This document shows positions 1 through 64,000 of a stretch of DNA of 64,000 nucleotides, piece by piece (within the stretch, counting starts at the first letter, position 1; each line of letters begins with the position of its first letter). The notes beneath the pieces were generated by a model. The model searched no databases. It saw only the letters and a list, made by a program, of their open reading frames with translations, and was not told where the DNA came from. The DNA is taken from positions 2,462,627-2,526,626 of the forward strand of contig NZ_OZ242038.1 of NCBI RefSeq assembly GCF_965205175.1, written 5' to 3'. The position numbers were made by a program, and so were the translations under genes. Source of the DNA: Candidatus Poriferisodalis sp. (GTDB lineage Bacteria; Actinomycetota; Acidimicrobiia; Acidimicrobiales; Poriferisodalaceae).

Positions 1-1050
1 GTCGGCTGTCTCGGCGGCGAAGCCCACGAGCACCTGACCGGGGGGCTTTCTGGCGCCGAGCCCTGCCAGGATGTCGGCGGTGGGTTCCAGCTCGATGACC
101 GCCGGCGCGCCGGCGTTTTTCTTGATCTTCTGCGGGGCGACGCTGACGGGCCGGAAGTCTGCGACCGCTGCTGCCATAACGATGACCTCGGCGTCCGCGT
201 GGGCATGTACCGCAGCTTCCATCTCCGCGGCGGAGGAGACTTGGACCGTGCGCACCCCGCCCGGCGGCGGCAGCGCGGCGCTAGTGACCAGCGTCACCTG
301 CGCGCCGCGGTCGCGCGCCGCGGCGGCGATGGCGTACCCCTGCTTGCCCGAGGACCGATTGCCGATGAAACGAACCGGGTCGATGGGCTCGCGCGTGCCT
401 CCGGCGGCGATCGTCACGTTGATGCCCGCGAAGTCGCTTCGCGTCGCCGCGCGGGGCATCGTCGGTTGCGGCGCCACCGGTTCCGGCGTCGTCCATTCTG
501 CGCGGGCGGCCAGCACGGCAGCGACCGCATCGAAGATGGCGCCGGGTTCAGCAACGCGGCCTGCGCCGACGTCGCCGCCGGCGAGCCGACCGGCTTCGGG
601 CACCACGATGTGTACGCCCCGACCGGCGAGCACCTCGACGTTGCGCTGCACTGCGGGGTGCTCCCACATCTCGGTGTGCATCGCCGGGCAAATGATTACC
701 GGGGCGCGCGTGGCCAGCAGCGTCGCGGTGAGCAGGCCGTCGGAGATGCCCGCCGCATAGCTGCCGATGACCCGCGCCGTCGCAGGCGCCACGACGACCA
801 CGTCCGCGGTCTGGCCGAGCGTAGTGTGCGGGATCGGATCGTGGTCGTCGAAGATCGACGTGCGTGTCCGCTCGCTGGCCAGTGCGTCGAAGGTGGCGCG
901 GCCCACAAAACGCTGCGCAGCGTTGGTCATCACCGGGATGACATGCGCACCGGCGTCCACCAACAGCCTGCACAGCAAGACGGCCTTGTACGCGGCGATG
1001 CCGCCGCTGACGCCGAGCACCACGCGTCGCCCGGCAACGGGCGAGATCAC
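1..1050 (-). CDS. coaBC: Bifunctional phosphopantothenoylcysteine decarboxylase / phosphopantothenate-cysteine ligase; the C-terminus runs off the window start
   Basis: My own minus-strand translation gives VLGVSGGIAAYKAVLLCRLLVDAGAHVIPVMT...ICPAMHTEMWEHP (flavoprotein half), then IAAGGTREPIDPVRFIGNRSSGKQG (ligase half). Candidate GTG start at 1050. It is absent from the ORF track because it has no stop codon inside the window. Confidence 0.85.
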   Translation of the reverse strand, partial: MISPVAGRRVVLGVSGGIAAYKAVLLCRLLVDAGAHVIPVMTNAAQRFVGRATFDALASERTRTSIFDDHDPIPHTTLGQTADVVVVAPATARVIGSYAAGISDGLLTATLLATRAPVIICPAMHTEMWEHPAVQRNVEVLAGRGVHIVVPEAGRLAGGDVGAGRVAEPGAIFDAVAAVLAARAEWTTPEPVAPQPTMPRAATRSDFAGINVTIAAGGTREPIDPVRFIGNRSSGKQGYAIAAAARDRGAQVTLVTSAALPPPGGVRTVQVSSAAEMEAAVHAHADAEVIVMAAAVADFRPVSVAPQKIKKNAGAPAVIELEPTADILAGLGARKPPGQVLVGFAAETAD

Positions 1051-1276
1051 TGCGTTCGCTCCGGCAGCATCTGCATCGGGGCCATCAACGCCCGACTGAT
1101 CGATGCTCGGGCAATCAGCACCGGGGCGATTGGCAGAGTCGCTCACTGCAGCGACAGGGTAGGCGCTGCTTCCCGAGCGCGACACTGCGAACCCGCCAGG
1201 ACATGGCCTTCAGCGACCAGGATGTGATGCGCGGCGCTCAGCAGCCAGCTCTGGTCGGCTGGTACCGAGCGGCGGA

Positions 1277-1615
1277 CTAGTCGCAAAGACCCTCGAGGAC
1301 TTCGAGCTGCACACCGTCGGCTTGCGCGGCTGCCAGCGCTTCGGCCGCTTCCCGCGCCCGTTCTTCCGGGTCGAATCGCTCGAAGGTGATCTTGTCGGCA
1401 TCGATCTCCTCGAAAGCGATCGACAGCGGCTTGCGTGCGACCGACGCCACTTGGGGCGGCACGACGGCACCGATGCCGCCGTCGAGCTGGTTGTAGTACG
1501 AGTTGATCTGCCGCGAGCGCATGGCGGCGAGACTCACCAGCGTGAACCTCGAATCGACCTTGGAGAGCAGGTCTTCGAGCCCTGGGGTGATCATGGTGTC
1601 GGTTGACTCAGCCAT
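1277..1615 (-). CDS. rpoZ: DNA-directed RNA polymerase subunit omega
   Basis: 112-aa ORF. ITPGLEDLLSKVDSRFTLVSLAAMRSRQINSYY is a typical RpoZ core. Conserved gmk-rpoZ-coaBC synteny. Confidence 0.9.
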   Translation of the reverse strand: MAESTDTMITPGLEDLLSKVDSRFTLVSLAAMRSRQINSYYNQLDGGIGAVVPPQVASVARKPLSIAFEEIDADKITFERFDPEERAREAAEALAAAQADGVQLEVLEGLCD

Positions 1616-1628
1616 AGCAGCTCGGAGG

Positions 1629-2237
1629 CTACCGGCGAGACTGCTCTCGGCGTGATCTGACGCGACCCACGAACGCCGCTATCTCGTCCACCGTGCCCGC
1701 GATGTCCCGATTCACCACGATGAGGTCAGCCATCCGATAGCCGACGGCCAGCTCTTGGTCCGCTTTGGCGAGCCGTCGAACCACCTCGCTCTCTGGGTCG
1801 CCGCGACGGCGCATGCGCCGTTCCTGCTCGGCGCGACTCGGGGGCAACACCATGATCACCTGCGCGCCAGGATCGCGTTCGCGCACCGACACAGCGCCTT
1901 GCACGTCGATCTCGAGCACGAGGTCTCGGTCGATGTCCGCAGGCGGCATCGGCGTGCCGTAGCGGTACTCGAAGAAATCGGCCCACTCCAAGAAACCGTT
2001 GGCGGCTATCGCGGCATCGAATTGCTCGTCGGTCACGAAGGTGTAGGCCTCAGCCGACTCTCCGACCCGACGCGGGCGGGTCGTCCAGGATCGGCTCAGC
2101 ACGAGCGCCGGATCCTGTGCCACCAGCGCAGCCACGATCGTGCCCTTGCCGGCGCCGCCGGGACCGCACACCACATACACGTCGACACTGCACGGCGCGG
2201 CACAGCTCGCAGCGCAGCGGAGCGCCGGGTCGGTCAT
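1629..2237 (-). CDS. gmk: Guanylate kinase
   Basis: P-loop CGPGGAGKGT followed by SRSWTTRPRRVGE...Y.FV; 202-aa ORF. The true start may be internal. Confidence 0.9.
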   Translation of the reverse strand: MTDPALRCAASCAAPCSVDVYVVCGPGGAGKGTIVAALVAQDPALVLSRSWTTRPRRVGESAEAYTFVTDEQFDAAIAANGFLEWADFFEYRYGTPMPPADIDRDLVLEIDVQGAVSVRERDPGAQVIMVLPPSRAEQERRMRRRGDPESEVVRRLAKADQELAVGYRMADLIVVNRDIAGTVDEIAAFVGRVRSRREQSRR

Positions 2238-2247
2238 GTGGCCCAGA

Positions 2248-2592
2248 TCACGCGCCTGTGTCGGAATCCTGTGCGAAATGGTCGCGCAGTCGGCGGCGCT
2301 GCGTGTCGCCGAGACCTCGCAGCCGTCTGCTGTCGGCGATGCCGACCTCCGCCATCAGGCGGCGGGCCCGAACCTTGCCGAGACCGGGCATCGACTCCAA
2401 GGCCGTGAGCGTCTTGATCCTTCCGACATGGTCGACCGTGTCGGCCTCGGCCAGCAGTTCGTCGAAGGTGAGCAGGCCCAGCTTCAACCGATGCTTGACG
2501 GCTGCGCGGACCTCTCGGGCTTCCTTGGCCTTCGCCAAGGCCTCGGTGCGCTGCTCGTCGCTCAGCTCCGGCAGCGGAGACGGCGGACTCAT
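2248..2592 (-). CDS. mihF: Actinobacterial integration host factor
   Basis: Only the last 114 aa of the 228-aa track ORF look real (MSPPSPLPELSDEQRTEALAKAKEAR...VGRIKTLTALESMPGLGKVRARRLM). The ATG at 2590-2592 overlaps the pyrF stop (ATGA). Confidence 0.85.
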   Translation of the reverse strand: MSPPSPLPELSDEQRTEALAKAKEAREVRAAVKHRLKLGLLTFDELLAEADTVDHVGRIKTLTALESMPGLGKVRARRLMAEVGIADSRRLRGLGDTQRRRLRDHFAQDSDTGA

Positions 2593-3410
2593 TGCGGGCA
2601 GTGTAGTTCGGCAACTCTTGGGCGCTGAGCGCTGCCCGCTGCCTGGCCTGCCGTGCCGGGCGCCGGGTCCGCCGGCTCGAGCACACGCGCTTGCGCGGTC
2701 ACCTCGGCGACCACGGCTGCGGCTGTGGCGTCGGGATCGGCTGCGGCCGTGACCGTGCGACCGATGACGAGCAGGTCGGCGCCGGCTGCCAACGCCGATG
2801 CCGGCGTCGCGACACGTCGCTGATCGCCGAGTGCTGCCCCGGCGGTCCGGATGCCGGGCACTACCCGCAGGAGCTCGGGTGCCGCGGCGCCAATCGCAGC
2901 CAGGTCGCCGGCGGCGCACACCAGTCCGCCGCACCCCGAGTCGCGGGCCAGCGCCGCTCGCCCCGCCAACACCTCGGGCGGCGCGGTCGCGTCCGACGTG
3001 AGCACCGTGACACCGAGCGCGACGGGCTCGGGCCCGCTCGACGCAGCGTCCGAGCGCCCCTGCGCAGCGCCCTCACGGAAGCCACGCACGCCGGCGGCCA
3101 GCATGTCGGGGCCGCCTTGGGTGTGCAAGGTGAGCAGCCAGGCGCCCAGTGCGCCGGCACTGCGAGCTGCTCGCTCCACCGTGTTGGGTATGTCGTGGAG
3201 CTTGAGGTCCAGAAAAACGCGGCAGCCCGACGCCGCGATGTCGCGGACGATGCGGGGACCGGCGGCGACGAAGAGCTCGAGACCGACCTTCATGACGCCG
3301 AACGACGGTCCGAAGCGCTCCGCCAGCGCCATCGCGGCAGGCGCATCCGACACGTCGAGCGCGAGCGCCAGGCGATCACGCACCGCGAGGCGTTCAGCCA
3401 AGGCCGTCAC
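2589..3410 (-). CDS. pyrF: Orotidine-5'-phosphate decarboxylase
   Basis: LALALDVSD...MKVGLELF...FLDLKLHDIPNTV...LVIGRTV motifs. GTG start at 3408-3410 overlaps the pyrD stop (GTGA). The Arg-rich N-terminal part of the 415-aa track ORF is rejected. Confidence 0.85.
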   Translation of the reverse strand: MTALAERLAVRDRLALALDVSDAPAAMALAERFGPSFGVMKVGLELFVAAGPRIVRDIAASGCRVFLDLKLHDIPNTVERAARSAGALGAWLLTLHTQGGPDMLAAGVRGFREGAAQGRSDAASSGPEPVALGVTVLTSDATAPPEVLAGRAALARDSGCGGLVCAAGDLAAIGAAAPELLRVVPGIRTAGAALGDQRRVATPASALAAGADLLVIGRTVTAAADPDATAAAVVAEVTAQARVLEPADPAPGTAGQAAGSAQRPRVAELHCPQ

Positions 3411-4357
3411 TGATGCGCGCGGCCGGTCAAGTCGGCGGCGGCGCGCACGCCATGTCGGGCACACCAGCTCCGCAGCTGTTCGAGCACGCTGCCCGGCGCC
3501 CGAGGATCCCAGAACGACGCCGTTCCCACCTGCACTGCGCACGCGCCGGCTGCCATGAGCTCGGCGGCGTGCTCGCCGCGTGCAACGCCTCCCACGCCCA
3601 CGATCGGCACGTCGCCGAGCGCCGCCCGAACGTCGTAGACGGCTCGCACGGCCACCGGACGCAGCGCGGGACCCGACAAGCCGCCGCCGCCATTGCCGAG
3701 CGTGGGCTGCGCAGTCACCGGGTCGATCGCCATGCCGAGCACGGTGTTGATCAGCGTGAGCGCTTCGGCCCCTGCCCCCAGTGCTGCCTCGGCGATCTCG
3801 ACGAGATCGGTGACGTTCGGGCTCAGCTTCGCCCATACCGGCACCCCGGCAGCGGCCGACGCGCTGACCGCCTCGGCACAGGCGCCCGGATGGCAGGCGA
3901 ACATCTGACCGCGGCCTTCCAGGTTCGGGCAGCTGAGGTTTGCCTCCAGCGCCGTCAGGCCGGCGCCGGCAAGCGTGGCCGCGGCTGCGGCGTAGTCGTC
4001 GGCGGTTAGGCCCCAGATGCTCGCCACGATGCGGGCGCCGGTGCCGCGCAGACGCGGCAGTTCACGCTCGACCCACGCGTGCGCACCCGGGTTCTGCAGG
4101 CCGACAGCGTTGAGCATCCCGGCGGGCGTGCCCACCACGCGCGGCCCCCGATGGCCGTCCCATGCGAACGGCGACAACGACTTGGTCACGACTGCGCCCA
4201 GCGAACCCAGATCGACGTATGCGCTGACCTCCGTCCCGTATCCGGCGGTGCCGGACGCTGTCATCACCGGGTTGGGCAGCTCCACGCTGCCGATCCGCAC
4301 CGACATGGCGACGTCGGCCTCTCGGGCAGCTCGGGCGCGGCCCTCAGGCACCGACAT
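3407..4357 (-). CDS. pyrD: Dihydroorotate dehydrogenase (class 1-like catalytic subunit)
   Basis: LPNPVMTASGTAGYG...AVVTKS...NAVGLQNPG...NLSCPN...KLSPNV...GGGLSGPALRP...VGGV. The start may instead be the internal MSVRIG (4306). Confidence 0.9.
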   Translation of the reverse strand: MSVPEGRARAAREADVAMSVRIGSVELPNPVMTASGTAGYGTEVSAYVDLGSLGAVVTKSLSPFAWDGHRGPRVVGTPAGMLNAVGLQNPGAHAWVERELPRLRGTGARIVASIWGLTADDYAAAAATLAGAGLTALEANLSCPNLEGRGQMFACHPGACAEAVSASAAAGVPVWAKLSPNVTDLVEIAEAALGAGAEALTLINTVLGMAIDPVTAQPTLGNGGGGLSGPALRPVAVRAVYDVRAALGDVPIVGVGGVARGEHAAELMAAGACAVQVGTASFWDPRAPGSVLEQLRSWCARHGVRAAADLTGRAHQ

Positions 4358-4369
4358 CAGGCACCGGCA

Positions 4370-7300
4370 TCAGGCACGGTCGCGTCGCATGGAGGCGTCG
4401 AGCTCAGCGTGGATCTCCTGCAGCGGCCGCACCCGGAGGTCGCTCGCAAGCCACTCGCTCAGGCCGGTCGCGGCAGCGCGTGCAGCTGCCACCGTCGTCA
4501 GGCACGGCAGGTGATGGGCACGGGCCGCCGCCCGGATATGGCGGCCGTCGAGCTGAGCGCCTCGCCCGCGTGGCGTGTTGACCACCAGCGCCACCCGGCC
4601 GGCCGAGATGAGCTGCACAGCGTCTTCGCCCCGCGACGACGCGTGGCCGTCCGCCGACAGCTTGGCCACCTCCACGTTCACCGCTACGCCGCGCGCTCGC
4701 AGGTAGGCAGCTGTGCCGGCGGTCGCGGCGATCTCGAAGCCGAGCTGCTGCAGCTGGCGTGCCGCCTCCAGCCCGTCCGGCTTGTCGCGGTCGGCGAGCG
4801 TGAGCAGCGCCATGCCACCCGACGGCAGTGCCTCGCCCGCAGCTATCTGGCTCTTGGCGAACGCCAGTCCGAAGCTGACGTCGATGCCCATGACCTCGCC
4901 CGTCGAACGCATCTCAGGCCCGAGCACCGTGTCCACCGTCGGAAACCGGCTGAACGGCAGCACTGCCTCCTTGACCGCGACGTAGCGGGGCGCAGGTGAG
5001 GCGCCAGGCAGATGCTGGTCGCGGGCCCACCCGGGCAGCGCTCCGGAAGCCACCAGCGCATCCAGCGTCTCGCCCGTCATCACTCGCGATGCAGCAGATG
5101 CGAGCGACACGCCGGTGGCCTTGGCCACGAACGGCACGGTGCGCGATGCCCGAGGATTGGCCTCGATCACGAAGACCTCGCCGGCCTTCACGGCGAATTG
5201 CACGTTCAGCAGCCCGACCACGCCGAGCGCCTCGGCCAGCTTGCGCGTGTAGGTCACGATGGTCTGCTGGGCAGCAGCGCTCAGGCTCGGCGGCGGGATG
5301 GCGCAGGCGCTGTCGCCCGAATGGACGCCTGCCTGCTCGACGTGTTCCATGATCCCGCCGAGCATCCAGGCACCGGTGCTGTCTCGCAGCGAGTCCACGT
5401 CGACTTCGACGGCGTCCTCGAGGAAGCGGTCCACCAGCACCGGTCGCTGCGCCGACAGTCCCCCTTCGCGTCCGAGCGAGGCGAACTGCGCCAGCTCGGA
5501 CATGGCGGCGGCGAGTTCGTCCTGGTCGTAGACGACCGTCATCGCCCTGCCGCCGAGCACGTAGCTGGGACGCACCAATGCGGGAAAGCCGATCTGCTCG
5601 CAGACGGCGGCAGCCTCGGCGTGGCCGACTGCGGTTCCGCCCGAAGGCTGCGCAATGTCGAGGCCAGCGCAGAGCGCGTTCCAGCGCTCGCGGTCCTCGG
5701 CCAGATCGATGGAGTCAGCCGGCGTGCCGCACACCAACGCGTCGGGCAGCGCTGCTGCCAGCTTCAGCGGCGTCTGGCCACCGAGACCGACGATGACTCC
5801 CACCGGATCCTCCGCGTCGATGACGTTGAGCACGTCCTCGGCAGTGAGCGGCTCGAAGTACAGCCGATCCGAGGTGTCGTAGTCGGTAGAGACCGTCTCG
5901 GGATTGCAGTTCACCATCACGGTCTCGTAGCCGGCATCGCGCAGTGCGAAGCTGGCATGCACGCAGCAGTAGTCGAACTCGATGCCTTGGCCGATGCGGT
6001 TGGGCCCCGAGCCCAGGATGACGATGCGGGGGCGGGTGCCGGGGCGGATCTCGTCCTCGTCCTCGTACGTGGAGTAGTGGTACGGCGTGCGCGCATCGAA
6101 CTCGGCGGCGCAGGTGTCCACCGTCTTGAACGTGGCGCGCACCCCGGCACGCAGACGCGCCGCGCGGACCTCGGCTTCGTCCACCCCCCACAGCCACGCC
6201 AGCTGCGCATCGGCGAAGCCGAGCTGCTTGGCCCGGCGCCACGAGCGGCGGTCCATGGCGTCGGGCCCGCGCACAGACTCCAGCGCGGTGCGTTCCTCGA
6301 CGATGGCGAGCATCTGGTCCACGAACCATGGGTCCACACCGGTGGCCTCGCAGATCGCGGCCGGGTCCACGCCCCGACGCAGCAGCTCGCCCATCTCGAA
6401 GATGCGCTCAGGCGTGGCCACGCGCACTGCCTCGATGAGCGCCGACGTGGAACGCTGGGCGTACTGCGGTTCTCCGGCGTCGGCGTTCAGGCCGAAACGG
6501 CCCTGCTCCAAGCTGCGCAGCGCCTTTTGCAAGCTCTCGGCGAACGTGCGGCCGATGGCCATCACCTCGCCGACGGACTGCATCTGCGGACCGAGAACGG
6601 GTGCAGCGCCAGGCAGCTTCTCGAACGCCCAGCGAGGGATCTTGGTGACCACGTAGTCGATGGTCGGCTCGAAGCTGGCCGGAGTCTCGCCCGTGATGTC
6701 GTTGCGGATCTCGTCCAGCGTGTAGCCCACGGCGAGCCTGGCGGCGATCTTGGCGATCGGGAAGCCTGTTGCCTTCGACGCCAGCGCCGAGCTGCGGCTG
6801 ACCCGCGGATTCATCTCAATGACGATCTGGCTGCCATCCTCGGGGTTCACCGCGAACTGCACGTTCGAGCCGCCCGTCTCCACGCCGATGCGCCGCATGC
6901 AGGCGAACGCCGCGTCACGCATCTGCTGGTACTCGACGTCGGACAGGGTCTGCGTCGGCGCGACCGTGATCGAGTCGCCGGTGTGGACTCCCATGGCATC
7001 GAAGTTCTCGATGGCGCAGACCACCACGCAGTTGTCGGCCCTGTCGCGCATCACTTCGAGCTCGAATTCCTTCCAGCCCTTCACCGACTGCTCGATGAGG
7101 ATCTCGCTGATCGGGCTGGCGTCGAGGCCTGCGGCTGCCGCGGTCTCGAACTCTGCGGCCGTCGCGGCGAAGCCGGTGCCTTGGCCGCCCAGGATGTACG
7201 CGGGCCGGATGATGACCGGCAGCCCCACCTCGCTGAGCGCCTGGCGTGCTTGTTCGGGCGTGTGCGCGATGGCCGAGCGGGCGCACTGCAGTCCGATCTC

Positions 7301-7711
7301 GGACATGGCCTGTCGGAAGCGGTCGCGGTCCTCCGCGGTGTCGATCGCCTGCTCGGATGCCCCGATCATCTCCACGCCGTAGCGGTCGAGCACGCCGCCT
7401 GCCGACAGCTGCGTCGCAAGATTCAGTGCCGTCTGACCGCCGAGCGTGGGCAGCAGCGCGTCGGGTCGTTCGCGGGCGATGATGGCCTCGAGCACGGCGG
7501 CGTCCAGCGGCTCGATGTAGGTGGCGTCGGCGAACTCGGGGTCGGTCATGATGGTGGCCGGGTTGGAGTTGGCCAGAATCACCCGGTAGCCCTCTTGGCG
7601 CAGCACCCTGCAGGCTTGCGTGCCCGAGTAGTCGAACTCGCAGGCCTGCCCGATGACGATGGGTCCCGAGCCGATGATGAGGATCGAGTCGATGTCGTCG
7701 CGGCGCGGCAT
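4370..7711 (-). CDS. carB: Carbamoyl-phosphate synthase large subunit
   Basis: 1113-aa [27 protein letters not shown], a duplicated ATP-grasp architecture and a C-terminal MGS-like domain. Confidence 0.97.
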
Positions 7712-8883
7712 CAGCGGCTCGCCTCGGGGTCGGCGCCGGCGCCGTGCCGGCGTGGTGCGGTGCGCCAGAACGACGACATGAGGTCGGCGAAGCGGTCGAA
7801 CAGGTAGCGCGAGTCATGCGGACCCGGGCTCGCCTCCGGGTGGTACTGCACGGCGAACGCCGGCACGTCGCGGGCCGCGAACCCTTCGAGCGTTCCGTCG
7901 TTGAGGCACACGTGGGTCTCCTCCACGCCGGGCACCGAGCCGGACTCGATGGCAAAGTTGTGGTTCTGGCTGGTGATCTCGATGCGGCCGGTGGCCTGCT
8001 CGCGCACTGGGACGTTTCCGCCGTGATGGCCGAAGGTCAGCTTGTAGGAGCGGCCGCCCAGGGCGAGCCCCAGCACCTGCTGACCGAGGCAGATGCCGAA
8101 GATCGGCACGATGCCCAGCAGGTCGTCGAGCGCTGCGATGACGGCGCCTGCCATCTGCGGGTCGCCGGGTCCGTTGGACAGGAACACGCCGTCGGGTTCG
8201 CGTGCGAGCACGTCGGCGGCAGTGGTGGCAGCCGGCACCACCTCCACGGTGGCGATGCGCCCGAGGCCGACCGTGATGGCTCGCTTGACGCCCAAGTCGT
8301 AGGCCACGACGCGCCATGGGCCGTCGCCGACGGTGTAAGGCACCGCAGTGGTGACTTGGCTGACGAGGTCTACGCCTGCAGTGCCGGGCTCGGCTGCGGC
8401 CGCTGCCGCGAGGCGCTCCAGCGCATCGTCGACATGGACCGGCCCGAAGGCGGCGGGCATCGAGCCGAACTCGCGCACATGTCGGGTCAGCCGCCGCGTG
8501 TCCACCCCGGCGATGCCGGCGATGCCGTGACGGGCCAGATACGCGCCTAAGTCGGCATCGGCGCGCCAGCTGGAACGGCGACGGGCCAAGTCCCGGACGA
8601 CGACGCCCCGGCAGACCGGGCGGCGAGACTCGGCGTCAGCCGCTGCGGTGCCGTAGTTGCCGATGTGCGGGTACGTGAAGGCGATGATCTGGCCCGCATA
8701 CGACGGATCGGTGATGACTTCCTGGTACCCGGTCATGACCGTGTTGAACACGACCTCGCCGGTCGCCATGCACCCTGAGGCGCCCGGCTCTGCGGTGCCC
8801 GTTGATGCTGCAAGCGGTGCGCCGATCATGTCGCCGTCGAAGACGGTGCCGTCCGCCAGCACCAGTGCGCCAGGTGTGGTCAT
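7711..8883 (-). CDS. carA: Carbamoyl-phosphate synthase small (glutaminase) subunit
   Basis: GICLGQQ (catalytic Cys), HHGGNVPV and [15 protein letters not shown] at 8881-8883 ([12 protein letters not shown]) overlaps the pyrC stop (ATGA). Confidence 0.93.
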
Positions 8884-10283
8884 CGAGTCGTTCCTGACGT
8901 GAGCGCAGCGACGGTGCCGACGTGGCCGCACAGCACCCCGTCAGCGACGACGGCGTGTCCGGCAACCACGGTCGCCAGCACCAGTGCGTGCATCTGGCGG
9001 TGGAGATGTGGCGTGTTGCGCGCCATGGAAGCGCTGCCGCGTGCAGCCGGCGTCCACGGCCGGTCGAGATCGATCACCACCAGGTTCGCCGGCTGACCGG
9101 GCTCAATCGCGCCTCCGCCGAGGTGAGCTGCACCCGCCAGTGCCGCGGGCCGCCACGCTAGCGCATCCAGCGCCGTCAACAGAGGGATGTCGGGGTGGTC
9201 CAGCACGATGGCCGCACAGGTCTCCAGCGCTGCGACGCCTGGCGGTGCTTGTTCGAATGGCAGGTCTTTCGCCTGAGGCGGCACGGGCGAGTGACCGCTG
9301 ACCACCGCGTCGATGGTGCGGTCGTTCACGCCGGCGACGAGCGCGTCACGGTCATGCGCGGTGCGGTAGGGCGGATCGGCTCGCAGCAGCGTGTCGTAGC
9401 CCTCTGCGTCGGCATCGACGAACAGCAGGTGCTCGGCGGCGACCGATGCGGAGATGTCAATGCCTTCCGCCTTGGCTGCGCGCACCAGCTCGACCGTGCG
9501 GGCAGCGCTGATGCGATCCAGGTGCAGCCGCCCGTCGGTCATCCGTGCAGCACCGATGGCGGCGGCCGCCGCCAGCTCTTCGGAGGCAGCGGGCTCGCCG
9601 GCGAGACCCATGCGCGCAGAGACGGCGCCTTCGGCCATCGCCGCACCGCCTCCGAGCTGCGAGCAAGCCGGTCGCACCGACACCGTCGCGCCCAGCGGTC
9701 CGGCGTACTGCAAGGCGCGACGGAGCAGGCCGGCGTGCGCCAGCGGACCGACGTCGGTGAACCAGCGGACGCCGGCATCGGCCAGCTCCGCCATGGGCGA
9801 CAGCCGGTGCCCTGCCCGATCGGCGCTGATCGTGGCGGCGGCGAGGACCGAGCAGCGCCCGCCGGTCGCTCGGTGGCGCAGCTGCGCCAGCTCGCCCAGC
9901 CGGTCGAGGGGGGGATCGGTGTCCGGCTGTGCGAGCACCGCCGTGAATCCGCCGAGCGCTGCGGCTGCCGTGGCGGTGGCGACGGTCTCGGCTTCCTCGT
10001 TGCCCGGCTCGCCGAGGCGGCAGAACAGGTCGACCAGACCGGAGCTCACCACGCAGCCCGCCGCGTCGATCACCGTGCCGGCACAGCGCGCAGCAGCTTC
10101 AGCGGTGTCGTCGTCTTGCGCGGCGGCGCTGCCGCGCTCAGTCGCGGACGGCGTCACTGCAGCGATCCGACCGTCGATCACGGCGATGTCGGCTCGGCGT
10201 CGGCCGGAGCGCTCGACGATCTCGCCGCCGGCGATCACCAGCGGAGCGCCTGTGCCCGGCGCGTGCGCCGCCGTCTCAGCCAT
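8880..10283 (-). CDS. pyrC: Dihydroorotase-like protein with a degenerate metal/catalytic site (PyrC'-type, probably non-catalytic)
   Basis: Clear type I DHOase fold and the expected pyrB-pyrC-carA position. My by-eye alignment against the Bacillus subtilis PyrC sequence as I recall it shows most of the signature motifs replaced (see finding). Confidence 0.85.
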   Translation of the reverse strand: MAETAAHAPGTGAPLVIAGGEIVERSGRRRADIAVIDGRIAAVTPSATERGSAAAQDDDTAEAAARCAGTVIDAAGCVVSSGLVDLFCRLGEPGNEEAETVATATAAAALGGFTAVLAQPDTDPPLDRLGELAQLRHRATGGRCSVLAAATISADRAGHRLSPMAELADAGVRWFTDVGPLAHAGLLRRALQYAGPLGATVSVRPACSQLGGGAAMAEGAVSARMGLAGEPAASEELAAAAAIGAARMTDGRLHLDRISAARTVELVRAAKAEGIDISASVAAEHLLFVDADAEGYDTLLRADPPYRTAHDRDALVAGVNDRTIDAVVSGHSPVPPQAKDLPFEQAPPGVAALETCAAIVLDHPDIPLLTALDALAWRPAALAGAAHLGGGAIEPGQPANLVVIDLDRPWTPAARGSASMARNTPHLHRQMHALVLATVVAGHAVVADGVLCGHVGTVAALTSGTTR

Positions 10284-11466
10284 CGGTCTCGTGCTCTATC
10301 ACTTGACGCTCGGCCGTCGATGCCGATGACTGCCGATGACTGTTGTCAGGCACTGCTGTTCGGTCACTGCTGCTGATCGGTTCGGCAGCGGGCGTGAGGT
10401 CGGCGAGCGGTCCCGCACCGGGCAGCGCAGTGCTCGATCCGACCAAGCCGAACAGCACGGCCATGCGGGTCGCTACGCCGTGGGACACCTGCCGGGTGAT
10501 GAGCACCCGGTTCGCGGCCAAGTCCTCAAGCACCGCACCCGCGATCTCGATGCCGCGATTCACCGGGCCGGGATGGGTGATGACGGCGCCTGGGCGCAGG
10601 CGCTCGGCTCGCTGCGCGGTGAGGCCGTAGCGGGCGGCGTACTCGGGAACAGACCCGATCAAGCCGTCTGCCATGCGTTCGCGCTGGCAGCGCAGCAGTC
10701 CCACGACGTCGAGCTGGCCGAGCACGTCGTCGAGACTGTGGGAGATGTCGACACGGGCAGCGGCGTCGGCCGGCAGCCATCCGTCGATCCACTCACGGGG
10801 CGCCGCAGGCAACAAGGTGGGCGGCGCCACGAGCACGACGCCTGCGCCCAAGGCGGTGTAGGCCTCGATGTCGCTGCGGGCGACGCGGCTGTGGACGATG
10901 TCCCCCACGATCCCGATGCGCCGTCCCCACAGCGTGGGCACGTCGGCCGGCGTGTCGGCGGGACTGGCGCCGTTCGACGTGGCGCTCTCGGGACGGTGAC
11001 CGTCTCGCAGCGGGCTGAAGTGCCGCCACAGCGTGTAGGCGTCCTGCAATCCTTGTGTGGGGTGGGCGTGCCACCCGTCACCGCCGTTGACGACGGCAAC
11101 TCGGTCGTCGGCCCAGCGCGCCATCTGTTCGGGCACGCCGGCGCTGCGGTGGCGGATGACCGCAGCGTCAATGCCCATGGCCTGAACGGTCTCGAAGGTG
11201 TCTCGCAGCGATTCGCCCTTGGCCAGCGACGACGACGCTGCTGCGAAGCTCAGCACGTCAGCGGAGAGTCGCTTGGCGGCGATCTCAAACGCCAGGCGGG
11301 TGCGAGTGGATTCCTCGAAGAAGAGTGTGGCCACGGTGCGGCCTCGCAAGGCGGGCACCTTGGGGATCGGCCTGCGGCCGACCTCGACGAAGCGATCTGT
11401 CAGCGCCAAGACGTCGGCAATGCCTTCGTCGCCGAGTTCGCGCAGTGTCAGCAGGTGACCGCTCAC
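10276..11466 (-). CDS. pyrB: Aspartate carbamoyltransferase catalytic chain, with an internal insert and a C-terminal extension
   Basis: FFEESTRTRLAFEIAAKRL, HPTQGLQD, HSRVARS and HPGPVNRG motifs; 396 aa. Confidence 0.93.
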   Translation of the reverse strand: MSGHLLTLRELGDEGIADVLALTDRFVEVGRRPIPKVPALRGRTVATLFFEESTRTRLAFEIAAKRLSADVLSFAAASSSLAKGESLRDTFETVQAMGIDAAVIRHRSAGVPEQMARWADDRVAVVNGGDGWHAHPTQGLQDAYTLWRHFSPLRDGHRPESATSNGASPADTPADVPTLWGRRIGIVGDIVHSRVARSDIEAYTALGAGVVLVAPPTLLPAAPREWIDGWLPADAAARVDISHSLDDVLGQLDVVGLLRCQRERMADGLIGSVPEYAARYGLTAQRAERLRPGAVITHPGPVNRGIEIAGAVLEDLAANRVLITRQVSHGVATRMAVLFGLVGSSTALPGAGPLADLTPAAEPISSSDRTAVPDNSHRQSSASTAERQVIEHETDG

Positions 11467-12029
11467 TTGCGCATCTCCCCCAGCAGCACGCCTTCGAGCG
11501 TGACGTCCACCATTTCGTCGCGGCTCGTGGGCAGGTTCTTGCCGACAAAGTCCGGGCGGATGGGCAGCTCTCGGTGACCACGGTCGATGACGACGGCGAG
11601 TTGGACGGCTCGCGGCCGCCCGAAGTCGTTGAGCGCATCGAGTGCGGCGCGGATGGTGCGGCCGGTGAACAGCACGTCGTCGACCACCACGACGGTCATG
11701 CCGTCGAGGTCGAACGGGATGTCGGTGACCGCCTCGGCCATGACCGGCCGCAGCGCGATGTCGTCACGGTGCATCACCACGTCGAGCGTGCCGAAGGGCA
11801 CGTCGGTTCCTTCGATCTCGAACAGCAGCCGGACGATGCGCAGCGCGATCTGCACGCCCCCGGTCTGCAGGCCCACGACGGCGACATCGGCCAAGCCGCT
11901 GTTGCGCTCGACGATCTCATGGCCGATGCGGGTCAGTGCCCGGTGAACCCCGCCGGCGTCCAAGACGGTGGTTCGCGCAACGAAGACGCCCCCGTACGGG
12001 GGCGTCATGCGTCGTTCGCGGTCTGCCAC
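11463..12029 (-). CDS. pyrR: Bifunctional pyrimidine operon regulator / uracil phosphoribosyltransferase
   Basis: VVVVDDVLFTGRTIRAALDAL PRPP motif. GTG start at 12029 with GGAAGGA 7 nt upstream. Confidence 0.92.
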   Translation of the reverse strand: MADRERRMTPPYGGVFVARTTVLDAGGVHRALTRIGHEIVERNSGLADVAVVGLQTGGVQIALRIVRLLFEIEGTDVPFGTLDVVMHRDDIALRPVMAEAVTDIPFDLDGMTVVVVDDVLFTGRTIRAALDALNDFGRPRAVQLAVVIDRGHRELPIRPDFVGKNLPTSRDEMVDVTLEGVLLGEMRK

Positions 12030-12046
12030 GCGCAGGTCCTTCCTGT

Positions 12047-12077
12047 CCGTACGAGCCTCACGGGACTCGCTTCACGG
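12047..12077 (-). promoter_or_regulatory. Candidate PyrR-binding RNA hairpin in the pyrR leader
   Basis: Minus-strand RNA CCGUGAAGCGAGUCCCGUGAGGCUCGUACGG. Outer stem CCGU/ACGG, inner stem GCGAG/CUCGU, loop UCCCGUGAGG. The loop resembles the PyrR box as I recall it (AGUCCAGAGAGGCU). It lies about 10 nt 5' of the SD. Confidence 0.5.
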
Positions 12078-12134
12078 TCAGACCGCCAGCCTAACCGCGC
12101 TGCCCTAACCCCGATGCCAAGTGGCGACGCTGCG

Positions 12135-12506
12135 TCAGGCACATGCGGGCACGCCGGCACCCGACAGATCCGCGACATCGAGCGCTTCGAGGCTCAACGC
12201 ATGCCGGCCGCGTGCAGGCGTGAGGCCCCGCAGCATCACCGGCGCCCAGTCCAGCGAGACATCGGCTCGCACAGCATCGCCGCGCCGACACACCGTGCAA
12301 GCCGGAGCTGCGCAGCCCGGCGGCGGTGCGCACTGCCGGGTCGCACTGTTGCTGAGGGCGCACGCATCGAGCGTGGCTGTTGCCACCCGGCGCGCTTGGT
12401 CCGCTGCCTGGTTGCGCAGCCCGAGGGCCTGCGCAGTGTCTGCGGCAGCTGCACTGAACAGCGCGCACATCGTCGCCAGCGCCAGCGAGAGGATCGGTGC
12501 GCTCAC
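12135..12506 (-). CDS. TadE/TadG-like minor pilin (pseudopilin)
   Basis: 123 aa. N-terminal hydrophobic helix MSAPILSLALATMCALFSAAAA followed by an Ala/Arg-rich segment. Overlaps the upstream gene by 4 nt and sits in the Tad context. Confidence 0.5.
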   Translation of the reverse strand: MSAPILSLALATMCALFSAAAADTAQALGLRNQAADQARRVATATLDACALSNSATRQCAPPPGCAAPACTVCRRGDAVRADVSLDWAPVMLRGLTPARGRHALSLEALDVADLSGAGVPACA

Positions 12507-12925
12507 TGCGGCGCTGCCAGATCGCCGGGCACGGCCGCCGCTGCCCGAGCCCGGACGGTGTCGGCGAACAGCGGCGACACCGACAGCGGGCAGTCCACTT
12601 CGACGCTGACGGCCGCGGGCGCGCCGTCGCTCCGCAGCCGATGCACGGTCGCTTCTACCTCGAAACCGGGATCAGCGGTGTCGCAATCGGACACTGCCGC
12701 AGCACCCACGATGCGCTCGGCGACGGCCTGAACGGCGCGCTGCATCTCGGCCGCATCGACGCCGTCTGGTGGCGACGCTACGGCGCCGGCGGCGTAGTGC
12801 GCCGCCTCGATGCCTGCCGCGCGAACGCTGTGAGAGGCACGGGTCGCGTCGCCTGCGTAGTCCACCAGCCAGACGCCGAACACCAGCACCGCTGCGACGC
12901 TGAGCATGCCGATGCTCTCATCCAT
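12503..12925 (-). CDS. TadE-like pilus assembly protein
   Basis: 140 aa. N-terminal helix MLSVAAVLVFGVWLV followed by SVRAAGIEAAHYAAG. Tad locus context. Confidence 0.55.
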   Translation of the reverse strand: MDESIGMLSVAAVLVFGVWLVDYAGDATRASHSVRAAGIEAAHYAAGAVASPPDGVDAAEMQRAVQAVAERIVGAAAVSDCDTADPGFEVEATVHRLRSDGAPAAVSVEVDCPLSVSPLFADTVRARAAAAVPGDLAAPQ

Positions 12926-12982
12926 CGACAGACACCCCTCGTGAGCAGGCTCGACCGAGCGAGTCCGCGTGCGCGTGCGGCA

Positions 12983-13399
12983 TCAGCACGGCGGCGGCAG
13001 CGGTGCCTGCAACGCTGCGCCTCGTGCGAACGACGGACGGCGGCAGGCCACGCCCAGCGCCCCCGCTGTTGCGAGCCAGCCGTGTGATGCGACGCGGACC
13101 GACACGATCACCGAGCAGGTGCCGTCGGTTCGCACCTCGACCGCAGTTGGCGTGACCGACGCGAGCTGCGCGGCACGGCCGGCAGCGGCGCGGGAAGCGG
13201 TTGCGAGCGCGTCGGACGGCAGATCGGACTCGGCGCAGGTCCAGTCCGGTGGCAGCAGGTCGGTCACCGCGATGGCTGCCGCGTCGGCAGCGCCCTGCGC
13301 CACAGCTGCTCCGACTTGGCGGCCGAACAGCGAGATCACCAGCGCCATGAACACCGCCAAAACGCTGAACAGTCGCAGGATCGACAGCGAGCTACCCAT
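12983..13399 (-). CDS. TadE-like protein (actinobacterial Rv3654c-like family)
   Basis: 138 aa. LRLFSVLAVFMALVISLFGRQVGAAVAQGAADAAAIAVTD resembles the hydrophobic helix plus A.AADLAALAAA pattern I recall for that family. Confidence 0.6.
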   Translation of the reverse strand: MGSSLSILRLFSVLAVFMALVISLFGRQVGAAVAQGAADAAAIAVTDLLPPDWTCAESDLPSDALATASRAAAGRAAQLASVTPTAVEVRTDGTCSVIVSVRVASHGWLATAGALGVACRRPSFARGAALQAPLPPPC

Positions 13400-13483
13400 G
13401 TCGCACCCGATGTCTCAAACTGTAGAGACGTTGACGTGTCGACCGGACAGCATCGTGCCTGCGGCGATGCAGCATTGGTCGGG

Positions 13484-13681
13484 CTACCCCTTGCACGCGC
13501 CGCCGGCCCAGTTGCCGCCGACGGCATCGCACAGCTGTTTCGTTCTGATCTCTGCGTATTCGACGGAACCGTCGGTTTCGGGGGCGTTTGCCCCGAGCGT
13601 CGTCCACATCACTGCCACGACCAGCACCGAAGCGGCGACGGCGGCGGCAATGAAGATCAGCTTGGTGACTGGTGAGTCCAT
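13484..13681 (-). CDS. Small membrane-anchored/secreted protein with two Cys; candidate major pilin-like subunit (not canonical Flp)
   Basis: 65 aa. ATG at 13681 preceded by AAGGAG 7 nt upstream. N-terminal helix KLIFIAAAVAASVLVVAVMW. Occupies the position between tadC and the tadE-like genes, where flp normally sits. Confidence 0.55.
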   Translation of the reverse strand: MDSPVTKLIFIAAAVAASVLVVAVMWTTLGANAPETDGSVEYAEIRTKQLCDAVGGNWAGGACKG

Positions 13682-13700
13682 GGTGGTGCTCCTTGTTTGT

Positions 13701-13745
13701 TTCGGGTGGCCTTCGGGGTTTGCTTCGGGTGGCCTTCGGGGTTTG
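13701..13745 (-). repeat. Two tandem copies of a 22-nt unit (period 23) in the leader of the pilin-like gene
   Basis: Plus strand ttcgggtggccttcggggtttg occurs at 13701-13722 and again at 13724-13745. Confidence 0.9.
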
Positions 13746-13884
13746 GTTCTGGGCTGGCTGCGGTTCGCTTGCTGGGTGGCTGGCGTCTGGGCGGGCCTTT
13801 GGTCAGCTGCTCGGCGGCTTCGCTTGCTCCGGTTGCGCAGGGCCAGGACCGGCTGCCCAAGGCCAGACGCTCTGGGACGGCGGC

Positions 13885-14652
13885 TCAGACGGACGGCAGC
13901 GTCATCACGATCGTCACCATCACCATCGCCGAGGCCACGACGGCCAGCAGCGCCGCCGACGCGCCCACGGACCGGCCCAGCCGGTCGATGGCTTCGCGGC
14001 GGCGGTCGTCGATGGCTCGGACCACGCGGTCCAGCACACGGTCCAGCAGCTGAGATGCGGCAGCGCCGGACCGTTCCGCCACGTCGACGGTGCGCAGCAG
14101 CGACGTGGTCGGTGAGTCCGCCAGCTGCGCGGCAACGGCTGCGAGCGGATCACGGCCGCCGATCACCGCAGCGTTGACCGCACCGGCGGCCGGGGCGAAT
14201 GCCGGGTCCACCACACGCTCGGCCGCGTCGAGCACGGCCACGCTGATGGGCCGACCCGCCGCAACGAACAGGCGGATGCGACGCAGCCACATCAGCACCG
14301 CTCCGTCTAAGCGACGACGATGCCCCGACAGCACGACGGCAGCGATCACCGCCGGCACCGCCCACGACGCAACCACCGCGGCCAGCAGCGCCCAGCCCAG
14401 CGCAGCGGCGGGTGCCGCAGTGCCCGCTGTGGGCAGTCGGCCACCGGCCACGAACCCGATGCCGACGGCCGCCACCGCGACAACGACGGTGATCGTGGCC
14501 AGGCGAGGCGCACTCCAGCCCAGCGCGGCCAGTCGTCGGCGATTGCGCTGCTTGCGTTCGCTCGTCGAGAGCGAGCTGAGCGCCGCCGCAGCACCGAGAC
14601 CCGCCACGATCCACAGCGCGCCAACACTCGGCGGCGGCAGTATCCCGGTCAT
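13885..14652 (-). CDS. tadC: Type II secretion F-domain pilus assembly membrane protein (TadC-like)
   Basis: 255-aa polytopic membrane protein. ATG at 14650-14652 overlaps the tadB stop (ATGA). Taken from the C-terminal part of the 526-aa track ORF. Confidence 0.7.
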   Translation of the reverse strand: MTGILPPPSVGALWIVAGLGAAAALSSLSTSERKQRNRRRLAALGWSAPRLATITVVVAVAAVGIGFVAGGRLPTAGTAAPAAALGWALLAAVVASWAVPAVIAAVVLSGHRRRLDGAVLMWLRRIRLFVAAGRPISVAVLDAAERVVDPAFAPAAGAVNAAVIGGRDPLAAVAAQLADSPTTSLLRTVDVAERSGAAASQLLDRVLDRVVRAIDDRRREAIDRLGRSVGASAALLAVVASAMVMVTIVMTLPSV

Positions 14653-15437
14653 CGCAACATCTCCCACGCCGCGGCCAGCGGCCGGGCGCACACGGCCACC
14701 GCCACGACCGTCGCTGCGAGGCCAATGCGTTGACCCTGCGGACCGCTCAGCCACGCCCACGCGTCGGGGCTGACCAGCGCACTGCCCAAGGCAATTGCGG
14801 CGCCAAGCGCTGCGGCCAGCCCGAGTTGTGGCAGGTTGGCTGCAACATGACGATGAAAGTGCCGGGCCGTCGCAGAAGCCTCCGCTGCCTCGGCTTCCAC
14901 GACTTCCAGGATCGGCACCCATTCGCCTCCGCTGGAGGCCGCTACCGCCACGGCATCGGCCAGCCACGCAGCCACTGCGCCCTGCTCGCCGCGTGCGAAG
15001 CGCACCGCAGCCGCCTCGACCCCGATGCTGCGGCATTCGGACACGAAATTGGCCACGGTGGGCCCAATCGGCCCAGACGCCAGCGGTGCCGAGGTCTCCA
15101 GCGCGTCCACGACGGTTCGCGAAACCTGTGCCTGGTTGGCCAGCACGGCGGCGAACTGCGCGACGGACTCCGCGGCGAGCACACGCTGGCGGCTGCGCAC
15201 AACCACCGCGGCGCACCACGTACACATGCTGGCTACCGCGCCGGTCAGCCCGGCCGCTGCCGGGCCGAATGCCAGCCCGGCAACGAACGCTGCAACCCCG
15301 CTCGTCAGCCAAGGCCAGCGAACCGACGAACGCTCTGGGTGCGGTCCGGCGGCGCGCCGTTTCGCGCCGAGTTCGCCGAACAGGATCCACAGCGCGGCAC
15401 CCGCGCCGACCATGCCGACAGCGACCGGCTTCAGCAC
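14649..15437 (-). CDS. tadB: Type II secretion F-domain pilus assembly membrane protein (TadB-like)
   Basis: 262-aa membrane protein immediately downstream of the ATPase, with a 7-nt overlap. Confidence 0.7.
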   Translation of the reverse strand: MLKPVAVGMVGAGAALWILFGELGAKRRAAGPHPERSSVRWPWLTSGVAAFVAGLAFGPAAAGLTGAVASMCTWCAAVVVRSRQRVLAAESVAQFAAVLANQAQVSRTVVDALETSAPLASGPIGPTVANFVSECRSIGVEAAAVRFARGEQGAVAAWLADAVAVAASSGGEWVPILEVVEAEAAEASATARHFHRHVAANLPQLGLAAALGAAIALGSALVSPDAWAWLSGPQGQRIGLAATVVAVAVCARPLAAAWEMLR

Positions 15438-17407
15438 GCCGCGTCCTCGGCGACGAGCGGCTCATAGGGCGGCGGGTTGTCGATGGGAACCAGCGGGCCC
15501 GGATCCCACATGACTTCGCTCCGCTCGGCTCGCTCGCACGACGGCGCGTCGAACAGCGGCCCGCTCAGCAGCGGTCCGTCGTGAGCGCCCCTAGCGCTGG
15601 TCGATGCGCTCGCATGCGTCCCTGCGCCATGATCTGTCGATCCGTTGCGCGCATCCGCAGCACCCACCGACACAGCCGCAGGCAATGCAACACCGTGAGG
15701 TGCCGACCCGTCGCGCAACGCTGCAGCGCGCACCGCAGCCGGCGAAGGCTGCAGCGCGCTGTCGGGAGCGGGAGCATCCACGATGCGCGAGAACAGCGTC
15801 GCGCCGATGGGAACGCCGATGTCGTCTGCCGCGACCCCGGCGGCTGCGTAGACCGCAGCCACTCGCCCCACCGGACGGCCGCGAGGCGTCGCCCAGCGGT
15901 CTCCCGGGTGCAGCGCCCACAGGCAGGTCGTGGAGATGACTCCCGTCATCTGGTCGATGCCAGTGAGCTGGGTGACGTCTGCGACAACACGATCGCCTGC
16001 GTCATTGCGGCCGAGCCACACGCACAGGTCCACTGCTGAGGCGATCTGGCGGCGGGCGTAGTCCGGCTCGGCGCCTTCCGAGCACGCGTACGCCACGAGC
16101 TTTTCGAGCACGCCCTGGCCGGGCTGGGAATGCAGGGTGACCAAGCAGCCGTCGAGCCCGGAGGACATGGCGTCGAGCAACGCCTCGCAGCCCTCGCCGC
16201 GGATCTCCCCCACCACCAGCTTGGCGGCATTCGCTCGCTTGGCGTCCCGGATGTGATCTGCCATCGAGTGGCGTCCGTGGCCGTCCTGATTGGGATCGCG
16301 GGTCAATCGCTCGTAGGTGTTCGGGTGGATGCCGTATTCGTGCAGGCGCAGCTCGGGCGTGTCCTCGATCGTGTCGATGCGCTCGTGAGCGGGAACCGCG
16401 GCGAGCAGCGCTTGGCACAAGGTCGTCTTGCCGCCGCCCATCGCCGCGGCGACCACCACATTGGCCCGCACGCGACCGGTGATGGCCTCGACCAGCAAGC
16501 TGTTGAGTTCAGGCGAGGCGACACCGAGCTCGTCGAGCCGGATGCGGCCGGCCATGTTGGAACGCAGCACCACGTTCGGCGGGCTGGTCACGAACGCCTC
16601 GGCGTGCAGGCGCCAGCGGTCTCCGACGCGCACGTCGAGACGCGGGTCCAGCTCGTCGAAGCGCTGCGGACGATCGCCGGAGTAGCCGGCGAGAAACCGC
16701 ACTGCCTCGATGAGGTCCTCGTCGGCGCTGAACGGCGAAGGCCGACGTTCTACGCGGCCGCCGGCATATTGCACCAGCATCGACTCGCCGCCCCGAATCT
16801 GAAACTCCTCAACATCGGACTCGGCCAGCAGGTCCTCCAGTGCGTCGGTGGCAGCGCGTGCGGCATTGCGTCGCCGCACCGCACCGTCGGAGCGGTCCAG
16901 ACGCTGAGGTGCGCATGCTGCGCCGGTCAAGGCGCCGCCCAGCCGCTGGACTCTGCGGGTGGCGCCGCGAGTGCCCAGCCGCTTGAGGCGCACGACCCGA
17001 TCCGCCCTGAGCACCTCGGAGAGCTCGCCGGTGGGATCGCCTCGGCCGCCGCTGGGCGCAGGAAGCCACACCGCGACCCGCGGCACCGCGGCGGCCGCGG
17101 CCGCTTGCCATGCCAGCGCCCCATGGTGCCGATCGTCGCCTCGCGCCGCAGAGACGCCGACGCAGGTGCCGAGCAGCAGCACGATCTCGACGGCGGCTGC
17201 AGCGGCTGTGTGTATCGCGTCGCGCTCTGCGCTGCTCGTCAGCCACACAACGCACGGTTCGCCCGAGGACTCGGCAGGCGACATCGACGCCGTGTGGGCC
17301 CACACCGAGACCTCGCCGGCTGCGGCGGACATTCCTGCGCACAGCGCTTCACAGAACCAGTCGCGGGTGGGCACGGCCACGGCATCGTCACACAGCACGA
17401 GCAGCAC
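15431..17407 (-). CDS. tadA: Tad pilus secretion ATPase (CpaF/TadA, VirB11 superfamily) with N- and C-terminal extensions
   Basis: Walker A AAAMGGGKTTL, IDTIEDTPEL and Walker B-like KLVVGEIRGEG. 658 aa, larger than I expect for CpaF. The C-terminal ~150 aa are low complexity. Confidence 0.9.
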   Translation of the reverse strand: MLLVLCDDAVAVPTRDWFCEALCAGMSAAAGEVSVWAHTASMSPAESSGEPCVVWLTSSAERDAIHTAAAAAVEIVLLLGTCVGVSAARGDDRHHGALAWQAAAAAAVPRVAVWLPAPSGGRGDPTGELSEVLRADRVVRLKRLGTRGATRRVQRLGGALTGAACAPQRLDRSDGAVRRRNAARAATDALEDLLAESDVEEFQIRGGESMLVQYAGGRVERRPSPFSADEDLIEAVRFLAGYSGDRPQRFDELDPRLDVRVGDRWRLHAEAFVTSPPNVVLRSNMAGRIRLDELGVASPELNSLLVEAITGRVRANVVVAAAMGGGKTTLCQALLAAVPAHERIDTIEDTPELRLHEYGIHPNTYERLTRDPNQDGHGRHSMADHIRDAKRANAAKLVVGEIRGEGCEALLDAMSSGLDGCLVTLHSQPGQGVLEKLVAYACSEGAEPDYARRQIASAVDLCVWLGRNDAGDRVVADVTQLTGIDQMTGVISTTCLWALHPGDRWATPRGRPVGRVAAVYAAAGVAADDIGVPIGATLFSRIVDAPAPDSALQPSPAAVRAAALRDGSAPHGVALPAAVSVGAADARNGSTDHGAGTHASASTSARGAHDGPLLSGPLFDAPSCERAERSEVMWDPGPLVPIDNPPPYEPLVAEDAAC

Positions 17408-17410
17408 GAT

Positions 17411-18088
17411 TCAGCCTCCGCCGGCTGGAGCAACAGGGCCCGACCCAAACGGGTTCGGCACGACTCGGTTCGCAGACGTGGCGCCCGGACTGCGGCACAG
17501 CGGCCACCCATCGGGCGGCGCCGGCCAGACCACGAGGCCGTCGAGACCGGCGGCCGCTGCCAGCCGCGCCGCAGCGGGCGCATCGACGCGCACCACGACG
17601 CTGCCCTCAGCGCCGTCCACCAGCGTGGTCACCTGCAGTGCGCAGCCGCCCAGCACGTCGGCCACCACCGCGACGCTGCCGGCGCTGGGCGCTGCCGTCG
17701 GCCACGCGGAGGTGTCGGCCTCGAATCGCATCGCAGTCAGCCCGCCGCTGACACCGGCGGGGTCAGCGAGCAGTTCGGGCGTCACGAACGTCCCCGAGGG
17801 AAGGTCGTGGCTCGAAACGCTTTCCGCGATGGCCGTGAGGTCAGCGAACCGTTCGGCGAGCGGCTGAGCCACTTCGATCACCTCGAAGGCGCCCGGCGGC
17901 TGACCTGCGCTCCACGGCTCAGACGCAACCGCTACCAGCACTCCCGGCGGTTCGCGGTGGGGGCGACCCCACAGCCAGACGGCCGCGACCACGGTGGCGA
18001 CGATCAGTGCGGCGACCGCGAGGCGCCACGGCTCCGGTCCTCGCCGCTGCGGACCGGCGGGCCCAGCGGCTGACCCTGTCGCGGGCAT
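17411..18088 (-). CDS. cpaB: CpaB/RcpC-like pilus assembly protein (SAF-like domain)
   Basis: I chose the internal ATG at 18088 (MPATGS...). TM helix WRLAVAALIVATVVAAVWLW, then a beta-rich domain. It ends 3 nt before tadA. Confidence 0.5.
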   Translation of the reverse strand: MPATGSAAGPAGPQRRGPEPWRLAVAALIVATVVAAVWLWGRPHREPPGVLVAVASEPWSAGQPPGAFEVIEVAQPLAERFADLTAIAESVSSHDLPSGTFVTPELLADPAGVSGGLTAMRFEADTSAWPTAAPSAGSVAVVADVLGGCALQVTTLVDGAEGSVVVRVDAPAAARLAAAAGLDGLVVWPAPPDGWPLCRSPGATSANRVVPNPFGSGPVAPAGGG

Positions 18089-18132
18089 CGCAGGCCGCTC
18101 CTGGCCTGCGTACGCGGTCGGCGCAGTGAAGC

Positions 18133-20445
18133 TCACGAGCCGTTCCCGCTGCGGTCCAGGGTGATTCGGTCGCTGGCGTAGTCGCCGGTCGAGCGAATCC
18201 AGTCCACCCCCGAACCCGCCGGCATCCAGCACGCATCGTCGGCCGTCGGCTCGCCCGAGGCGCCGCGTGCGGGGCTCGGTTCGCCCAACGGTTCATCGGG
18301 AAGCTGCTCGAGCTCGAAGCACATGGCGGCGTGCCAGGCGTACGCCGCAGAACGCACCAGCACCCAGCCGCACGACGCCGCGGCGTTCGGCCCCGCCGCG
18401 TCCGCCACAGCGCACACGACCTCGCCGGGCACCGCTCCGGCCCGATGCCAGCGCCTGAGGGTGTCGCGTTCCTGCGCGCTCAGCAGCTCCCAACGCTCCA
18501 GCAGGTGCCCCATGCCGGTTCCCGCCCGCATCGCGTCGCGCTCAGCAGGCACCCACGGTCGCTGGTCCGCCCAGCCGACGCGCACCCAGGTGGCGATCCA
18601 GCGGCAGCCGGACTCGTCGACGTCGACTGGGCCTCGAACCTCGGCCCAGCCGCGGCCGGGTGCCACCTGCAGGTAGCGCCCGCCGCCGGGCAGGTGCTGC
18701 TGCGGGGAAGGCGCGCCGCCTGCCGATCGAACGTGGGAGCCCAGCCCCAGCGCCGCGAGCGCACGCTGTGCCGATGCCGGCGGCGGCATTGACGGGCAGT
18801 CTTCGTCCGATGGTGCCGGCGTGGCTGCGGGAGGCGGCTCGTGCGCAGGAGGCGCCGTGGTCCGCGTCGGCGGCTGTGGTCGGCGGAGCGGCACGGTGGT
18901 GCGGGTGGGCGCTCGCCCGGCGGCGGAAGGCACAGTGGTCGAGGTGCTGGTCTCGCCGCTGACCGCAGCAGTGGTCGATGTCGACGCCGTCGTCGTGGTC
19001 GATGTGGGGCTCGATGTCGAGGTGGTGATCGTGGACGTGGTCGTGGTGTCCGGGGAGGCCGCGTCGGGCTCAGCAGCGGGCAGACAGGCGTAGTCGTTGG
19101 AACCGTCGATGCGCGTTCGGACGTAGCGGGGCAGCTGGGCGAAGCTGGAGCAATCGAAGATGCACACGCGGTACGTCTCGGGGCCACGAACCCGGTGGAC
19201 GTGCTCTTGAATCTCGGTCTTCGCCAATTGGCCGATGGCAGGGCAGTAGGTGCGAATCGTGGTCTTCTCGCAGTCGCCGGGAGACGTGCACTTGGTGAGC
19301 AGATCCGTCGGGGTCACGCAGCTGCCGCCATGGTCGGGCCGATAGCTGGTGCCGTCGATGCCGTCGCACACCTCCGGGTCGCTGTTCCACGTGCGTCCGG
19401 GCATCTCCCCGCAGGGCACGTACGACAACAGTCCATTGGCGCAGCGGTGTATTCCCAGCTCCGCCAGACGTTCGTCGCTCTCGCTCGCGAGGTGAGCGGG
19501 CGGACGTGCAGTGCCGTCACGCGAGGTCCCAGGACCGCCTTTGTCGTCGTGGTCGATGCCGGTGTCTGCGCCCGGCGCGGGCGTGCGACACGTCAGCGCG
19601 GACAGGCCGGCGCCGCCCAGCGCGTCGGCATAGCGCGGGACTGAACCCGCCGGGCAGCTCTGGCTCGCGGGAGCAGACGGGGCACCCAGCACCGTGCGCT
19701 GACACTCACTGCCGACGGTCCGCCAGCCTGCACCGCACGGGCCCAGCCGTGCGGGCGACGTCACCCAGCGGGTCGCGGTCTCCAAGACCCGCTCTGTCGT
19801 GTAGTGCCGGTTGGCCACGCGATCCCAGTAGCCGGTCTCCACCTCGCTGTACACCGGCACCTCGCGCCAGTAGCCAGGGATCGTGACCTTGGTCGAGAGC
19901 CGATACTCGTACACAGGCACGGTGCGACAGGCGTAGGACGTCAAAGAGATCGGGTCGAAGTTGCAGCGCCGTTTGGTGCCGACCCTCACCCGAACGGGTG
20001 GCACCAGCGGCTCGACGTAGGTGCGCGGCTTCACCCAGACACGATCGGTACCGGTGCGGACCCTCTTGGTGCCCGTCGGCATCCACACCCGGTCGTAGGT
20101 GGTGTGGCTGTAGACCTGCCGCGTCCTTCCGGTGTCCACGGTCGTGGTCACCCGATACTGGCACACCGAGCCGCCGTAGCGACCGGCGACCAGCGTCGAG
20201 CCGGCCGGACACCACGAGGAGCGGGCCACGGTCTGGGTGCGGGGCGTGAGACATCGTCCGCTGCCGCTGTCGAGCACCATGCCGCCGCTGCAGCTCAGCA
20301 CGGGCGTCACCGCAGTCTGGGCTGCCGCGTCGTCGCCGCTGGCAGCGAGGACTGCGCTGCCGAGCGCGACGAGCGCCACCACGAGGTGCCACCCGCCGGC
20401 GCGTCGCACGCCGGCGGCCGACGGCGCCGGGCGAACCCAGGTCAC
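18133..20445 (-). CDS. Large secreted Cys-rich protein with a Thr/Ser/Pro-rich linker; function unknown
   Basis: 770 aa. Signal-like WHLVVALVALGSAVLAASG, many Cys, a PDTTTTSTITTSTSSPTSTTTTASTSTT linker and a Trp-rich C-terminal domain. Confidence 0.7.
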   Translation of the reverse strand: MTWVRPAPSAAGVRRAGGWHLVVALVALGSAVLAASGDDAAAQTAVTPVLSCSGGMVLDSGSGRCLTPRTQTVARSSWCPAGSTLVAGRYGGSVCQYRVTTTVDTGRTRQVYSHTTYDRVWMPTGTKRVRTGTDRVWVKPRTYVEPLVPPVRVRVGTKRRCNFDPISLTSYACRTVPVYEYRLSTKVTIPGYWREVPVYSEVETGYWDRVANRHYTTERVLETATRWVTSPARLGPCGAGWRTVGSECQRTVLGAPSAPASQSCPAGSVPRYADALGGAGLSALTCRTPAPGADTGIDHDDKGGPGTSRDGTARPPAHLASESDERLAELGIHRCANGLLSYVPCGEMPGRTWNSDPEVCDGIDGTSYRPDHGGSCVTPTDLLTKCTSPGDCEKTTIRTYCPAIGQLAKTEIQEHVHRVRGPETYRVCIFDCSSFAQLPRYVRTRIDGSNDYACLPAAEPDAASPDTTTTSTITTSTSSPTSTTTTASTSTTAAVSGETSTSTTVPSAAGRAPTRTTVPLRRPQPPTRTTAPPAHEPPPAATPAPSDEDCPSMPPPASAQRALAALGLGSHVRSAGGAPSPQQHLPGGGRYLQVAPGRGWAEVRGPVDVDESGCRWIATWVRVGWADQRPWVPAERDAMRAGTGMGHLLERWELLSAQERDTLRRWHRAGAVPGEVVCAVADAAGPNAAASCGWVLVRSAAYAWHAAMCFELEQLPDEPLGEPSPARGASGEPTADDACWMPAGSGVDWIRSTGDYASDRITLDRSGNGS

Positions 20446-22439
20446 GACGAGCCCCCAGCCGAGGGCAGTTGGGCCTCAGACAGCGACGCGGCGGCCGGCC
20501 ACCAGTAGCGATCGGTCTGCGGCGGCCAGCCGGCTTCGGGACACGGCGGCATCGGCCGCGGGTAGGCGCGCTCGGACTCGGTGAGCGGCAGCGAGCCCGG
20601 CGGCCACGGCTTCTTTGCTCGCCGCTCCACTGGCCGTGCCAGCGCCTCATCGATGACGCTGGGGTCGCCAGAGCAGCCGAACACCACCTCGAACGACTTG
20701 AACGGCGAGAGGTACATCCGTTCATGCCAGCTCGCGCCGGGATCCCAGGCAGTGGCCGACAGCTCGGAGGTCACCGCAGGCGCCGCGGCGGCCAGCGCCC
20801 TCCACTGCGCAGACGTGCAGTGCGGCTCGAGCTCAGGGCGATGCAGCTCGCCGTCGACCAGCGTGCCGACAGGAATGCCGGCTTGGCACCACCACTCCAG
20901 GTGCCACCGGTGATCGCGGTGTGCCGTCCACGCCTCTCGCTGGGGCACGTCCACCCATTCACGGACGGCAACCCACCGATTGCGCACGCCCGAGGCCCAC
21001 ACCCGAGGCTCGCTCCAGTCGACCGACGCAGCGTCGGCTTGCTGGGCGTCGGCGAGCCACTGGCGCGCGCGCTCGAAGGCGTCGCCGTCGCAGCCGCCCT
21101 CGAACAGCTCATTGCGAAGCACCCTGAAGCTGAGGCGGGACCACGTGAGCCACATGGCTTCGACTTGCGCCGGATGGTCGGTGCCGGCGTCGAGGCGTTC
21201 GCCCGACGATGCGTCGACGAGGAACGACTGCCCCGGCGGGTGACAGATCACCGCCAGCGCCTGTCCGGCAGCGCTGAGGTCGCCAACCCAGGCCCGCTCG
21301 ACCGGCGGGAAGGCGAACTCCAGGCGCAGGCCGCGCGCCCACAGCGATTCGAGCTGGCGCGTGCGATGCGATGCCGTGTAGACGCCCGGGATGATGGTGG
21401 CCAGGTCGCTGCAGGCTTCCCACAAGGACGCCGGGCCGGTGCTGACCGCGGCGTGGCCGACCAGCGAGTCCGTGACGGCGCCGTGAGCGGCCCTGAGGGT
21501 GAGCCAGCGCTTGGCCTGCGCTGACCAGTCGCCAGGGAAGAACCCCATGTCGGTCAGGCTGTGGCCGCCGAGCGCCAGCTCCATCGGCTCGCCGGGGCTG
21601 TAGACGAGCAGCTTGGCAACGTCGTTGACGGTCGTGCCCCACGAGTGCATCGGCCGATCTCCTGGCGACCGCATGCCCAGGATGAATGCCTCCACGGCGG
21701 CGGCTGCGCGGTCGCGCTGCTGGGCGCTGTCGCCGACGTCGATTCCCAGCGCCTGCGGTGTGGGATGCGGCGGGCACAGCGCTGCGTGGTCGTAGGCAGC
21801 GCTGCGATCTGCGGACAGTCGCGTCTGGTAGTCGAGGCCGGACGGGTCGATCACCAGCTCCCAGGCGGTCTCGGTGCCCGCACGTCGCCGCGCGATCCCT
21901 TCTCCTTGTTCCAGCGCGTCGCGTGCATCCGCCAGATACGGCGGCATCGCTTCCCATTCCCGACGCTGATCGACGACGTAGCGCAGACCAGCCGCCACGT
22001 CGTCGCTCAGAGCCGAGCGCGATCCTCTCGCGGCAGGCTCGGCGACGGGCGCCGCAGCAGCCTCTGCAGCGGCCAAGGCCTCGGGATACGGCGGCCAGGG
22101 CACCCAGATGCGCCCGCTGCCGATGTCGACGGCGCCAGGCAGCGGCGGCGACTGCAACTGCTGCTTGCGCACCGGAGTCGGGAAGCTGCCGTCGCCGGCG
22201 ATGATCGGCCGTGCTTCGGTGACGTCTCGCGGGAGCGGCGATGCGTCGCTCGACTCGGTGACAGCAGTGCTGGGCGCAGCCGAGATCGGCGATCCGGTGT
22301 CGGCAGGCGCAGCCTGGTCGCCGCTGCATGCTGCGCCGAGCACCATCGCCGTCGCTGCGAACGCCAAGCGTCCGCCGCCCATGCCTGCGCCACCTGCGTT
22401 GCCTGCGCCGCCTGCGTTTCGCCTTCGTCGGATGACCAT
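20442..22439 (-). CDS. Large probable lipoprotein/secreted protein; function unknown
   Basis: 665 aa. N-terminus RLAFAATAMVLGAACSGDQ is lipobox-like but not a perfect match. 4-nt overlap with the next gene. Confidence 0.65.
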   Translation of the reverse strand: MVIRRRRNAGGAGNAGGAGMGGGRLAFAATAMVLGAACSGDQAAPADTGSPISAAPSTAVTESSDASPLPRDVTEARPIIAGDGSFPTPVRKQQLQSPPLPGAVDIGSGRIWVPWPPYPEALAAAEAAAAPVAEPAARGSRSALSDDVAAGLRYVVDQRREWEAMPPYLADARDALEQGEGIARRRAGTETAWELVIDPSGLDYQTRLSADRSAAYDHAALCPPHPTPQALGIDVGDSAQQRDRAAAAVEAFILGMRSPGDRPMHSWGTTVNDVAKLLVYSPGEPMELALGGHSLTDMGFFPGDWSAQAKRWLTLRAAHGAVTDSLVGHAAVSTGPASLWEACSDLATIIPGVYTASHRTRQLESLWARGLRLEFAFPPVERAWVGDLSAAGQALAVICHPPGQSFLVDASSGERLDAGTDHPAQVEAMWLTWSRLSFRVLRNELFEGGCDGDAFERARQWLADAQQADAASVDWSEPRVWASGVRNRWVAVREWVDVPQREAWTAHRDHRWHLEWWCQAGIPVGTLVDGELHRPELEPHCTSAQWRALAAAAPAVTSELSATAWDPGASWHERMYLSPFKSFEVVFGCSGDPSVIDEALARPVERRAKKPWPPGSLPLTESERAYPRPMPPCPEAGWPPQTDRYWWPAAASLSEAQLPSAGGSS

Positions 22440-22704
22440 CGCACCGCTCCCCAGAGCTCGCTGCCCGCAGCCGTCTCGCTGAGTCGAGACCGACGCTGAG
22501 GCAATGCAGTGAGTTCTAGATGAGCGATGTCATGCATTTCCAATGGTTTTCAATGCTCACCGTTTCGCCGTCTCACGACGCTCAACGCTGCAAGACACCC
22601 AGCACTTCACGGCGCACAGGCTTGGAGACGTTCAGCGCTTGGACAGCACCGCCCCGGCCACGCCACGGCGGCCGGCAGCGCACCCAGCGACGGCTGCGGC
22701 GCTG

Positions 22705-23148
22705 CTACGGGCTGTCGAGGGTGTCGAGGCTGTCGAGCGCGGCGGCGAGCACGCCGTTCACGAATGCCCCGCTGCGGTCTGTCGCACCCAGCCGGTGTGC
22801 CAGCTCGACGGCTTCGTTGATGACGACTGCGGCAGGGGCAGCGCCGCGGTCCAGCTCGAACAAGCCCTGCAGCAAAATCAGCCGGTCGCAGGCGCCGAGG
22901 CGGCCCGGCGACCACCCCGTGTTCAGCAACTGCCCGAGTCGCGCGGTCAGCTGGTCTCGGCGGTCCGCGACGCCAGTGGCGAGTTCGCGCGCGAACGTGT
23001 CGAGGTCGCTGACTTGCTCGGCCAGCACCTCTGCCAGGCTGCAGGACTTCATCTCGGCCTCGTACAGCAGCTCCACCGAGCGCTGACGCGCCTCTCTGCG
23101 ACGGGTCGGCTCGTCGGGCGCCGCGAACGGGTCGCTTGAACGGCTCAT
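22705..23148 (-). CDS. nusB: Transcription antitermination factor NusB
   Basis: 147 aa. RREARQRSVELLYEAEM...DRLILLQGLFEL...VINEAVELAH...FVNGVL. Confidence 0.9.
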   Translation of the reverse strand: MSRSSDPFAAPDEPTRRREARQRSVELLYEAEMKSCSLAEVLAEQVSDLDTFARELATGVADRRDQLTARLGQLLNTGWSPGRLGACDRLILLQGLFELDRGAAPAAVVINEAVELAHRLGATDRSGAFVNGVLAAALDSLDTLDSP

Positions 23149-23165
23149 CGCAGGGAACCTGCGGT

Positions 23166-23732
23166 TCAGCTGCGGGCCCGCTCGATGTAGTCGCCGTTGC
23201 GAGTGTCCACCTTCAGCCGCTCGCCGGCCTCGATGAACAGCGGCACCTGGATCACCAGCCCGGTGGACATCGTGGCCGGCTTGCGGGCGCCCGACACCCG
23301 GTCGCCTTGCACGCCGGGATCGGTGTCGGCCACCTCGAGCACGACCGACGCAGGCAGTTCCACGCCCAGCACCTCGTCGCCGTGCCGCACGACGGTGGCC
23401 GTCTCGCCCTCGACGAGGAAGCTCGTGGCGCCGGCCGCCGCCGTGCGGCTGACCGGGAGCTGCTCGTAGGTGTCGGTGTCCATGAACACCAGCGTCTCGC
23501 CGTCCGCGTACAGGTACTGCATGTCGCGGTGGTCGATGACGGCTCGCTCCATGCGCTCGCCTGCCCTGAACGTGCGCTCGAGCGTGGCGCCTGTGCGGAC
23601 GTTGCGCAGCGTGGTTCGCACGAAGGCGCCGCCCTTGCCCGGCTTGACATGCTGGAACTCCGCCAGCTGGAACAGGCCGTCGGCCAGCTCAAGCGTCATG
23701 CCGTTGCGGAAATCCGCCGTGGAGATGGCCAT
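23166..23732 (-). CDS. efp: Elongation factor P
   Basis: 188 aa. FRNGMTLELADGLF...FQHVKPGKGGAFVRTTLRNV. Confidence 0.95.
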   Translation of the reverse strand: MAISTADFRNGMTLELADGLFQLAEFQHVKPGKGGAFVRTTLRNVRTGATLERTFRAGERMERAVIDHRDMQYLYADGETLVFMDTDTYEQLPVSRTAAAGATSFLVEGETATVVRHGDEVLGVELPASVVLEVADTDPGVQGDRVSGARKPATMSTGLVIQVPLFIEAGERLKVDTRNGDYIERARS

Positions 23733-23872
23733 GTCAACCTCGCGGGGTCAAGCTCGACGCGGGGCCGTCCCGCACCGGGCGGTCGCTCAGGCTCATCGGC
23801 CGCAGTCCGGCAGCGTGCCGTGCGCACGATGAGCGACCAGACGGTACAGGCGACGCACCAGTGCCGACGCGC

Positions 23873-24382
23873 TCAGGGCGCGTGCGGAGGGTCGCCGGCA
23901 GCGTCGGGTGGCAGCGCGCCGGCCTGCGCGACGTCTGTTGCGGACGCGGCTGCGGCGACGGCCAGCTCCACCGCTCGCGGGTAGCCGGCAGCGCCCTCCC
24001 CCGCCACCCGCGCGCAGGCCAGCGGCTCGACCACCGACAGGTGCCGCCACTGCTCGCGCTCGCGGGGCTCGGACAGATGCAATTCCACGATCGGGCCCTC
24101 GAAGGCGGCGAGCGCATCATGCAGCGACCATCCGTAGTGGGTCAGCGCGCCGGGGTTCACCACGATGGCCGCGACCCGGCCGATGCCTTCGTGGACTGCG
24201 TCGACGAGGTCGCCTTCGTGGTTGCTGTGGCGGTGTTCGAGGTCCCATCCGTGCGCGGTCGCGGCCCGGCGTGCCGCCCGCACGTGGTCGAGCAGCGTCT
24301 CGGTGCCGTAGATCTCCGGTTGGCGGGTGCCCAAGAGGTTCAGGTTCGGACCCGACAGCAGCAGCACGACTCGGCGAGGCAT
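23873..24382 (-). CDS. aroQ: Type II 3-dehydroquinate dehydratase
   Basis: ATG at 24382. MPRRVVLLLSGPNLNLLGTRQPEIYG...HSNHEGDLVD...VNPGALTHY. The upstream 205 aa of the track ORF are rejected. Confidence 0.9.
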   Translation of the reverse strand: MPRRVVLLLSGPNLNLLGTRQPEIYGTETLLDHVRAARRAATAHGWDLEHRHSNHEGDLVDAVHEGIGRVAAIVVNPGALTHYGWSLHDALAAFEGPIVELHLSEPREREQWRHLSVVEPLACARVAGEGAAGYPRAVELAVAAAASATDVAQAGALPPDAAGDPPHAP

Positions 24383-24390
24383 GACGCCGT

Positions 24391-25620
24391 TCACATCCCT
24401 TCGAGCGCGTCGCGCAGCACTGCCGGATCGATGCGAGGGACCACTTCGAGGCCGTCGGGGCCGTCGAGCACGAAGGTGATGCCGTCGACGGATTTCTTGT
24501 CCCGCCCGAACAGCTCGATGATCTCGTCGTGATCGATTCCCTGCGGCAGAGCCGTCTCGAGTCCGTACGCGGCGAGCACGCGCTCGTGCTCGGCGACGCG
24601 CTCGTCGTCGATGCGCCCGAGCCTGCGCGCGACCAGCGCCGCGTACCGCAGCCCCACGGCTACGGCCTCGCCGTGGCGCAAATCGAAGTGTCCCGCTGTT
24701 TCGAGCGCGTGGCCCAGCGTGTGCCCGTAGTTCAGCAGGGCCCGCCGACCGCCCTCGGTCTCGTCCGCGCCCACCACTTCGGCCTTGACGGCGACGCAGG
24801 CAGCAACCAGCTCCGGGCGTTCCAAGTCGGCCAGTCCGACGCCTGCGGCCAGTCGGCTGCGCAGCTCGTCGCCCCGCAGTCCGCGCCGCACGAGCCGGTC
24901 GCGGCAACGTCCGAGCGGTGAGGCCTGGCGCCCGGCCGTGCCGTTCGCGCCGGGTGAGACATCTGCGGCGCCCGGCGCGGCGTCGCCGGCAGGCCATTGG
25001 ACATCATGCGCGACTCGCTGGGGTCCGATCAGCGCGGCAGCCTGCGCAGAGCAGCCGATGAAGTGGTACTTGGCGAGCTCGCCGTAGCCGGCCAGCAGCT
25101 CTCGCGCCGGCAGCGTGTCGAGCACTGCGGTGTCGCACAGCACTGCGCTCGGCTGCCAGTACGCGCCGATCAGATTCTTGCCCTCGGGCAAGTTCACCCC
25201 CGTCTTGCCGCCGACGGCTGCGTCGATCTGGCCCAGCAGCGTGGTGGGGACATGCACCACGGCGACGCCGCGGTGGTAGACCGCCGCCGCGAACCCGGCG
25301 ACGTCGGTGACCACGCCGCCGCCGACGGCCAGCACGACGTCTTGGCGGGTGAGGCCGAACCGAGCGAAGCCGCTGCAGAGATCCTGCACCGTCGTGATCT
25401 GCTTGGCGTGCTCGCCGTCGGGGATCGTGAACGTTCGATGCGCGACGCCCGGGTCCACCTCGACCTCGATGCCGCGTTGGGTGACCAGCGCAGCTCGCCG
25501 TGCCTCGGGCGGCATGACGTGCGACAGCTCGGCGCGCACACCCTCGCCGACGAGCACCGGATAGGAACGCTTGCCGAGCGGCACAACCACGATGATCGGT
25601 GCTGTCGCCGGCGCGGTCAT
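24391..25620 (-). CDS. aroB: 3-dehydroquinate synthase
   Basis: LAVGGGVVTDVAGFAAAVYHRGV..VHVPTTLLGQIDAAVGGKTGVN...GHTLGHALE; 409 aa with an internal insert. Confidence 0.92.
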   Translation of the reverse strand: MTAPATAPIIVVVPLGKRSYPVLVGEGVRAELSHVMPPEARRAALVTQRGIEVEVDPGVAHRTFTIPDGEHAKQITTVQDLCSGFARFGLTRQDVVLAVGGGVVTDVAGFAAAVYHRGVAVVHVPTTLLGQIDAAVGGKTGVNLPEGKNLIGAYWQPSAVLCDTAVLDTLPARELLAGYGELAKYHFIGCSAQAAALIGPQRVAHDVQWPAGDAAPGAADVSPGANGTAGRQASPLGRCRDRLVRRGLRGDELRSRLAAGVGLADLERPELVAACVAVKAEVVGADETEGGRRALLNYGHTLGHALETAGHFDLRHGEAVAVGLRYAALVARRLGRIDDERVAEHERVLAAYGLETALPQGIDHDEIIELFGRDKKSVDGITFVLDGPDGLEVVPRIDPAVLRDALEGM

Positions 25621-25749
25621 CGCAGGCGAGGGTAGCGATGCGCCTGCCGCGGCTTCGAGGCTGGCTGCCTGCTCTGCATCGAGCTACCGGGACGGCATCG
25701 AGCCGCTGTACTGCCGTTCGGGTGACGCGCCGGTTCGACGGGTCGATGC

Positions 25750-26427
25750 TCAGGCGGCGAGGCCTGACGGCACTGTCCACCAGGCGGTGGCGAGTGCCCC
25801 GGCGACCAACGAGGGACCGAGCGCGAACCGGTGATCGGGGCTGTGGCCCAGTGCTACCACCCCGATGCCGCCGACCGCGGCTGCTATCGCGAAGCCTGCG
25901 AGCAGACCGGTCCAGACGGCTGCGAGCCCGCCAAGCCCCAAGTGCAGTCCGAGGTAGGCGCCGAGTCGCACGTCGCCGTAGCCCAGCCCGCCGCGTGCGG
26001 CGCGCCAGACGATGCGCATCGTCGCCCAGCCGAGCGCCGACCCGAGGCCCGCCGTCACCGAAGCGCGCCCCAGGCCCGCGATGCCGCCGTCTGCCAGTGC
26101 AGCAGCGCACACCAGCGGCACGGCGGCGCACGCGCAGGCGCGCAGCAGCCGCGTGGGGATCAGGTGCGTCCGCAGATCGATGGCCGAGATCAACACGCCG
26201 GCCCAGGCGAGTGCGAGCAGCGGCGCGAGGTAAGCGCTGTGGCCAAGACGCAGCGCGAAGATGGCGGCCACGGCGATGCAGGAAGCGACGACCGGCAACG
26301 GGTACGCAGCCACTCCGAAACAGCGCCTCGCGCAGCGAACGGCAACAAGGCCGGCTGCCGCCCCTCCCAGCCCTGCCGCTGCTGCCGCCGGAGCTGCGAT
26401 GCTGAGTTCTGTCACCACCATGGTCAT
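25750..26427 (-). CDS. Prepilin (A24 family) aspartic peptidase
   Basis: Polytopic 225-aa protein. GLGYGDVRLG and FALGPSL match the two Asp-box regions of type IV prepilin/TadV peptidases. Confidence 0.8.
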   Translation of the reverse strand: MTMVVTELSIAAPAAAAAGLGGAAAGLVAVRCARRCFGVAAYPLPVVASCIAVAAIFALRLGHSAYLAPLLALAWAGVLISAIDLRTHLIPTRLLRACACAAVPLVCAAALADGGIAGLGRASVTAGLGSALGWATMRIVWRAARGGLGYGDVRLGAYLGLHLGLGGLAAVWTGLLAGFAIAAAVGGIGVVALGHSPDHRFALGPSLVAGALATAWWTVPSGLAA

Positions 26428-26493
26428 GCTGACTGGCCCCCCTACTGATCGGACTGCGGCCGGCGGGGCCGCTTTGCGCCCGGGGAGCAGGAG

Positions 26494-27348
26494 CTACCCG
26501 GCGATGGCGAGGCCGACGGCTGCTGCCATGGCATCGACAGGAGCGGCATGGCCGGTCCACATGGTGAACTGCTCGGCGGCCTGGAACAAGAGCATTCCGG
26601 TGCCGTTGAGCGTCGTCGCGCCCGCGCGGGCGGCAGCATCGAGGAACGGCGTGCGTTGGGGCCGGTAGATGAGGTCGGTCACGGTCTGGCCTTCGCCCAG
26701 CAGCGCCGGATCTGTCGGCAGCGGATCGTTGTGGGCCATGCCGAGCGGCGTGGCGTTCACGACGAGGTCTGCGTCGCGCACCGCTTCGGCCGTGCCGACG
26801 CTCACGCTGCCCTGTGACGTCCCTGCTGCGGAGGCGGCCACGTTCCCGACTTCGGCTGTGCGTTCCGCGGCAGCTGCCGAGCGATTCACCACCGTCACCG
26901 ACGCGCCGTGGGCTGCCAGCGCTACGACGACGGCGCGCGCTGCGCCGCCCGCCCCCAGCACCACTGCACGCCGGCCCGTGGGTTCCATCCCCGCTTGTTC
27001 GCGCAGCGATCGGATGAAGCCGGTGCCGTCGGTGTTCTCACCGATCAGCCGGCTGCCGTCGCGGCGGATGCAGTTCACTGCGCCGAGCAGCATCGCCGTC
27101 GCGGACAGCTCATCGCACGCGGCGGCGGCAGCGTCCTTGTGCGGCATGGTGACCGACAGTCCCTCGATGCCCAACGCCCGCATCGCCGCCACGGCATCGC
27201 CGCCCGCGCCGGCGGGCACCTCGAACGCTGCGTAGACCCAGTCCAGCCCCAGTGCAGCGAACGCCGCGTTGTGCAGCGCCGGACTCAGCGAATGCCGCAC
27301 CGGATACCCGATGACCCCAGCAACACGCGTCCGACCGCTCACCAACAT
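26494..27348 (-). CDS. aroE: Shikimate 5-dehydrogenase
   Basis: ATG at 27348. VIGYPVRHSLSPALHNAAF...SVTMPHK...NTDGTGF...VLGAGGAARAV. Confidence 0.88.
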   Translation of the reverse strand: MLVSGRTRVAGVIGYPVRHSLSPALHNAAFAALGLDWVYAAFEVPAGAGGDAVAAMRALGIEGLSVTMPHKDAAAAACDELSATAMLLGAVNCIRRDGSRLIGENTDGTGFIRSLREQAGMEPTGRRAVVLGAGGAARAVVVALAAHGASVTVVNRSAAAAERTAEVGNVAASAAGTSQGSVSVGTAEAVRDADLVVNATPLGMAHNDPLPTDPALLGEGQTVTDLIYRPQRTPFLDAAARAGATTLNGTGMLLFQAAEQFTMWTGHAAPVDAMAAAVGLAIAG

Positions 27349-27509
27349 CACGGCCCCATCCCTAGCAGCCCGACACCCGCCACAAGCGCAAGCAACGCGG
27401 CACTGGGCCACTCAGTCAAGCGTTCGGCCGCCGAGAGCGCCAACGCGGCCGCTGAGTCCAGCGTCGGGTTTGAGGTCGTCGCAGCGACCTACTGCGTCCG
27501 GTTGAAGTC

Positions 27510-27632
27510 AACACCGAAGGAACGAGGCGGGCCGGAGCCCGCCTCGCAACGTGATGCATATTGCCCCGCCAAGCGGGACTCTGCTTGTTGTTGGCAGCCG
27601 GAGCTACCGCCAACCATTCCCTGAGGACAGGC
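27510..27632 (-). ncRNA. Predicted tracrRNA (anti-repeat, nexus-like element and three hairpins)
   Basis: The minus-strand transcript contains UCAGGGAAUGGU...CGGCUGCCAACAAC, complementary to the 5' 25 nt of the minus-sense CRISPR repeat. This is followed by AAGCAGAGUCCCGCUUGGCGGG, the hairpin GCAAU-N9-GUUGC and the GC-rich hairpin CGAGGCGGGC-UCCG-GCCCGCCUCG (27523-27546), then UUCCUUCGGUGUU. The ends are approximate. Confidence 0.55.
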
Positions 27633-27682
27633 TATCGTGTGTTGCCCACTCGTTCACACGCACCGCTTGAGGGGGCAATCGC

Positions 27683-30600
27683 ATGCTGCGACTCGGACTC
27701 GACTTGGGCACGAACAGCATCGGGTGGGTGCTGTATCGGCTGAACAATGCCGAGCCGGTGGAAGTCGTGGCCGGTGGCGTCTCGATTCACAGCGACGGAC
27801 GCAATCCGAAGAGCCGAGCCTCGAATGCGGCCGACCGTCGCTCCAAGCGCGGACCGAGGCGCAATCGCGATCGCGTGCTCCGCCGGCGCCGACGAGTAGC
27901 AGCACGCCTGCGCAGTTGCGGACTGCTGCCTGACGCCTCAGCAGACCGAACGGAATGGCGCCGGCTCGACCCCCTGCGACTGCGAGGGGAGGCACTGGAC
28001 CGGCCGCTCGAACCCAGTGAACTCGCGCGGGTGCTGCTCTCGTTCGCGGACCGGCGCGGCTTCAAGAGCAACCGTCAGACCGACGGCGGCGAGGACGGCA
28101 AAGTCCGCAAGGACAACGCCGAGCTTCAGCGCCGCATCGAGCAATCGGAGGCTCGAACACTTGGCGAGTACCTGTGGCGCCGGCGCCAACGAGGCGAGAC
28201 GGTGCGCGCCCGGCTCGGCAACGGCCTCTACCCAGAGCGATCGATGATCGAGCGCGAACTCGAAGCGATCCAATCCGCTCAGGCACCTCATCACCCACTT
28301 CTGGCCGCAGGCGACTGGGACTTCGTCATCGCCAGTCTGCTCCACCAACGACCATTGCGCCCGGTCGAACGCGGCTGGTGTACATTGTTGGAGGGCGAGC
28401 GCCGGATTCTCAAGGCAGAACCGCTGTTTCAGTACTTCCGCATCCTCCAAGAAGTCAACAACGTGGAAGTGACGCCGCCCGGCGAATCCCATCGACCGCT
28501 GACTGATGAAGAACGCAGGCGGGCCGCCGACAAGCTGCGTCGCAGCGCCCAGCGCACCTTCGAACAGCTCACGATCGATGCTGGACTGCCAGAAGGCACC
28601 CGCGTCAACCTGCGATCGACGGCGCGAGAGAAGCTGGACGGCGACCTCACGGCTAAGGCGCTCCGTTCCAAGAAGTGCTTCGGGAGCACTTGGAACAAGC
28701 GCAGCATCATGGATCAGCAGCTCATCGTGGAGCGCCTGCTCGACGAAGCGGACACCGAACGCCTGATTGACTGGCTGATCGACGAGCACGGACTCGACGA
28801 GGCTGCAGCAGAAGGCGTCTCAGCCGCCAGGCTGCCGCCAGGCACAGGCAACCTGTCCAAGGCTGCGATTGAGCGACTGCTGCCTCACCTGAAAGCCGGC
28901 ATGCGCTATCCCGATGCGGTGAAAGCTGCAGGACTGGGCCACCATTCGGATCGCCATGCCGATGCGAGTCATGATCTGCTGCCGTACTACGGCGAGGTGC
29001 TGGCTCGGCACGTCACCGGCGCCAAGCCTGGTGCGAGCAGCGACGCGGCACGCTACGGACGCGTCGCGAATCCGACCGTTCATATCGCGCTCGGACAAGT
29101 TCGCAGACTGTTCAATGCCATCGTCCACGAGTACGGCAAGCCCAGCCAAGTGGTGGTGGAGCTGTCACGAGACCTCAAGCAAACCGAGGAACAGCGCCGC
29201 GAGGACGAGGAACGGCAGCGCCAGAACCGCGCACGCAATGAACGCCTTCGCGACTGCGCGGCACGCGCCGGTTTCCCCGAACCATCTGCCCATCACATGC
29301 GCAAACTGCGGCTGTGGGAAGAACAAGGCAAAGCCAACGAGCGAATCTGCCCGTTCACGGGCACAGCACTCTCGATCGAGCGGGTCCTGTCCGCCGAGAC
29401 TGAGATCGAGCACCTGCTCCCCTACAGCCGTTCTCTCGACAACAGCATGAACAATACCGTTGTGGCCATGCGTTCGGCAAATCGCGACAAAGCCAACCGG
29501 ACGCCGTTCGAAGCTTGGGGATCTGATCAAGCACGCTACGGCCAGATTCTCGCTTGGGCCAAATCTCTGCCACGAGGCAAACGATGGAGATTCGAGGCGG
29601 ACGCTATAGACACGTTCAAGAAGGACAACCGCTTCTTGGAACGTCAGCTCAATGAGAATCGCTACTTGTCGCGACTAGTCCGTGAGTACCTCGAGTGTGC
29701 AGTAGATCACCGCAATGTCTGGGTAACGCCCGGAAGGATGACAGCACTTCTGCGTCGAGCTTGGGGACTAGAGAGCGTCTTGACAGGTTCAGGCACCAGC
29801 GGAAAGAACCGCGAGGATCACCGCCACCACATGATCGATGCCGCAGTTGTCGGCATGACATCACGCTCGCTGCTCCAACGCATAGCCCATGCTTCCGGCC
29901 GCGGTGTCGATGTCGAACGAATTGCATCATACATCGAACCGCCGTGGCCGCAATTCCGCAGCGATGTCCAATCACTCGTCGATTCGTGCGTGGTCCGTCA
30001 CCGACCCGACCATTTCACGGTACTGCAAGACAAGCCACAGCGCCGCACGTCTGGGCGGGATGTCACGAGCGGTGGTCTTCACAACGATACCGCCTATGGC
30101 ATCGTTGACGGCCCAGACGACAAGGGAATGATGACGCTTGTGGAACGCAAGGACGTCAGTACCGTTGCTATGAATCCGTCGGATCTTGAACGAGTCCGCG
30201 ATCGCGCGCTCAGAGTCAGGTTGCGTTCGCTCTGGGAACGCGTGCAAACACAACATCCGAGCGAGAGTGAACCTCAGCAGTGGCAGCGGTTCGTTGAGCA
30301 CATTCGGAAGAAGCTGGGCATACGGCGTCTTCGACTGCTGACGAACATGAAAGAGTCCAGCTTGGCTTTCGTCAGCGACCCCTCTCGCGGCACCTACAAG
30401 GCATACAAGACAGACGGCAACGCCTATATGGACATCTGGCTTCTTCCGAACAGCAAGACTAAGGGTGAGACGGTCTCTCGATTTCACGCGCATGATCGTA
30501 CCTACAGCTCAGAGATCAAGCGCTGTTACCCGACAGCGCGCAAGATCATGAGGCTACACCGCGATGACATGATGGCTGTGGGCACGGGTGACGGCCGCCA

Positions 30601-30808
30601 GATTTACCGAGTCTTGAAGCTCAGCGGACAGAGTGTGTTTCTCGTTGAGCATCAGCAGGGAGGTCCAGCCAAAGCGATGACCACTTGGAGCAAAAGCGCC
30701 GCAAAGCTGCAGGCTGACGGATTCCGAAAGATCAGCGTTGACATCTTGGGACGAGTGCGTGACAGCGGGCCGCCCGACGCGACGGCGCAACGGCGGCCTA
30801 AGGATTGA
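27683..30808 (+). CDS. cas9: Cas9 endonuclease, type II-C, 1041 aa
   Basis: RuvC-I LGLDLGTNSIGW; HNH EIEHLLPYSRSLDNSMNNTVVAMRSANRDK; RuvC-III DHRHHMIDAAVVG. GAGGGGG SD 8 nt upstream of the ATG. Followed directly by cas1-cas2, with no csn2 or cas4. Confidence 0.97.
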   Translation: MLRLGLDLGTNSIGWVLYRLNNAEPVEVVAGGVSIHSDGRNPKSRASNAADRRSKRGPRRNRDRVLRRRRRVAARLRSCGLLPDASADRTEWRRLDPLRLRGEALDRPLEPSELARVLLSFADRRGFKSNRQTDGGEDGKVRKDNAELQRRIEQSEARTLGEYLWRRRQRGETVRARLGNGLYPERSMIERELEAIQSAQAPHHPLLAAGDWDFVIASLLHQRPLRPVERGWCTLLEGERRILKAEPLFQYFRILQEVNNVEVTPPGESHRPLTDEERRRAADKLRRSAQRTFEQLTIDAGLPEGTRVNLRSTAREKLDGDLTAKALRSKKCFGSTWNKRSIMDQQLIVERLLDEADTERLIDWLIDEHGLDEAAAEGVSAARLPPGTGNLSKAAIERLLPHLKAGMRYPDAVKAAGLGHHSDRHADASHDLLPYYGEVLARHVTGAKPGASSDAARYGRVANPTVHIALGQVRRLFNAIVHEYGKPSQVVVELSRDLKQTEEQRREDEERQRQNRARNERLRDCAARAGFPEPSAHHMRKLRLWEEQGKANERICPFTGTALSIERVLSAETEIEHLLPYSRSLDNSMNNTVVAMRSANRDKANRTPFEAWGSDQARYGQILAWAKSLPRGKRWRFEADAIDTFKKDNRFLERQLNENRYLSRLVREYLECAVDHRNVWVTPGRMTALLRRAWGLESVLTGSGTSGKNREDHRHHMIDAAVVGMTSRSLLQRIAHASGRGVDVERIASYIEPPWPQFRSDVQSLVDSCVVRHRPDHFTVLQDKPQRRTSGRDVTSGGLHNDTAYGIVDGPDDKGMMTLVERKDVSTVAMNPSDLERVRDRALRVRLRSLWERVQTQHPSESEPQQWQRFVEHIRKKLGIRRLRLLTNMKESSLAFVSDPSRGTYKAYKTDGNAYMDIWLLPNSKTKGETVSRFHAHDRTYSSEIKRCYPTARKIMRLHRDDMMAVGTGDGRQIYRVLKLSGQSVFLVEHQQGGPAKAMTTWSKSAAKLQADGFRKISVDILGRVRDSGPPDATAQRRPKD

Positions 30809-30812
30809 GTCC

Positions 30813-31721
30813 ATGGAACGCCGGGTCCTCGACATCGCGAGCGGTCGGCGCTACCTGTCGAAGAAGCGGGGTTCCCTCGTTGTAGTCAGTCGATCTGATT
30901 CAGATGACGATTCGGAGCAGCTCGTGCCGTTCGACGAAATCGAGTCGATCATCGTGCATACGCCGCAAGCTTCCTACTCGAACAGCCTGGTCGTTGAACT
31001 CGCCCGCCGAGGCATACCGCTAGTCTGCTGTGACACGCACCACATGCCGGCTGCTTGGCTCTGGCCGATACAGAGCAACTATGAGCAGAGCAGGCGCATG
31101 ACAGCGCAAGCGGCGGTGCCCGACAATATTCGCACTGCGATCTGGGCAGAGCTGGTGCAGACAAAGCTAGAGGCACAGGCAACGGTCCTCAAGTGCGAGC
31201 AGCGTGACCCTACAGCCCTCTACGACTTCGCCGCCCGTGTCTTGCCGGACAATTGCACTGCATTGGAAGCGCACGGAGCGCGGCAGTATTGGACAGCCCT
31301 CTTCGGCGAGAGTTTTCGCCGGAGACAGGACGGTTCACCTCCGAATGGTCTGTTGAACTATGGCTATGCTGTATTGCGAGCAACTGCGGCGCGAAGTATC
31401 TGTGCTTCTGGCCTGCACCCTTCACTCGGCCTTCAACATCACAACCGTTTCAATGCGTTCTGCCTGGCTGATGACTTGATGGAGCCCTTTCGACCCGCGG
31501 TTGACAGAATCGTCGTGACGCTGTGGAATGAGGGACATCGCTCCGTTGATGCCGAGACCAAGCCAGTGCTCGCAACAGCGTTGGCTCGCAGTGTGGACAC
31601 CAAGCGTGGCACCGCACCGCTCAGCCGCTGCGTCGAATGGGCCGCGCAGTCGCTGACGAGAGCCGTGCTTGAGAGAGTACCCCACATCAGCTTGCCGTCG
31701 GGCGAGGCAATCGGCGGATGA
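30813..31721 (+). CDS. cas1: CRISPR-associated endonuclease Cas1 (type II)
   Basis: ATG at 30813, 4 nt after the cas9 stop. MERRVLDIASGRRYLSKKRGSLVV...NGLLNYGYAVLRA...GLHPSLGLQHHNRFNAFCLADDLMEPFRP. Confidence 0.93.
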   Translation: MERRVLDIASGRRYLSKKRGSLVVVSRSDSDDDSEQLVPFDEIESIIVHTPQASYSNSLVVELARRGIPLVCCDTHHMPAAWLWPIQSNYEQSRRMTAQAAVPDNIRTAIWAELVQTKLEAQATVLKCEQRDPTALYDFAARVLPDNCTALEAHGARQYWTALFGESFRRRQDGSPPNGLLNYGYAVLRATAARSICASGLHPSLGLQHHNRFNAFCLADDLMEPFRPAVDRIVVTLWNEGHRSVDAETKPVLATALARSVDTKRGTAPLSRCVEWAAQSLTRAVLERVPHISLPSGEAIGG

Positions 31722-32050
31722 GAGAATTCAGCGGGTACAGATTCATGTGGACGATGGTGATGTTCGATTTGCCGGTGCTCACGAAGCCTCAACGCCGACG
31801 CGCTACGCTCTTTCGGAACGACCTGCTTGATCTCGGGTTCGAGATGGCGCAATTCTCGGTCTACATGAAGTTCAGCGGTAGCCGGCCCGCCGTCGATGCG
31901 CTAGCATATCGGGTACAGTCACGAATACCGCCAGAAGGCAACGTCAGCATATTGTCATTTACCGATAAGCAATACGGTCAAATGCGAGTGTTCAACGGCG
32001 GCGCACGCCAAGAACGAGACACTTCACGAGGCCAACTCCTGCTGTTCTAA
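31718..32050 (+). CDS. cas2: CRISPR-associated endoribonuclease Cas2
   Basis: 110 aa. ATGA overlap with cas1. WTMVMFDLPVLTKPQRRRATLFRNDLLDLGFEMAQFSVYMKF. Confidence 0.9.
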   Translation: MREFSGYRFMWTMVMFDLPVLTKPQRRRATLFRNDLLDLGFEMAQFSVYMKFSGSRPAVDALAYRVQSRIPPEGNVSILSFTDKQYGQMRVFNGGARQERDTSRGQLLLF

Positions 32051-32057
32051 CGGCACC

Positions 32058-32949
32058 GAGTCACCAGCGAATAGAATGGTCAGCTGCCAAAACGACAGAC
32101 GTGTCGGTAGTGGCAGAGCCGGAACTTTAGCAGGTCAGGGAATGGTCGGCTGCCAAAACTACCGCGTGGAAGCAAGCAAATACAAGCGTACTTTAGCAGG
32201 TCAGGGAATGGTCGGCTGCCAAAACACTCTCGCACATTACAACCGCTTGCGCCGAACTTTAGCAGGTCAGGGAATGGTCGGCTGCCAAAACTGCAACTAG
32301 AACCGAGTTCAAGCGTAATCGACTTTAGCAGGTCAGGGAATGGTCGGCTGCCAAAACCCTAGGGGCAAGTACCTACAGCGCTTAGGGACTTTAGCAGGTC
32401 AGGGAATGGTCGGCTGCCAAAACAGGCGACGTGGACTGACCTCACTAGCTCACACTTTAGCAGGTCAGGGAATGGTCGGCTGCCAAAACCTGAGGATTCT
32501 TCCGTAAAACTGGGTAGAACTTTAGCAGGTCAGGGAATGGTCGGCTGCCAAAACGGCTGACGATGTGCCTCGATGCTCGGCTGACTTTAGCAGGTCAGGG
32601 AATGGTCGGCTGCCAAAACAACGGTGGCGGTATTGTGCGCGCAACGTATACTTTAGCAGGTCAGGGAATGGTCGGCTGCCAAAACTTATCAGAGAGACAA
32701 GCAGAACAGCAGAAAACTTTAGCAGGTCAGGGAATGGTCGGCTGCCAAAACTCATATGCCGAATGCCCGGCCATTCTGACAACTTTAGCAGGTCAGGGAA
32801 TGGTCGGCTGCCAAAACAAATCAAACCAAAGGATACTCTGACAATGAACTTTAGCAGGTCAGGGAATGGTCGGCTGCCAAAACTTATGTTCGACAGTACC
32901 AAGTTTCATTTGCACTTTAGCAGGTCAGGGAATGGTCGGCTGCCAAAAC
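32058..32949 (-). CRISPR. CRISPR array: 13 identical 36-nt repeats, one degenerate cas2-proximal repeat and 13 spacers
   Basis: The plus-strand repeat ACTTTAGCAGGTCAGGGAATGGTCGGCTGCCAAAAC starts at 32124, 32190, 32256, 32322, 32388, 32454, 32519, 32584, 32650, 32716, 32782, 32848 and 32914. Spacers are 30 nt, except two of 29 nt. The degenerate copy at 32058-32093 keeps only about the last 20 nt. I call the minus strand because the reverse complement starts GTTTTGG and the degenerate copy marks the trailer end. Confidence 0.97.
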
Positions 32950-33083
32950 CGACCGCAGCGGGGCTGGCCGGGCCTGCGATGTGCTGAATGGCCGCGTCGC
33001 TAGCGCTGTGTCGTGCCTCGGGAGGGGCGGCACTGGAGCACGCAACGAAGGCTGCGCAGGCGTTCTCCGCACGCTCGGCGGGC

Positions 33084-34568
33084 TCAGCCGCAGAGGCCTC
33101 GTGCTTGGCAGAGGGCCTTGTCGCGCTGGAACTGCTCGTCGGTCTCGGAGAACGACAGGGTGCCGTCCGCGTCGGTGAGCACGAAGTACATCCACGGCCC
33201 GTCCGCGGGATTCAGCGCCGCTTCGAGCGACGCGCGGCCAGGCGCCGCGATCGGTGTCGGCGGCAGCCCCGTCAGCACTCGGGTGTTGTACGGCGAATCC
33301 ACCGCCAGCAGTTCCGCAGTGAGCTCCGACGTGCCCACCGCGTAGACGACGGTCGCATCCAGACCGAGCGACCAGCCCTGGGAAAGCCGGTTGTAGATCA
33401 CCCTGGAAACTCTGGCTCGGTCCTCAGGCCGCTGAGCCTCCCGCTCGATCATGCTCGCCACGATCAGCGCCTCATAGGGCGTCAGACCCACCCGCCGCGG
33501 CGCCTCGTCATAGCCCAGCTCCGTCAGCACGGCGTCCAGCCGGTCGGTCATCAGCGCCACCAGCTGCTCCGCGGTGGTCTGAGAATCCACAAAATACGTG
33601 TCGGCGAAGAGCTGTCCCTCGGCAGGGTCGATGACCCCAGCGGGCAGCACGCTCGGCGCAGGCGCCACCAGCGAGAGCACAGCACGCTCCCGCACCGCCG
33701 CGCGGAACTCCGTGCCGCTGAAGCTCAGGTCCTGCGCTTGGTCGAACAGGTCGGCCATCTGCGCCACCGTCCAGCCCTCGGGAATGGTGAGCGACTGCTG
33801 ATCGGCTTGCGCAATGCGACTCGGCCCCGCCTCGAGCACCGCCAAGGTCTCCCACACCGACGAATTGGCTTGGAAGGTGTACTCGCCGGCTTGGAACGCC
33901 GGTCCGCCCTTGATCCTCACGTACCACTCGTAGGCCCGCGAACTCGGCACTACGCCACGCTCGGCGAGCAAGTCCGAGATGCTCGCCGTGCTCGACCCGA
34001 GCGGCAGAGTCAGCACGATCTCGCCAGCGGGCTCGCCAGGGGGATCGAGCTGCTCGCTCACCCAGCGATACGCACGGCTGCCCGCCACCCAGGCAACCAC
34101 AGCGAGCAGCACGAGAAACAGCACCGCTCCCCACGTGCCAGGGCCGCGACGGGTGCTGACCACCTCGTAGTCGACCCCGCGGCGGCCGCGGACGGCCTGC
34201 GCCGACTCGTCTCCGGCACCACCGGCGGCCGACGGGCTCGCCGTGCGCTTCCGCCTGGCACCAGCAAAGACGCCGGCGGGAGGACGCCCGCGGGCGCGGA
34301 CCGGCGCCGCACGGGCTTGGGGCGACGGGTGTGAGGTGCCGCGGGCAGCCACCGATGGCGCCTGCTGACTTGCGCGGACTCGCACGCTCGGTGTCAGCCC
34401 CGGCTCGGCTTCACGAGCACCGTCGCCGGGCGGCATCAGCCCGACGACAGCACCCAGCCGCCCCGCCAGTCGGCGCGTCCCCGACTGCGGCGACGCCCTC
34501 ACTCCCGCAGCGCCGCTGGCCGAGCTGCCCGAGCTGCCACCGCCGGCAGCTTCGGCGCCGTCAGTCAC
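33084..34568 (-). CDS. mltG: Endolytic murein transglycosylase MltG (YceG-like) with a long low-complexity cytoplasmic N-terminus
   Basis: 494 aa. TM helix WGAVLFLVLLAVVAWVAG, then IPEGWTVAQMADL...ASMIEREA...VIYNRL...LGLDATVVY...SPYNTRVLTGLPPTPIAAPG. Confidence 0.88.
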   Translation of the reverse strand: MTDGAEAAGGGSSGSSASGAAGVRASPQSGTRRLAGRLGAVVGLMPPGDGAREAEPGLTPSVRVRASQQAPSVAARGTSHPSPQARAAPVRARGRPPAGVFAGARRKRTASPSAAGGAGDESAQAVRGRRGVDYEVVSTRRGPGTWGAVLFLVLLAVVAWVAGSRAYRWVSEQLDPPGEPAGEIVLTLPLGSSTASISDLLAERGVVPSSRAYEWYVRIKGGPAFQAGEYTFQANSSVWETLAVLEAGPSRIAQADQQSLTIPEGWTVAQMADLFDQAQDLSFSGTEFRAAVRERAVLSLVAPAPSVLPAGVIDPAEGQLFADTYFVDSQTTAEQLVALMTDRLDAVLTELGYDEAPRRVGLTPYEALIVASMIEREAQRPEDRARVSRVIYNRLSQGWSLGLDATVVYAVGTSELTAELLAVDSPYNTRVLTGLPPTPIAAPGRASLEAALNPADGPWMYFVLTDADGTLSFSETDEQFQRDKALCQARGLCG

Positions 34569-34974
34569 GCCCGTCGAGCCACGACTGCAAGATGACCGTG
34601 GCCGCCACCTTGTCGACGACTCTTCGCCGCGCTGGGCCGCGCACGCCCTGCTGGGCGAGCATGCGTTCAGCGCTCACGGTCGTGAACCGCTCGTCGTGCA
34701 GCACGACAGGCACCTCAAGCGCAGCGGCAATTTCCTCAGCCTCAGCGCGCACACCGGCTGCAGCCGGCCCTTCGCTGCCGTCGAGCGAGATCGGCAAGCC
34801 GATGACGACCACCTCCGCCCCCATCTCAGTGACCATAGCTGCGAGCGCTCGATGGTCACGGGCGCGCCCGCCGCTGCGTTCGAGCACTTCATAGGGCACC
34901 GCAACCGGAGCGTCTGCCGGTGCGAACGCCACGCCGATGCGCACCGCACCCAAGTCCACCCCCGCAGCCCGCAT
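34561..34974 (-). CDS. ruvX: Holliday junction resolvase-like pre-16S rRNA nuclease (YqgF)
   Basis: ATG at 34974. MRAAGVDLGAVRIGVAFAP...VVIGLPISLDGSEGP...DERFTT. 8-nt overlap with the mltG start. Confidence 0.85.
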   Translation of the reverse strand: MRAAGVDLGAVRIGVAFAPADAPVAVPYEVLERSGGRARDHRALAAMVTEMGAEVVVIGLPISLDGSEGPAAAGVRAEAEEIAAALEVPVVLHDERFTTVSAERMLAQQGVRGPARRRVVDKVAATVILQSWLDGRD

Positions 34975-34990
34975 CAGCGGACGCGGCGGC

Positions 34991-37669
34991 TCACGCCCCG
35001 AGTGCCGCAGCTCGGGCCTGGGCCAAGGCGCTGCCGATGCCGTCAGGATTGCGGCCCCCGGCAACCACTAGCGGCGGGTCGCCCTTGGCGCCGAAGCCGC
35101 CGCCGACCGTTCGGGCCGCATCGCGCAGCAGATCGGCCGCAGACAACGAGCCGTCGGGGTCCACCGCTGCCACCAACGCCACTCCGCCCGCCGCTGGCGC
35201 AGAGGCCAGCACCACTGCGCGGATGCCGTTGCGGTCACGCACCGACACTGCAAGGTCTCGCAGCGCGTCACGTTCGAGATCGCCGAGATCAGCGACCACC
35301 ACGCCGTCGTCGGCGTTGGCCGCCAAGTCCTCGGCCTGGCCTGAGGCGATGGAACGCTGCAGGTCCCGCACTTGGCGGCGCAGGTCGCGGGTCTCGTCCA
35401 GCCGTCGCTGCAACGCCCCAGCGAGGTCGTCGGGCGGCGCATTGAGCAACTGCGCCAGCGAGTCCAACGTGTCCTCAGCGTCGGCAAGCCGATCGACCGT
35501 CGCAAGACCAGTGACCGCCTCGATGCGACGCATGTTCGAACCGATGCTGGATTCGGAGACGATGCGCAGATGCCCGATATCGCCCAGGGCGTCCACGTGA
35601 GTGCCGCCGCACAGCTCCGTGGAATGCTCGCCCGCCTCCAGCACCCGAACGACATCGCCGTACTTGTCGCCGAAGAAGGCAATGGCGCCGATGGACTTGG
35701 CATGGCTCATCGAGGTCTCGTAGTGGCGGCATCGGCCGTTGGCGATGATCTCCGCGTTCGCGACGCGCTCGATCTCGCGCAGCTGACTTCGGCTGACGGC
35801 TTCGTAGTGACTGAAGTCGAAACGCAGGCGATCGGGGGCCACCAGCGAGCCCGCCTGCTTGACGTGCTCGCCCAGCACCTCTCGCAGCGCCCAGTGCAGG
35901 ACGTGGGTGCCAGTGTGGTTGCGCCGAATGGCGGACCGCCGCTCGCCGTCGATCTCGGCTCGCACCAGCGATCCGGCCGCCACGCCCTCGCCCACGACCC
36001 GGCCGAGATGGCGGTGCAAGTCGGCCAGCGCGAAGGTGCAGTCGATCACCTCGATGTCCCCGGCGGGACCGGCGATGGTTCCGATGTCACCGATCTGCCC
36101 GCCGCTCTCGGCGTAGAAAGGCGTGCGGTCCAAGAACACCTCCACCAAGCGCTCATCCGCCCCGCCGGGCTGCGCGGCACTCATGTCGCCGCCGCCACCC
36201 GACGCAGCGTCGAACACCGCCAAGACGCGGGCATCGGTCACCGTCGACGCGTGCCGAACGAACTCGGTCGGCCCGAACTGAGACACCAGCTCCCGATAGC
36301 GCTCGTCGGCGAAGGTCGGGCCGCCGGCTCGCCCAGCGCGGGCACGCTCGCGCTGGCCCTCCATGGCAGCCTCGAATCCGTCCCGGTCGAGGCTGACGCC
36401 GCGTTCGGCCAGAATCTCCTCGGTCACCTCCACCGGGAATCCGAACGTGTCATGGAGGCGGAACGCCACGTCGCCCGCGAGCATCATCGAGCGCTCGCCC
36501 GCAGCGGCGTCGGCCTGCGAAGCACCCGACCCGGCGTCGGCGCCAATGCGCTCGAGCTCCTCGTCGAGAATTCGCTGTCCCGCAGCGAGCGTGGCCCGGA
36601 AGCGCTCCTCCTCGCGGGTCACGACGTCGATGATGAACTGGCGTTGCTGGACCACGTCGAGGTAGTGGTCGCCCATCACGTCCACCACCACCTCCACCAG
36701 CCGCGGCATCACCACCTCGGTGACGCCGAGCACCCAGGCGTGGCGCACAGCACGGCGGATGATCCGCCGAAGCACGTAGCCACGGTCCTCGTTGGACGGG
36801 AAGACCCCGTCGGAGATCAGCATCGCGGTCGTGCGCGCGTGGTCGGCGAAGATGCGCATCGACACGTCCGTCTCGGGATCGGCGCCGTAGGCGGTGCCGC
36901 AGATGCGCTCGGCCTCAGCCAGCAGCGGCGCGAACAGGTCGATGTCCCAAGCGGAGGGCACACCCTGCAGCACCGCCAGGATGCGCTCCAGCCCCGCACC
37001 GGTGTCGATCCCAGGCGCCTCCAGCGGCGTCAGCTCGCCGGCGCCGTCAGCAGCGAACTGCATGAACACCAGATTCCATATCTCGACGAAGCGGTCCTCG
37101 CCACCGTGCGCCGGACCTCCGTCGTCGCCGAACTCCGGTCCGAGGTCGTAGAAGATCTCGCTGCAGGGCCCGCACGGCCCCACATCGCCCGCAGCCCACC
37201 AGTTGTCCCCCTCCAGCCGCTGAATGCGCTCGGCCGGGACGCCGACGCCCGAGCGCCAAATCTCGGCGGCATCGTCATCGCTGACATGCACCGTCACCCA
37301 CAGCTTGTCCCGCTCGAGGCCGAGCACCTCGGTGACGAACTCCCACGCCCACGGGATCGCTTCGGCCTTGAAGTAGTCGCCGAAGCTGAAGTTGCCCATC
37401 ATCTCGAAGAAGGTGAAATGGCGGTTCGTGCGGCCGATGTCGTCCAAGTCGTTGTGCTTGCCACCCGCCCGGACACACTTTTGAATCGTGACCATGCGGC
37501 GCGTCGGCGGCACCTCCTCGCCGAGGAAGTACGGCATGAACGGCACCATGCCGGCCACGGTGAACAGCAGTGAAGGCTCGTGCGGAATCAGGCTCGCAGA
37601 GTCGCGAACTTCGTGGCCTCGTTCCGCCCAGAAGGAGCGGAATGCCTCACGCAGTTCGCCGGCGAGCAC
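34991..37669 (-). CDS. alaS: Alanine--tRNA ligase
   Basis: I chose the GTG at 37669 (VLAGELREAFRSFWAERGHEV...SLIPHEPSLLFTVAGMVPF) because the upstream small gene stops at 37716. HTGTH/HxxxH editing motifs and a C-terminal DHHA1-like region. Confidence 0.93.
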   Translation of the reverse strand: MLAGELREAFRSFWAERGHEVRDSASLIPHEPSLLFTVAGMVPFMPYFLGEEVPPTRRMVTIQKCVRAGGKHNDLDDIGRTNRHFTFFEMMGNFSFGDYFKAEAIPWAWEFVTEVLGLERDKLWVTVHVSDDDAAEIWRSGVGVPAERIQRLEGDNWWAAGDVGPCGPCSEIFYDLGPEFGDDGGPAHGGEDRFVEIWNLVFMQFAADGAGELTPLEAPGIDTGAGLERILAVLQGVPSAWDIDLFAPLLAEAERICGTAYGADPETDVSMRIFADHARTTAMLISDGVFPSNEDRGYVLRRIIRRAVRHAWVLGVTEVVMPRLVEVVVDVMGDHYLDVVQQRQFIIDVVTREEERFRATLAAGQRILDEELERIGADAGSGASQADAAAGERSMMLAGDVAFRLHDTFGFPVEVTEEILAERGVSLDRDGFEAAMEGQRERARAGRAGGPTFADERYRELVSQFGPTEFVRHASTVTDARVLAVFDAASGGGGDMSAAQPGGADERLVEVFLDRTPFYAESGGQIGDIGTIAGPAGDIEVIDCTFALADLHRHLGRVVGEGVAAGSLVRAEIDGERRSAIRRNHTGTHVLHWALREVLGEHVKQAGSLVAPDRLRFDFSHYEAVSRSQLREIERVANAEIIANGRCRHYETSMSHAKSIGAIAFFGDKYGDVVRVLEAGEHSTELCGGTHVDALGDIGHLRIVSESSIGSNMRRIEAVTGLATVDRLADAEDTLDSLAQLLNAPPDDLAGALQRRLDETRDLRRQVRDLQRSIASGQAEDLAANADDGVVVADLGDLERDALRDLAVSVRDRNGIRAVVLASAPAAGGVALVAAVDPDGSLSAADLLRDAARTVGGGFGAKGDPPLVVAGGRNPDGIGSALAQARAAALGA

Positions 37670-37697
37670 CGCGCAAGGATACTGACGCCTCGGCGCT

Positions 37698-37742
37698 GTC
37701 TCAGGCTGCCTCGTCTCAGGCTGCCTCGTCTCGGGCTGCGTC
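37698..37742. repeat. 15-nt tandem repeat, two perfect copies and one degenerate copy
   Basis: Plus strand gtctcaggctgcctc at 37698-37712 and 37713-37727, then gtctcgggctgcgtc at 37728-37742. Confidence 0.85.
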
Positions 37743-38000
37743 TCGGCGCTGGCGACGTTGAGCCCAGCGACGATCTCGCTCGTCGCGCAAGCGCTGCTCG
37801 GCAATGGCCATCTGGCGCTTGCCGTCCCGCCAAGCCGCTCGCAAGTCGCGGCGCATCTGACGGGCAGTGCCCATGACATTGGCCGTCCCTCGCACTGGTG
37901 CGTAACGATCCAGGAGCGAGCGAAGCCGCCGTTGCAGCCATAACGACGCGGCGGCGCCCAGTCCTGCGCCCAAGGTCATCCAGCGCAGCCGTTTCAGCAT
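37716..38000 (-). CDS. Small membrane-anchored basic protein; function unknown
   Basis: 94 aa from the ATG at 38000. MLKRLRWMTLGAGLGAAASLWLQRRL, then an Arg-rich helical tail. Adjacent to the DUF948-like gene (its stop is at 38002). Confidence 0.5.
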   Translation of the reverse strand: MLKRLRWMTLGAGLGAAASLWLQRRLRSLLDRYAPVRGTANVMGTARQMRRDLRAAWRDGKRQMAIAEQRLRDERDRRWAQRRQRRDAARDEAA

Positions 38001-38001
38001 C

Positions 38002-38439
38002 TCAACGCTCCGTTTCCCGCCTATCGCCAGAAGTCTCGCTGCGGGCCGCGGACCCCCTGCCAGTGGGAGCATCACGCTTCGCCGCGCCGCTCGTGTTGTC
38101 GCCGGACTGCGATCCACGCAACGCGGACAGCGCCGAACGGACCTTGTCCACAGGCGCTGCGGCAACGCGGGCGGTGGCCGCCCCGGCGGACTCGGCCAGA
38201 CCGGCGACCTTTTGCGCGAGGTTCATCAGGTCGCGCAGCCGGCCGATCTCGACTTGGGCCATCTCGGCAGTCTCCGCGAGCTGGCGCAACGCCGGCTCGA
38301 CTCGGGCATCGAAGTCCTCCAGCTTGCGTCGGAACTCTCGAATCAACGCGAACGCTTGAGCCAGCACCGCGACGAGCGCGGCCAAGGCGACCAGCACGCA
38401 CACGGTCACCACCACGGCTGCGAGGTCCCCGCCGGTCAC
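38002..38439 (-). CDS. DUF948-like membrane-anchored coiled-coil protein
   Basis: 145 aa. N-terminal TM LAAVVVTVCVLVALAALVAVLAQAF followed by helical EFRRKLEDFDARVEPALRQLAETAEMAQVEI. GTGA overlap with the aspS stop. Confidence 0.6.
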   Translation of the reverse strand: MTGGDLAAVVVTVCVLVALAALVAVLAQAFALIREFRRKLEDFDARVEPALRQLAETAEMAQVEIGRLRDLMNLAQKVAGLAESAGAATARVAAAPVDKVRSALSALRGSQSGDNTSGAAKRDAPTGRGSAARSETSGDRRETER

Positions 38440-40319
38440 GAGCGCTCCTCGCCGGACGTGTCGGCCGCTGTGCTGCTGCTCGCGTCGTGGTGCTCGTGGT
38501 GTTGTTCGTCGTCAGGTGCGACGACGGCAAGGCCCAGCTCCTCCAGCTGCGCCGCTGAGATACGGCTCGGGGCGTTGGTGAGCGGGTCCGCGCCGGACTG
38601 ACTCTTGGGGAAGGCGATGACCTCGCGGATGTTCTCCTCGCCGCACAGCAACGCCGTCAGCCGGTCGATGCCGAAGGCGAAGCCGGCATGAGGCGGTGCC
38701 CCGAATCGGAATGCGTCCAGCAGGAAGCCGAAACGCTCCTGCGCAGCAGCGGGGTCGATGCCGAGCAGATCGAAGATCTGCTGCTGCACGTCGCTTCGGT
38801 GGATCCGGACGCTGCCCGAACCCAGTTCCCAGCCGTTGAGGACCAAGTCGTACGCCTGCGATCGCACGCTGAGCAGCGCGTCAGCATCCACGTCCTCGCC
38901 TCGTGTCATGCGCTGTGCTGCTGCTGCAACAGCCTCGAGGTCGTCGGGGTGAGGCATCGTGAAGGGATGGTGCGCCGGGATCGGAACGCCGTCGGCGCTC
39001 AGGTCCTCGAACAGCGGAAAGTCGGTCACCCACACGAAGCACAGGCCGCCTTCGTTCACCGGCGGGCGGCCCAGTTCCAACCGCAGCAGTCCGAGCACGC
39101 CGCTCGCCCGGCGCCAGGTATCGGCCACCAAGTAGCACATGTCGCCCGGCTCGGCGCCTAGGCGCTCCAGCACGCCGCTGACCTCGGCGTCGGACATGAA
39201 CTTCGCGACCGGCGAAGTGACGGCCAGCCTGCCTGCCGCTGCGCTGCGGGCCCCGTCGGGCAGCGGCGCACCGGTGCCTACCCGCATCCACACGAGTCCC
39301 GGTGCGCCCCATCGTCGGCACTGAGCGGTGAGGTCGTCCACTGCGTTGCGGCTGATGCCGCCGCCGCCGGGAACCCGAATGCCGCGCACCGCAGGCGCCT
39401 TGAAGGCGTTGAAGCCGGTGTCGGCGAACAGATCGCTCAGCTCGACGATCTCCAGCCCGAAGCGCAAGTCCGGCTTGTCTGTGCCGTAGCGGTCGATCGC
39501 CTCCCGCCACGTGATCTCGGGCATGGCGCCGGGGCGCGCCCCGGTGATCTCCTGCACTGCCTGGGCCACGGCCTCGCTGATCACGGCCCGCACCTGCGGA
39601 CCGTCGGCGAAGCTCATCTCCAGGTCGAGCTGGGTGAACTCGAACTGGCGGTCGGCCCGCAAGTCCTCGTCTCGCAGGCAGCGGGCGATCTGGTAGTAGC
39701 GGTCGATGCCGCCCACCATGCACAGCTGCTTGAACAGCTGCGGACTCTGCGGCAGGGCGTAGAAGCGGCCGCGGTGCAGCCGGCTGGGCACCACGAAGTC
39801 GCGGGCGCCTTCGGGCGTGGAGGCCACCAGCGTGGGCGTCTCCACTTCGATGAACTCCGCTGCTTCCACCGAGCGGCGGATGGCCGAGTTCACCCGCGCC
39901 CGCTTCACGAGGTTGGCGTGCATGCGCGGGTTGCGCAGATCCAGGTAGCGGTGGCGGATGCGCAGCGTCTCGTCCACTTCGGTGCGACCGTCGATCCGGA
40001 ACGGCGGCGGCGCCGAACGCGACAGCACGTCCACGGTGGCGTTGCCGATCTCCACCTCGCCGGTGGCCAACTCCGGATTGGCGGTGTCGGCAGGCCGCTC
40101 ACGCACGGTGCCCGTCACCGCCAGCACGTACTCCGGGCGCAGGTCGTGAGCGTGGTCCACCACGCACTGCACGATGCCGGTGCGGTCGCGCACGTCCACG
40201 AAGGCCAGGTGCTCGCCGTGCTCGCGGCGACGCGAGACCCAGCCGCACACCGTGACCTCCCGGCCGATGTCGGCGCGGCCGAGCCGTCCGCAGTAGTCGG
40301 TTCGCATGGGAGTGTCCAC
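38436..40319 (-). CDS. aspS: Aspartate--tRNA ligase
   Basis: 627 aa. N-terminal OB fold (VTVCGWVSRRREHGEHLAFVDVRDRTGIVQ) and class II motifs FYALPQSPQLFKQ, FEFTQLD, and GGGLCF.. / GFAFGIDRL. The start is either the GTG at 40319 or the ATG at 40307. Confidence 0.95.
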   Translation of the reverse strand: MDTPMRTDYCGRLGRADIGREVTVCGWVSRRREHGEHLAFVDVRDRTGIVQCVVDHAHDLRPEYVLAVTGTVRERPADTANPELATGEVEIGNATVDVLSRSAPPPFRIDGRTEVDETLRIRHRYLDLRNPRMHANLVKRARVNSAIRRSVEAAEFIEVETPTLVASTPEGARDFVVPSRLHRGRFYALPQSPQLFKQLCMVGGIDRYYQIARCLRDEDLRADRQFEFTQLDLEMSFADGPQVRAVISEAVAQAVQEITGARPGAMPEITWREAIDRYGTDKPDLRFGLEIVELSDLFADTGFNAFKAPAVRGIRVPGGGGISRNAVDDLTAQCRRWGAPGLVWMRVGTGAPLPDGARSAAAGRLAVTSPVAKFMSDAEVSGVLERLGAEPGDMCYLVADTWRRASGVLGLLRLELGRPPVNEGGLCFVWVTDFPLFEDLSADGVPIPAHHPFTMPHPDDLEAVAAAAQRMTRGEDVDADALLSVRSQAYDLVLNGWELGSGSVRIHRSDVQQQIFDLLGIDPAAAQERFGFLLDAFRFGAPPHAGFAFGIDRLTALLCGEENIREVIAFPKSQSGADPLTNAPSRISAAQLEELGLAVVAPDDEQHHEHHDASSSTAADTSGEERS

Positions 40320-40320
40320 T

Positions 40321-40362
40321 GGGCTGGTCTTTCCGGGCTGGTCTTTGCGGGCTGGTCTTTGC
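40321..40362. repeat. 14-nt tandem repeat (three copies and a degenerate fourth) abutting the aspS start
   Basis: Plus strand gggctggtctttcc, gggctggtctttgc, gggctggtctttgc, then the degenerate gggcgagtctctc. Confidence 0.9.
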
Positions 40363-40421
40363 GGGCGAGTCTCTCGGGTGGCCGGGTCGTTGTGGATGCG
40401 TCGTTGTCGGGTTCGTGGTGA

Positions 40422-41798
40422 TCAGGCGCCGTTCGATTCGCCGACGACAGCGGGCGCCGGCGAATTCAGCGCATCGAAGACGTCCCTCAGCGTGCTCGCC
40501 AAGCTGCTCCGCTGCACGGTCTGCTGCGCCATCTGGGTGCCCGTACCGTCGGGACATCGCAGCGGGCGGACTGTGACGGTGCCTGCGGCAGCTTCGTCGG
40601 CCCCCACGATCAGCGCGATCTCTGCACCGGAACGGTCCGCGGCGCGCATCTGCGCACGCATCGACCGGTCGTCGAAGCAGCGGTCGGCTCGGATGCCCAA
40701 GCCTCGCAGGTAGTGGCTGAGGTCGCGAGCGGCCGCTCCCCCCGTCGTGTCGATCACCCACACCTCCGCTCGACGGTGTGGCACCTCGAAGACGCCTTCG
40801 GCGTCGCAGGCCAGCAACAGACGCTCGATGCCCAGCGCGAAGCCGATGCCCGGCGTCGGCGGGCCGCCGAGCGCCTCCACCAGGCCGTTGTAGCGCCCGC
40901 CGCCGCAGATCGCGTTCTGCGCGGCGTCGAGGCCGGTTGCACGGAACTCGAACGTGGTGCGGGTGTAGTAGTCCAGACCCCGCACCAGTCGGTGCTCGAG
41001 GTGGTGTTCGATGCCGAGTGCGTCGAGGCCGCTGCGCACCCGCTCGAAGTGGGACGCGGTCTCGGTGGTCAGGTAGTCGGCGATCCGTGGGGCCTCGTCC
41101 GCCACGGCAGCGGTCGCGGTCCGCTTGGAGTCCAAGATGCGCAGCGGGTGACGCTCGATCTTGTCTCGGTCTTGCGGATCCAGGTCTGCTCTGCGCCGGT
41201 GCAGGTAGGCAGTGAGCGCATCGCCGTACGCGGCGCGGGTGTCGGCGTCGCCCATCGAGTTCACCGCCAGCGGCGCTCGCTGCAGCCCGACCGCGTCGAA
41301 GAACGTCGCCGCGAGCGCGATGATCTCGACGTCCGCGTCAGGGTCGTCGGTGCCGAGCGTCTCGGCGCCGATTTGGTGGAACTGCCGGAAGCGGCCGGCC
41401 TGGGGCGCCTCGTAGCGGAAGAACGGTCCTTGGTACCACACCTTCCACGGCGTGGTCGGGCGGTGCTGTGCGAACGCGCGGCACACCGACGCAGTGCATT
41501 CGGGGCGCAGCGCCAGGTGGCGGTCGCTGCGGTCGAAGAACTCGTACATCTCCTTGCCCACCACGTCGGTGCCTTCGCCGATGCGAGCGAACACGCCGAC
41601 ATCCTCGAAAATCGGCGTCGCCACGTAGTCGAAGCCGGCCCGCTCGGCCGCAGCGACGAACGCCCCCATCAGCGCCACCCAGCGGCCCGACTCGGGCGGC
41701 ATGAGGTCGTGCGTACCGATGGGCGTCCGGAACGACCTCGGCGCCGCCGCGTCTGCGACGCCGAGCGCGCCTAGAGAAGTGGGCTGCGGGCCGGACAT
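40422..41798 (-). CDS. hisS: Histidine--tRNA ligase
   Basis: 458 aa. GTHDLMPPE...MYEFFDRSDRHLALRPE.T....R...., RFRQFHQIGAE, GGGRYNGL. Confidence 0.95.
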   Translation of the reverse strand: MSGPQPTSLGALGVADAAAPRSFRTPIGTHDLMPPESGRWVALMGAFVAAAERAGFDYVATPIFEDVGVFARIGEGTDVVGKEMYEFFDRSDRHLALRPECTASVCRAFAQHRPTTPWKVWYQGPFFRYEAPQAGRFRQFHQIGAETLGTDDPDADVEIIALAATFFDAVGLQRAPLAVNSMGDADTRAAYGDALTAYLHRRRADLDPQDRDKIERHPLRILDSKRTATAAVADEAPRIADYLTTETASHFERVRSGLDALGIEHHLEHRLVRGLDYYTRTTFEFRATGLDAAQNAICGGGRYNGLVEALGGPPTPGIGFALGIERLLLACDAEGVFEVPHRRAEVWVIDTTGGAAARDLSHYLRGLGIRADRCFDDRSMRAQMRAADRSGAEIALIVGADEAAAGTVTVRPLRCPDGTGTQMAQQTVQRSSLASTLRDVFDALNSPAPAVVGESNGA

Positions 41799-41869
41799 GA
41801 CCCGCGCAGGCTACGGCCCTGCGGTGACCTGCTCCGCCGGCGCCCCGGTCGGGCGGTTGCGCGCGTCGT

Positions 41870-44107
41870 TCAGTACTCGGTGCGGGCGAGGCCTTCGATG
41901 GTGCGGTACGCGTCGAACACGCCGGGCACGTCTCGCAGTGCCGCGAGCAGCTGGTCGAGCAGGATCGGGTCGCCGACTTCGACCTCGAACTGCATCACGG
42001 CCACTTGGTCGTCGCCGACGAACGTCTCGCAGCTGGCCACCGACAGGTCATGGCGGCCCGAGACCACCTGCACCACGTCGAGCAGCAGCCGGTTGCGGTC
42101 CAAGCCGCGGACTTCCAGCGCTGCGACGAACTCGCCCGCCCACGTCTCGTCCCATTCCACCTCGACTTGACGGGCGCCCGATGCCGTGGCCAGCTCGGCC
42201 GCATTGGCGCAGTCGGCACGATGCACCGAGATGCCGCGCCCGCTCGTCGCGAAGCCCAGCGTCTCGTCGCCGCGCACGGGGCTGCAGCAGCGGGCCAGCC
42301 GTACCAGTGCGTCGTCGTGACCCTCGACGTGTACGCCGGCGGAGCGGCGGCGCCGCGAGCCCCGCTGGCGTGCAGGACGCGCCGGCAGCTGCGCCCCGTC
42401 GCCTTCGCCTCGCAGGTTGCTGATGAGCCGCTTCGCCACGGAGTGCGGGCGCACATCGCCCTTGCCGACCGCTTCGAAGAGCTGATCCGGGTCGGCCCGG
42501 CTGAACTGCTGTGCCACGGCCCGCATCTCGTCGCCGTCGATGAGCAGCGGCGCAATGAGCCCTTCGGAGCGCAGCTCGTCGGTGACGGCCTCCCGGCCGG
42601 CAGCCTCCCACTCCGACCGCTCGGTGCGAGCGAACCAGCGTCGGATGCTGTTGCGGGCACGCGGCGTGACCGCGACGTCCAGCCAGTCCCGAGACGGCCG
42701 CGTGCCGGCATCGTCGGAGGTGAACGCCTCGACCGTGTCGCCCGAGCGCAGGCGCCGATCCAGCGGCACCAGCCGGCCGTCGATCTTGGCGCCGATGAGC
42801 GAATCGCCAATGTCGGTGTGGATGCTGTACGCGAAGTCGATGGGAGTGGCATCGGCCGGAAGCGTGATCACGTCGCCCTTGGGCGTGAACACGTACACCT
42901 CGCCGTGGCCGAGGTCGCTGGCGATAGTGCGCATGAACTCGGCCGGGTTGTCGGACTCGGCCTGCCACTCGACCAGCCGGCTCAGCCAAGGCATGTCGGC
43001 CTCGGCGGCGGGGCTGCCGTTGCGATCCGCCTTGTAGCGCCAGTGAGCTGCCACGCCGAACTCGGCACGCTGGTGCATCTCATGGGTGCGGATCTGCACC
43101 TCCACTGCGGTGCCCGAGGGACCCACCACGGTGGTGTGCAGCGACTGGTAGAGGTTGAACTTGGGCATGGCGATGTAGTCCTTGAACCGGCCGGTCACCG
43201 GCTTCCAGGTCGCATGAATGGAGCCCAGCGCTGCGTAGGCGTCGCGGATGGTCGGCACCACTACCCGTATGCCGACGAGGTCGAAGATCTCGTCGAATGA
43301 GCGATTCTTGATGACCATCTTCTCATAGACGCTCCAGTGGTGCTTCTTGCGACCCGTGACGGCGGCGTCGATGCGCATGCGGGACAGCTGCCGGCGGACC
43401 TCGTCCAGCACTTGGTCCACGTAGCGCTCATGGGTGGGCGCGCGCTCAGCGAGCATGCGGTCGATCTCGGCGTAGCGCTTCGGGTAGAGCGCAGCGAACG
43501 CGAGGTCCTCGAGTTCGTCGCGCACCTGCGCCACGCCCAGCCGGTCAGCGAGCGGAGCGTAGATGTCGAGCGTCTCACGGGCCACGTCGGCCTGCTTGGC
43601 AGCGCCGAGCGCCCCGATCGTGCGCATGTTGTGCAGCCGGTCCGACAGCTTGATCATCAACACACGAGGGTCGTTGGCGATCGCCACCAGCATCTTGCGC
43701 AAGGTGGCGGCCTGGCGTGCCTGCTTGGACGCGAAGCGCACCTTGTCGAGCTTGGTGACCCCGTCCACGAGCGCAGCTACCTCGGGGCCGAACTCGTCGG
43801 CCAGCCCGACCAGCTCCACACTGGTGTCCTCCACGGCGTCATGCAGCAGCGCGGCGGCAATCGAGGTGTCGTCGAGGCCGAGGTCGGCGACCACCCGGGC
43901 CACCGCCACCGGATGGGTGATGTAGGCCTCGCCGGTGCGGCGTCGCTGGCCCTCGTGCGCTTGTGCCGCCGCTTCGTAGGCCCGGATCACCAGCTCCGGC
44001 GACTGCTTCGGCCAGCGCTGCCGGTAGCGCTCCACCACCGGCGAGATGTCGGCGGCGATCGTGCTGGCGGAGCGCCGCCACGGCAGGACGCGCGACACCG
44101 CGGACAT
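41870..44107 (-). CDS. relA: Bifunctional (p)ppGpp synthetase/hydrolase (RelA/SpoT homologue)
   Basis: 745 aa. HD domain (YITHPVAVARVV...LLHDAVEDT), a synthetase region (DLVGIRVVV...YQSLHTTV), and TGS and ACT-like C-terminal domains. Confidence 0.95.
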   Translation of the reverse strand: MSAVSRVLPWRRSASTIAADISPVVERYRQRWPKQSPELVIRAYEAAAQAHEGQRRRTGEAYITHPVAVARVVADLGLDDTSIAAALLHDAVEDTSVELVGLADEFGPEVAALVDGVTKLDKVRFASKQARQAATLRKMLVAIANDPRVLMIKLSDRLHNMRTIGALGAAKQADVARETLDIYAPLADRLGVAQVRDELEDLAFAALYPKRYAEIDRMLAERAPTHERYVDQVLDEVRRQLSRMRIDAAVTGRKKHHWSVYEKMVIKNRSFDEIFDLVGIRVVVPTIRDAYAALGSIHATWKPVTGRFKDYIAMPKFNLYQSLHTTVVGPSGTAVEVQIRTHEMHQRAEFGVAAHWRYKADRNGSPAAEADMPWLSRLVEWQAESDNPAEFMRTIASDLGHGEVYVFTPKGDVITLPADATPIDFAYSIHTDIGDSLIGAKIDGRLVPLDRRLRSGDTVEAFTSDDAGTRPSRDWLDVAVTPRARNSIRRWFARTERSEWEAAGREAVTDELRSEGLIAPLLIDGDEMRAVAQQFSRADPDQLFEAVGKGDVRPHSVAKRLISNLRGEGDGAQLPARPARQRGSRRRRSAGVHVEGHDDALVRLARCCSPVRGDETLGFATSGRGISVHRADCANAAELATASGARQVEVEWDETWAGEFVAALEVRGLDRNRLLLDVVQVVSGRHDLSVASCETFVGDDQVAVMQFEVEVGDPILLDQLLAALRDVPGVFDAYRTIEGLARTEY

Positions 44108-44295
44108 TGCCCTAGGCCTGCTGCTCGTGCAGGCGCGCGACGCTGGTCGGCCCGAGACGGCGCAAGCTCATGGGCTCATTCTGCCCTCGATCCAAGCCAA
44201 GATTCGCGCGTCCGGAGTTCGCGCATCTTCAAGGTCGCGCCTGGTGACGGCTGCCTGCTTGAGGTTCCGGCACCCGACCACTGGCGGGGACTTGC

Positions 44296-45933
44296 CTAGC
44301 CGTTGGTGCGGGCAGGCTCGGGGGCGGTGAACGCGAAGTCGTCGCCGTCGCATTGTTCGAGCTTTGCTTCGAGTGCGTCTTGCTCAACGGTGTCGATGGC
44401 GAGATCCCAGCGTGTCTTGACCGCGATCCAGTCCACTGCGTACTGGCAGTGGTACTCATCGTTGGGCGGCCACCACTCTCCCGGGTCGCGTGCGCCCTTG
44501 CTGCGATTGGTGGAATAGCTGACGGCGATGAGCGCCCGCGGATCGCCAAGGTCGTTGCCGAAGCGCTTCCACCTGTCCTCAGACCAAGCGTGGCCGCCGG
44601 AATCCCAAGCTTCCGCCAGCGGCACGAGGTGGTCGATGTCGAGCTGTGAAGCGGTCTCGACCACGGTGTTGTCGTAGGCGGAGTACCAGCTGCCGTCGGG
44701 CAGCTGCTCGTCGGCGAGGACATGCTGCCGCGTGGTCTTGCCGCCGCTGCGGCGCCAATCGCCGAACACCGCGTCTCGGTTGTATCCGCTGCGCATCTCC
44801 GCTTCGACCCGCAGACGCTCGAACAAGCCGATCACGCTGCGGCGGCGTTCGAGGTCGGCAGCTTCGGCTTCCGGGTCGCGAACCGACGCATCGGGGAACG
44901 TGACCGGCGGCAGCACCGTCGTCGCCACGGAGGTCGTCGGTGCAGCGGACTCGTCGCCGTTGTCGTCCCGCAGCAGCCTGAGGCCGCGCTCGGCGAGAAA
45001 CTCCAGCACTTCGGTGCCGGGGATGGCAATGCCGAGCGTGCCCCCCTCGCCCTCGTAGCCGCCGGTGGGCACCCCGACCAGGCGACCGGTCGCGTCGAAC
45101 ATCGCTCCACCGCTGACACCCGAGTCCAGCAGTGCATCGACTTTTAGCTGCCGGTGACCCGCAGGACTGACACTGGTGCCCGAGAAGGTGCCGCTGGTCA
45201 GCGTGAGCGTCTGCTGGCTCTGGCCGAAGCCCGGATAGCCCAAGATCGTGATCTGTGCCCCCAACGCCAGATCGTCCCGCTCGACCTGAAGCGGTGGAGC
45301 GGAGCAGAGCCCCGCTGCGGACAGACGCAGCACCGCTAGGTCCCGAGCCGAGTCGTCGGCTTCGAGTTCGGCTGGCTGCCAGCAGTCCGGCGGATCCTCG
45401 AAGCGCTGTGCGAACCCGATGACGACATCGCAGACCGCGCCATCGGTCTCGGACCGCACGACGTGCGAGTTCGTCAACGCGAATCCGCCGTCGCCGACGA
45501 CGATGCCCGAGCCGGCCTGGTCGCACCCCTCGGAGTAGACCTGTACCACCGACCGCGCAAGCCGCTCCCAGTCGGGCACCTCTTCGTCGGTGACGGCCGG
45601 TGTCCCGGGAACAGTGACGGCCGGCGCCTCGTCGGGCGGCGGGTCATCGCTGGGAGCGCTCTCGTCGTCCGGTCCGCCCAGCACCGTCGGCGCCGTCGGC
45701 GCTTCGCTTCCGGCGTTTGCGGGTCCGTCTGCCGGCGCATCAGGCTCGTCGCGTGGCAGTGAGGTGTCCGCAACGCTCGTCGCGACCGGAGTCGCTTCGT
45801 CACGCGACGCAGGCTCGGCACCAGCGGTGTCGCTGTCGTCTTCTAGAAGGGCGCCGGCGAAAGCGACCACCACCAACAGTGAGGCCAGCGCGCCCAGACC
45901 AGCGAGTACCGGCTTGCGCTTTGCCCAAGCCAT
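44296..45933 (-). CDS. Membrane-anchored trypsin-like serine protease fused to a DUF1524-type (His-Me finger) nuclease domain
   Basis: 545 aa. TM LAGLGALASLLVVVAFAGALL. Protease triad contexts LTNSHVV, DLAVLRL and DSGVSGGAMF. C-terminal nuclease motif LDIDHLVPLAEAWDSGGHAWS...NDLGDPRALIAVSYSTNRSKGARDPGEWWPP. Confidence 0.8.
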   Translation of the reverse strand: MAWAKRKPVLAGLGALASLLVVVAFAGALLEDDSDTAGAEPASRDEATPVATSVADTSLPRDEPDAPADGPANAGSEAPTAPTVLGGPDDESAPSDDPPPDEAPAVTVPGTPAVTDEEVPDWERLARSVVQVYSEGCDQAGSGIVVGDGGFALTNSHVVRSETDGAVCDVVIGFAQRFEDPPDCWQPAELEADDSARDLAVLRLSAAGLCSAPPLQVERDDLALGAQITILGYPGFGQSQQTLTLTSGTFSGTSVSPAGHRQLKVDALLDSGVSGGAMFDATGRLVGVPTGGYEGEGGTLGIAIPGTEVLEFLAERGLRLLRDDNGDESAAPTTSVATTVLPPVTFPDASVRDPEAEAADLERRRSVIGLFERLRVEAEMRSGYNRDAVFGDWRRSGGKTTRQHVLADEQLPDGSWYSAYDNTVVETASQLDIDHLVPLAEAWDSGGHAWSEDRWKRFGNDLGDPRALIAVSYSTNRSKGARDPGEWWPPNDEYHCQYAVDWIAVKTRWDLAIDTVEQDALEAKLEQCDGDDFAFTAPEPARTNG

Positions 45934-46474
45934 GAACCTGCGCCCGCTGGTCCCGCAAGCAGCAGTGGGTGCTGGCGACCGCCGAGCGCGCGCGGAGGCG
46001 TGTCCTCGCTCAGGCGGTGGCGCAGCGCCTCGCTTTGTGGGCGGCGGCGCCGGAGGCGCAGTGTGCGCTGGCGGGGCAACGCGTGGCCGAACACGCGGCG
46101 ATCGGTCGCCAGCGGGGCCTTGCTCTAGGTGCTGCCCCGATTCTCGAGGCGGCGGCCGACGCGAGGTCGGCTCAGGCCGCAGTGGATTGCCGCGGCCGGG
46201 TCGCGGTCGCCCGGGCCGTGGAGGCCTCGGCTCAGACAGCGACCCGCTCCGCGCTATGCGTCACGCCAACCGCAGTTGAAGACTGGCGCGCCAGCACCCG
46301 AACAGTCACGTTTGGCGCTGGGTCGGTGCATCGACCAGCAATACGCCCCGCGGCACGGTTGTCAAGTCAACCAGAACCGCACCGGCAATGCTGAGAGTGG
46401 CGCTCACCGACCCGGCTTGCCCAGCAGCACGGGGCTCAACTCGGGGCCGAAGTACGGCACAACGCCGGCAGCGG

Positions 46475-49400
46475 TCACATCAGCAGCGCTGCAGGCGCCT
46501 CGGCGCTGTCGGACGAGGCCGCATCGTCATCGGCGGCTGCGTCAAGTCGCGCGAGCGACGTCAGACGTTTGAGATCAACAGGTTCGGAGATGTCCACCCG
46601 CACTGCATGGAACAGCACCGTGCCATGCGCTCGCAGGTCGCGGCAACGATGCTCCGCCGGGGCCTCGCCTTCTGGCATCGCGACCGCTTCGGGCCACCAC
46701 ACCCGCGACTCGTACTCGGGCGGGGCCTCGATGCTCGGCGGCAGCGTGCCCGACGGCAGCCGCTTCTCCCCTGCCGGCAGCAGCTCTCCCAGCAGCTGTG
46801 GCAGCGTTTGGCGGCCGGTGCCGCTGCGGCCCAGCGACACGGTGATCCGATCTGACATGAAGGTCTTGGCCATCGCCCGGTTCAGCGCGTCCAGTGCGGT
46901 CTCGTGCAGCAGCGGGTCGAATTCGCCGGAGTACACACGCTGGGCGAAACGCCAGCGCGGCCCAGTGCCCTCGCCGCGCAGCACGGAGTCCAGCGGCATC
47001 GGATAGGCATCGTGCTCCGGCGGCGGCATGAAGCCGTCGGCGCCGATGCCGAATCTGGTCCGTTCGCTGCTGACGAACCGCGACGACATTCGGCGGTATT
47101 GCTCGCGCAGCCAGCCACTCGGTGCCAGCTCCGGCAACAGCTCGCCCAGAAAGGCGTCCCGTGTCTCATCGGTCAGCTGGAGGTCGAACATCAGCAGTTT
47201 GCGGACTGCCGGGGTCGGGTCCTGGGGAGGTGCTGCGGCGTGGTGCGAACCGAAGGGACGGTGCAGCAGCCGGGCGACTACTGCTGCTGTGGTCAGCCAG
47301 TGAGCCTTGAGCGTCTCCAGCGCTGCGGTGCGTGCCGCCGCCGCCTCGCACTCGTCGACCAACTCGTCGATGCGGTCCCGCCAAGCGCTCACCTGTTGCC
47401 GGTCGCGTCGGCGAATGAGCAACACCAGTCCGCCCGTGGCGACTGCCACGGCCACGGCAACGGTCAACAGCACGGTCAGCAGCCGCCAGCTGCGGTCTTC
47501 GAAGATCGTCGGGGCCGTAGCATCAAAGTTGAGCCCCGCGACGGCAATGACGAACGCGTAGACGAAGGGCACCGCTCCGGCCACACGATCCCCCACCAGT
47601 GCTGCCAGCGGACCAAGCAGGCCTCTGTCGCCGGCGAATCCGCTGTCGCCGGCGAATCCGCGGACCCAGGCTGCGATCGCCAACGCCATCACGCTTGACA
47701 CCACCGTGATGGCAGGCATCCACTGGCCCGGCCGGCTGAGCCAGCTCTGCTCGATGGCCGATGCCGCTACCACCGTCACGGCTGCGGTCCCGGCGTAGAC
47801 CGCCGCCACTAGCGTGAGGCGAATCTGTGCGGACCAGCTGCGACTCGGCGTCAGCCGAAGCATCGGCGGCACGGTGGCCGCCAGCGACAGCAGCAAGAAC
47901 GAAGTGATTCTCTGATCCTCGGAGAGCCGGTCAGGCGTGAACACCTCGCGCAGCTCGGTCAAGGTCAACAACGAGCCGGCGCCGATCAGCACCGAAGCCA
48001 GCAAGGCATAGGCGACGAACGAGGTGACCCCCGGCTCGGGCCGGGTCTTCGGGTCGATGTGCTGCTGCAAGAGGCCGATGTGATGCTCGACGTCTCGTTC
48101 GGAGCGCTCGATCTCCTCGTCGAACTGGCGCGTCACTTCTGCGAGCAGCGTCGGCTCGTCTTGCCAGCCCGAGTCGCCAGCATCCGCAAGCGGCAATGTG
48201 CCCGATTCATCGTCTGATTCGTCGTTGTCGGGAGGGTCATCACCCTGCGCATCGCCGGAGCCCGAGTCTGGCGCTGCGGTGTTGATGCTGGCGCCGTCAG
48301 CCGCCGAAGACAGGTGCGCGTTCGGGTCGAGCATGGCAACGGCCTGCGTCAGCTCGTCGGCATCGGGCGCCAGCGCATCGGGGTCGACGACCACATAGCG
48401 GGCGCCGGCGATCTCGTCTCGCACATGGTCAGCGCCCGATGCCGCGTCCGCCATGCCGAACACACCGTCGAGCAGCGCGTCCCAGCCGTCGGTCGGCACA
48501 CGTTCGATGGAGACCGGCGGGCGGCCAGCGTCCAGCAGTTGCTTGGCCTTCTGTCGAACACTTGACGACATGCTGCTGGTGTCGTCGAAATCGTCTGTGC
48601 CTTCGACGAGCGGTGCAGTCCACGGCGCAACCTGCGCAGTCTGTTTGACGTAGTCGTCAAGTCTCGATGCGGCTTGTGCCACGTCCTGATCGCGCTCGAG
48701 CGCGCTACTGATCGTCTCACTGGCGAGACGGCGTGCGCTGGCGGTCTGCGACAGCGGCATCAAGCTGCGCACCTCGCTGTAGGGCGTAGCTGCGGCCCCG
48801 TCAACTGCGTTGGCTTCGTGCAGGCTGCCGTCTGACATGTCGGCTGGCACGCGATAATCCCGCGGATAGATGTACGGCGCAGCAGCCCGAACGGTGTACG
48901 CAGGATCGGGGGCGGGCAGCTGCCCGGGTGTCAGCGGCAACAGCCCCGTGCCGTCTAGCGACTGCTCCGGCGACGGCGTGTGGATACGAGCGGCACGGCA
49001 CATCGAGCGCACCAGCCGAACCAAGGGTCTGCCTACACCGCTCACGGCGCTTGGAACGAACTCGACCGGTGCGCCGTCCATGGTCGACCAGAAACCAGCT
49101 AGGGAGGCAACTTCGACGGCCACGTGCCACGCGTAGACCTCGTCATGGCTTGCATCGTCAGGTTCTCCGTCCCCCACAGGCATCGCTGCTGCGCGTTCGA
49201 ACTGCCGATCCGACGGCAGCACCACCAGAGCGCTGTTGGCCTCAGGGCTGGCAAAATCCTCGCCGGGCACGAGCCCGTCATCGCCGTAACGAGGCACCCA
49301 TACCCGGTGTGAAGCGACTCGGGTGTGCTCTGGCATGATCCGTTGCAGGTCGTGCCGCAGCATTCGGTCCGCCCGCGCTAGTTCGACCTGCTGTGTCGGG

Positions 49401-49780
49401 CCGAGGTCGGCTGTACAGACAGTCACGATGTCAACCCGGCTCAGCGCACCTTGACCGTGCAGCTCGTACATCAGCCCCACCGACCGCCATTCGCCCGCAT
49501 GGAGCAGACGCGAAGAACGCCCAAGGTCCGGTGGTGCCGGATCGTCACTTACGGGCGCACAGCACTCCACGCACATGATCGGCGACAGCTGCAACGCCGC
49601 CGACAGGCCCGTCCAGACATCAAGCGCCGACACCATAGCTCCGTCGTCAGCGCGGTAGAGCACAATCGCAACGCCCTTCGTCCCATCTGCCGCACGAGAA
49701 GCGAAAGACAGATCCGTCTTACTGCTATCCTCGTGTTCCTCCGCCCCAACGGAGGCAATACTCATATCAGTAGCTCTCAT
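46475..49780 (-). CDS. 1101-aa polytopic membrane protein of unknown function (last gene of the vWA/tubulin-like operon)
   Basis: ATG at 49780, 4 nt after the stop of the upstream gene. Soluble N-terminal ~600 aa, then a central cluster of hydrophobic helices (VAYALLASVLIGAGSLL, FLLLSLAATVPPML, LTLVAAVYAGTAAVTVVAA, ITVVSSVMALAIAAWV, VPFVYAFVIAVAGL, LLTVLLTVAVAVAVATGGLVLLI), then a soluble C-terminal ~300 aa. I recognise no domain. Confidence 0.75.
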   Translation of the reverse strand: MRATDMSIASVGAEEHEDSSKTDLSFASRAADGTKGVAIVLYRADDGAMVSALDVWTGLSAALQLSPIMCVECCAPVSDDPAPPDLGRSSRLLHAGEWRSVGLMYELHGQGALSRVDIVTVCTADLGPTQQVELARADRMLRHDLQRIMPEHTRVASHRVWVPRYGDDGLVPGEDFASPEANSALVVLPSDRQFERAAAMPVGDGEPDDASHDEVYAWHVAVEVASLAGFWSTMDGAPVEFVPSAVSGVGRPLVRLVRSMCRAARIHTPSPEQSLDGTGLLPLTPGQLPAPDPAYTVRAAAPYIYPRDYRVPADMSDGSLHEANAVDGAAATPYSEVRSLMPLSQTASARRLASETISSALERDQDVAQAASRLDDYVKQTAQVAPWTAPLVEGTDDFDDTSSMSSSVRQKAKQLLDAGRPPVSIERVPTDGWDALLDGVFGMADAASGADHVRDEIAGARYVVVDPDALAPDADELTQAVAMLDPNAHLSSAADGASINTAAPDSGSGDAQGDDPPDNDESDDESGTLPLADAGDSGWQDEPTLLAEVTRQFDEEIERSERDVEHHIGLLQQHIDPKTRPEPGVTSFVAYALLASVLIGAGSLLTLTELREVFTPDRLSEDQRITSFLLLSLAATVPPMLRLTPSRSWSAQIRLTLVAAVYAGTAAVTVVAASAIEQSWLSRPGQWMPAITVVSSVMALAIAAWVRGFAGDSGFAGDRGLLGPLAALVGDRVAGAVPFVYAFVIAVAGLNFDATAPTIFEDRSWRLLTVLLTVAVAVAVATGGLVLLIRRRDRQQVSAWRDRIDELVDECEAAAARTAALETLKAHWLTTAAVVARLLHRPFGSHHAAAPPQDPTPAVRKLLMFDLQLTDETRDAFLGELLPELAPSGWLREQYRRMSSRFVSSERTRFGIGADGFMPPPEHDAYPMPLDSVLRGEGTGPRWRFAQRVYSGEFDPLLHETALDALNRAMAKTFMSDRITVSLGRSGTGRQTLPQLLGELLPAGEKRLPSGTLPPSIEAPPEYESRVWWPEAVAMPEGEAPAEHRCRDLRAHGTVLFHAVRVDISEPVDLKRLTSLARLDAAADDDAASSDSAEAPAALLM

Positions 49781-49784
49781 CGGT

Positions 49785-52700
49785 CTATGCTTGAGCGCGC
49801 GTTTCGGCAGCCTGCATTATGTCTTCGAGTGCCGGTCTCATATGGCGCTGCCACAATCCCGTCCACTGTGGAGCATCAGAGAGTAGCGCCGGTTCGTTCC
49901 TCCAATCATCACGAAGCTTGGTGAATTTGTCGTCGTAAATGCGCATCAATTTGCGACACTCCTCCGCGACATGACTCGCGCGCCATTCCGGCGAAACAAC
50001 AACGCTGTCCGATTCAGCATCAAGCCAAGCCCGGCATTTCGTACCAGCATCTATCTGGCCAAGCTCCACATACCGCAATAGTGACGCATTCAAGCGCTTG
50101 TATGCAAACAACTCCTGCACGAGTGACCCATCAACTCGGCTAGACACCGCCGCGCGTCCAAGATCTCTCAGCTCAATGTACGGTACAAGCGGACCCGGAT
50201 CCGCCTGTCGATTTACTTCCAAGTAAGACAAGGCGAGCGCTTCTAGAGTCAGCGGCAACGCATCATCATCACCTTCGGCGCTCGACGTTGATAAGCACCC
50301 GGCTGAAAACAATTCATAGGCTTTCCGTTTCGAGATCCAGATTTCCCACATACGCTGTTCGACATCGAACCGTATCTGACCTAGCAACCGACCTGTGAAC
50401 CAACCTCGCGTCATGCATCGAATCAGTGCCTGCGGTGCCGGTACGAAAGATTCTAATGGTTGAGCGCGACGATATTGCCAAAAGTTCTGGCGTTCCATCG
50501 AGGTACTACATTCAGCCCATCGTGCTACAATCGGTCGTAACAGTGAATCGACGACAAGCACCGAGATTGGCGGGTCGAGGATCGTCGTGATGTCGATGTC
50601 CTTTAGCGACCAATCATTTCCTAACGCTTCCTTAGCGACCTGGCTGTCGACTCCCCAGTTCTTTAGTGCTGCCAACACCTCATCTTGGACCACACTGCCA
50701 GCAAACGGAATCTCGGAAAGGTAGATCTTCGGGCGAACATTAGTCGCCTGTGCCGGTTGAACTTTACCCAACAGTTGCTGGTCAACGCTGACCAGAGGTG
50801 CAGCGCCTGCCATCGCAGCACCGAGTTGACCCATGACGCGTGATTGCCTCTGCGTTACGTTCGCAAAATTCGCCGCCGCTAGTACAGCACTATTGCCATC
50901 TCCGCCGTCCACAAATTCTCGAAGTGAGCAATTGATAAGACGTTCCCATACCGAGCCGGTGTCCCGTAGTCGATGATGGGCCCTCTTCTCAAGAGCATCG
51001 ATACGCGTCATGATCGTCACCGACAGCGAAGAAGGTGGGCCATCCATTAACGCCCTATCTAGCGAAGGCAGTTCCGGATTCCAGTCCTGCTGAATATACA
51101 CACAGGAACGCCAGTCATGGTGCTGTAGCTGAGATCCGTCCTTGAAAAAACAACCGGTGATGACATCGCTCCTGATCTTTTCGCGCTGGGCCGAAGTTGT
51201 TGTTGCCAGTCCGATATCACGCGCCAACAACTCATAAAATATGTCCGAATAGTGTGCGGGATCAATTAGCGAATAATCGCCCTTAGGTGGTCGCTCGCTG
51301 TCAGCCGGTGCAGCACCGTCCCAAGCTGGCCAAGCGTTTGTCTGCCGAAAATCCTGATCTAGGTCATCAGCTGCGGCACGTAACGCATTCGCCAAGGGCC
51401 GCAGAATGCCTTTTGCGATTTGTTCGGCCAAGTCAGCCGCCCGTTGGCCGAGTAAAGCGGCGCCGTCAAATTGGGCAAGATAAACGCCTTGTCTTATGGC
51501 TTCAGCAAGGCGCCGGTCGTTAGCACCAATTTTCCCTTTGATGTTAACCAACACCTGTGTGACTTCAGTGCCAACTGTGCTAGCCCACGCTTCGCGGCGC
51601 GAAGCCTCAGTACGCAGGGTGTGAACGTCATGAAACAGCTTATCAGCGATTGCATCAGACAGTTTCGCGGTCAAGCGTAAGCCGTAAAGGCCGATACAAC
51701 GTTCGATTTCATCAAGTATCTGCGTTTGAATGATGCCGCGGCAAGCCATCGTCGAGGTATCGAGTTCATTACGATAATCCAACAAATACTTGTTCTTCGC
51801 CGCATCGATTGCAGCGACAATCTGCTCTTTCCATTGTGTCGCTTTCAGTTTCACAGTGGCATCACCATCGACTCCTGAGTTGCTTCGAACCGACCGCTCT
51901 AGTTCATCATCCAGTCGGCGAACTGGTTGCAGCTGACGAATGATCTGATGGTTCTCGAATTTGGTACCAGCGAGTCCGGTGACAGACAGGACACTTGTTA
52001 GCAGTAGCTCTGACATGGCATTCAAGATTTGGTCCGGGTGCTGACTCTTTAGCTTTTGGCCGGTCTGCGTCGCAAGATGAGAATCCGTATGAAACTTGGT
52101 TAGATGCCGAACTGCCTCGCGCACAAGACGCCGCTTAGCGAAGAGCCCAAAGTAATGACCACCGACTGACAGACGAGAGAAGCCAACAGCAGATATACAC
52201 GGCGGGCCAACTTCGTAGGGCTTGCCAAGGTTAACCAATACTTCGCCTGCGCTTGCATTAGCCTTTGCAGCTGTTTGATCCCAGTTTGTCAACGTGTATC
52301 CACTGATGTGATTCCAGACGGTGTTATCTGTCACCCACGACAACATGGCACGCGCGGCGATCTCAAATACGCGTTCGGGCGTGCCATGGTCAACATTCCC
52401 TGATGACCTTCGGCCCACCAAGAAAGGATACTGAGGGCCGCTTCTCTTTTGCGGCTTCGGCAGCCCGATTTTGCTTAGTAGCGGGTTTGTCTTTGGTTCC
52501 GGGAGACCAGTAGCCTGTTTGACGCTTCCGTGCCACCATTGTCCGTTCAACATCTCGCAAATGGCGGCGAAACTGTTGGGGTAGACTCCTTCAGTTTGCG
52601 CGACATTCACAGCTTCGAACACTTCTGGAGTGTAGAGCAGTGCAACGATGCGCTCAGCAGCCGGCGTATTCATCGCTCGCAGCACGTCACAGACGGTCGT

Positions 52701-53276
52701 CAAGAGGCCAGAACCAGCGCCACCTGCTAATGAACCAACAACAATTATTGACATCACGGGTGCTTTGGTTGACCCGGCGAATAGTCCAGGATTAGCGTTC
52801 GCAGAAAGCTGAACCAGCTGGGCTTGAGCTTCAGGTCCAGTCATATCCTGAATTTTGGCTCTCAAGGAGTTGTGGATCGTCCGCGCGTACGCTAGCGCCA
52901 CAGAGTGGCCGATAGCTCTCCACTGACCAGCGCCTTGATCAAGTTGCACTTGGACACCAGCTGGTTCTACGCGCCAGGTCCGCAATTCATCGATGATGGG
53001 GGGAGGCATGCCATCCAAGATGGTCTGCAACGACTCGAAATCCATACCGGGAGGAATGAGACCAAGATATTCATCGTCAGCAAGATTCGGTACGCGATCA
53101 TCGATTTCTTGTCCGTCAGCCTGGGTTGGTGTATCAATATGCAGAAACTGCCATGCGCTGGGGATGGAACTGCCAGGGGAACGTGACGCTAGCCACGTTG
53201 CCATTGCGTGCTTGAGAAACCGAAGTGTCTTGCCACCGGACCCGCCCAAACCAACAAACAGAAACCTATTGTACAC
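49785..53276 (-). CDS. Giant tubulin/FtsZ-like (Tubulin_2 / FtsZl-1-type) putative GTPase, 1163 aa
   Basis: N-terminus MYNRFLFVGLGGSGGKTL (T1-loop-like GxGGxG), GAGQWRAIGH, and IIVVGSLAGGAGSGLL, which resembles the tubulin/FtsZ signature GGGTGSG. About 850 further aa are mostly helical with no TM segment. GC content is markedly lower. Confidence 0.8.
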   Translation of the reverse strand: MYNRFLFVGLGGSGGKTLRFLKHAMATWLASRSPGSSIPSAWQFLHIDTPTQADGQEIDDRVPNLADDEYLGLIPPGMDFESLQTILDGMPPPIIDELRTWRVEPAGVQVQLDQGAGQWRAIGHSVALAYARTIHNSLRAKIQDMTGPEAQAQLVQLSANANPGLFAGSTKAPVMSIIVVGSLAGGAGSGLLTTVCDVLRAMNTPAAERIVALLYTPEVFEAVNVAQTEGVYPNSFAAICEMLNGQWWHGSVKQATGLPEPKTNPLLSKIGLPKPQKRSGPQYPFLVGRRSSGNVDHGTPERVFEIAARAMLSWVTDNTVWNHISGYTLTNWDQTAAKANASAGEVLVNLGKPYEVGPPCISAVGFSRLSVGGHYFGLFAKRRLVREAVRHLTKFHTDSHLATQTGQKLKSQHPDQILNAMSELLLTSVLSVTGLAGTKFENHQIIRQLQPVRRLDDELERSVRSNSGVDGDATVKLKATQWKEQIVAAIDAAKNKYLLDYRNELDTSTMACRGIIQTQILDEIERCIGLYGLRLTAKLSDAIADKLFHDVHTLRTEASRREAWASTVGTEVTQVLVNIKGKIGANDRRLAEAIRQGVYLAQFDGAALLGQRAADLAEQIAKGILRPLANALRAAADDLDQDFRQTNAWPAWDGAAPADSERPPKGDYSLIDPAHYSDIFYELLARDIGLATTTSAQREKIRSDVITGCFFKDGSQLQHHDWRSCVYIQQDWNPELPSLDRALMDGPPSSLSVTIMTRIDALEKRAHHRLRDTGSVWERLINCSLREFVDGGDGNSAVLAAANFANVTQRQSRVMGQLGAAMAGAAPLVSVDQQLLGKVQPAQATNVRPKIYLSEIPFAGSVVQDEVLAALKNWGVDSQVAKEALGNDWSLKDIDITTILDPPISVLVVDSLLRPIVARWAECSTSMERQNFWQYRRAQPLESFVPAPQALIRCMTRGWFTGRLLGQIRFDVEQRMWEIWISKRKAYELFSAGCLSTSSAEGDDDALPLTLEALALSYLEVNRQADPGPLVPYIELRDLGRAAVSSRVDGSLVQELFAYKRLNASLLRYVELGQIDAGTKCRAWLDAESDSVVVSPEWRASHVAEECRKLMRIYDDKFTKLRDDWRNEPALLSDAPQWTGLWQRHMRPALEDIMQAAETRAQA

Positions 53277-53392
53277 TTGTTATACTCGATTCTTATCTCT
53301 TTAGTTTACTTGAGAAGATTACTTATGAGTGCGCAGAGGGATGAGGAAGGCCATCGAGTCGTCGCTACTCAAGCCCGTGCCACCATATGACC

Positions 53393-56300
53393 TCAGTTTG
53401 TGGGCGACGGCGGTGGCGGCGGTGGGTCAGCGTCCATATCAGGCAGTTGCATTTTGGCGTCGCCAACGTCAGGATCACTAGCAGGACGCTGATTCATCTT
53501 GATATCAGGCTGACTGACATTGCGCACCTCGGCCGAGTCCATGATTTGCTCGAGCAAATTCGTCGCTTCAAAATTTTGGATCATTCCCATGTCACTAGCT
53601 TGTGGCAAGGCCAACCAGATGTTTGCCACGGCGGAGTTGCCGATATTGTCTGTATCTAGAATGCCCACGATCAGTAGTCGATCGAATTCCGCTGGAGCTG
53701 CCGCTACGGTCGAGCGCTTAGACTGCCTGCGGCCTTTCGGTGAAACTGCGATCACGCCATTGGCAGCTTGTACCTCGCTCCACGGTCCGCGTAGCAACCC
53801 AGGCAACCAAAATCGCGGGGAACGACGAAGCAGTACACTGATGCTGCTGGTTCCCGATTGTGATGCCGGACCCTTCCATCGCCGATAGCGAGGCTTAGTC
53901 TGGCCGACTACTCGCCCCAATATGGCTTCTCCAGGCGCTGACTGCAGCGCGGCTATAGGATCGTCTTCGAATGAGTGGGTCCGCCCGCCATTGCTGTGAA
54001 TCCTCAAGGCGGCGCGATGCCACCGGAAGGCGGCTGGATTGGGCAAGCTGAAGGTTGAGCATAGAGCCAAGCAGAAAAGCACATAGCTGACCAGCAGACT
54101 GGCGATGAGCAGCAGGATCGTGAGCCAGCGCGCCACGCCCGAATCACTGCGCGCTGCGTATGAGGCATCGACCGGCAGGTCTGCGCGTTGGTCTGCCATT
54201 TGCTCAGCAGCGAGAGTGTTGAAGGCGTCATCGTCTTGGGCGGTCTGCCACTCGAGACGCAGCCGGATGACGCCGTCGATGCTCCAGTCACCGTTGGCCA
54301 GTTCGTCAGGAGTGACGAAATACAGCCGCATTCTGCCGTCGACCAAGTCGGCATCGGCATCGAGCCGCAGTGTCAGGCCGTCCTCACTGAGGGCCCCGGC
54401 ATCAGGGCGGCCGTGCCGAGCGGAGTCGAAACGCCAATCAAGAAGTTGGTTGTCGTCTGCAGCGCCCGTGTCGGAGCTGTCAGACAGGTCAGGCTGCCAT
54501 CGCGCGGTCAGCACCGCAGTACCTGTCTCCGGCGGCGTCAGATAGCAGGCCGACTCGCCGCGCAGGGGTTCGCGGGGAAGTTCGTCTTGCGCCGGTAGGA
54601 CTTCCAGCGCGCTGACTCCGTCGGGGCCCGAATCGCAGGCAAGCGCAGGAGCACCGACGCAGTCGTACAACCGCTGGGCGGGTCCGACGACCCGAATCCG
54701 GACGTGCTCCTCTATCTGGCCAGGCCCGAACATTTCCTCGGTGAGTGGCGGTTCCCACCTGTACTCGAACGGTCGGGTGAAGTCGTACGGCTCTTGGCAC
54801 TCAAGAGGTTTCAGCTCGAATACGACTCTTCGGTCGTCAACCTCAGCGCGGTCGTCGTCCTCAGCGCGGTCGTCGTCGCGCTCGCAATACACGCGGTGTA
54901 CCCGTTCGTCGAGCCACTCGTCGGGAAGGTTGTCGCACAGGCCTTGCGGTGCAGGATTCACGATGATTCGACTGCCGTCGAGTATGGGACTCGTGACTCG
55001 ACCCGATATGCCGACCGACTCCCGATCTTCGCCGCTGTCAAAGTCGCGTCCGTCGCGCGTCGCGCCGTCTCCCCGCCCGCCGTTCTCGTCGCTGGCAGGG
55101 CCACTTCCGTCGGGCTGTTCTCCGCTCTCGCCGTTGTCAGGGCTACCCCCGTCCGGCCTCTCACCGCTCTCGTCGTCAGGTGCAGGCCCCCGCTTGGGTG
55201 CTCGAATGACGTCTTCAAGCGGCTTTTCTTCCGGTCCAGGTCCGACAGCTTCGGCATCGACGTCTTGCCGGTCGGGGATGTTGCGGAGCACGTAGCATGT
55301 GACGAGCGCACCTTCATTGCCTGCGGTCTCAATCAGCAGGCGCCAGCCGGCGGCGAGGCCGGACAGCTCCTGACTGCGAATGCGAAGTGGTTCCGTGCCG
55401 CTGCCGCTGCCGTTGATCTCGGGTACGTTGCCCGCCGGATCAATCTTGTACCCATTGATTTGCGCCCCATCACGCGGGTATGCGACGATCTCACGGATGT
55501 ACCGGCCTGCGGGCATCTCTTCTGAGAACGTTCCGGGGGCTAGGTTCGCACCGCAATCCGGCCATTCCTCTAGGTCGCGGATGGCTTGCTCCAGCTTCTC
55601 GATCAGCAGATCGGCTAAGCTTCCCAACTCGCTGCCACTGATGACTTCGCCGCGGCGGTCGGCCTGCGGGTCGTCGCTCCACTGCGCGCAGTCGATGCCG
55701 AGTGACTCCGGAAGACCGACCGGACTCGGCAGTCCTGCGTCGCCGGTCAGCGCGCGGAGTATCTGCTTGGGTGCGTCGGCCATCTCGTCCTTGGCGCCAC
55801 GCTCGTCACTCTGCTCTTGCTGACGCCGGAAATCGTCGCCGATGAGCACGGCAAACGTCTGAATGCCCGCATCCTCGTAGCGACGCTTCAGCGGACCGCA
55901 CACCTCATGCCGCAACTCCTCAGCTTCCTGCCTGAGCAACCGTTCATCCGGTGACCGCGAGGTCATCTGCCCCGTCGGGTCGTGCAAGCCGTCGGTGAAG
56001 AACAGCAGCACTTTGCACGCGTCGGCGGCACTGTCGCGCCGGAACGCCTGCTCGATCTCATTGAGCGCAGCGAGGTAGTTGGTGTGGCTGACGCGACGGC
56101 TGCCGTCCGCCCTGCGCTCGCCCAGCGAATCGTCGATCGCCTCGTCGGACGGATGCAGTGAGGTGATCTGCTCAAAGCCGGCCACCCGGGCCACACGAGT
56201 ATCGAAACGCCACAGCGACAGCCGCACCTTGCCCACCTCGGCGGCCTCGTCGTCTTGCATCGCACGGAGCTCTTCGATCAGAGCGACCAACTTGTCGCGG

Positions 56301-56584
56301 AACATCCTCAGCGCCGTGCTGCGCTGCCGGCCGGCAGGGTCGCTGCCCGATCGCGGCGCGTTCAGCGACCCCGACGCGTCCATCATCACCAACACGTCGA
56401 TGTCACTCTGATCGGGGCACGGCGTGTAGCCGCCGGACTGCGCGCCCGCGTGAGCACCGCCGGCGAGGGTCAACAACGGCGCTGCGATCAGCACAGTGCA
56501 CAGCACAGCCAGCACGCGTCGGGCGCTACGGCCACTGTGGACGCAGCTGATGGGCAGCCTGTCGGTGCGGGGCGGGTGGCTCAC
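53393..56584 (-). CDS. vWA-domain membrane protein, about 1063 aa
   Basis: I prefer the GTG at 56584 (GTGA overlap with the upstream stop); the track start is 56614. N-terminal signal/anchor RRVLAVLCTVLIAAPLLTLAGGAHA. vWA MIDAS elements VLVMMDASGS...SHTNY...VLLFFTDGLHD. Acidic low-complexity middle. TM WLTILLLIASLLVSYVLFCLALC near residue 830, then a ~220-aa tail. Confidence 0.8.
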   Translation of the reverse strand: MSHPPRTDRLPISCVHSGRSARRVLAVLCTVLIAAPLLTLAGGAHAGAQSGGYTPCPDQSDIDVLVMMDASGSLNAPRSGSDPAGRQRSTALRMFRDKLVALIEELRAMQDDEAAEVGKVRLSLWRFDTRVARVAGFEQITSLHPSDEAIDDSLGERRADGSRRVSHTNYLAALNEIEQAFRRDSAADACKVLLFFTDGLHDPTGQMTSRSPDERLLRQEAEELRHEVCGPLKRRYEDAGIQTFAVLIGDDFRRQQEQSDERGAKDEMADAPKQILRALTGDAGLPSPVGLPESLGIDCAQWSDDPQADRRGEVISGSELGSLADLLIEKLEQAIRDLEEWPDCGANLAPGTFSEEMPAGRYIREIVAYPRDGAQINGYKIDPAGNVPEINGSGSGTEPLRIRSQELSGLAAGWRLLIETAGNEGALVTCYVLRNIPDRQDVDAEAVGPGPEEKPLEDVIRAPKRGPAPDDESGERPDGGSPDNGESGEQPDGSGPASDENGGRGDGATRDGRDFDSGEDRESVGISGRVTSPILDGSRIIVNPAPQGLCDNLPDEWLDERVHRVYCERDDDRAEDDDRAEVDDRRVVFELKPLECQEPYDFTRPFEYRWEPPLTEEMFGPGQIEEHVRIRVVGPAQRLYDCVGAPALACDSGPDGVSALEVLPAQDELPREPLRGESACYLTPPETGTAVLTARWQPDLSDSSDTGAADDNQLLDWRFDSARHGRPDAGALSEDGLTLRLDADADLVDGRMRLYFVTPDELANGDWSIDGVIRLRLEWQTAQDDDAFNTLAAEQMADQRADLPVDASYAARSDSGVARWLTILLLIASLLVSYVLFCLALCSTFSLPNPAAFRWHRAALRIHSNGGRTHSFEDDPIAALQSAPGEAILGRVVGQTKPRYRRWKGPASQSGTSSISVLLRRSPRFWLPGLLRGPWSEVQAANGVIAVSPKGRRQSKRSTVAAAPAEFDRLLIVGILDTDNIGNSAVANIWLALPQASDMGMIQNFEATNLLEQIMDSAEVRNVSQPDIKMNQRPASDPDVGDAKMQLPDMDADPPPPPPSPTN

Positions 56585-56877
56585 GGCCTCGTCAGGTCCT
56601 GCGCCCAGTACCACAGGTGAAGCGCGCCGAACACCCAGCTGCCGAACGTGGCCCAGCCGACCATCTTTCGGGCGCTGGGGCGCCAGTCATTGTACCTCAG
56701 GGTGGCGCGGGCCTTGTTGTCGGCCTTCAAGAACAGGTACAGCGTCAAGATGCTGACGAAGCAGCCGATCAGGTAGCCGAGCGTGTTGAAGTCGACCTCG
56801 CGGCCGGTCGCGGCGATGCCGTACTCGACGCGTGCGCCCAGCAGGAAGCTGAGCAGGGTGCAAAGCAGCACCGCCAC
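56581..56877 (-). CDS. Small three-TM membrane protein, first gene of the operon; probably the 3' part of a longer gene split by a homopolymer frameshift
   Basis: 98-aa ORF from a GTG with no SD. Hydrophobic helices VLLCTLLSFLLGA, LGYLIGCFVSILTLYLFL and MVGWATFGSWVFGALHLWYW. See the poly-G finding. Confidence 0.6.
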   Translation of the reverse strand: MAVLLCTLLSFLLGARVEYGIAATGREVDFNTLGYLIGCFVSILTLYLFLKADNKARATLRYNDWRPSARKMVGWATFGSWVFGALHLWYWAQDLTRP

Positions 56878-56950
56878 AGTCGCAACGAAACTCGGTATCG
56901 GCGGTCCGGCTGCTTTGCCGGCCGCCGCCGGACTAAAGGGTGGCTGGTGA

Positions 56951-56963
56951 CCCCCCCCCCCCC
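56951..56963. repeat. 13-nt C homopolymer on the plus strand (G13 on the coding minus strand)
   Basis: Counted directly: tggctggtga-ccccccccccccc-aactgcg. Confidence 0.98.
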
Positions 56964-57191
56964 AACTGCGGTGGGGCCAACCCTGGCTTGGGTGGCGGAG
57001 GCGGAGGTGGCGGTCCGGCTGCCAGCGTCACCCGTGGTCCCCTCTACTAGCAGCAGCCCACGGCTGCCTCCTTGCGGGCGGCGATACTAGCGGTCGGCTC
57101 GCTCGGTCGCATCGTCTCGGCGCGCCGCATGAAGCTCGACGGCGTGCCTCGCGCCTGCAGCCCGCCGAACATGAGCCGAACATGATGCGGG

Positions 57192-57668
57192 TTGAGGCGT
57201 CGGCTCGGCGCGCGGAAAATGCCGCCGGGGGTGCTGCTGGGGGGCGGTAGCTTGCGTGACGTGGAGCACGCGCCGTCGCTCATCCTCGCCGCCACCTTCG
57301 CGTTCGGCGTGCTCGGGCTGCTCTGGCAGAACCGCGGCGCCAACGCGCGTCACGAGCGGCTCGAAGCCAAAATCGACGCTCGACGCACCGAACTCAGCAC
57401 CAAGATCGAACAGCGCACCGACTCACTGCGCACCGAGATGAACGAGGAACTGCGGCAGGTACGCCACGACATCACCGCCCAGACCGCAGTCATCTCAGAC
57501 CTAGCCCAGCGAGTGTCCCGACTCGAAGGCGCAATTTTGGGCCCGGCCGCCCCGCCGGACATCGACACCGGTTCACACGAGCAAGCCGCACCAGCGCCCG
57601 GCGGCGGCACCGCACGAGCCTCCACCGGGTCGGCGACGGACCCGCAGCAGGCCGCCAACCCGGCCTGA
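57192..57668 (+). CDS. Small membrane-anchored coiled-coil protein of unknown function, divergent from the operon; start uncertain
   Basis: TM SLILAATFAFGVLGLLW followed by the heptad-like ERLEAKIDARRTELSTKIEQRTDSLRTEMNEELRQVRHDITAQTAVISDLAQRVSRLEGAI. An internal GTG (VEHAPS...) is an alternative start. Confidence 0.45.
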   Translation: MRRRLGARKMPPGVLLGGGSLRDVEHAPSLILAATFAFGVLGLLWQNRGANARHERLEAKIDARRTELSTKIEQRTDSLRTEMNEELRQVRHDITAQTAVISDLAQRVSRLEGAILGPAAPPDIDTGSHEQAAPAPGGGTARASTGSATDPQQAANPA

Positions 57669-57893
57669 AGCTCCGACTCCGGGGCGGCGCAGCAGGATCC
57701 CCGGGGACTGAACAACGGGTGCCGGCGCAGCTCGCAAGCCTCGGCGGCCGCGGTGCGCGTGCAGTCTCGCGTAGCGCGGTCCGAGAGCTGCAGGCACAAT
57801 TGTCATATGTCCCTATATGAAAGTACCATAAATCTATAGATGCATGAGCAATATAGCCATACATGCATTCCCGTCATTTGCTAAAGTGTAACG

Positions 57894-59171
57894 GTGGCAG
57901 AAGCAGCAACCTTGACCATGCCCGGCTACCGGGATCGGGTCGCCGGTGCAGAGGTGGCAGCCGCCCTGCAGCGCCGAGGCGCTGTGCTGGTGCAGGGTGC
58001 AAGGAGCACCGGCAAGACATGGACATCGCGCAATCACGCCCGTTCCGAAGCGCGCCTCGACGATCCTGACATGCTCGCTATCGCCAACACCGACCCGGAC
58101 TACTTGCTCGACCGCCCCGCTCCGCTGCTGATCGACGAGTGGCAGCATGCCCCCGCACTGTGGGACCGCATTCGCCGGGCCTGCGACGACCGGTCCGGCA
58201 CCGGACACTTCATCTTGACCGGATCTGCCCGGCCGACCGATCTCATCACCCGACACACCGGCACCGGGCGCATCTCGCGGGTGCGGATGCGGCCGATGAC
58301 GCTGAGCGAGTCAGGGGCATCGTCCGGCGAAGTGTCGCTGCGCCAATTGCTCACCGACGCCGCGCGACCTGTGGCCGAGAGCCATGCCGCGCTAACCGAC
58401 GTTGCCGATGCCGTCTGCCGAGGAGGCTGGCCGGCCAACCTCGGACTCTCCCTCTCCGACGCAATCGCTGCGGCACGGGAGTACGTGGCGGAGTCGGTTC
58501 GGGCAGACATCGAAGATGCCGTCGGGGTGCGCCACAATCCTGATGCGCTCGAACGTCTCCTCCGCCTCATTGCGCACAGCTCGGCCGCTCCGATTTCCGC
58601 CGCCAAGCTTGCACGCGACATGAACCCGGCTTCGCCGCCGGCAGCTCAGACGATCTCCTCGTACTTGGACGCTCTGGGGCGCATCTTCGTCCTCGAGGAT
58701 CTTCCGGCGTGGTCTCCGGAGCTGCGTTCAAGAGCCACAGTGCGCAAGGCGCCGAAGCGGCATCTCGTGGACCCGTCGCTGGCTGCCGTGCTGATCGGAG
58801 CGTCCGCGGATCGACTCATGGCAGATTTTTCCATGTTCGGCAGCCTGTTCGAATCGCTGGTCGTGCGCGACCTGCGGGTGTATGCGCAGCCGTTGGGGTT
58901 CAGTGCGTACCACTACCGCGATTCCGACGGCAACGAGGCCGACATGGTGCTGCAAGGGCTGGACGGCACGTGGGCCGCCTTCGAAGTCAAGCTGAACTCG
59001 GGTCCGCGCCAGATTGAGGAGGCGGCTGTGGCACTCAAGCGTCTGCGAGACAAGGTTCATCCGCGGCGAACGGGTCAGCTGGCGCTGCTCGCGGTCGTCA
59101 CCGCCGTCCGCGCGGCCTACACGCGACCAGACGGCGTGGCTGTCATTCCCATCACTGCGCTTGGCCCCTGA
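57894..59171 (+). CDS. AAA-type ATPase with a DUF4143-like C-terminal domain
   Basis: 425 aa. Walker A GARSTGKT and Walker B LLIDEWQ. The overall pattern is that of the widespread AAA_14/DUF4143 ATP-binding proteins. Confidence 0.85.
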   Translation: MAEAATLTMPGYRDRVAGAEVAAALQRRGAVLVQGARSTGKTWTSRNHARSEARLDDPDMLAIANTDPDYLLDRPAPLLIDEWQHAPALWDRIRRACDDRSGTGHFILTGSARPTDLITRHTGTGRISRVRMRPMTLSESGASSGEVSLRQLLTDAARPVAESHAALTDVADAVCRGGWPANLGLSLSDAIAAAREYVAESVRADIEDAVGVRHNPDALERLLRLIAHSSAAPISAAKLARDMNPASPPAAQTISSYLDALGRIFVLEDLPAWSPELRSRATVRKAPKRHLVDPSLAAVLIGASADRLMADFSMFGSLFESLVVRDLRVYAQPLGFSAYHYRDSDGNEADMVLQGLDGTWAAFEVKLNSGPRQIEEAAVALKRLRDKVHPRRTGQLALLAVVTAVRAAYTRPDGVAVIPITALGP

Positions 59172-59193
59172 TCAGCCGGCAAGAGGCCAGCAC

Positions 59194-59214
59194 CGCTGCG
59201 GAGTCTCAGCAGCG
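59194..59214. terminator. Palindromic hairpin between convergent genes (possible bidirectional terminator)
   Basis: cgctgc-ggagtctca-gcagcg: 6-bp stem, 9-nt loop, no U-tract. It lies between the ATPase stop (59171) and the secF stop (59228). Confidence 0.3.
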
Positions 59215-59227
59215 ACGTCACGAAGGC

Positions 59228-60439
59228 TCAGCGGCGGCGGCCCTTCTTGCGTGGCCGGGGCGGAGCGCTGCGGGTGTAGCTCTCGGCGGCAAGCGCCTGG
59301 GCAGCAACCTCCATCGAGTCGTAACGGCCGGCGGCATCGGCGGCGACCTGCGCGCCGGCCCAGCCGGGCTCGTGGCCCTTCAACCATGCAACAACCGGCA
59401 TCGCCACGAAGATGGAGCTGTAGGAACCGACGAGCAGGCCGATCAACAGCGCCGTCGCAAACTCGGCCAACGTGCCGGCACCGAGGAACCCGGCACCTAC
59501 GACCAGCAGCGACAGCACCGGCAGCACCGACGTCACCGACGTATTGACCGAGCGCGTCAGCACTTGGTTGAGCGACACGTTCGCCAGCGCGTGGTACGTG
59601 AAGTGACTGCGTGCCGGCAACGACCGCTCATTGGTCTTCACACGGTCGAACACGACAATCGTGTCATACAGCGAGTAGCCCATGATGGTGAGGAACGCCA
59701 CCACCGTCGCGGGCGTCACCTCGAACCCGAACAGCGCATATGCGCCGACGGTCAACACGATGTCGTGCGCTACCGCGACCAACGCGCCGACCGACATCTT
59801 CCACTCGAAGCGGAACCACAGGTACAGCGCGATCAGCACGAAGAACACCACGAGCGCACGGCGCGCCTTGCCTGCCACCGCATCGCCGAACGACGGACTG
59901 ACCTGCCGTGACGACAGCCGCTCTACATCCACACCGACGGCGTCGGCCAGTGCTTGGGCAACGGCCGCGCCGTCTGCGCCGGGTCCGAGCACGCCCCGCA
60001 CCCGAAAGATGTCCTCCGAGCCGGTCACCACCACGAACTGCACTCGCGCATCGGGCACGCCTGCTGCTGCGGCCGCCGCAGCGACATCGTCGGTGGTCAG
60101 CCCCGGCGCTGTGGCACCACCGGAGCCATCGCCGGAACCGGCACCGGCTTGCGCTGTTTCGGCATCGTCCGCATCGGCATCTGCCTGGGCATCGTCTGCG
60201 CCGGCGCCGGCGTCCGCGTCAGCATCCGTCGCTTCGTCGGCGCTGCCGGACGGCGCGTTCACCGGGATCTCCCACACCGATCCGCCTTCGAACTCGATGC
60301 CGAGATTCAGCCCGCGCGCCAACAGCGCCACCACGCACACCAGCACAGCCACTGCCGAGCCGATGAGCACCTTGCGAGCCAGACGCAAGACGTCCCAGCT
60401 GTTCTCGCCTCGATAGAAGGTGCGCAGAGCTGCGATCAC
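59228..60439 (-). CDS. secF: Protein translocase subunit SecF
   Basis: 403 aa. GIEFEGG...VSPSFG...IALYLWFRFEW...HDIVLTVGAYALFG...VAFLTIMGYSLYDTIVVFDR. Contains an Asp/Ala-rich insert. Confidence 0.93.
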   Translation of the reverse strand: MIAALRTFYRGENSWDVLRLARKVLIGSAVAVLVCVVALLARGLNLGIEFEGGSVWEIPVNAPSGSADEATDADADAGAGADDAQADADADDAETAQAGAGSGDGSGGATAPGLTTDDVAAAAAAAGVPDARVQFVVVTGSEDIFRVRGVLGPGADGAAVAQALADAVGVDVERLSSRQVSPSFGDAVAGKARRALVVFFVLIALYLWFRFEWKMSVGALVAVAHDIVLTVGAYALFGFEVTPATVVAFLTIMGYSLYDTIVVFDRVKTNERSLPARSHFTYHALANVSLNQVLTRSVNTSVTSVLPVLSLLVVGAGFLGAGTLAEFATALLIGLLVGSYSSIFVAMPVVAWLKGHEPGWAGAQVAADAAGRYDSMEVAAQALAAESYTRSAPPRPRKKGRRR

Positions 60440-62061
60440 GTTGTGCCTCCCGCGGGCACTGCTGCCGGCGCCGCATCACGCTCAACGCTCCGCTGCACGC
60501 CGAGGCGGCGGGGCTCCTCGTTCACGAGCCGTCGAGCGATGAACACCACCAGCGGACGCATGAAGAAGTACGACACCGCCAAGTCGATGAGCGTCGCCAA
60601 CCCGAGGTACAGAGCGAAGCCCCGAACCGTCCCGCTGGTGAGCTGGTACAGCACGCCCGCGCCGATCAGCGAGGCCAAATCCGCCCACACGATGGTCCTG
60701 AAGGCACCGGCGAAGCTGGCATCGGCAGCAGACCGCACAGCTCGGCCGCGGCGGACTTCTTCCTTGATCCGTTCGTAGTAGACGATGTTGGAGTCGACCT
60801 GGACACCGATCGACACGATGATGCCGGTGGTGCCGGCCAGCGTCAGCGCCAGCCCGCGGCTCTCGCCGAGCCAGCTGATGAGCGACCACAGCACCGATCC
60901 GCTGATCGCCAAGCTGGCCACAGCCACGATGCCGAGCAGCCGGTAGTACAGCAGCATGTACAGACCCACGAGGATCAGCCCGACGATGCCGGCGATCACG
61001 CCCGCACGCAGCGTGCCCTCGCCGAGGGTTGCCGAAACGGTGCGCACGTCGTCCTGCTCGAACTCCACAGGCAGGGCGCCGAAGCGCAGTGCCACGGCCA
61101 GATCCCTAGCGCCCTCCTCGTCGAAGCTGCCCGAGATGACCGCTGTGCCCCCGAACTCGGTGGCTTGGATCACCGGAGCGGACTCGACGACGCCGTCGAG
61201 CACAATCGCCACCTGCTGTCCGTAGTGGCGGGCGGCCATGGCGTCGAAGCCCGCTGCGCCCTCGCCGGTGAGATCGACGTTGACCACCCATTCGTTGTTG
61301 AACGTTGCCGCCGCCTCAGCAACCGCGTCGCCGGTCAGCTCGGCGCTGCCCAGCACATAGCCGGTGAACTGGTCGCGGCCCGGCAGCAGCACCGCGCGTT
61401 CGGCAACGTCGGCCTCGGGCGCGGTGTACTCGGGGAACCCCGCCGCGTCGACCGCCTGAGCCTCAGCATCGGCCTCGGCGCCTTCGGCCGCAGGCCCGTC
61501 GGCGCCATCCGCGGCAGTGTCGCCGTCGCCCGCTTCACCGGCAGCCGCAGGATCGTCTGCAGCATCCCCGCCGGACGCTGCATCTTCGTCCGCGTCTGCG
61601 CTTGCATCCACGTCTGCATCGGCTTCGACCGGGCCGTTGTCCGCGTCATCGCCGGTGTCGTTGTAGGTGTTGGCGAGGTCCTGAGCGGAGCGGAATTCAG
61701 CCTCGTCGAAGGGGTTGAACATCAACAGCACGGGACGAAACCGAAGCTCGGCAGTCTGACCGACCAGGTCGACGGCCCGTTGCTTGTCCTTGACGCCAGG
61801 GAGCTGCACCACCACCTGCTCGCCTTGACGGGTGATGTCGGGCTCGGCAACGCCCAGGGCATCGACGCGGGATCGGATGATCTCGATGGCGCGGTCCAGC
61901 TGCTCGTCGTCGGCGGCAGACGCTGGGCTCAGCAGCACCTCCACGCCGCCCTGCAGCTGCACGCCGAGTACCGGTGCCCAGCCGGCGGCGAGCACGGCGG
62001 CCAGCGATCCGAATCCGACCAGGATCGCAAGCAGCAGCGAGACAATCTGCGAACGACGCAC
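60436..62061 (-). CDS. secD: Protein translocase subunit SecD
   Basis: 541 aa. LGVQLQGG...VRSRVDALGVAEP...IAVASLAISGSVLW...LTLAGTTGIIVSIGVQVDSNIVYYERIKEE. 4-nt overlap with secF. Confidence 0.93.
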   Translation of the reverse strand: MRRSQIVSLLLAILVGFGSLAAVLAAGWAPVLGVQLQGGVEVLLSPASAADDEQLDRAIEIIRSRVDALGVAEPDITRQGEQVVVQLPGVKDKQRAVDLVGQTAELRFRPVLLMFNPFDEAEFRSAQDLANTYNDTGDDADNGPVEADADVDASADADEDAASGGDAADDPAAAGEAGDGDTAADGADGPAAEGAEADAEAQAVDAAGFPEYTAPEADVAERAVLLPGRDQFTGYVLGSAELTGDAVAEAAATFNNEWVVNVDLTGEGAAGFDAMAARHYGQQVAIVLDGVVESAPVIQATEFGGTAVISGSFDEEGARDLAVALRFGALPVEFEQDDVRTVSATLGEGTLRAGVIAGIVGLILVGLYMLLYYRLLGIVAVASLAISGSVLWSLISWLGESRGLALTLAGTTGIIVSIGVQVDSNIVYYERIKEEVRRGRAVRSAADASFAGAFRTIVWADLASLIGAGVLYQLTSGTVRGFALYLGLATLIDLAVSYFFMRPLVVFIARRLVNEEPRRLGVQRSVERDAAPAAVPAGGTT

Positions 62062-62174
62062 GTCACGCCCTCACAGCCGGAAGCAACCGCGCCACGCGCC
62101 TACGCAAGCCGGTCACCGTCGAGCATCGCACGGGCCCGATCTCTGCGGAGCTGGGTTCTGCGCTGACGCCAGGC

Positions 62175-62495
62175 TCATTCCGATTCGTTGACGCCGTCCG
62201 TTACGGCCGAGTCGCCGGCACTGTCACTGTCGGCGGCGGCGGAATTGAGAATTTCGCCTACCGCGCGTCGTTGCACTCGCAGTTCCACGTCCGTGTCCAC
62301 CTCAAGGCACAGCACGTCGTTCTGTTCCTCGACCGCCACGATCTTGCCGATGACCCCGCCCACGGTCGCTACCTCGTCACCGATGTCCGCTGCACGAAGC
62401 ATCGCAGCGCGCTCGGCTGCACGCTTGCGCTGCGGTCGGATCATGAAGAAGTACATCAAGGCAAACACTGCGACGAGCAGAATGATCGAACCCAT
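62175..62495 (-). CDS. yajC: Preprotein translocase subunit YajC
   Basis: ATG at 62495 with a GAGGAG SD 6 nt upstream. MGSIILLVAVFALMYFFMIRPQRKR...GDEVATVGGVIGKIV. Confidence 0.88.
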   Translation of the reverse strand: MGSIILLVAVFALMYFFMIRPQRKRAAERAAMLRAADIGDEVATVGGVIGKIVAVEEQNDVLCLEVDTDVELRVQRRAVGEILNSAAADSDSAGDSAVTDGVNESE

Positions 62496-62741
62496 GAGGT
62501 GCTCCTCAGCGTGGTGTCGTGGGGCTGGTGACGTTCGGCGTGTGGGGACGGGCACGCCTCGCCGGCAGTGGAGCGAAGCGTCCGCGATACAGATGCGCAG
62601 CAGTCTGCGCCGTGCCGGCAGACCCGGCGTGTTGCGCGCTGCACGGAGCGCACTGCAGACCCGAGAACGGCACGGCGGGTCAGCGTAGCGGTCTGGCCGC
62701 CGTCACAGCGGACAGCGGCTCACACCCACAAGTGCCGCCGC

Positions 62742-63929
62742 TCAGCCCCAGACGTCGTTGACCTGTTCGCGGAACGCGCCGAAACGGCCCGCCTCGATCG
62801 CCGCTCGCGCATCGCTCACCAAGTCGCCGAGAAACGCAAGGTTGTGCAGCGTCAGAATGCGGCCGGCGGTCGGCTCGTTCACGCTCATCAGGTGTCGGAG
62901 ATAGCCCCGGCTGAAGCGGGCACCAGGAGGAACTCGGCCGCCGGTTCGCTCGCTGCGAGGGTCCAGCGACGCGGGGTCGCGGGCGAAGCGGGCATTTCGG
63001 ATGTTGATGCGGCCCTGAGGCGTGAGCGCCGTGCCGTGACGTCCCAGCCGGCTGGGCAGCACGCAGTCGAACATGTCCACTCCGGCGGCGATGGCATCGA
63101 CCATGCGCGCCGGGTCGCCAACTCCCATCAAGTAACGAGGCCGGTCCACAGGCAGCACCTCGGTGGCGGCACGCAGGGCCGGACCCATCTCGGCGCGGGA
63201 TTCCCCCACGGACAGCCCACCGATGCCGTATCCGTCGAAGCCCATGGACGCGACGGTCTCGGCGCTCGCCTGCCGCAACTCGGGATCGACGCCTCCTTGG
63301 CAGATGCCGAACAGCGCTTGGCCCCCGGCGGTCCCGGCCCGACGCGCAGCCTCCATGGCCGCCGCGGCCCGAGCCGCCCACAGGTGGGTGCGTTCGGTCG
63401 CCCGCCGGACATCCTCGCAGGCAGCGGGCAGTTCCGGGCAGATGTCGAGAGCCATCTGGATGTCCGATCCCAGGCGGCACTGTGCATCCACGGCGTCCTC
63501 GGGCGTCAGCCGCATCCGCGCGCCGTCGTAGGTCGAGCGAAAGGTCACGCCAGCGTCATCGACGCTCGACATCGCATCCTGCGAACCCGGCACCTGCCGA
63601 GCACGGTCCGCTCGGCCGAGGGACATGATCTGGAATCCGCCGGAATCTGTCAGGAAGTGACCGTTCCAACCGGAGAACCCGTGCAGCCCGCCGAGCGCTT
63701 CCACGACATCGATACCGGGCCGCGCCAGCAGGTGGTAGGTGTTGGCCAGCACGACCTCAAGGCCGAGGTGCTCGTAGTCGCCGGCGTCGAGGTGGACGAC
63801 TGCGCCCCGGGTGCCCACCGGCATGAACACCGGCGTCTGAAAGGTCCCGCGTGCGGTGGTGACCTGGCCGCGTCGAGCCGAGCCGTCGGTGGCCAGCAAT
63901 TCGTAAGCAGCTCTGGACTCCGAACTCAT
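62742..63929 (-). CDS. tgt: Queuine tRNA-ribosyltransferase
   Basis: 395 aa. TARGTFQTPVFMPVGT...ANTYHL...TDSGGFQ...GIGGLSVGE...RYLMGVG...DMFDCV. Confidence 0.95.
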   Translation of the reverse strand: MSSESRAAYELLATDGSARRGQVTTARGTFQTPVFMPVGTRGAVVHLDAGDYEHLGLEVVLANTYHLLARPGIDVVEALGGLHGFSGWNGHFLTDSGGFQIMSLGRADRARQVPGSQDAMSSVDDAGVTFRSTYDGARMRLTPEDAVDAQCRLGSDIQMALDICPELPAACEDVRRATERTHLWAARAAAAMEAARRAGTAGGQALFGICQGGVDPELRQASAETVASMGFDGYGIGGLSVGESRAEMGPALRAATEVLPVDRPRYLMGVGDPARMVDAIAAGVDMFDCVLPSRLGRHGTALTPQGRINIRNARFARDPASLDPRSERTGGRVPPGARFSRGYLRHLMSVNEPTAGRILTLHNLAFLGDLVSDARAAIEAGRFGAFREQVNDVWG

Positions 63930-64000
63930 GGCTCATCGCTGCGAGACAGCAGCATCGCATCGCCGAAGGACAAGAATCGGTAGCCCTCCGCCAGCGCCGT
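63926..64000 (-). CDS. queA: S-adenosylmethionine:tRNA ribosyltransferase-isomerase, C-terminal 24 codons only
   Basis: The minus-strand translation of the window end reads TALAEGYRFLSFGDAMLLSRSDEP-stop. The TGA overlaps the tgt ATG (ATGA). The YRFxSxGDAMLI-type C-terminus is typical of QueA. Confidence 0.75.
   Translation of the reverse strand, partial: TALAEGYRFLSFGDAMLLSRSDEP

What the first reader, a model, noticed from the sequence alone, without database searches (positions are those of the whole stretch)
46475..57031. Uncharacterised four-gene operon: small TM protein, vWA membrane protein, giant tubulin/FtsZ-like protein and 1101-aa polytopic protein
Seen in sequence: four co-directional minus-strand genes are tightly packed. 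There is a GTGA overlap at 56581-56584, a 116-nt gap at 53277-53392, and a 4-nt gap at 49781-49784. Gene 2 has an intact vWA MIDAS (DASGS...T...FFTDG) after a signal/anchor, plus a late TM helix. This suggests an extracytoplasmic vWA domain with a ~220-aa cytoplasmic tail. Gene 3 has no TM segment. It carries GLGGSGGK and SLAGGAGSG, matching the T1 loop and the GGGTGSG signature of FtsZ/tubulin, followed by about 850 aa of unassigned helical sequence. Gene 4 has two large soluble domains flanking a central cluster of six or more hydrophobic helices. Established knowledge: divergent FtsZ/tubulin families (Pfam Tubulin_2; FtsZl-1 of Makarova and Koonin 2010, as I recall it) are predicted to act in membrane remodelling but have no experimentally defined role. 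Inference: this could be a transmembrane machine coupling an external vWA ligand-binding module to a cytoplasmic GTP-dependent polymer. Its island location next to a nuclease fusion and an orphan ATPase makes a conflict/defence or envelope-remodelling role plausible. I do not recognise this gene set as any named system.
Basis: partly seen in the sequence, partly recalled or inferred. Interest (0 to 1): 0.85.

Follow-up and report, generated by a model that had tools for sequence, protein, structure and literature searches.

The report
Tubulin-like GTPase and vWA membrane operon
This is a sponge-symbiont copy of a membrane-associated gene cluster built around a giant tubulin-like GTPase and a surface vWA protein. 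The cluster was predicted by comparative genomics in 2010 and has never been tested experimentally; here it has a conserved fifth gene (a membrane-anchored protease) and a tubulin-like gene that looks recently swapped in.

Summary
The four minus-strand genes are real and tightly packed, with the motifs described. The small gene is 98 aa (56581-56877), not 150.

Gene 3 is a Pfam Tubulin_2/FtsZl1 protein (E 1.9e-34). Its AlphaFold model (pLDDT 92) matches only FtsZ/tubulin-superfamily structures. Gene 2 belongs to a vWA family with a conserved MIDAS motif.

The order g1-g2-g3-g4 is conserved in about 50 Actinomycetota and other loci. The set is not unnamed. It has the layout of the B2-vWA-FtsZl1-B3 core tabulated by Makarova & Koonin (2010). 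Kaur et al. (2020) re-read this tubulin+vWA gene set as a theme within predicted GAP1-N2 DO-GTPase conflict systems. g4 is homologous to B3-position proteins (hhalign 99.5%). The DO-GTPase/GAP1/B4-B6 genes are absent here.

New points:
- A membrane-anchored, catalytically intact trypsin-like protease lies just downstream in 20 of 50 loci. In this window it is fused to a GmrSD_C nuclease. It has a conserved cytoplasmic N-terminal motif.
- g3 plus the cytoplasmic tail of g2 form a sharp low-GC block, and g3 is anomalously divergent. This indicates replacement by recombination.
- The locus is syntenic (secDF/relA), not a mobile island.

Function remains untested. It is most likely a trans-membrane complex that couples an external vWA/protease module to a cytoplasmic GTPase.

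The parts
56581..56877 (-). g1: a 98-aa small membrane protein with 2-3 TM segments. It resembles the B2 family.
   Evidence: The ORF starts at the first GTG after the upstream stop. An independent gene call gives 98 aa. TM segments are at 1-21 and 30-52 by hydropathy, plus a probable third at about 72-92 read from the sequence. The family alignment A4 (18 sequences) has invariant W65, W81, G84, H87 and R97 and a DNxRR..RYxDW motif. The gene lies upstream of g2 in 37 of 55 loci. hhalign against Rhodococcus B2 is inconclusive: probability 15.8%, E 0.0016.
53393..56584 (-). g2: a 1063-aa membrane protein with a type-I-like topology. It has a signal/anchor (aa 20-46), an extracytoplasmic vWA-MIDAS domain (aa ~64-200; nt 55988-56395), a ~550-aa Cys-containing ectodomain, a TM segment (aa 814-848; nt 54041-54145) and a 215-aa cytoplasmic tail (nt 53396-54040).
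   Evidence: In the window protein VWA_2 scores only E 0.0045, but 27 of 28 family members hit VWA_2 (best 6e-10) and 9 hit VWA. The profile search of PDB returns only vWA domains, including SpaC at 2.3e-4 and integrin I-domains. MIDAS D69xS71xS73, T168 and D198 and seven conserved Cys are present. A g2 homologue lies directly upstream of g3 in 56-57 of 57 loci.
53277..53392 (-). The 116-nt spacer between g2 and g3, lying inside the low-GC block.
   Evidence: Spacer length varies from 5 to 120 nt among relatives. There is no Rfam match. Promoter and terminator counts do not exceed the shuffled controls.
49785..53276 (-). g3: a 1163-aa cytoplasmic FtsZl1/Tubulin_2 protein. It has a tubulin/FtsZ-like GTPase region (aa 6-389; nt 52110-53261), a T1 loop (nt 53229-53252), a T4 signature (nt 52707-52733), three long helices (aa 479-646) and a mixed alpha/beta C-terminal region (aa 660-1163).
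   Evidence: Pfam Tubulin_2 scores E 1.9e-34. There are 326 full-length homologues of about 1150 aa. The AlphaFold2 model has mean pLDDT 92.3 and pTM 0.85. All 50 listed Foldseek PDB hits are FtsZ/tubulin/CetZ/TubZ/BtubA, with probability 0.99-1.00 and TM-score normalised to the target up to 0.48. There is no sequence match to any PDB chain.
46475..49780 (-). g4: a 1101-aa polytopic B3-family protein. It has a ~580-aa N-terminal domain, about 6 TM helices (aa 583-791; nt 47408-48034) and a ~310-aa C-terminal domain. Both soluble domains are inferred to be cytoplasmic.
   Evidence: TM segments come from hydropathy, supported by helices in the low-confidence model. RRRDRQQ follows the last TM and there is no N-terminal signal sequence. 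hhalign of family A2 against the proteins downstream of FtsZl1 gives probability 99.5%, E 1.6e-22 for Amycolatopsis/Kutzneria and others. Against Rhodococcus B3 it gives 97.7%, E 2e-12. A g4 homologue lies directly downstream of g3 in 53 of 57 loci. There are no Pfam or PDB matches. The whole family comprises only 161 clusters among 1.84 billion representatives.
44296..45933 (-). g5: a 545-aa membrane-anchored extracytoplasmic trypsin-like serine protease. It has a TM segment (aa 6-33), a Trypsin_2 domain (aa 141-288; nt 45070-45513) and a GmrSD_C/DUF1524 HNH-type nuclease domain (aa 420-521; nt 44371-44676).
   Evidence: Pfam gives Trypsin_2 at 2.5e-23 and GmrSD_C at 2.4e-8. The gene is co-directional and directly downstream of g4 in 20 of 50 loci, often within 0-40 nt. 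Catalytic H157, D198 and S274 are invariant in 19 sequences. The nuclease tail occurs only in the window and L001.
46141..46188 (-). The conserved motif NPLRPEPTSRRPPPRE, in frame upstream of the annotated g5 start.
   Evidence: It aligns with the conserved N-terminal cytoplasmic motif (S/N)PL..RRPPxR of the protease family. In the window no ATG/GTG/TTG follows the stop at about 46263. Only CTG 46239 is available; it lies close to where L001 has its TTG start, by my reading of the aligned upstream peptides. The true start is therefore uncertain.
49785..53900 (.). A low-GC block (GC 0.50-0.58) covering g3, the spacer and the part of g2 that encodes its cytoplasmic tail.
   Evidence: The 300-nt GC profile and per-gene GC3 values are: g3 0.53, g4 0.77, g1 0.94, protease 0.80, relA 0.89. 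In 50-codon windows g2 falls from 0.84-0.92 to 0.52-0.64 after aa 850. Identity between the window and L001 is g1 72, g4 66, g2 50 and g3 47%. Relatives of similar distance keep g3 at or above g4, for example L002 vs L016 at 77/65/61/78.

Best explanation
The locus is an Acidimicrobiia (Candidatus Poriferisodalis) member of the FtsZl1 (Pfam Tubulin_2)-vWA membrane-associated gene system. It is present in a minimal form with five components:
- a small B2-like membrane protein (g1)
- a type-I-like membrane protein (g2) with its vWA-MIDAS ectodomain outside and a ~215-aa tail inside
- a cytoplasmic tubulin-superfamily GTPase (g3) with a long helical stalk and a large C-terminal region
- a polytopic B3-family protein (g4) whose two large domains are cytoplasmic
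- a membrane-anchored protease (g5) with its catalytic domain outside, here carrying an extra DUF1524 nuclease, and a conserved short peptide motif inside

Most likely mechanism (inferred, not shown): the five proteins form one trans-membrane complex. The nucleotide state or GTP-dependent self-assembly of FtsZl1 at the membrane is scaffolded by g4 and the g2 tail. This is coupled across the membrane to ligand binding by the MIDAS site and to the external protease. The complex would therefore be an envelope-level sensing or remodelling device.

It is a stably inherited chromosomal system, not a mobile defence island. Its central genes are nevertheless exchanged by recombination between lineages.
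For: Shown:
- g3 is Tubulin_2. It has a high-confidence model whose structural matches are exclusively FtsZ/tubulin superfamily. T1 and T4 nucleotide-binding motifs are invariant in 112 homologues.
- g2 has a vWA domain with conserved MIDAS and conserved cysteines, flanked by TM segments.
- g4 is homologous to B3-position proteins.
- Gene order is conserved: g2 in 56-57 of 57 loci, g4 in 53 of 57, g1 in 37 of 55, protease in 20 of 50.
- The 4-nt stop/start overlaps are conserved.
- The layout is identical to B2-vWA-FtsZl1-B3 in Makarova & Koonin's tables, e.g. Xcel_1380-1377 and cgR_2628-2625.
- The locus sits at the same secDF/relA site in relatives. A second four-gene copy lies in a housekeeping context in the same genome.
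- The family is absent from phages and found on only 2 megaplasmids.
- None of g1-g4 hits PADLOC.

Inferred:
- Physical contact between the g2 tail and g3. The low-GC replaced block covers exactly g3 plus the tail-coding end of g2.
- Coupling of the protease to the cytoplasmic side. Its N-terminal cytoplasmic motif is conserved across distant loci.
Against: - There is no experimental datum for any member of the family. A literature search found only in silico work.
- Makarova & Koonin could not identify the T6-H7/T7 elements needed for canonical polymerisation. Foldseek TM-scores normalised to the target are only 0.3-0.48, so polymer formation is unproven.
- The g4 model is poor (pLDDT 47), and its topology rests on hydropathy and charge.
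- g1-B2 homology is not established.
- Some distant homologues are flanked by restriction-modification (RM) and toxin-antitoxin (TA) genes. A PDC-S01 candidate defence ATPase abuts this locus. These contexts fit a conflict role at least as well as a housekeeping one.
- The window's protease may lack its conserved N-terminal motif if translation starts at ATG 45933.
Confidence: 0.55

Rival explanations
1. It is a biological-conflict (immune) system in the sense of Kaur et al. 2020. The exposed, fast-evolving vWA ectodomain senses a phage, competitor or host factor. FtsZl1 acts as the NTP-dependent switch or assembly platform. The external protease (plus nuclease here) is the effector.
For: - Kaur et al. 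place actinobacterial tubulin+vWA genes within predicted GAP1-N2 DO-GTPase conflict systems.
- The central genes are replaced by recombination in this window and in the L005/L028 pair.
- g2 is among the least conserved components: lowest in most close pairs, with g4 lowest among distant ones.
- The protease and nuclease domains look like effectors.
- RM and TA genes flank the cluster in L080 and L081.
- A PDC-S01 candidate lies next door.
- A type II CRISPR-Cas locus lies 13 kb away.
Against: - The defining DO-GTPase, GAP1 and FNIII components are absent from the window and from all 77 loci.
- g1-g4 give no PADLOC hit.
- The position is stable and syntenic between housekeeping genes, and a second copy sits beside pyruvate kinase.
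- The family is absent from phages and essentially absent from plasmids.
- The protease and nuclease are extracytoplasmic, which is unusual for abortive-infection effectors.
- No member has been shown to defend against anything.
Confidence: 0.3
2. It is a housekeeping membrane-remodelling or envelope-biogenesis machine, as in the original Makarova & Koonin hypothesis. FtsZl1 polymers would deform or organise the cytoplasmic membrane, for example for vesicles or localised wall remodelling. The vWA protein and protease would act on cell-wall or surface proteins.
For: - Makarova & Koonin's context analysis.
- All partner proteins are membrane proteins.
- g3 has a long helical stalk.
- The cluster is inherited vertically at a core-genome site.
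- There are two paralogous copies per genome.
Against: - The family is patchy in distribution and non-essential; it is absent from most bacteria.
- Canonical polymerisation elements have not been identified.
- Recombinational replacement and a fast-evolving ectodomain are atypical for housekeeping machinery.
- No phenotype has been reported.
Confidence: 0.3
3. It is a TubZ-like DNA-segregation or mobile-element maintenance module.
For: TubZ structures are among the Foldseek hits. A DUF4143 ATPase lies next door.
Against: - There is no TubR-like DNA-binding partner and no repeat array.
- All partners are membrane or extracytoplasmic proteins.
- The cluster is chromosomal and syntenic.
- It is not found on phages and is almost never on plasmids.
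- The protein is 1163 aa with a conserved C-terminal 750 aa that has no counterpart in TubZ.
Confidence: 0.02

Closest known systems
FtsZl1 (FtsZ-like 1, Pfam Tubulin_2 PF13809)-vWA predicted operons of Makarova & Koonin 2010 (PMC2875224). The closest are the actinobacterial ones: Xylanimonas Xcel_1380-1377, and C. glutamicum cgR_2628-2621 = B2-vWA-FtsZl1-B3-B4-B5-B6-GTPase.
   Same: The order, orientation and sizes match: a small membrane protein (84-204 aa), a ~900-1000-aa vWA protein with a signal/TM segment and intact MIDAS, a ~1100-1200-aa FtsZl1 and a ~870-1030-aa membrane protein. g3 is Tubulin_2. g4 is homologous to B3-position proteins.
   Different: - B4, B5, B6 and the GTPase are absent, as in the Xylanimonas cluster.
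- A membrane-anchored trypsin-like protease is a recurrent fifth gene. The paper does not list it for actinobacteria; it lists only a COG0265 protease beside a Gemmata FtsZl1.
- g1-B2 homology is unproven.
- The paper found no full FtsZ core. The AlphaFold2 model aligns over about 375-410 columns with FtsZ/tubulin chains.
GAP1-N2-type DO-GTPase-centric predicted conflict systems, actinobacterial 'tubulin' theme (Kaur, Burroughs, Iyer & Aravind 2020, eLife, PMC7159879).
   Same: Both have a single tubulin-domain protein fused to a C-terminal alpha-helical region, and a membrane-bound vWA protein with a beta-rich extracellular part. Both are membrane-proximal. Trypsin-fused partners are mentioned for planctomycete versions.
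   Different: The defining constant pair (DO-GTPase + GAP1) and the FNIII-repeat/HRDC proteins are not present in the window or in any related locus. No fn3 domain was detected in 28 g2 homologues. The tubulin-vWA module therefore occurs here on its own.
Canonical FtsZ / tubulin / CetZ / TubZ cytomotive GTPases.
   Same: Fold of the nucleotide-binding region. T1 (GGSGG) and T4 (GGxGxG) motifs are conserved.
   Different: - There is no FtsZ_C or Tubulin_C domain and no sequence-level PDB match.
- T7 was not identified.
- There are about 750 extra conserved residues.
- The partners are membrane proteins rather than division or segregation proteins.
- Polymerisation is untested.
Integrins (functional analogy only).
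   Same: An extracellular MIDAS-containing vWA/I-domain on a single-pass protein, whose short cytoplasmic tail is linked to a cytoskeletal-type NTPase system.
   Different: There is no homology beyond the vWA fold. The link between the tail and FtsZl1 is inferred only from co-replacement.

Membership tests
FtsZl1-vWA operon (Makarova & Koonin 2010) | An FtsZl1 protein: an N-terminal FtsZ-like GTP-binding domain with T1 and GGGTG(S/T)G-type T4 motifs, then a long helical/coiled-coil region, then a helical C-terminal domain, about 1000-1200 aa in all. | tested here: met
   Tubulin_2 scores E 1.9e-34. GLGGSGGK and SLAGGAGSG have invariant glycine/serine core residues across the family. The AlphaFold2 model has long helices at 479-646 followed by a C-terminal region. 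All 50 listed Foldseek hits are FtsZ/tubulin superfamily.
FtsZl1-vWA operon (Makarova & Koonin 2010) | An adjacent gene for a vWA protein with intact MIDAS, often with a signal peptide or TM segment. | tested here: met
   VWA_2 hits 27 of 28 homologues. PDB hits are vWA domains only. DxSxS..T..D is conserved. TM segments are at 20-46 and 814-848. The gene lies upstream of g3 in 56-57 of 57 loci.
FtsZl1-vWA operon (Makarova & Koonin 2010) | Actinobacterial accessory family B3: a large membrane protein directly downstream of FtsZl1. | tested here: met
   hhalign gives 99.5%, E 1.6e-22 against Amycolatopsis/Kutzneria and others. It gives 97.7%, E 2e-12 against the protein downstream of FtsZl1 in Rhodococcus opacus. 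Direct tblastn hits of Rhodococcus B3 fall on g4 positions in L023, L043, L046 and L063. B3 identity of the Rhodococcus protein was assigned by position against the published R. opacus B4 table.
FtsZl1-vWA operon (Makarova & Koonin 2010) | Actinobacterial accessory family B2: a small membrane protein upstream of the vWA gene. | tested here: inconclusive
   Position, size and TM pattern are the same. hhalign gives probability 15.8%, E 0.0016. The g1 HMM hits the equivalent ORF in Amycolatopsis/Kutzneria at 1e-4 to 1e-5.
FtsZl1-vWA operon, full actinobacterial form | B4 (FNIII protein), B5, B6 and the Zn-ribbon GTPase downstream of B3. | tested here: not met
   tblastn with the Rhodococcus pRho-G13 B4/B5/B6/GTPase proteins finds nothing in the window (best E 0.013) or within 10 kb of g3 in 77 loci. 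The rest of the genome could not be searched.
GAP1-N2 DO-GTPase-centric conflict system (Kaur et al. 2020) | The constant core: a DO-GTPase (TRAFAC GTPase, usually with Zn ribbons) plus GAP1, plus an FNIII-repeat protein. | tested here: not met
   There is no homologue of the Rhodococcus GTPase/B5/B6. There is no P-loop GTPase among the five genes. No fn3 hit was found in g2 homologues. GAP1 profiles were not available, so GAP1 absence rests on tblastn and on gene content only.
Canonical FtsZ/tubulin | A C-terminal activation domain (FtsZ_C/Tubulin_C) and a T7 catalytic loop that enable head-to-tail polymerisation. | tested here: inconclusive
   There is no FtsZ_C or Tubulin_C Pfam hit, and PF00091 reaches only E 0.095. 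Foldseek alignments span about 375-410 columns, but the TM-score normalised to the target is 0.48 or less. Model coordinates could not be inspected residue by residue.
Known or candidate anti-phage systems (PADLOC-DB 2.0) | A match of the system's proteins to a defence-system model. | tested here: not met
   g1-g4 match no families. g5 gives only domain-level trypsin matches to RT-Protease_XI and PDC-M35A.

The most novel reading that the evidence does not exclude
The minimal FtsZl1 module (g1-g4 plus the protease) is an autonomous surface-surveillance immune device. A hypervariable external vWA sensor and an external protease/nuclease are wired through the membrane to a tubulin-superfamily GTPase. 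The assembly of that GTPase sets the response threshold. The repeated replacement of the GTPase together with the sensor's cytoplasmic tail records an arms race with inhibitors that target this interface. This would be the first tubulin-family protein acting as an immune switch in bacteria.
Probability: 0.2. Interest if true: 0.85.

Novelty: new variant of a known kind. Interest (0 to 1): 0.5.

Why it matters
FtsZl1/Tubulin_2 is the most divergent branch of the FtsZ-tubulin superfamily. It has had no experimental function since its description in 2010.

This locus and its roughly 50 relatives add several things:
- They define a minimal conserved core of four genes that stands without the DO-GTPase/GAP1 apparatus.
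- They add a recurrent external protease partner with a conserved cytoplasmic docking-type motif.
- They give a high-confidence full-length model.
- Co-replacement of g3 and the g2 tail gives a concrete, testable prediction of which surfaces touch.

These points narrow the experiments needed to decide between a membrane-remodelling role and an immune role. The organism itself is an uncultured sponge symbiont, so tests would have to be done in Corynebacterium or Rhodococcus, or heterologously.

Tried and rejected
- NCBIfam and PADLOC on g1-g4 gave nothing useful.
- PDB sequence searches with the g3 and g4 profiles gave only noise: a FliG fragment and TM-helix matches.
- The third homologous-protein search, with the divergent g4 alignment A2, returned the same 24 close hits and added nothing. 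The g4 structure therefore had only a shallow alignment and came out poor (pLDDT 47).
- Foldseek on the g4 model gave no significant hit. vWA-fold proteins (collagen VI, Ku, TFIIH p44, NorD) recur among the weak hits. I record this only as a lead.
- A Rosetta-stone attempt on unusually long or short g4 relatives found no fused Pfam domain.
- Promoter and terminator scans did not exceed the shuffled controls. Rfam found nothing.
- The ORF at 57192-57668 (TM plus coiled coil) between the ATPase and g1 is not conserved in relatives, so I excluded it from the system.
- I rejected the TubZ-like segregation reading and chance adjacency.
- I considered in-situ accelerated evolution as the cause of g3's divergence. 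I rejected it because GC3 drops from about 0.8 to 0.53 while all family-invariant residues are kept.

Full report
**Observation.** The window is high-GC (about 0.69) and comes from Candidatus Poriferisodalis sp., an Acidimicrobiia sponge-associated lineage. g3 is 100% identical to an NCBI protein of that organism on a 2.80-Mb contig.

Four co-directional minus-strand ORFs exist as described:
- g4 at 46475-49780 (1101 aa)
- g3 at 49785-53276 (1163 aa)
- g2 at 53393-56584 (1063 aa from the GTG that overlaps the g1 stop)
- g1

The 4-nt gap, the 116-nt gap and the GTGA overlap are correct. The stated upper limit 57031 is not. That span is out of frame and abuts a stop codon, and the first start codon is the GTG at 56877. 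g1 is therefore 98 aa. This agrees with an independent gene call and with 97-aa homologues.

**The individual proteins.**

g3 matches Pfam Tubulin_2 (PF13809) over residues 6-389 at E 1.9e-34. It has 326 detectable homologues, nearly all about 1150 aa and alignable end to end. The T1 (G9-G15) and T4 (S182-G190) loops are invariant. An AlphaFold2 model built on 112 sequences is very confident (pLDDT 92.3, pTM 0.85). Against the PDB, all 50 listed hits are FtsZ, tubulin, CetZ, TubZ or BtubA (probability 0.99-1.00, 373-414 aligned columns, TM-score normalised to the target up to 0.48). No PDB chain matches by sequence. After residue ~400 the model has three 30-60-residue helices (479-646) and a mixed alpha/beta region to the C-terminus.

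g2 alone scores weakly for vWA (E 0.0045). However, 27 of 28 family members hit VWA_2, and the family profile finds only vWA domains in the PDB. The MIDAS residues and seven cysteines are conserved. Hydropathy places a signal/anchor at 20-46 and a TM segment at 814-848, leaving a 215-aa cytoplasmic tail.

g4 has no Pfam or PDB relative. It has about six TM helices between residues 583 and 791. By the positive-inside rule, both large domains lie in the cytoplasm; this is an inference. Its AlphaFold2 model is poor (pLDDT 47) except for an alpha/beta domain at about 35-190. Foldseek gives nothing significant.

g1 is a conserved 2-3-TM protein.

**Conserved linkage.** A scan of one genome per species gave 77 loci. 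tblastn and then HMM searches of all ORFs gave these counts among loci with enough flank:
- a g2 homologue directly upstream of g3 in 56-57 of 57
- a g4 homologue directly downstream in 53 of 57
- a g1 homologue in 37 of 55
- g1, g2 and g4 all present alongside g3 in 32 of 50

The loci include Amycolatopsis and Kutzneria. The g1/g2 4-nt overlap is conserved. The same genome carries a second, 38%-identical four-gene copy next to pyruvate kinase.

**A fifth component.** It follows g4 on the same strand in 20 of 50 loci, often within 0-40 nt. Its catalytic His, Asp and Ser are invariant. The family shares an N-terminal cytoplasmic motif, (S/N)PL..RRPPxR, followed by a Pro/Arg-rich linker, a TM segment, a Pro-rich linker and the protease domain. 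The GmrSD_C/DUF1524 nuclease tail occurs only in this window and in L001.

In the window the conserved motif lies in frame upstream of the annotated ATG. No canonical start codon precedes it; only a CTG is available, close to where L001 has its TTG start.

**Comparison with what is known.** Makarova & Koonin (2010) defined FtsZl1 and tabulated actinobacterial operons as B2 (small membrane protein), vWA, FtsZl1, B3 (large membrane protein), B4, B5, B6 and a Zn-ribbon GTPase. They also listed a four-gene Xylanimonas cluster of 84, 918, 1118 and 1027 aa.

I fetched a Rhodococcus opacus megaplasmid copy for direct comparison:
- The g4 family is homologous to the protein in the B3 position (hhalign 97.7%). 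It is also homologous to the equivalent proteins of Amycolatopsis, Kutzneria and others (99.5%, E 1.6e-22).
- g1 against B2 is inconclusive.
- B4, B5, B6 and the GTPase have no counterpart in the window or in any of the 77 loci.

Kaur et al. (2020) describe the actinobacterial tubulin and membrane-vWA genes as one theme of GAP1-N2 DO-GTPase-centric systems, which they predict to be conflict systems. The defining pair of those systems, DO-GTPase plus GAP1, is missing here.

No experimental study of any member turned up. The gene set is therefore a known, predicted and uncharacterised kind. This locus is a minimal variant of it with an added protease.

**Island or not.** In close relatives the cluster sits at the same place, secD-secF-[cluster]-relA-hisS. 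In more distant ones relA-hisS lie just upstream. g3 has no relatives in 50,697 phage records. Among 72,556 plasmids it has relatives only on two non-mobilisable Rhodococcus megaplasmids. g1-g4 hit no PADLOC model.

Other evidence points the other way:
- The adjacent DUF4143 ATPase is a PDC-S01 candidate defence gene (E 6.8e-77), and its position varies between relatives.
- Two distant homologues are flanked by restriction-modification or toxin-antitoxin genes.
- A type II CRISPR-Cas locus lies 13 kb away.

The context evidence is mixed.

**Recombination inside the operon.** g3, the spacer and the tail-coding end of g2 form a sharp low-GC block (GC 0.50-0.58). Per-gene GC3 values are: g3 0.53, g4 0.77, protease 0.80, relA 0.89, g1 0.94. 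Within g2, GC3 falls from 0.84-0.92 at the N-terminus to 0.52-0.64 after residue 850.

Among relatives g3 is normally at least as conserved as g4. For example, L002 vs L016 gives g1 77, g2 61, g3 78 and g4 65%. The window vs L001 gives g1 72, g2 50, g3 47 and g4 66%. All family-invariant g3 residues are retained.

I conclude that g3 and the g2 tail were replaced from an unsampled lower-GC relative. Similar internal low-GC patches and discordant identities occur in L005, L028 and L035. The co-transfer of g3 with the tail of g2 is the best available hint that the two interact.

**Mechanism.**

Shown:
- domain identities
- conserved operon structure
- intact nucleotide-binding, MIDAS and protease catalytic residues

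Predicted from sequence: membrane topology, from hydropathy, charge distribution and conserved ectodomain cysteines.

Inferred: one trans-membrane complex, in which the cytoplasmic FtsZl1 is scaffolded by g4 and the g2 tail and is coupled to the external vWA site and protease.

I cannot decide whether the output is envelope remodelling (Makarova & Koonin) or a conflict response (Kaur et al.), and I rate them about equally. Polymerisation of FtsZl1 is unproven. The 2010 paper could not find T6-H7/T7, and I could not inspect the model coordinates.

**Verdict.** The locus is a new variant of a known but experimentally untouched system, of moderate interest.

Noticed in passing
window 49785-53900: A sharp low-GC block (GC3 about 0.52 against 0.77-0.94 in flanking genes) covers g3, the 116-nt spacer and the cytoplasmic-tail end of g2. 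GC3 rises gradually outwards into g2 and into the first ~50 codons of g4. Together with the discordant identities (g3 47% but g4 66% to L001), this indicates recombinational replacement from an unsampled lower-GC donor. L005, L028 and L035 show similar internal patches.
   Followed up: partly
window 45934-46263: The protease ORF is open upstream of its annotated ATG (45933). This upstream stretch encodes the family's conserved N-terminal motif (NPLRPEPTSRRPPPRE, 46141-46188). No ATG/GTG/TTG follows the stop at about 46263; only CTG 46239 is available, close to where L001 has its TTG start. Either a non-canonical start is used or this copy has lost its cytoplasmic motif.
   Followed up: partly
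window 27683-32953: A type II CRISPR-Cas locus lies in a second low-GC region (GC 0.58-0.62). It has a 1041-aa Cas9 (RuvC_III, HNH_4 and Cas9 alpha-helical lobe domains) and an array of 14 repeats with a 66-nt period, i.e. a repeat unit of about 36 nt (shared core ACTTTAGCAGGTCAGGGAATGGTCGGCTGCCAAAAC), at 32058-32953.
   Followed up: partly
window 57894-59171 (+): An AAA_14/DUF4143 ATPase matches the PADLOC candidate defence family PDC-S01 over its full length (E 6.8e-77). It is inserted between secF and g1. Different DUF4143 genes (33-43% identity) lie at other positions next to the cluster in L002, L012, L020 and L029.
   Followed up: partly
window 57192-57668 (+): A 158-aa ORF (called as 149 aa in the public assembly) has one TM segment and a coiled-coil-like region. 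It is divergent from g1, has no Pfam or PADLOC match, and is not conserved in related loci.
   Followed up: partly
L079 (same species, contig ctg128865) 6452-16782: A second, paralogous four-gene cluster (129 aa, VWA_2 1028 aa, Tubulin_2 1168 aa, 1081 aa) has no protease. It is followed by pyruvate kinase. Each genome therefore carries at least two such systems.
   Followed up: partly
window 46475-49780 (g4 residues ~35-190): This is the only confidently modelled part of g4. It is an alpha/beta domain whose weak, non-significant Foldseek hits are repeatedly vWA-fold proteins (collagen VI, Ku, TFIIH p44, NorD). It has no DxSxS motif. It may be a MIDAS-less vWA-like cytoplasmic domain.
   Followed up: no
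window 49634-49780: NCBI annotates g4 as 1052 aa, starting about 49 codons downstream of the ATG at 49780. The upstream codons encode a beta-strand (residues 36-43) that aligns with close homologues and is modelled with fair confidence. The longer ORF is therefore more likely to be correct.
   Followed up: partly

Follow-up and report, generated by a model that had tools for sequence, protein, structure and literature searches.

Does a run of 13 guanines that interrupts the first gene of an operon in Candidatus Poriferisodalis sp. constitute a reversible switch, or is it an artefact of assembly, a site of recoding or a sign of gene decay? The question is raised by a 64-kb stretch of DNA (67.6% GC), hereafter the window, in which a short proline-rich reading frame enters the G13 tract and terminates shortly behind it, the remainder of the gene continuing in the adjacent frame. 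The reading favoured here, to which we assign a probability of roughly 0.6, is that of a homopolymer contingency locus heading a vWA/FtsZ-like-1 (Tubulin_2) operon, which appears to have been assembled in its OFF phase. In the following, the frame yielding the full-length product is referred to as ON.

The G tract and the gene that it divides

The G13 tract is the only homopolymer of more than seven bases in the window, the runner-up being a G7 run at position 9908, and C runs of lengths 4, 5 and 6 occur 123, 32 and 4 times, respectively. A pattern of ten consecutive G is expected 0.09 times according to dinucleotide shuffles, and its sole matches are four overlapping ones, all of which lie inside the tract. 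In the housekeeping genes of the window, GGG makes up 14% of the Gly codons. The length of the tract is far beyond chance.

On the minus strand, a GTG codon at 57031-57029, which is preceded just upstream and in frame by the stop codons TAG TAG, opens VTLAAGPPPPPPPPKPGLAPPQLGGGGSPATL; this reading frame reaches the tract after 23 codons and ends at the TAG at 56935-56933. The adjacent frame harbours a 98-aa ORF (56581..56877, minus strand), whose stop-to-stop frame extends back to a TGA at 57030-57028 and offers its first ATG, GTG or TTG at 56877. The original prediction, according to which the G13 tract splits these 32-aa and 98-aa ORFs, is thereby borne out, and every detail that it had read from the sequence proved correct. 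Changing the tract length in silico yields full-length products of 148, 149 and 150 aa for G9, G12 and G15, stubs of 31-33 aa with a stop five codons past the tract for G10, G13 and G16, and an aberrant product of 86-87 aa for G11 and G14. Hence, length changes of a single base toggle the gene between a full-length and a truncated product over the range from G9 to G16, and the orthologous alleles translate likewise. The features of the locus are compiled in Table 1.

Table 1. Features of the leader gene and the genes downstream of it, in coordinates of the window
Feature	Position	Strand	Remark
Shine-Dalgarno-like GAGGGG	57039..57044	-	7-nt spacer to the GTG start
5' gene fragment as assembled, 32 aa	56933..57031	-	GTG, Pro-rich tail, tract, 5 out-of-frame codons, TAG
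Eight consecutive proline codons in the N-tail	56990..57013	-	mixed CCN; PPP in orthologues; from sequence and alignment
G13, slippage-prone homopolymer	56951..56963	-	C13 on the + strand; read directly from the sequence
ON-frame remainder of the gene	56581..56950	-	linker HQPPFSPAAAGKAAGPP and three predicted membrane helices; ends DLTRP-TGA
TAG ending the OFF(+1) phase	56933..56935	-	spans the rare ON-frame codon pair TTT AGT
GTGA stop/start overlap of small gene and vWA gene	56581..56584	-	GTG 56584-56582, TGA 56583-56581
1063-aa secreted or membrane vWA-domain protein, second gene	53393..56584	-	MIDAS-like DASGS
1163-aa FtsZ-like-1 / Tubulin_2 protein, third gene	49785..53276	-	PF13809, E=1.9e-34, residues 6-389
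1101-aa ORF without family match	46475..49780	-	4 nt downstream of the Tubulin_2 gene

A protein search with the fused G12 product as query retrieved the window's own annotated protein P0001 (96 aa; Candidatus Poriferisodalis sp., 2.8-Mb contig), which is the sole close match, together with a small family. The longest members of this family comprise 141-166 aa and cover 93% of the query, including the Pro-rich N-tail. They share a common layout, M-T-M-T-D-R-P-P-P-R-R ... P-P-P ... G-rich ... Q-P-P-F-R-P-x-A-A-G ... G-P-P-x-x-S-F, which is followed by the membrane domain, and the GTG start of the window copy aligns with the ATG of the orthologues. The membrane domain is highly conserved, featuring 41 invariant columns in the alignment, all 41 of which are kept in the window copy. 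In the N-tail, differences among orthologues fall mostly on third codon positions (3:0:7, 8:6:15 and 4:1:8 for positions 1, 2 and 3), so that this part appears to be coding, yet fast-evolving. Since the orthologues encode a fused protein of 141-166 aa, the sequence comparison strongly supports an ancestral gene that spans the G tract and is out of frame in the window. This had been anticipated by the original prediction and is now corroborated by the full-length homologues, the aligned start and the third-position bias of the N-tail. We also weighed a separate Pro-rich leader peptide (uORF) but discarded this reading, since in most orthologues the tail shares the reading frame of the membrane domain and the linker is conserved as protein.

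The family is rare, with 40 cluster representatives at E <= 1e-3 among 1.84 billion, and no family model for the small protein was found in Pfam or NCBIfam. Hydropathy analysis reveals two strong hydrophobic segments and a third helix below the cut-off, and the AlphaFold model of the orthologue P0002 suggests three helices preceded by some 40 disordered tail residues; its confidence is low (mean pLDDT 59.8) and it was used for secondary structure only. The run of eight prolines would presumably require EF-P to be translated efficiently, and the CCN repeat of the N-tail could in addition vary in steps of 3 nt.

Several family members are annotated in a short form of 96-100 aa, beginning at an internal GTG (P0001, P0012, P0014, P0015, P0029 and P0030), and in several records the start is thus mis-annotated. 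Two sources account for this length, namely OFF alleles (L020-L022) and miscalled starts in copies that are in frame (L027); at L027:941-1500, the internal GTG was called despite a Pro-rich tail in frame with an ATG. A short call alone is therefore no evidence of a frameshift, because gene callers choose the internal GTG in the in-frame L027 too. A short isoform that is independent of the tract may exist. For annotation, the consequence is that the tract needs checking before the gene is called intact or broken.

Allelic variation of the tract among related loci

The DNA of orthologous loci from sponge-associated Acidimicrobiia was compared, the scans having contributed loci on three metagenome contigs, two of them redundant, and on six genome contigs. 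The resulting alleles are listed in Table 2. In addition, the tract is absent and the gene in frame in L027 and in two more distant Poriferisodalis genomes (L014 and L015). Homopolymers of at least 8 bases occur ten times in 143 kb of related loci, and 10 of the 10 are located at the tract site. Moreover, 90%-identity protein clusters differ in their number of Gly residues at this position (NGGS, NGGGS, NRGGGS, NRGGGGS).

Table 2. Tract alleles at orthologous loci and frame of the leader gene
Locus	Tract	Frame
L023, L024	G11	in frame
L025	G14	in frame
L001	G15	in frame
L012	G6	in frame
L029, L030	G5CG3	in frame
L002	G6CGGTGGG	in frame
L003-L010	G6AGGTGGG	in frame
L020, L021, L022	G12	out of frame
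L013	G11, different left flank	out of frame
L026	G15 plus C	out of frame
L028	G9	out of frame
L011	G5CG6	out of frame

L020 (G12, OFF) and L024 (G11, ON) differ over 2,028 aligned nt solely by a gap of 1 nt in the tract, without any mismatch, and L020 differs from L023 by 2 mismatches in about 2.85 kb, where L020 and L023 possibly stem from the same study or sample and the independence of the compared assemblies is not established. Similarly, L025 (G14) and L026 (G15 plus C) are 98.8% identical. L020 and L021 are 100% identical over 3.3 kb, so that these two copies are not established as being of independent origin. Because near-identical loci differ in tract length, the tract changes faster than its surroundings. 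This strain-level polymorphism lies in the orthologous lineage, the species of the window being represented by one genome. The original prediction had proposed to compare the Pro-rich N-terminus and the tract length across orthologues; the former is present in them, the position of the tract is kept and its length ranges from G9 to G15, which is switch-like. The candidate phase-variable switch thus gains support from ON and OFF alleles in near-identical backgrounds and from a downstream ORF that is otherwise undamaged.

An obvious alternative is an indel in the consensus sequence: the true tract would be G12 (or G15), the gene would be intact and G13 would be a one-base error at the hardest site of the window. 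Long homopolymers are the main residual class of error in long-read assemblies, and the 2.8-Mb source contig suggests a long-read metagenome assembly. Furthermore, the assembled tract exceeds an in-frame length by exactly one base, and the gene is otherwise perfectly conserved. On the other hand, the rest of the window displays no trace of indel noise, and indel errors do not appear to be common in this assembly because many ORFs of the window, 500-1160 aa long, are intact and carry domain matches over the full length. Assembly quality was judged by these long ORFs and domain matches, as the GC3-based gene map is too unspecific to serve as a frameshift detector. The same +1 OFF state also recurs in five other assemblies, among them ones with k141_-style contigs, and homopolymer stutter in PCR or Illumina sequencing is generally biased towards contraction, not towards +1. 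We therefore regard a consensus indel as a serious but unlikely explanation, with perhaps one chance in four of being right. Such an error would alter the state of this genome only, not the hypervariable nature of the site.

Conversely, the frame might be restored during expression. Slippage of RNA polymerase or of the ribosome on the G run would then give rise to both the 32-aa peptide and the full protein from G13, and a run of identical bases indeed permits perfect re-pairing after a shift of RNA polymerase or of tRNA-Gly. Leaky ON expression from OFF alleles would also explain why these are common. Programmed recoding sites, however, keep a fixed out-of-frame architecture across orthologues, whereas the leader gene is in frame in most orthologues, and near-identical strains differ in phase. 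Neither was a stimulatory RNA structure found: the fold of 56860-57060 is no more stable than shuffles (z = -0.48), and Rfam yielded no match. As the normal mode of expression, programmed recoding is unlikely, and recoding as an account of the locus is altogether improbable; leaky slippage on the G run, by the ribosome or by RNA polymerase, is possible. A regulatory RNA in the leader region was rejected as a separate candidate on account of the same fold score and missing Rfam match as well as the lack of any promoter-like match.

A third alternative is relaxed selection, under which the leader gene would be a pseudogene decaying in host-restricted symbionts and its frameshifts would be fixed and non-adaptive. 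OFF alleles are frequent, as this would predict: among long-tract alleles the ratio of ON to OFF is 3:6, which is near the random expectation of 1:3 without selection for ON and also compatible with drift. When ON/OFF state is set against tract class among the DNA-verified alleles (3:6 versus 7:2), a one-sided Fisher test gives p ~0.08, which is a trend only. Moreover, L011 has lost 1 nt in an interrupted tract, and in L016 a 74-nt duplication breaks the same region. Decay is nevertheless difficult to reconcile with the state of the remaining gene, since none of the OFF alleles carries a second lesion in the downstream ORF and all of them, the window copy included, keep every invariant residue of the membrane domain. 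ON and OFF alleles also occur in identical backgrounds, uninterrupted tracts of 9-15 G persist across lineages that have diverged by about 15% in DNA, and both the out-of-frame TAG and the RTGA overlap described below are conserved. Pseudogenization hence seems very improbable.

With regard to L016 itself (L016:4035-4146; NZ_OZ240249.1, Ca. Poriferisodalis sp., 4.39 Mb), the break in the leader gene lies where tail and membrane domain meet. The 74-nt duplication is bounded by 38-nt direct repeats and represents a different route of inactivation, which could be reverted by recombination between the repeats. The same genome contains a second, C-terminally aberrant paralogue, P0013.

The out-of-frame stop, the operon and the proposed switch

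The contingency reading draws further weight from the stop codon that terminates the OFF phase. In each tract-bearing lineage, one of the two wrong frames leads to a TAG 4-5 codons past the tract, and the other one runs on for 59-73 codons. The letters T-A-G are invariant in the alignment of all tract-bearing lineages, the ON-frame codon pairs that span them being TTT AGG, TCT AGG, CGT AGG, TTT AGT and TTT AGC, so that the encoded amino acids vary. These codons are rare in the housekeeping genes of the window, where TTT accounts for 5% of the Phe codons, AGT for 3.6% of the Ser codons and AGG for 2.8% of the Arg codons. Furthermore, all five distinct long-tract OFF alleles (the window, L020-22, L013, L026 and L028) reside in the TAG phase, i.e. 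ON+1, and none of the five in the long aberrant phase, which would occur with a chance of about 1/32 if both phases were equally likely.

The leader gene is linked to the second gene of the operon by a stop/start overlap. The GTGA with which the vWA gene was said to begin is present as described, and an RTGA overlap is found in 17 of 17 loci, two divergent ones featuring ATGA and the rest GTGA. The change from GTGA to ATGA is synonymous for the upstream Pro codon and retains a start codon, and in each locus the vWA start opens a basic-then-hydrophobic N-terminus resembling a signal peptide. Stop/start overlaps of the RTGA type are a classic arrangement for translational coupling, and the conserved overlap fits such a coupling with the vWA gene. 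The invariant TAG, the shared OFF phase and the RTGA overlap suggest, but do not prove, that a clean OFF state has been selected for; for the shared phase, slippage biased towards insertion would be an explanation as well.

As to the coupled genes, the 1063-aa protein matches VWA_2 with E=0.0045 and 18 bits, which is below the 27-bit cut-off of Pfam, and the precomputed VWA_2 matches of the orthologous vWA genes are likewise weak or faint. The vWA and Tubulin_2 proteins are each 46% identical to their orthologues in L001. The 1101-aa ORF is probably the fourth gene of the operon. The cassette sits between secDF and relA-hisS-aspS, and no kinase, OmpA or GTPase partner was recognised at the operon. 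A known defence system was considered and dropped because PADLOC models match none of the core proteins (vWA, Tubulin_2 and 1101 aa).

The base composition of the operon is uneven: GC amounts to 52-55% at 49000-54500, i.e. over the Tubulin_2 gene and the 3' part of the vWA gene, and to 65-72% in the flanks and the rest of the window. In L001, the orthologous Tubulin_2 gene exhibits a normal GC content of 64-69%. The low-GC stretch looks like a mid-operon replacement by an allele from a donor of lower GC.

The contingency locus favoured here would operate as follows. A slippage-prone and evolutionarily maintained G run lies within the 5' coding region of one gene, whose product of about 149 aa is predicted to be small and membrane-bound, with three membrane helices behind a disordered N-tail rich in Pro and Gly. 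Gain or loss of one G during replication would move this gene among three phases. In the ON phase (G12, G15) the full-length protein would be made; in the clean OFF phase (G13, as assembled) translation would stop at the conserved TAG five codons past the tract; and the third phase would give rise to the aberrant product of 86-87 aa. Switching would presumably be frequent and reversible within populations. As the original prediction had suggested for the operon as a whole, the OFF phase may lower expression of vWA and FtsZl1 through lost coupling at the RTGA overlap and possibly through polarity, and the benefit might consist in population heterogeneity of a membrane or surface apparatus.

A more far-reaching version, which we entertain tentatively and with somewhat less than even confidence, is that of a purpose-built switch of this sponge-symbiotic clade of Acidimicrobiia. 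It would combine the maintained poly-G tract, a TAG placed in rare codons that gives a harmless OFF peptide of 31-33 aa, and the RTGA-coupled genes, such that slippage toggles the vWA/FtsZ-like-1 apparatus. If this version is true, a contingency locus would be on record for uncultured sponge symbionts, and its ON and OFF states would offer a natural handle on FtsZl1.

Relation to known systems and the genomic neighbourhood

Homopolymer phase variation in pathogens is textbook knowledge, and recognition of it in Mycobacterium and Streptomyces is growing. For sponge-symbiotic Acidimicrobiia, nothing of the kind was found in the literature searched, in which Poriferisodalis is unmentioned. The system is of a kind well known elsewhere; its host is unusual and the operon concerned is uncharacterised. 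In the poly-G/C contingency loci of Campylobacter jejuni, a G/C homopolymer of about 8-13 bases lies inside surface or membrane genes, close to their 5' end, and simple-sequence-repeat contingency loci are found in Neisseria and Haemophilus too; in all of them, one-base changes switch the frame and tract length differs among otherwise identical strains. The leader gene resembles the C. jejuni loci in that its G tract is intragenic and near the 5' end, shifts the reading frame ON or OFF when changed by one base and differs in length between near-identical strains. In contrast to these, its host is a 68% GC actinobacterium (Acidimicrobiia), an uncultured sponge symbiont with one such tract in 64 kb, and the putatively controlled vWA/FtsZl1 operon is no known phase-variable target.

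Closer in phylogeny is the G tract of pglX, a gene of the Pgl (BREX-type) phage defence of Streptomyces coelicolor, which switches ON and OFF at 1e-2 to 1e-4 (PMC4365076). Both tracts belong to the same phylum and are G homopolymers inside a coding region that expand and contract; pglX, however, encodes a methyltransferase of a defined defence system, whereas the gene switched here would encode a small membrane protein with three predicted helices. Reversible frameshifts in coding G/C homopolymers were also reported for Mycobacterium tuberculosis, in a study that considered tracts of 7 bp and longer and in which the glpK tract comprises 7 C (PMC10334774, 10.1101/717272). These variants likewise constitute frameshifts at a G/C homopolymer within a coding region of a high-GC actinobacterium. 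Unlike that of glpK, the present tract measures 9-15 bp, belongs to a gene that heads an operon and has a conserved out-of-frame stop behind it.

With respect to the downstream genes, operons combining vWA and FtsZ-like-1 (FtsZl1, Pfam Tubulin_2) were described by Makarova and Koonin in 2010, who proposed that they form membrane-remodelling complexes (PMC2875224). Much as in the operons portrayed there, the Tubulin_2 gene of the window adjoins a putative vWA gene with a signal-peptide-like start, membrane segments and a MIDAS-like motif, and lineage-specific membrane proteins are encoded; kinase, OmpA and GTPase partners were, in contrast, not recognised at the present locus. The passages of PMC2875224 drawn on here make no mention of phase-variable control. 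If the switch is real, the natural ON and OFF alleles could be used to probe the role of the FtsZl1 operon, a question that dates from 2010 (PMC2875224). Moreover, populations of the symbionts would be mixed, their members differing in a vWA/FtsZ-like-1 apparatus associated with the membrane or surface, and such mixtures would hint at fluctuating selection, for instance by phage or host recognition.

Further genes lie on both sides of the operon. Diverging from it on the plus strand are a 158-aa ORF (57192-57668; GC3 0.81) with a hydrophobic N-terminal segment and a DUF4143/AAA_14 ATPase (57894-59171), which matches the PADLOC candidate defence family PDC-S01 with E=6.8e-77. In L020-L026, secF is located about 260-480 nt upstream of the leader gene, and because nothing is called between the two in these loci, the 158-aa ORF and the ATPase appear to be an insertion specific to the genome of the window. 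On the other side, about 540 nt downstream of the 1101-aa gene and beside relA, a 545-aa protein (44296-45933, minus strand) constitutes a fusion of a trypsin-like protease with GmrSD_C, the C-terminal domain of a type IV restriction nuclease, and matches the protease part of PADLOC RT-Protease_XI. Finally, the divergent intergenic region upstream of the operon contains a perfect tandem duplication at 57164-57185, consisting of two copies of the 11-nt unit GCCGAACATGA.
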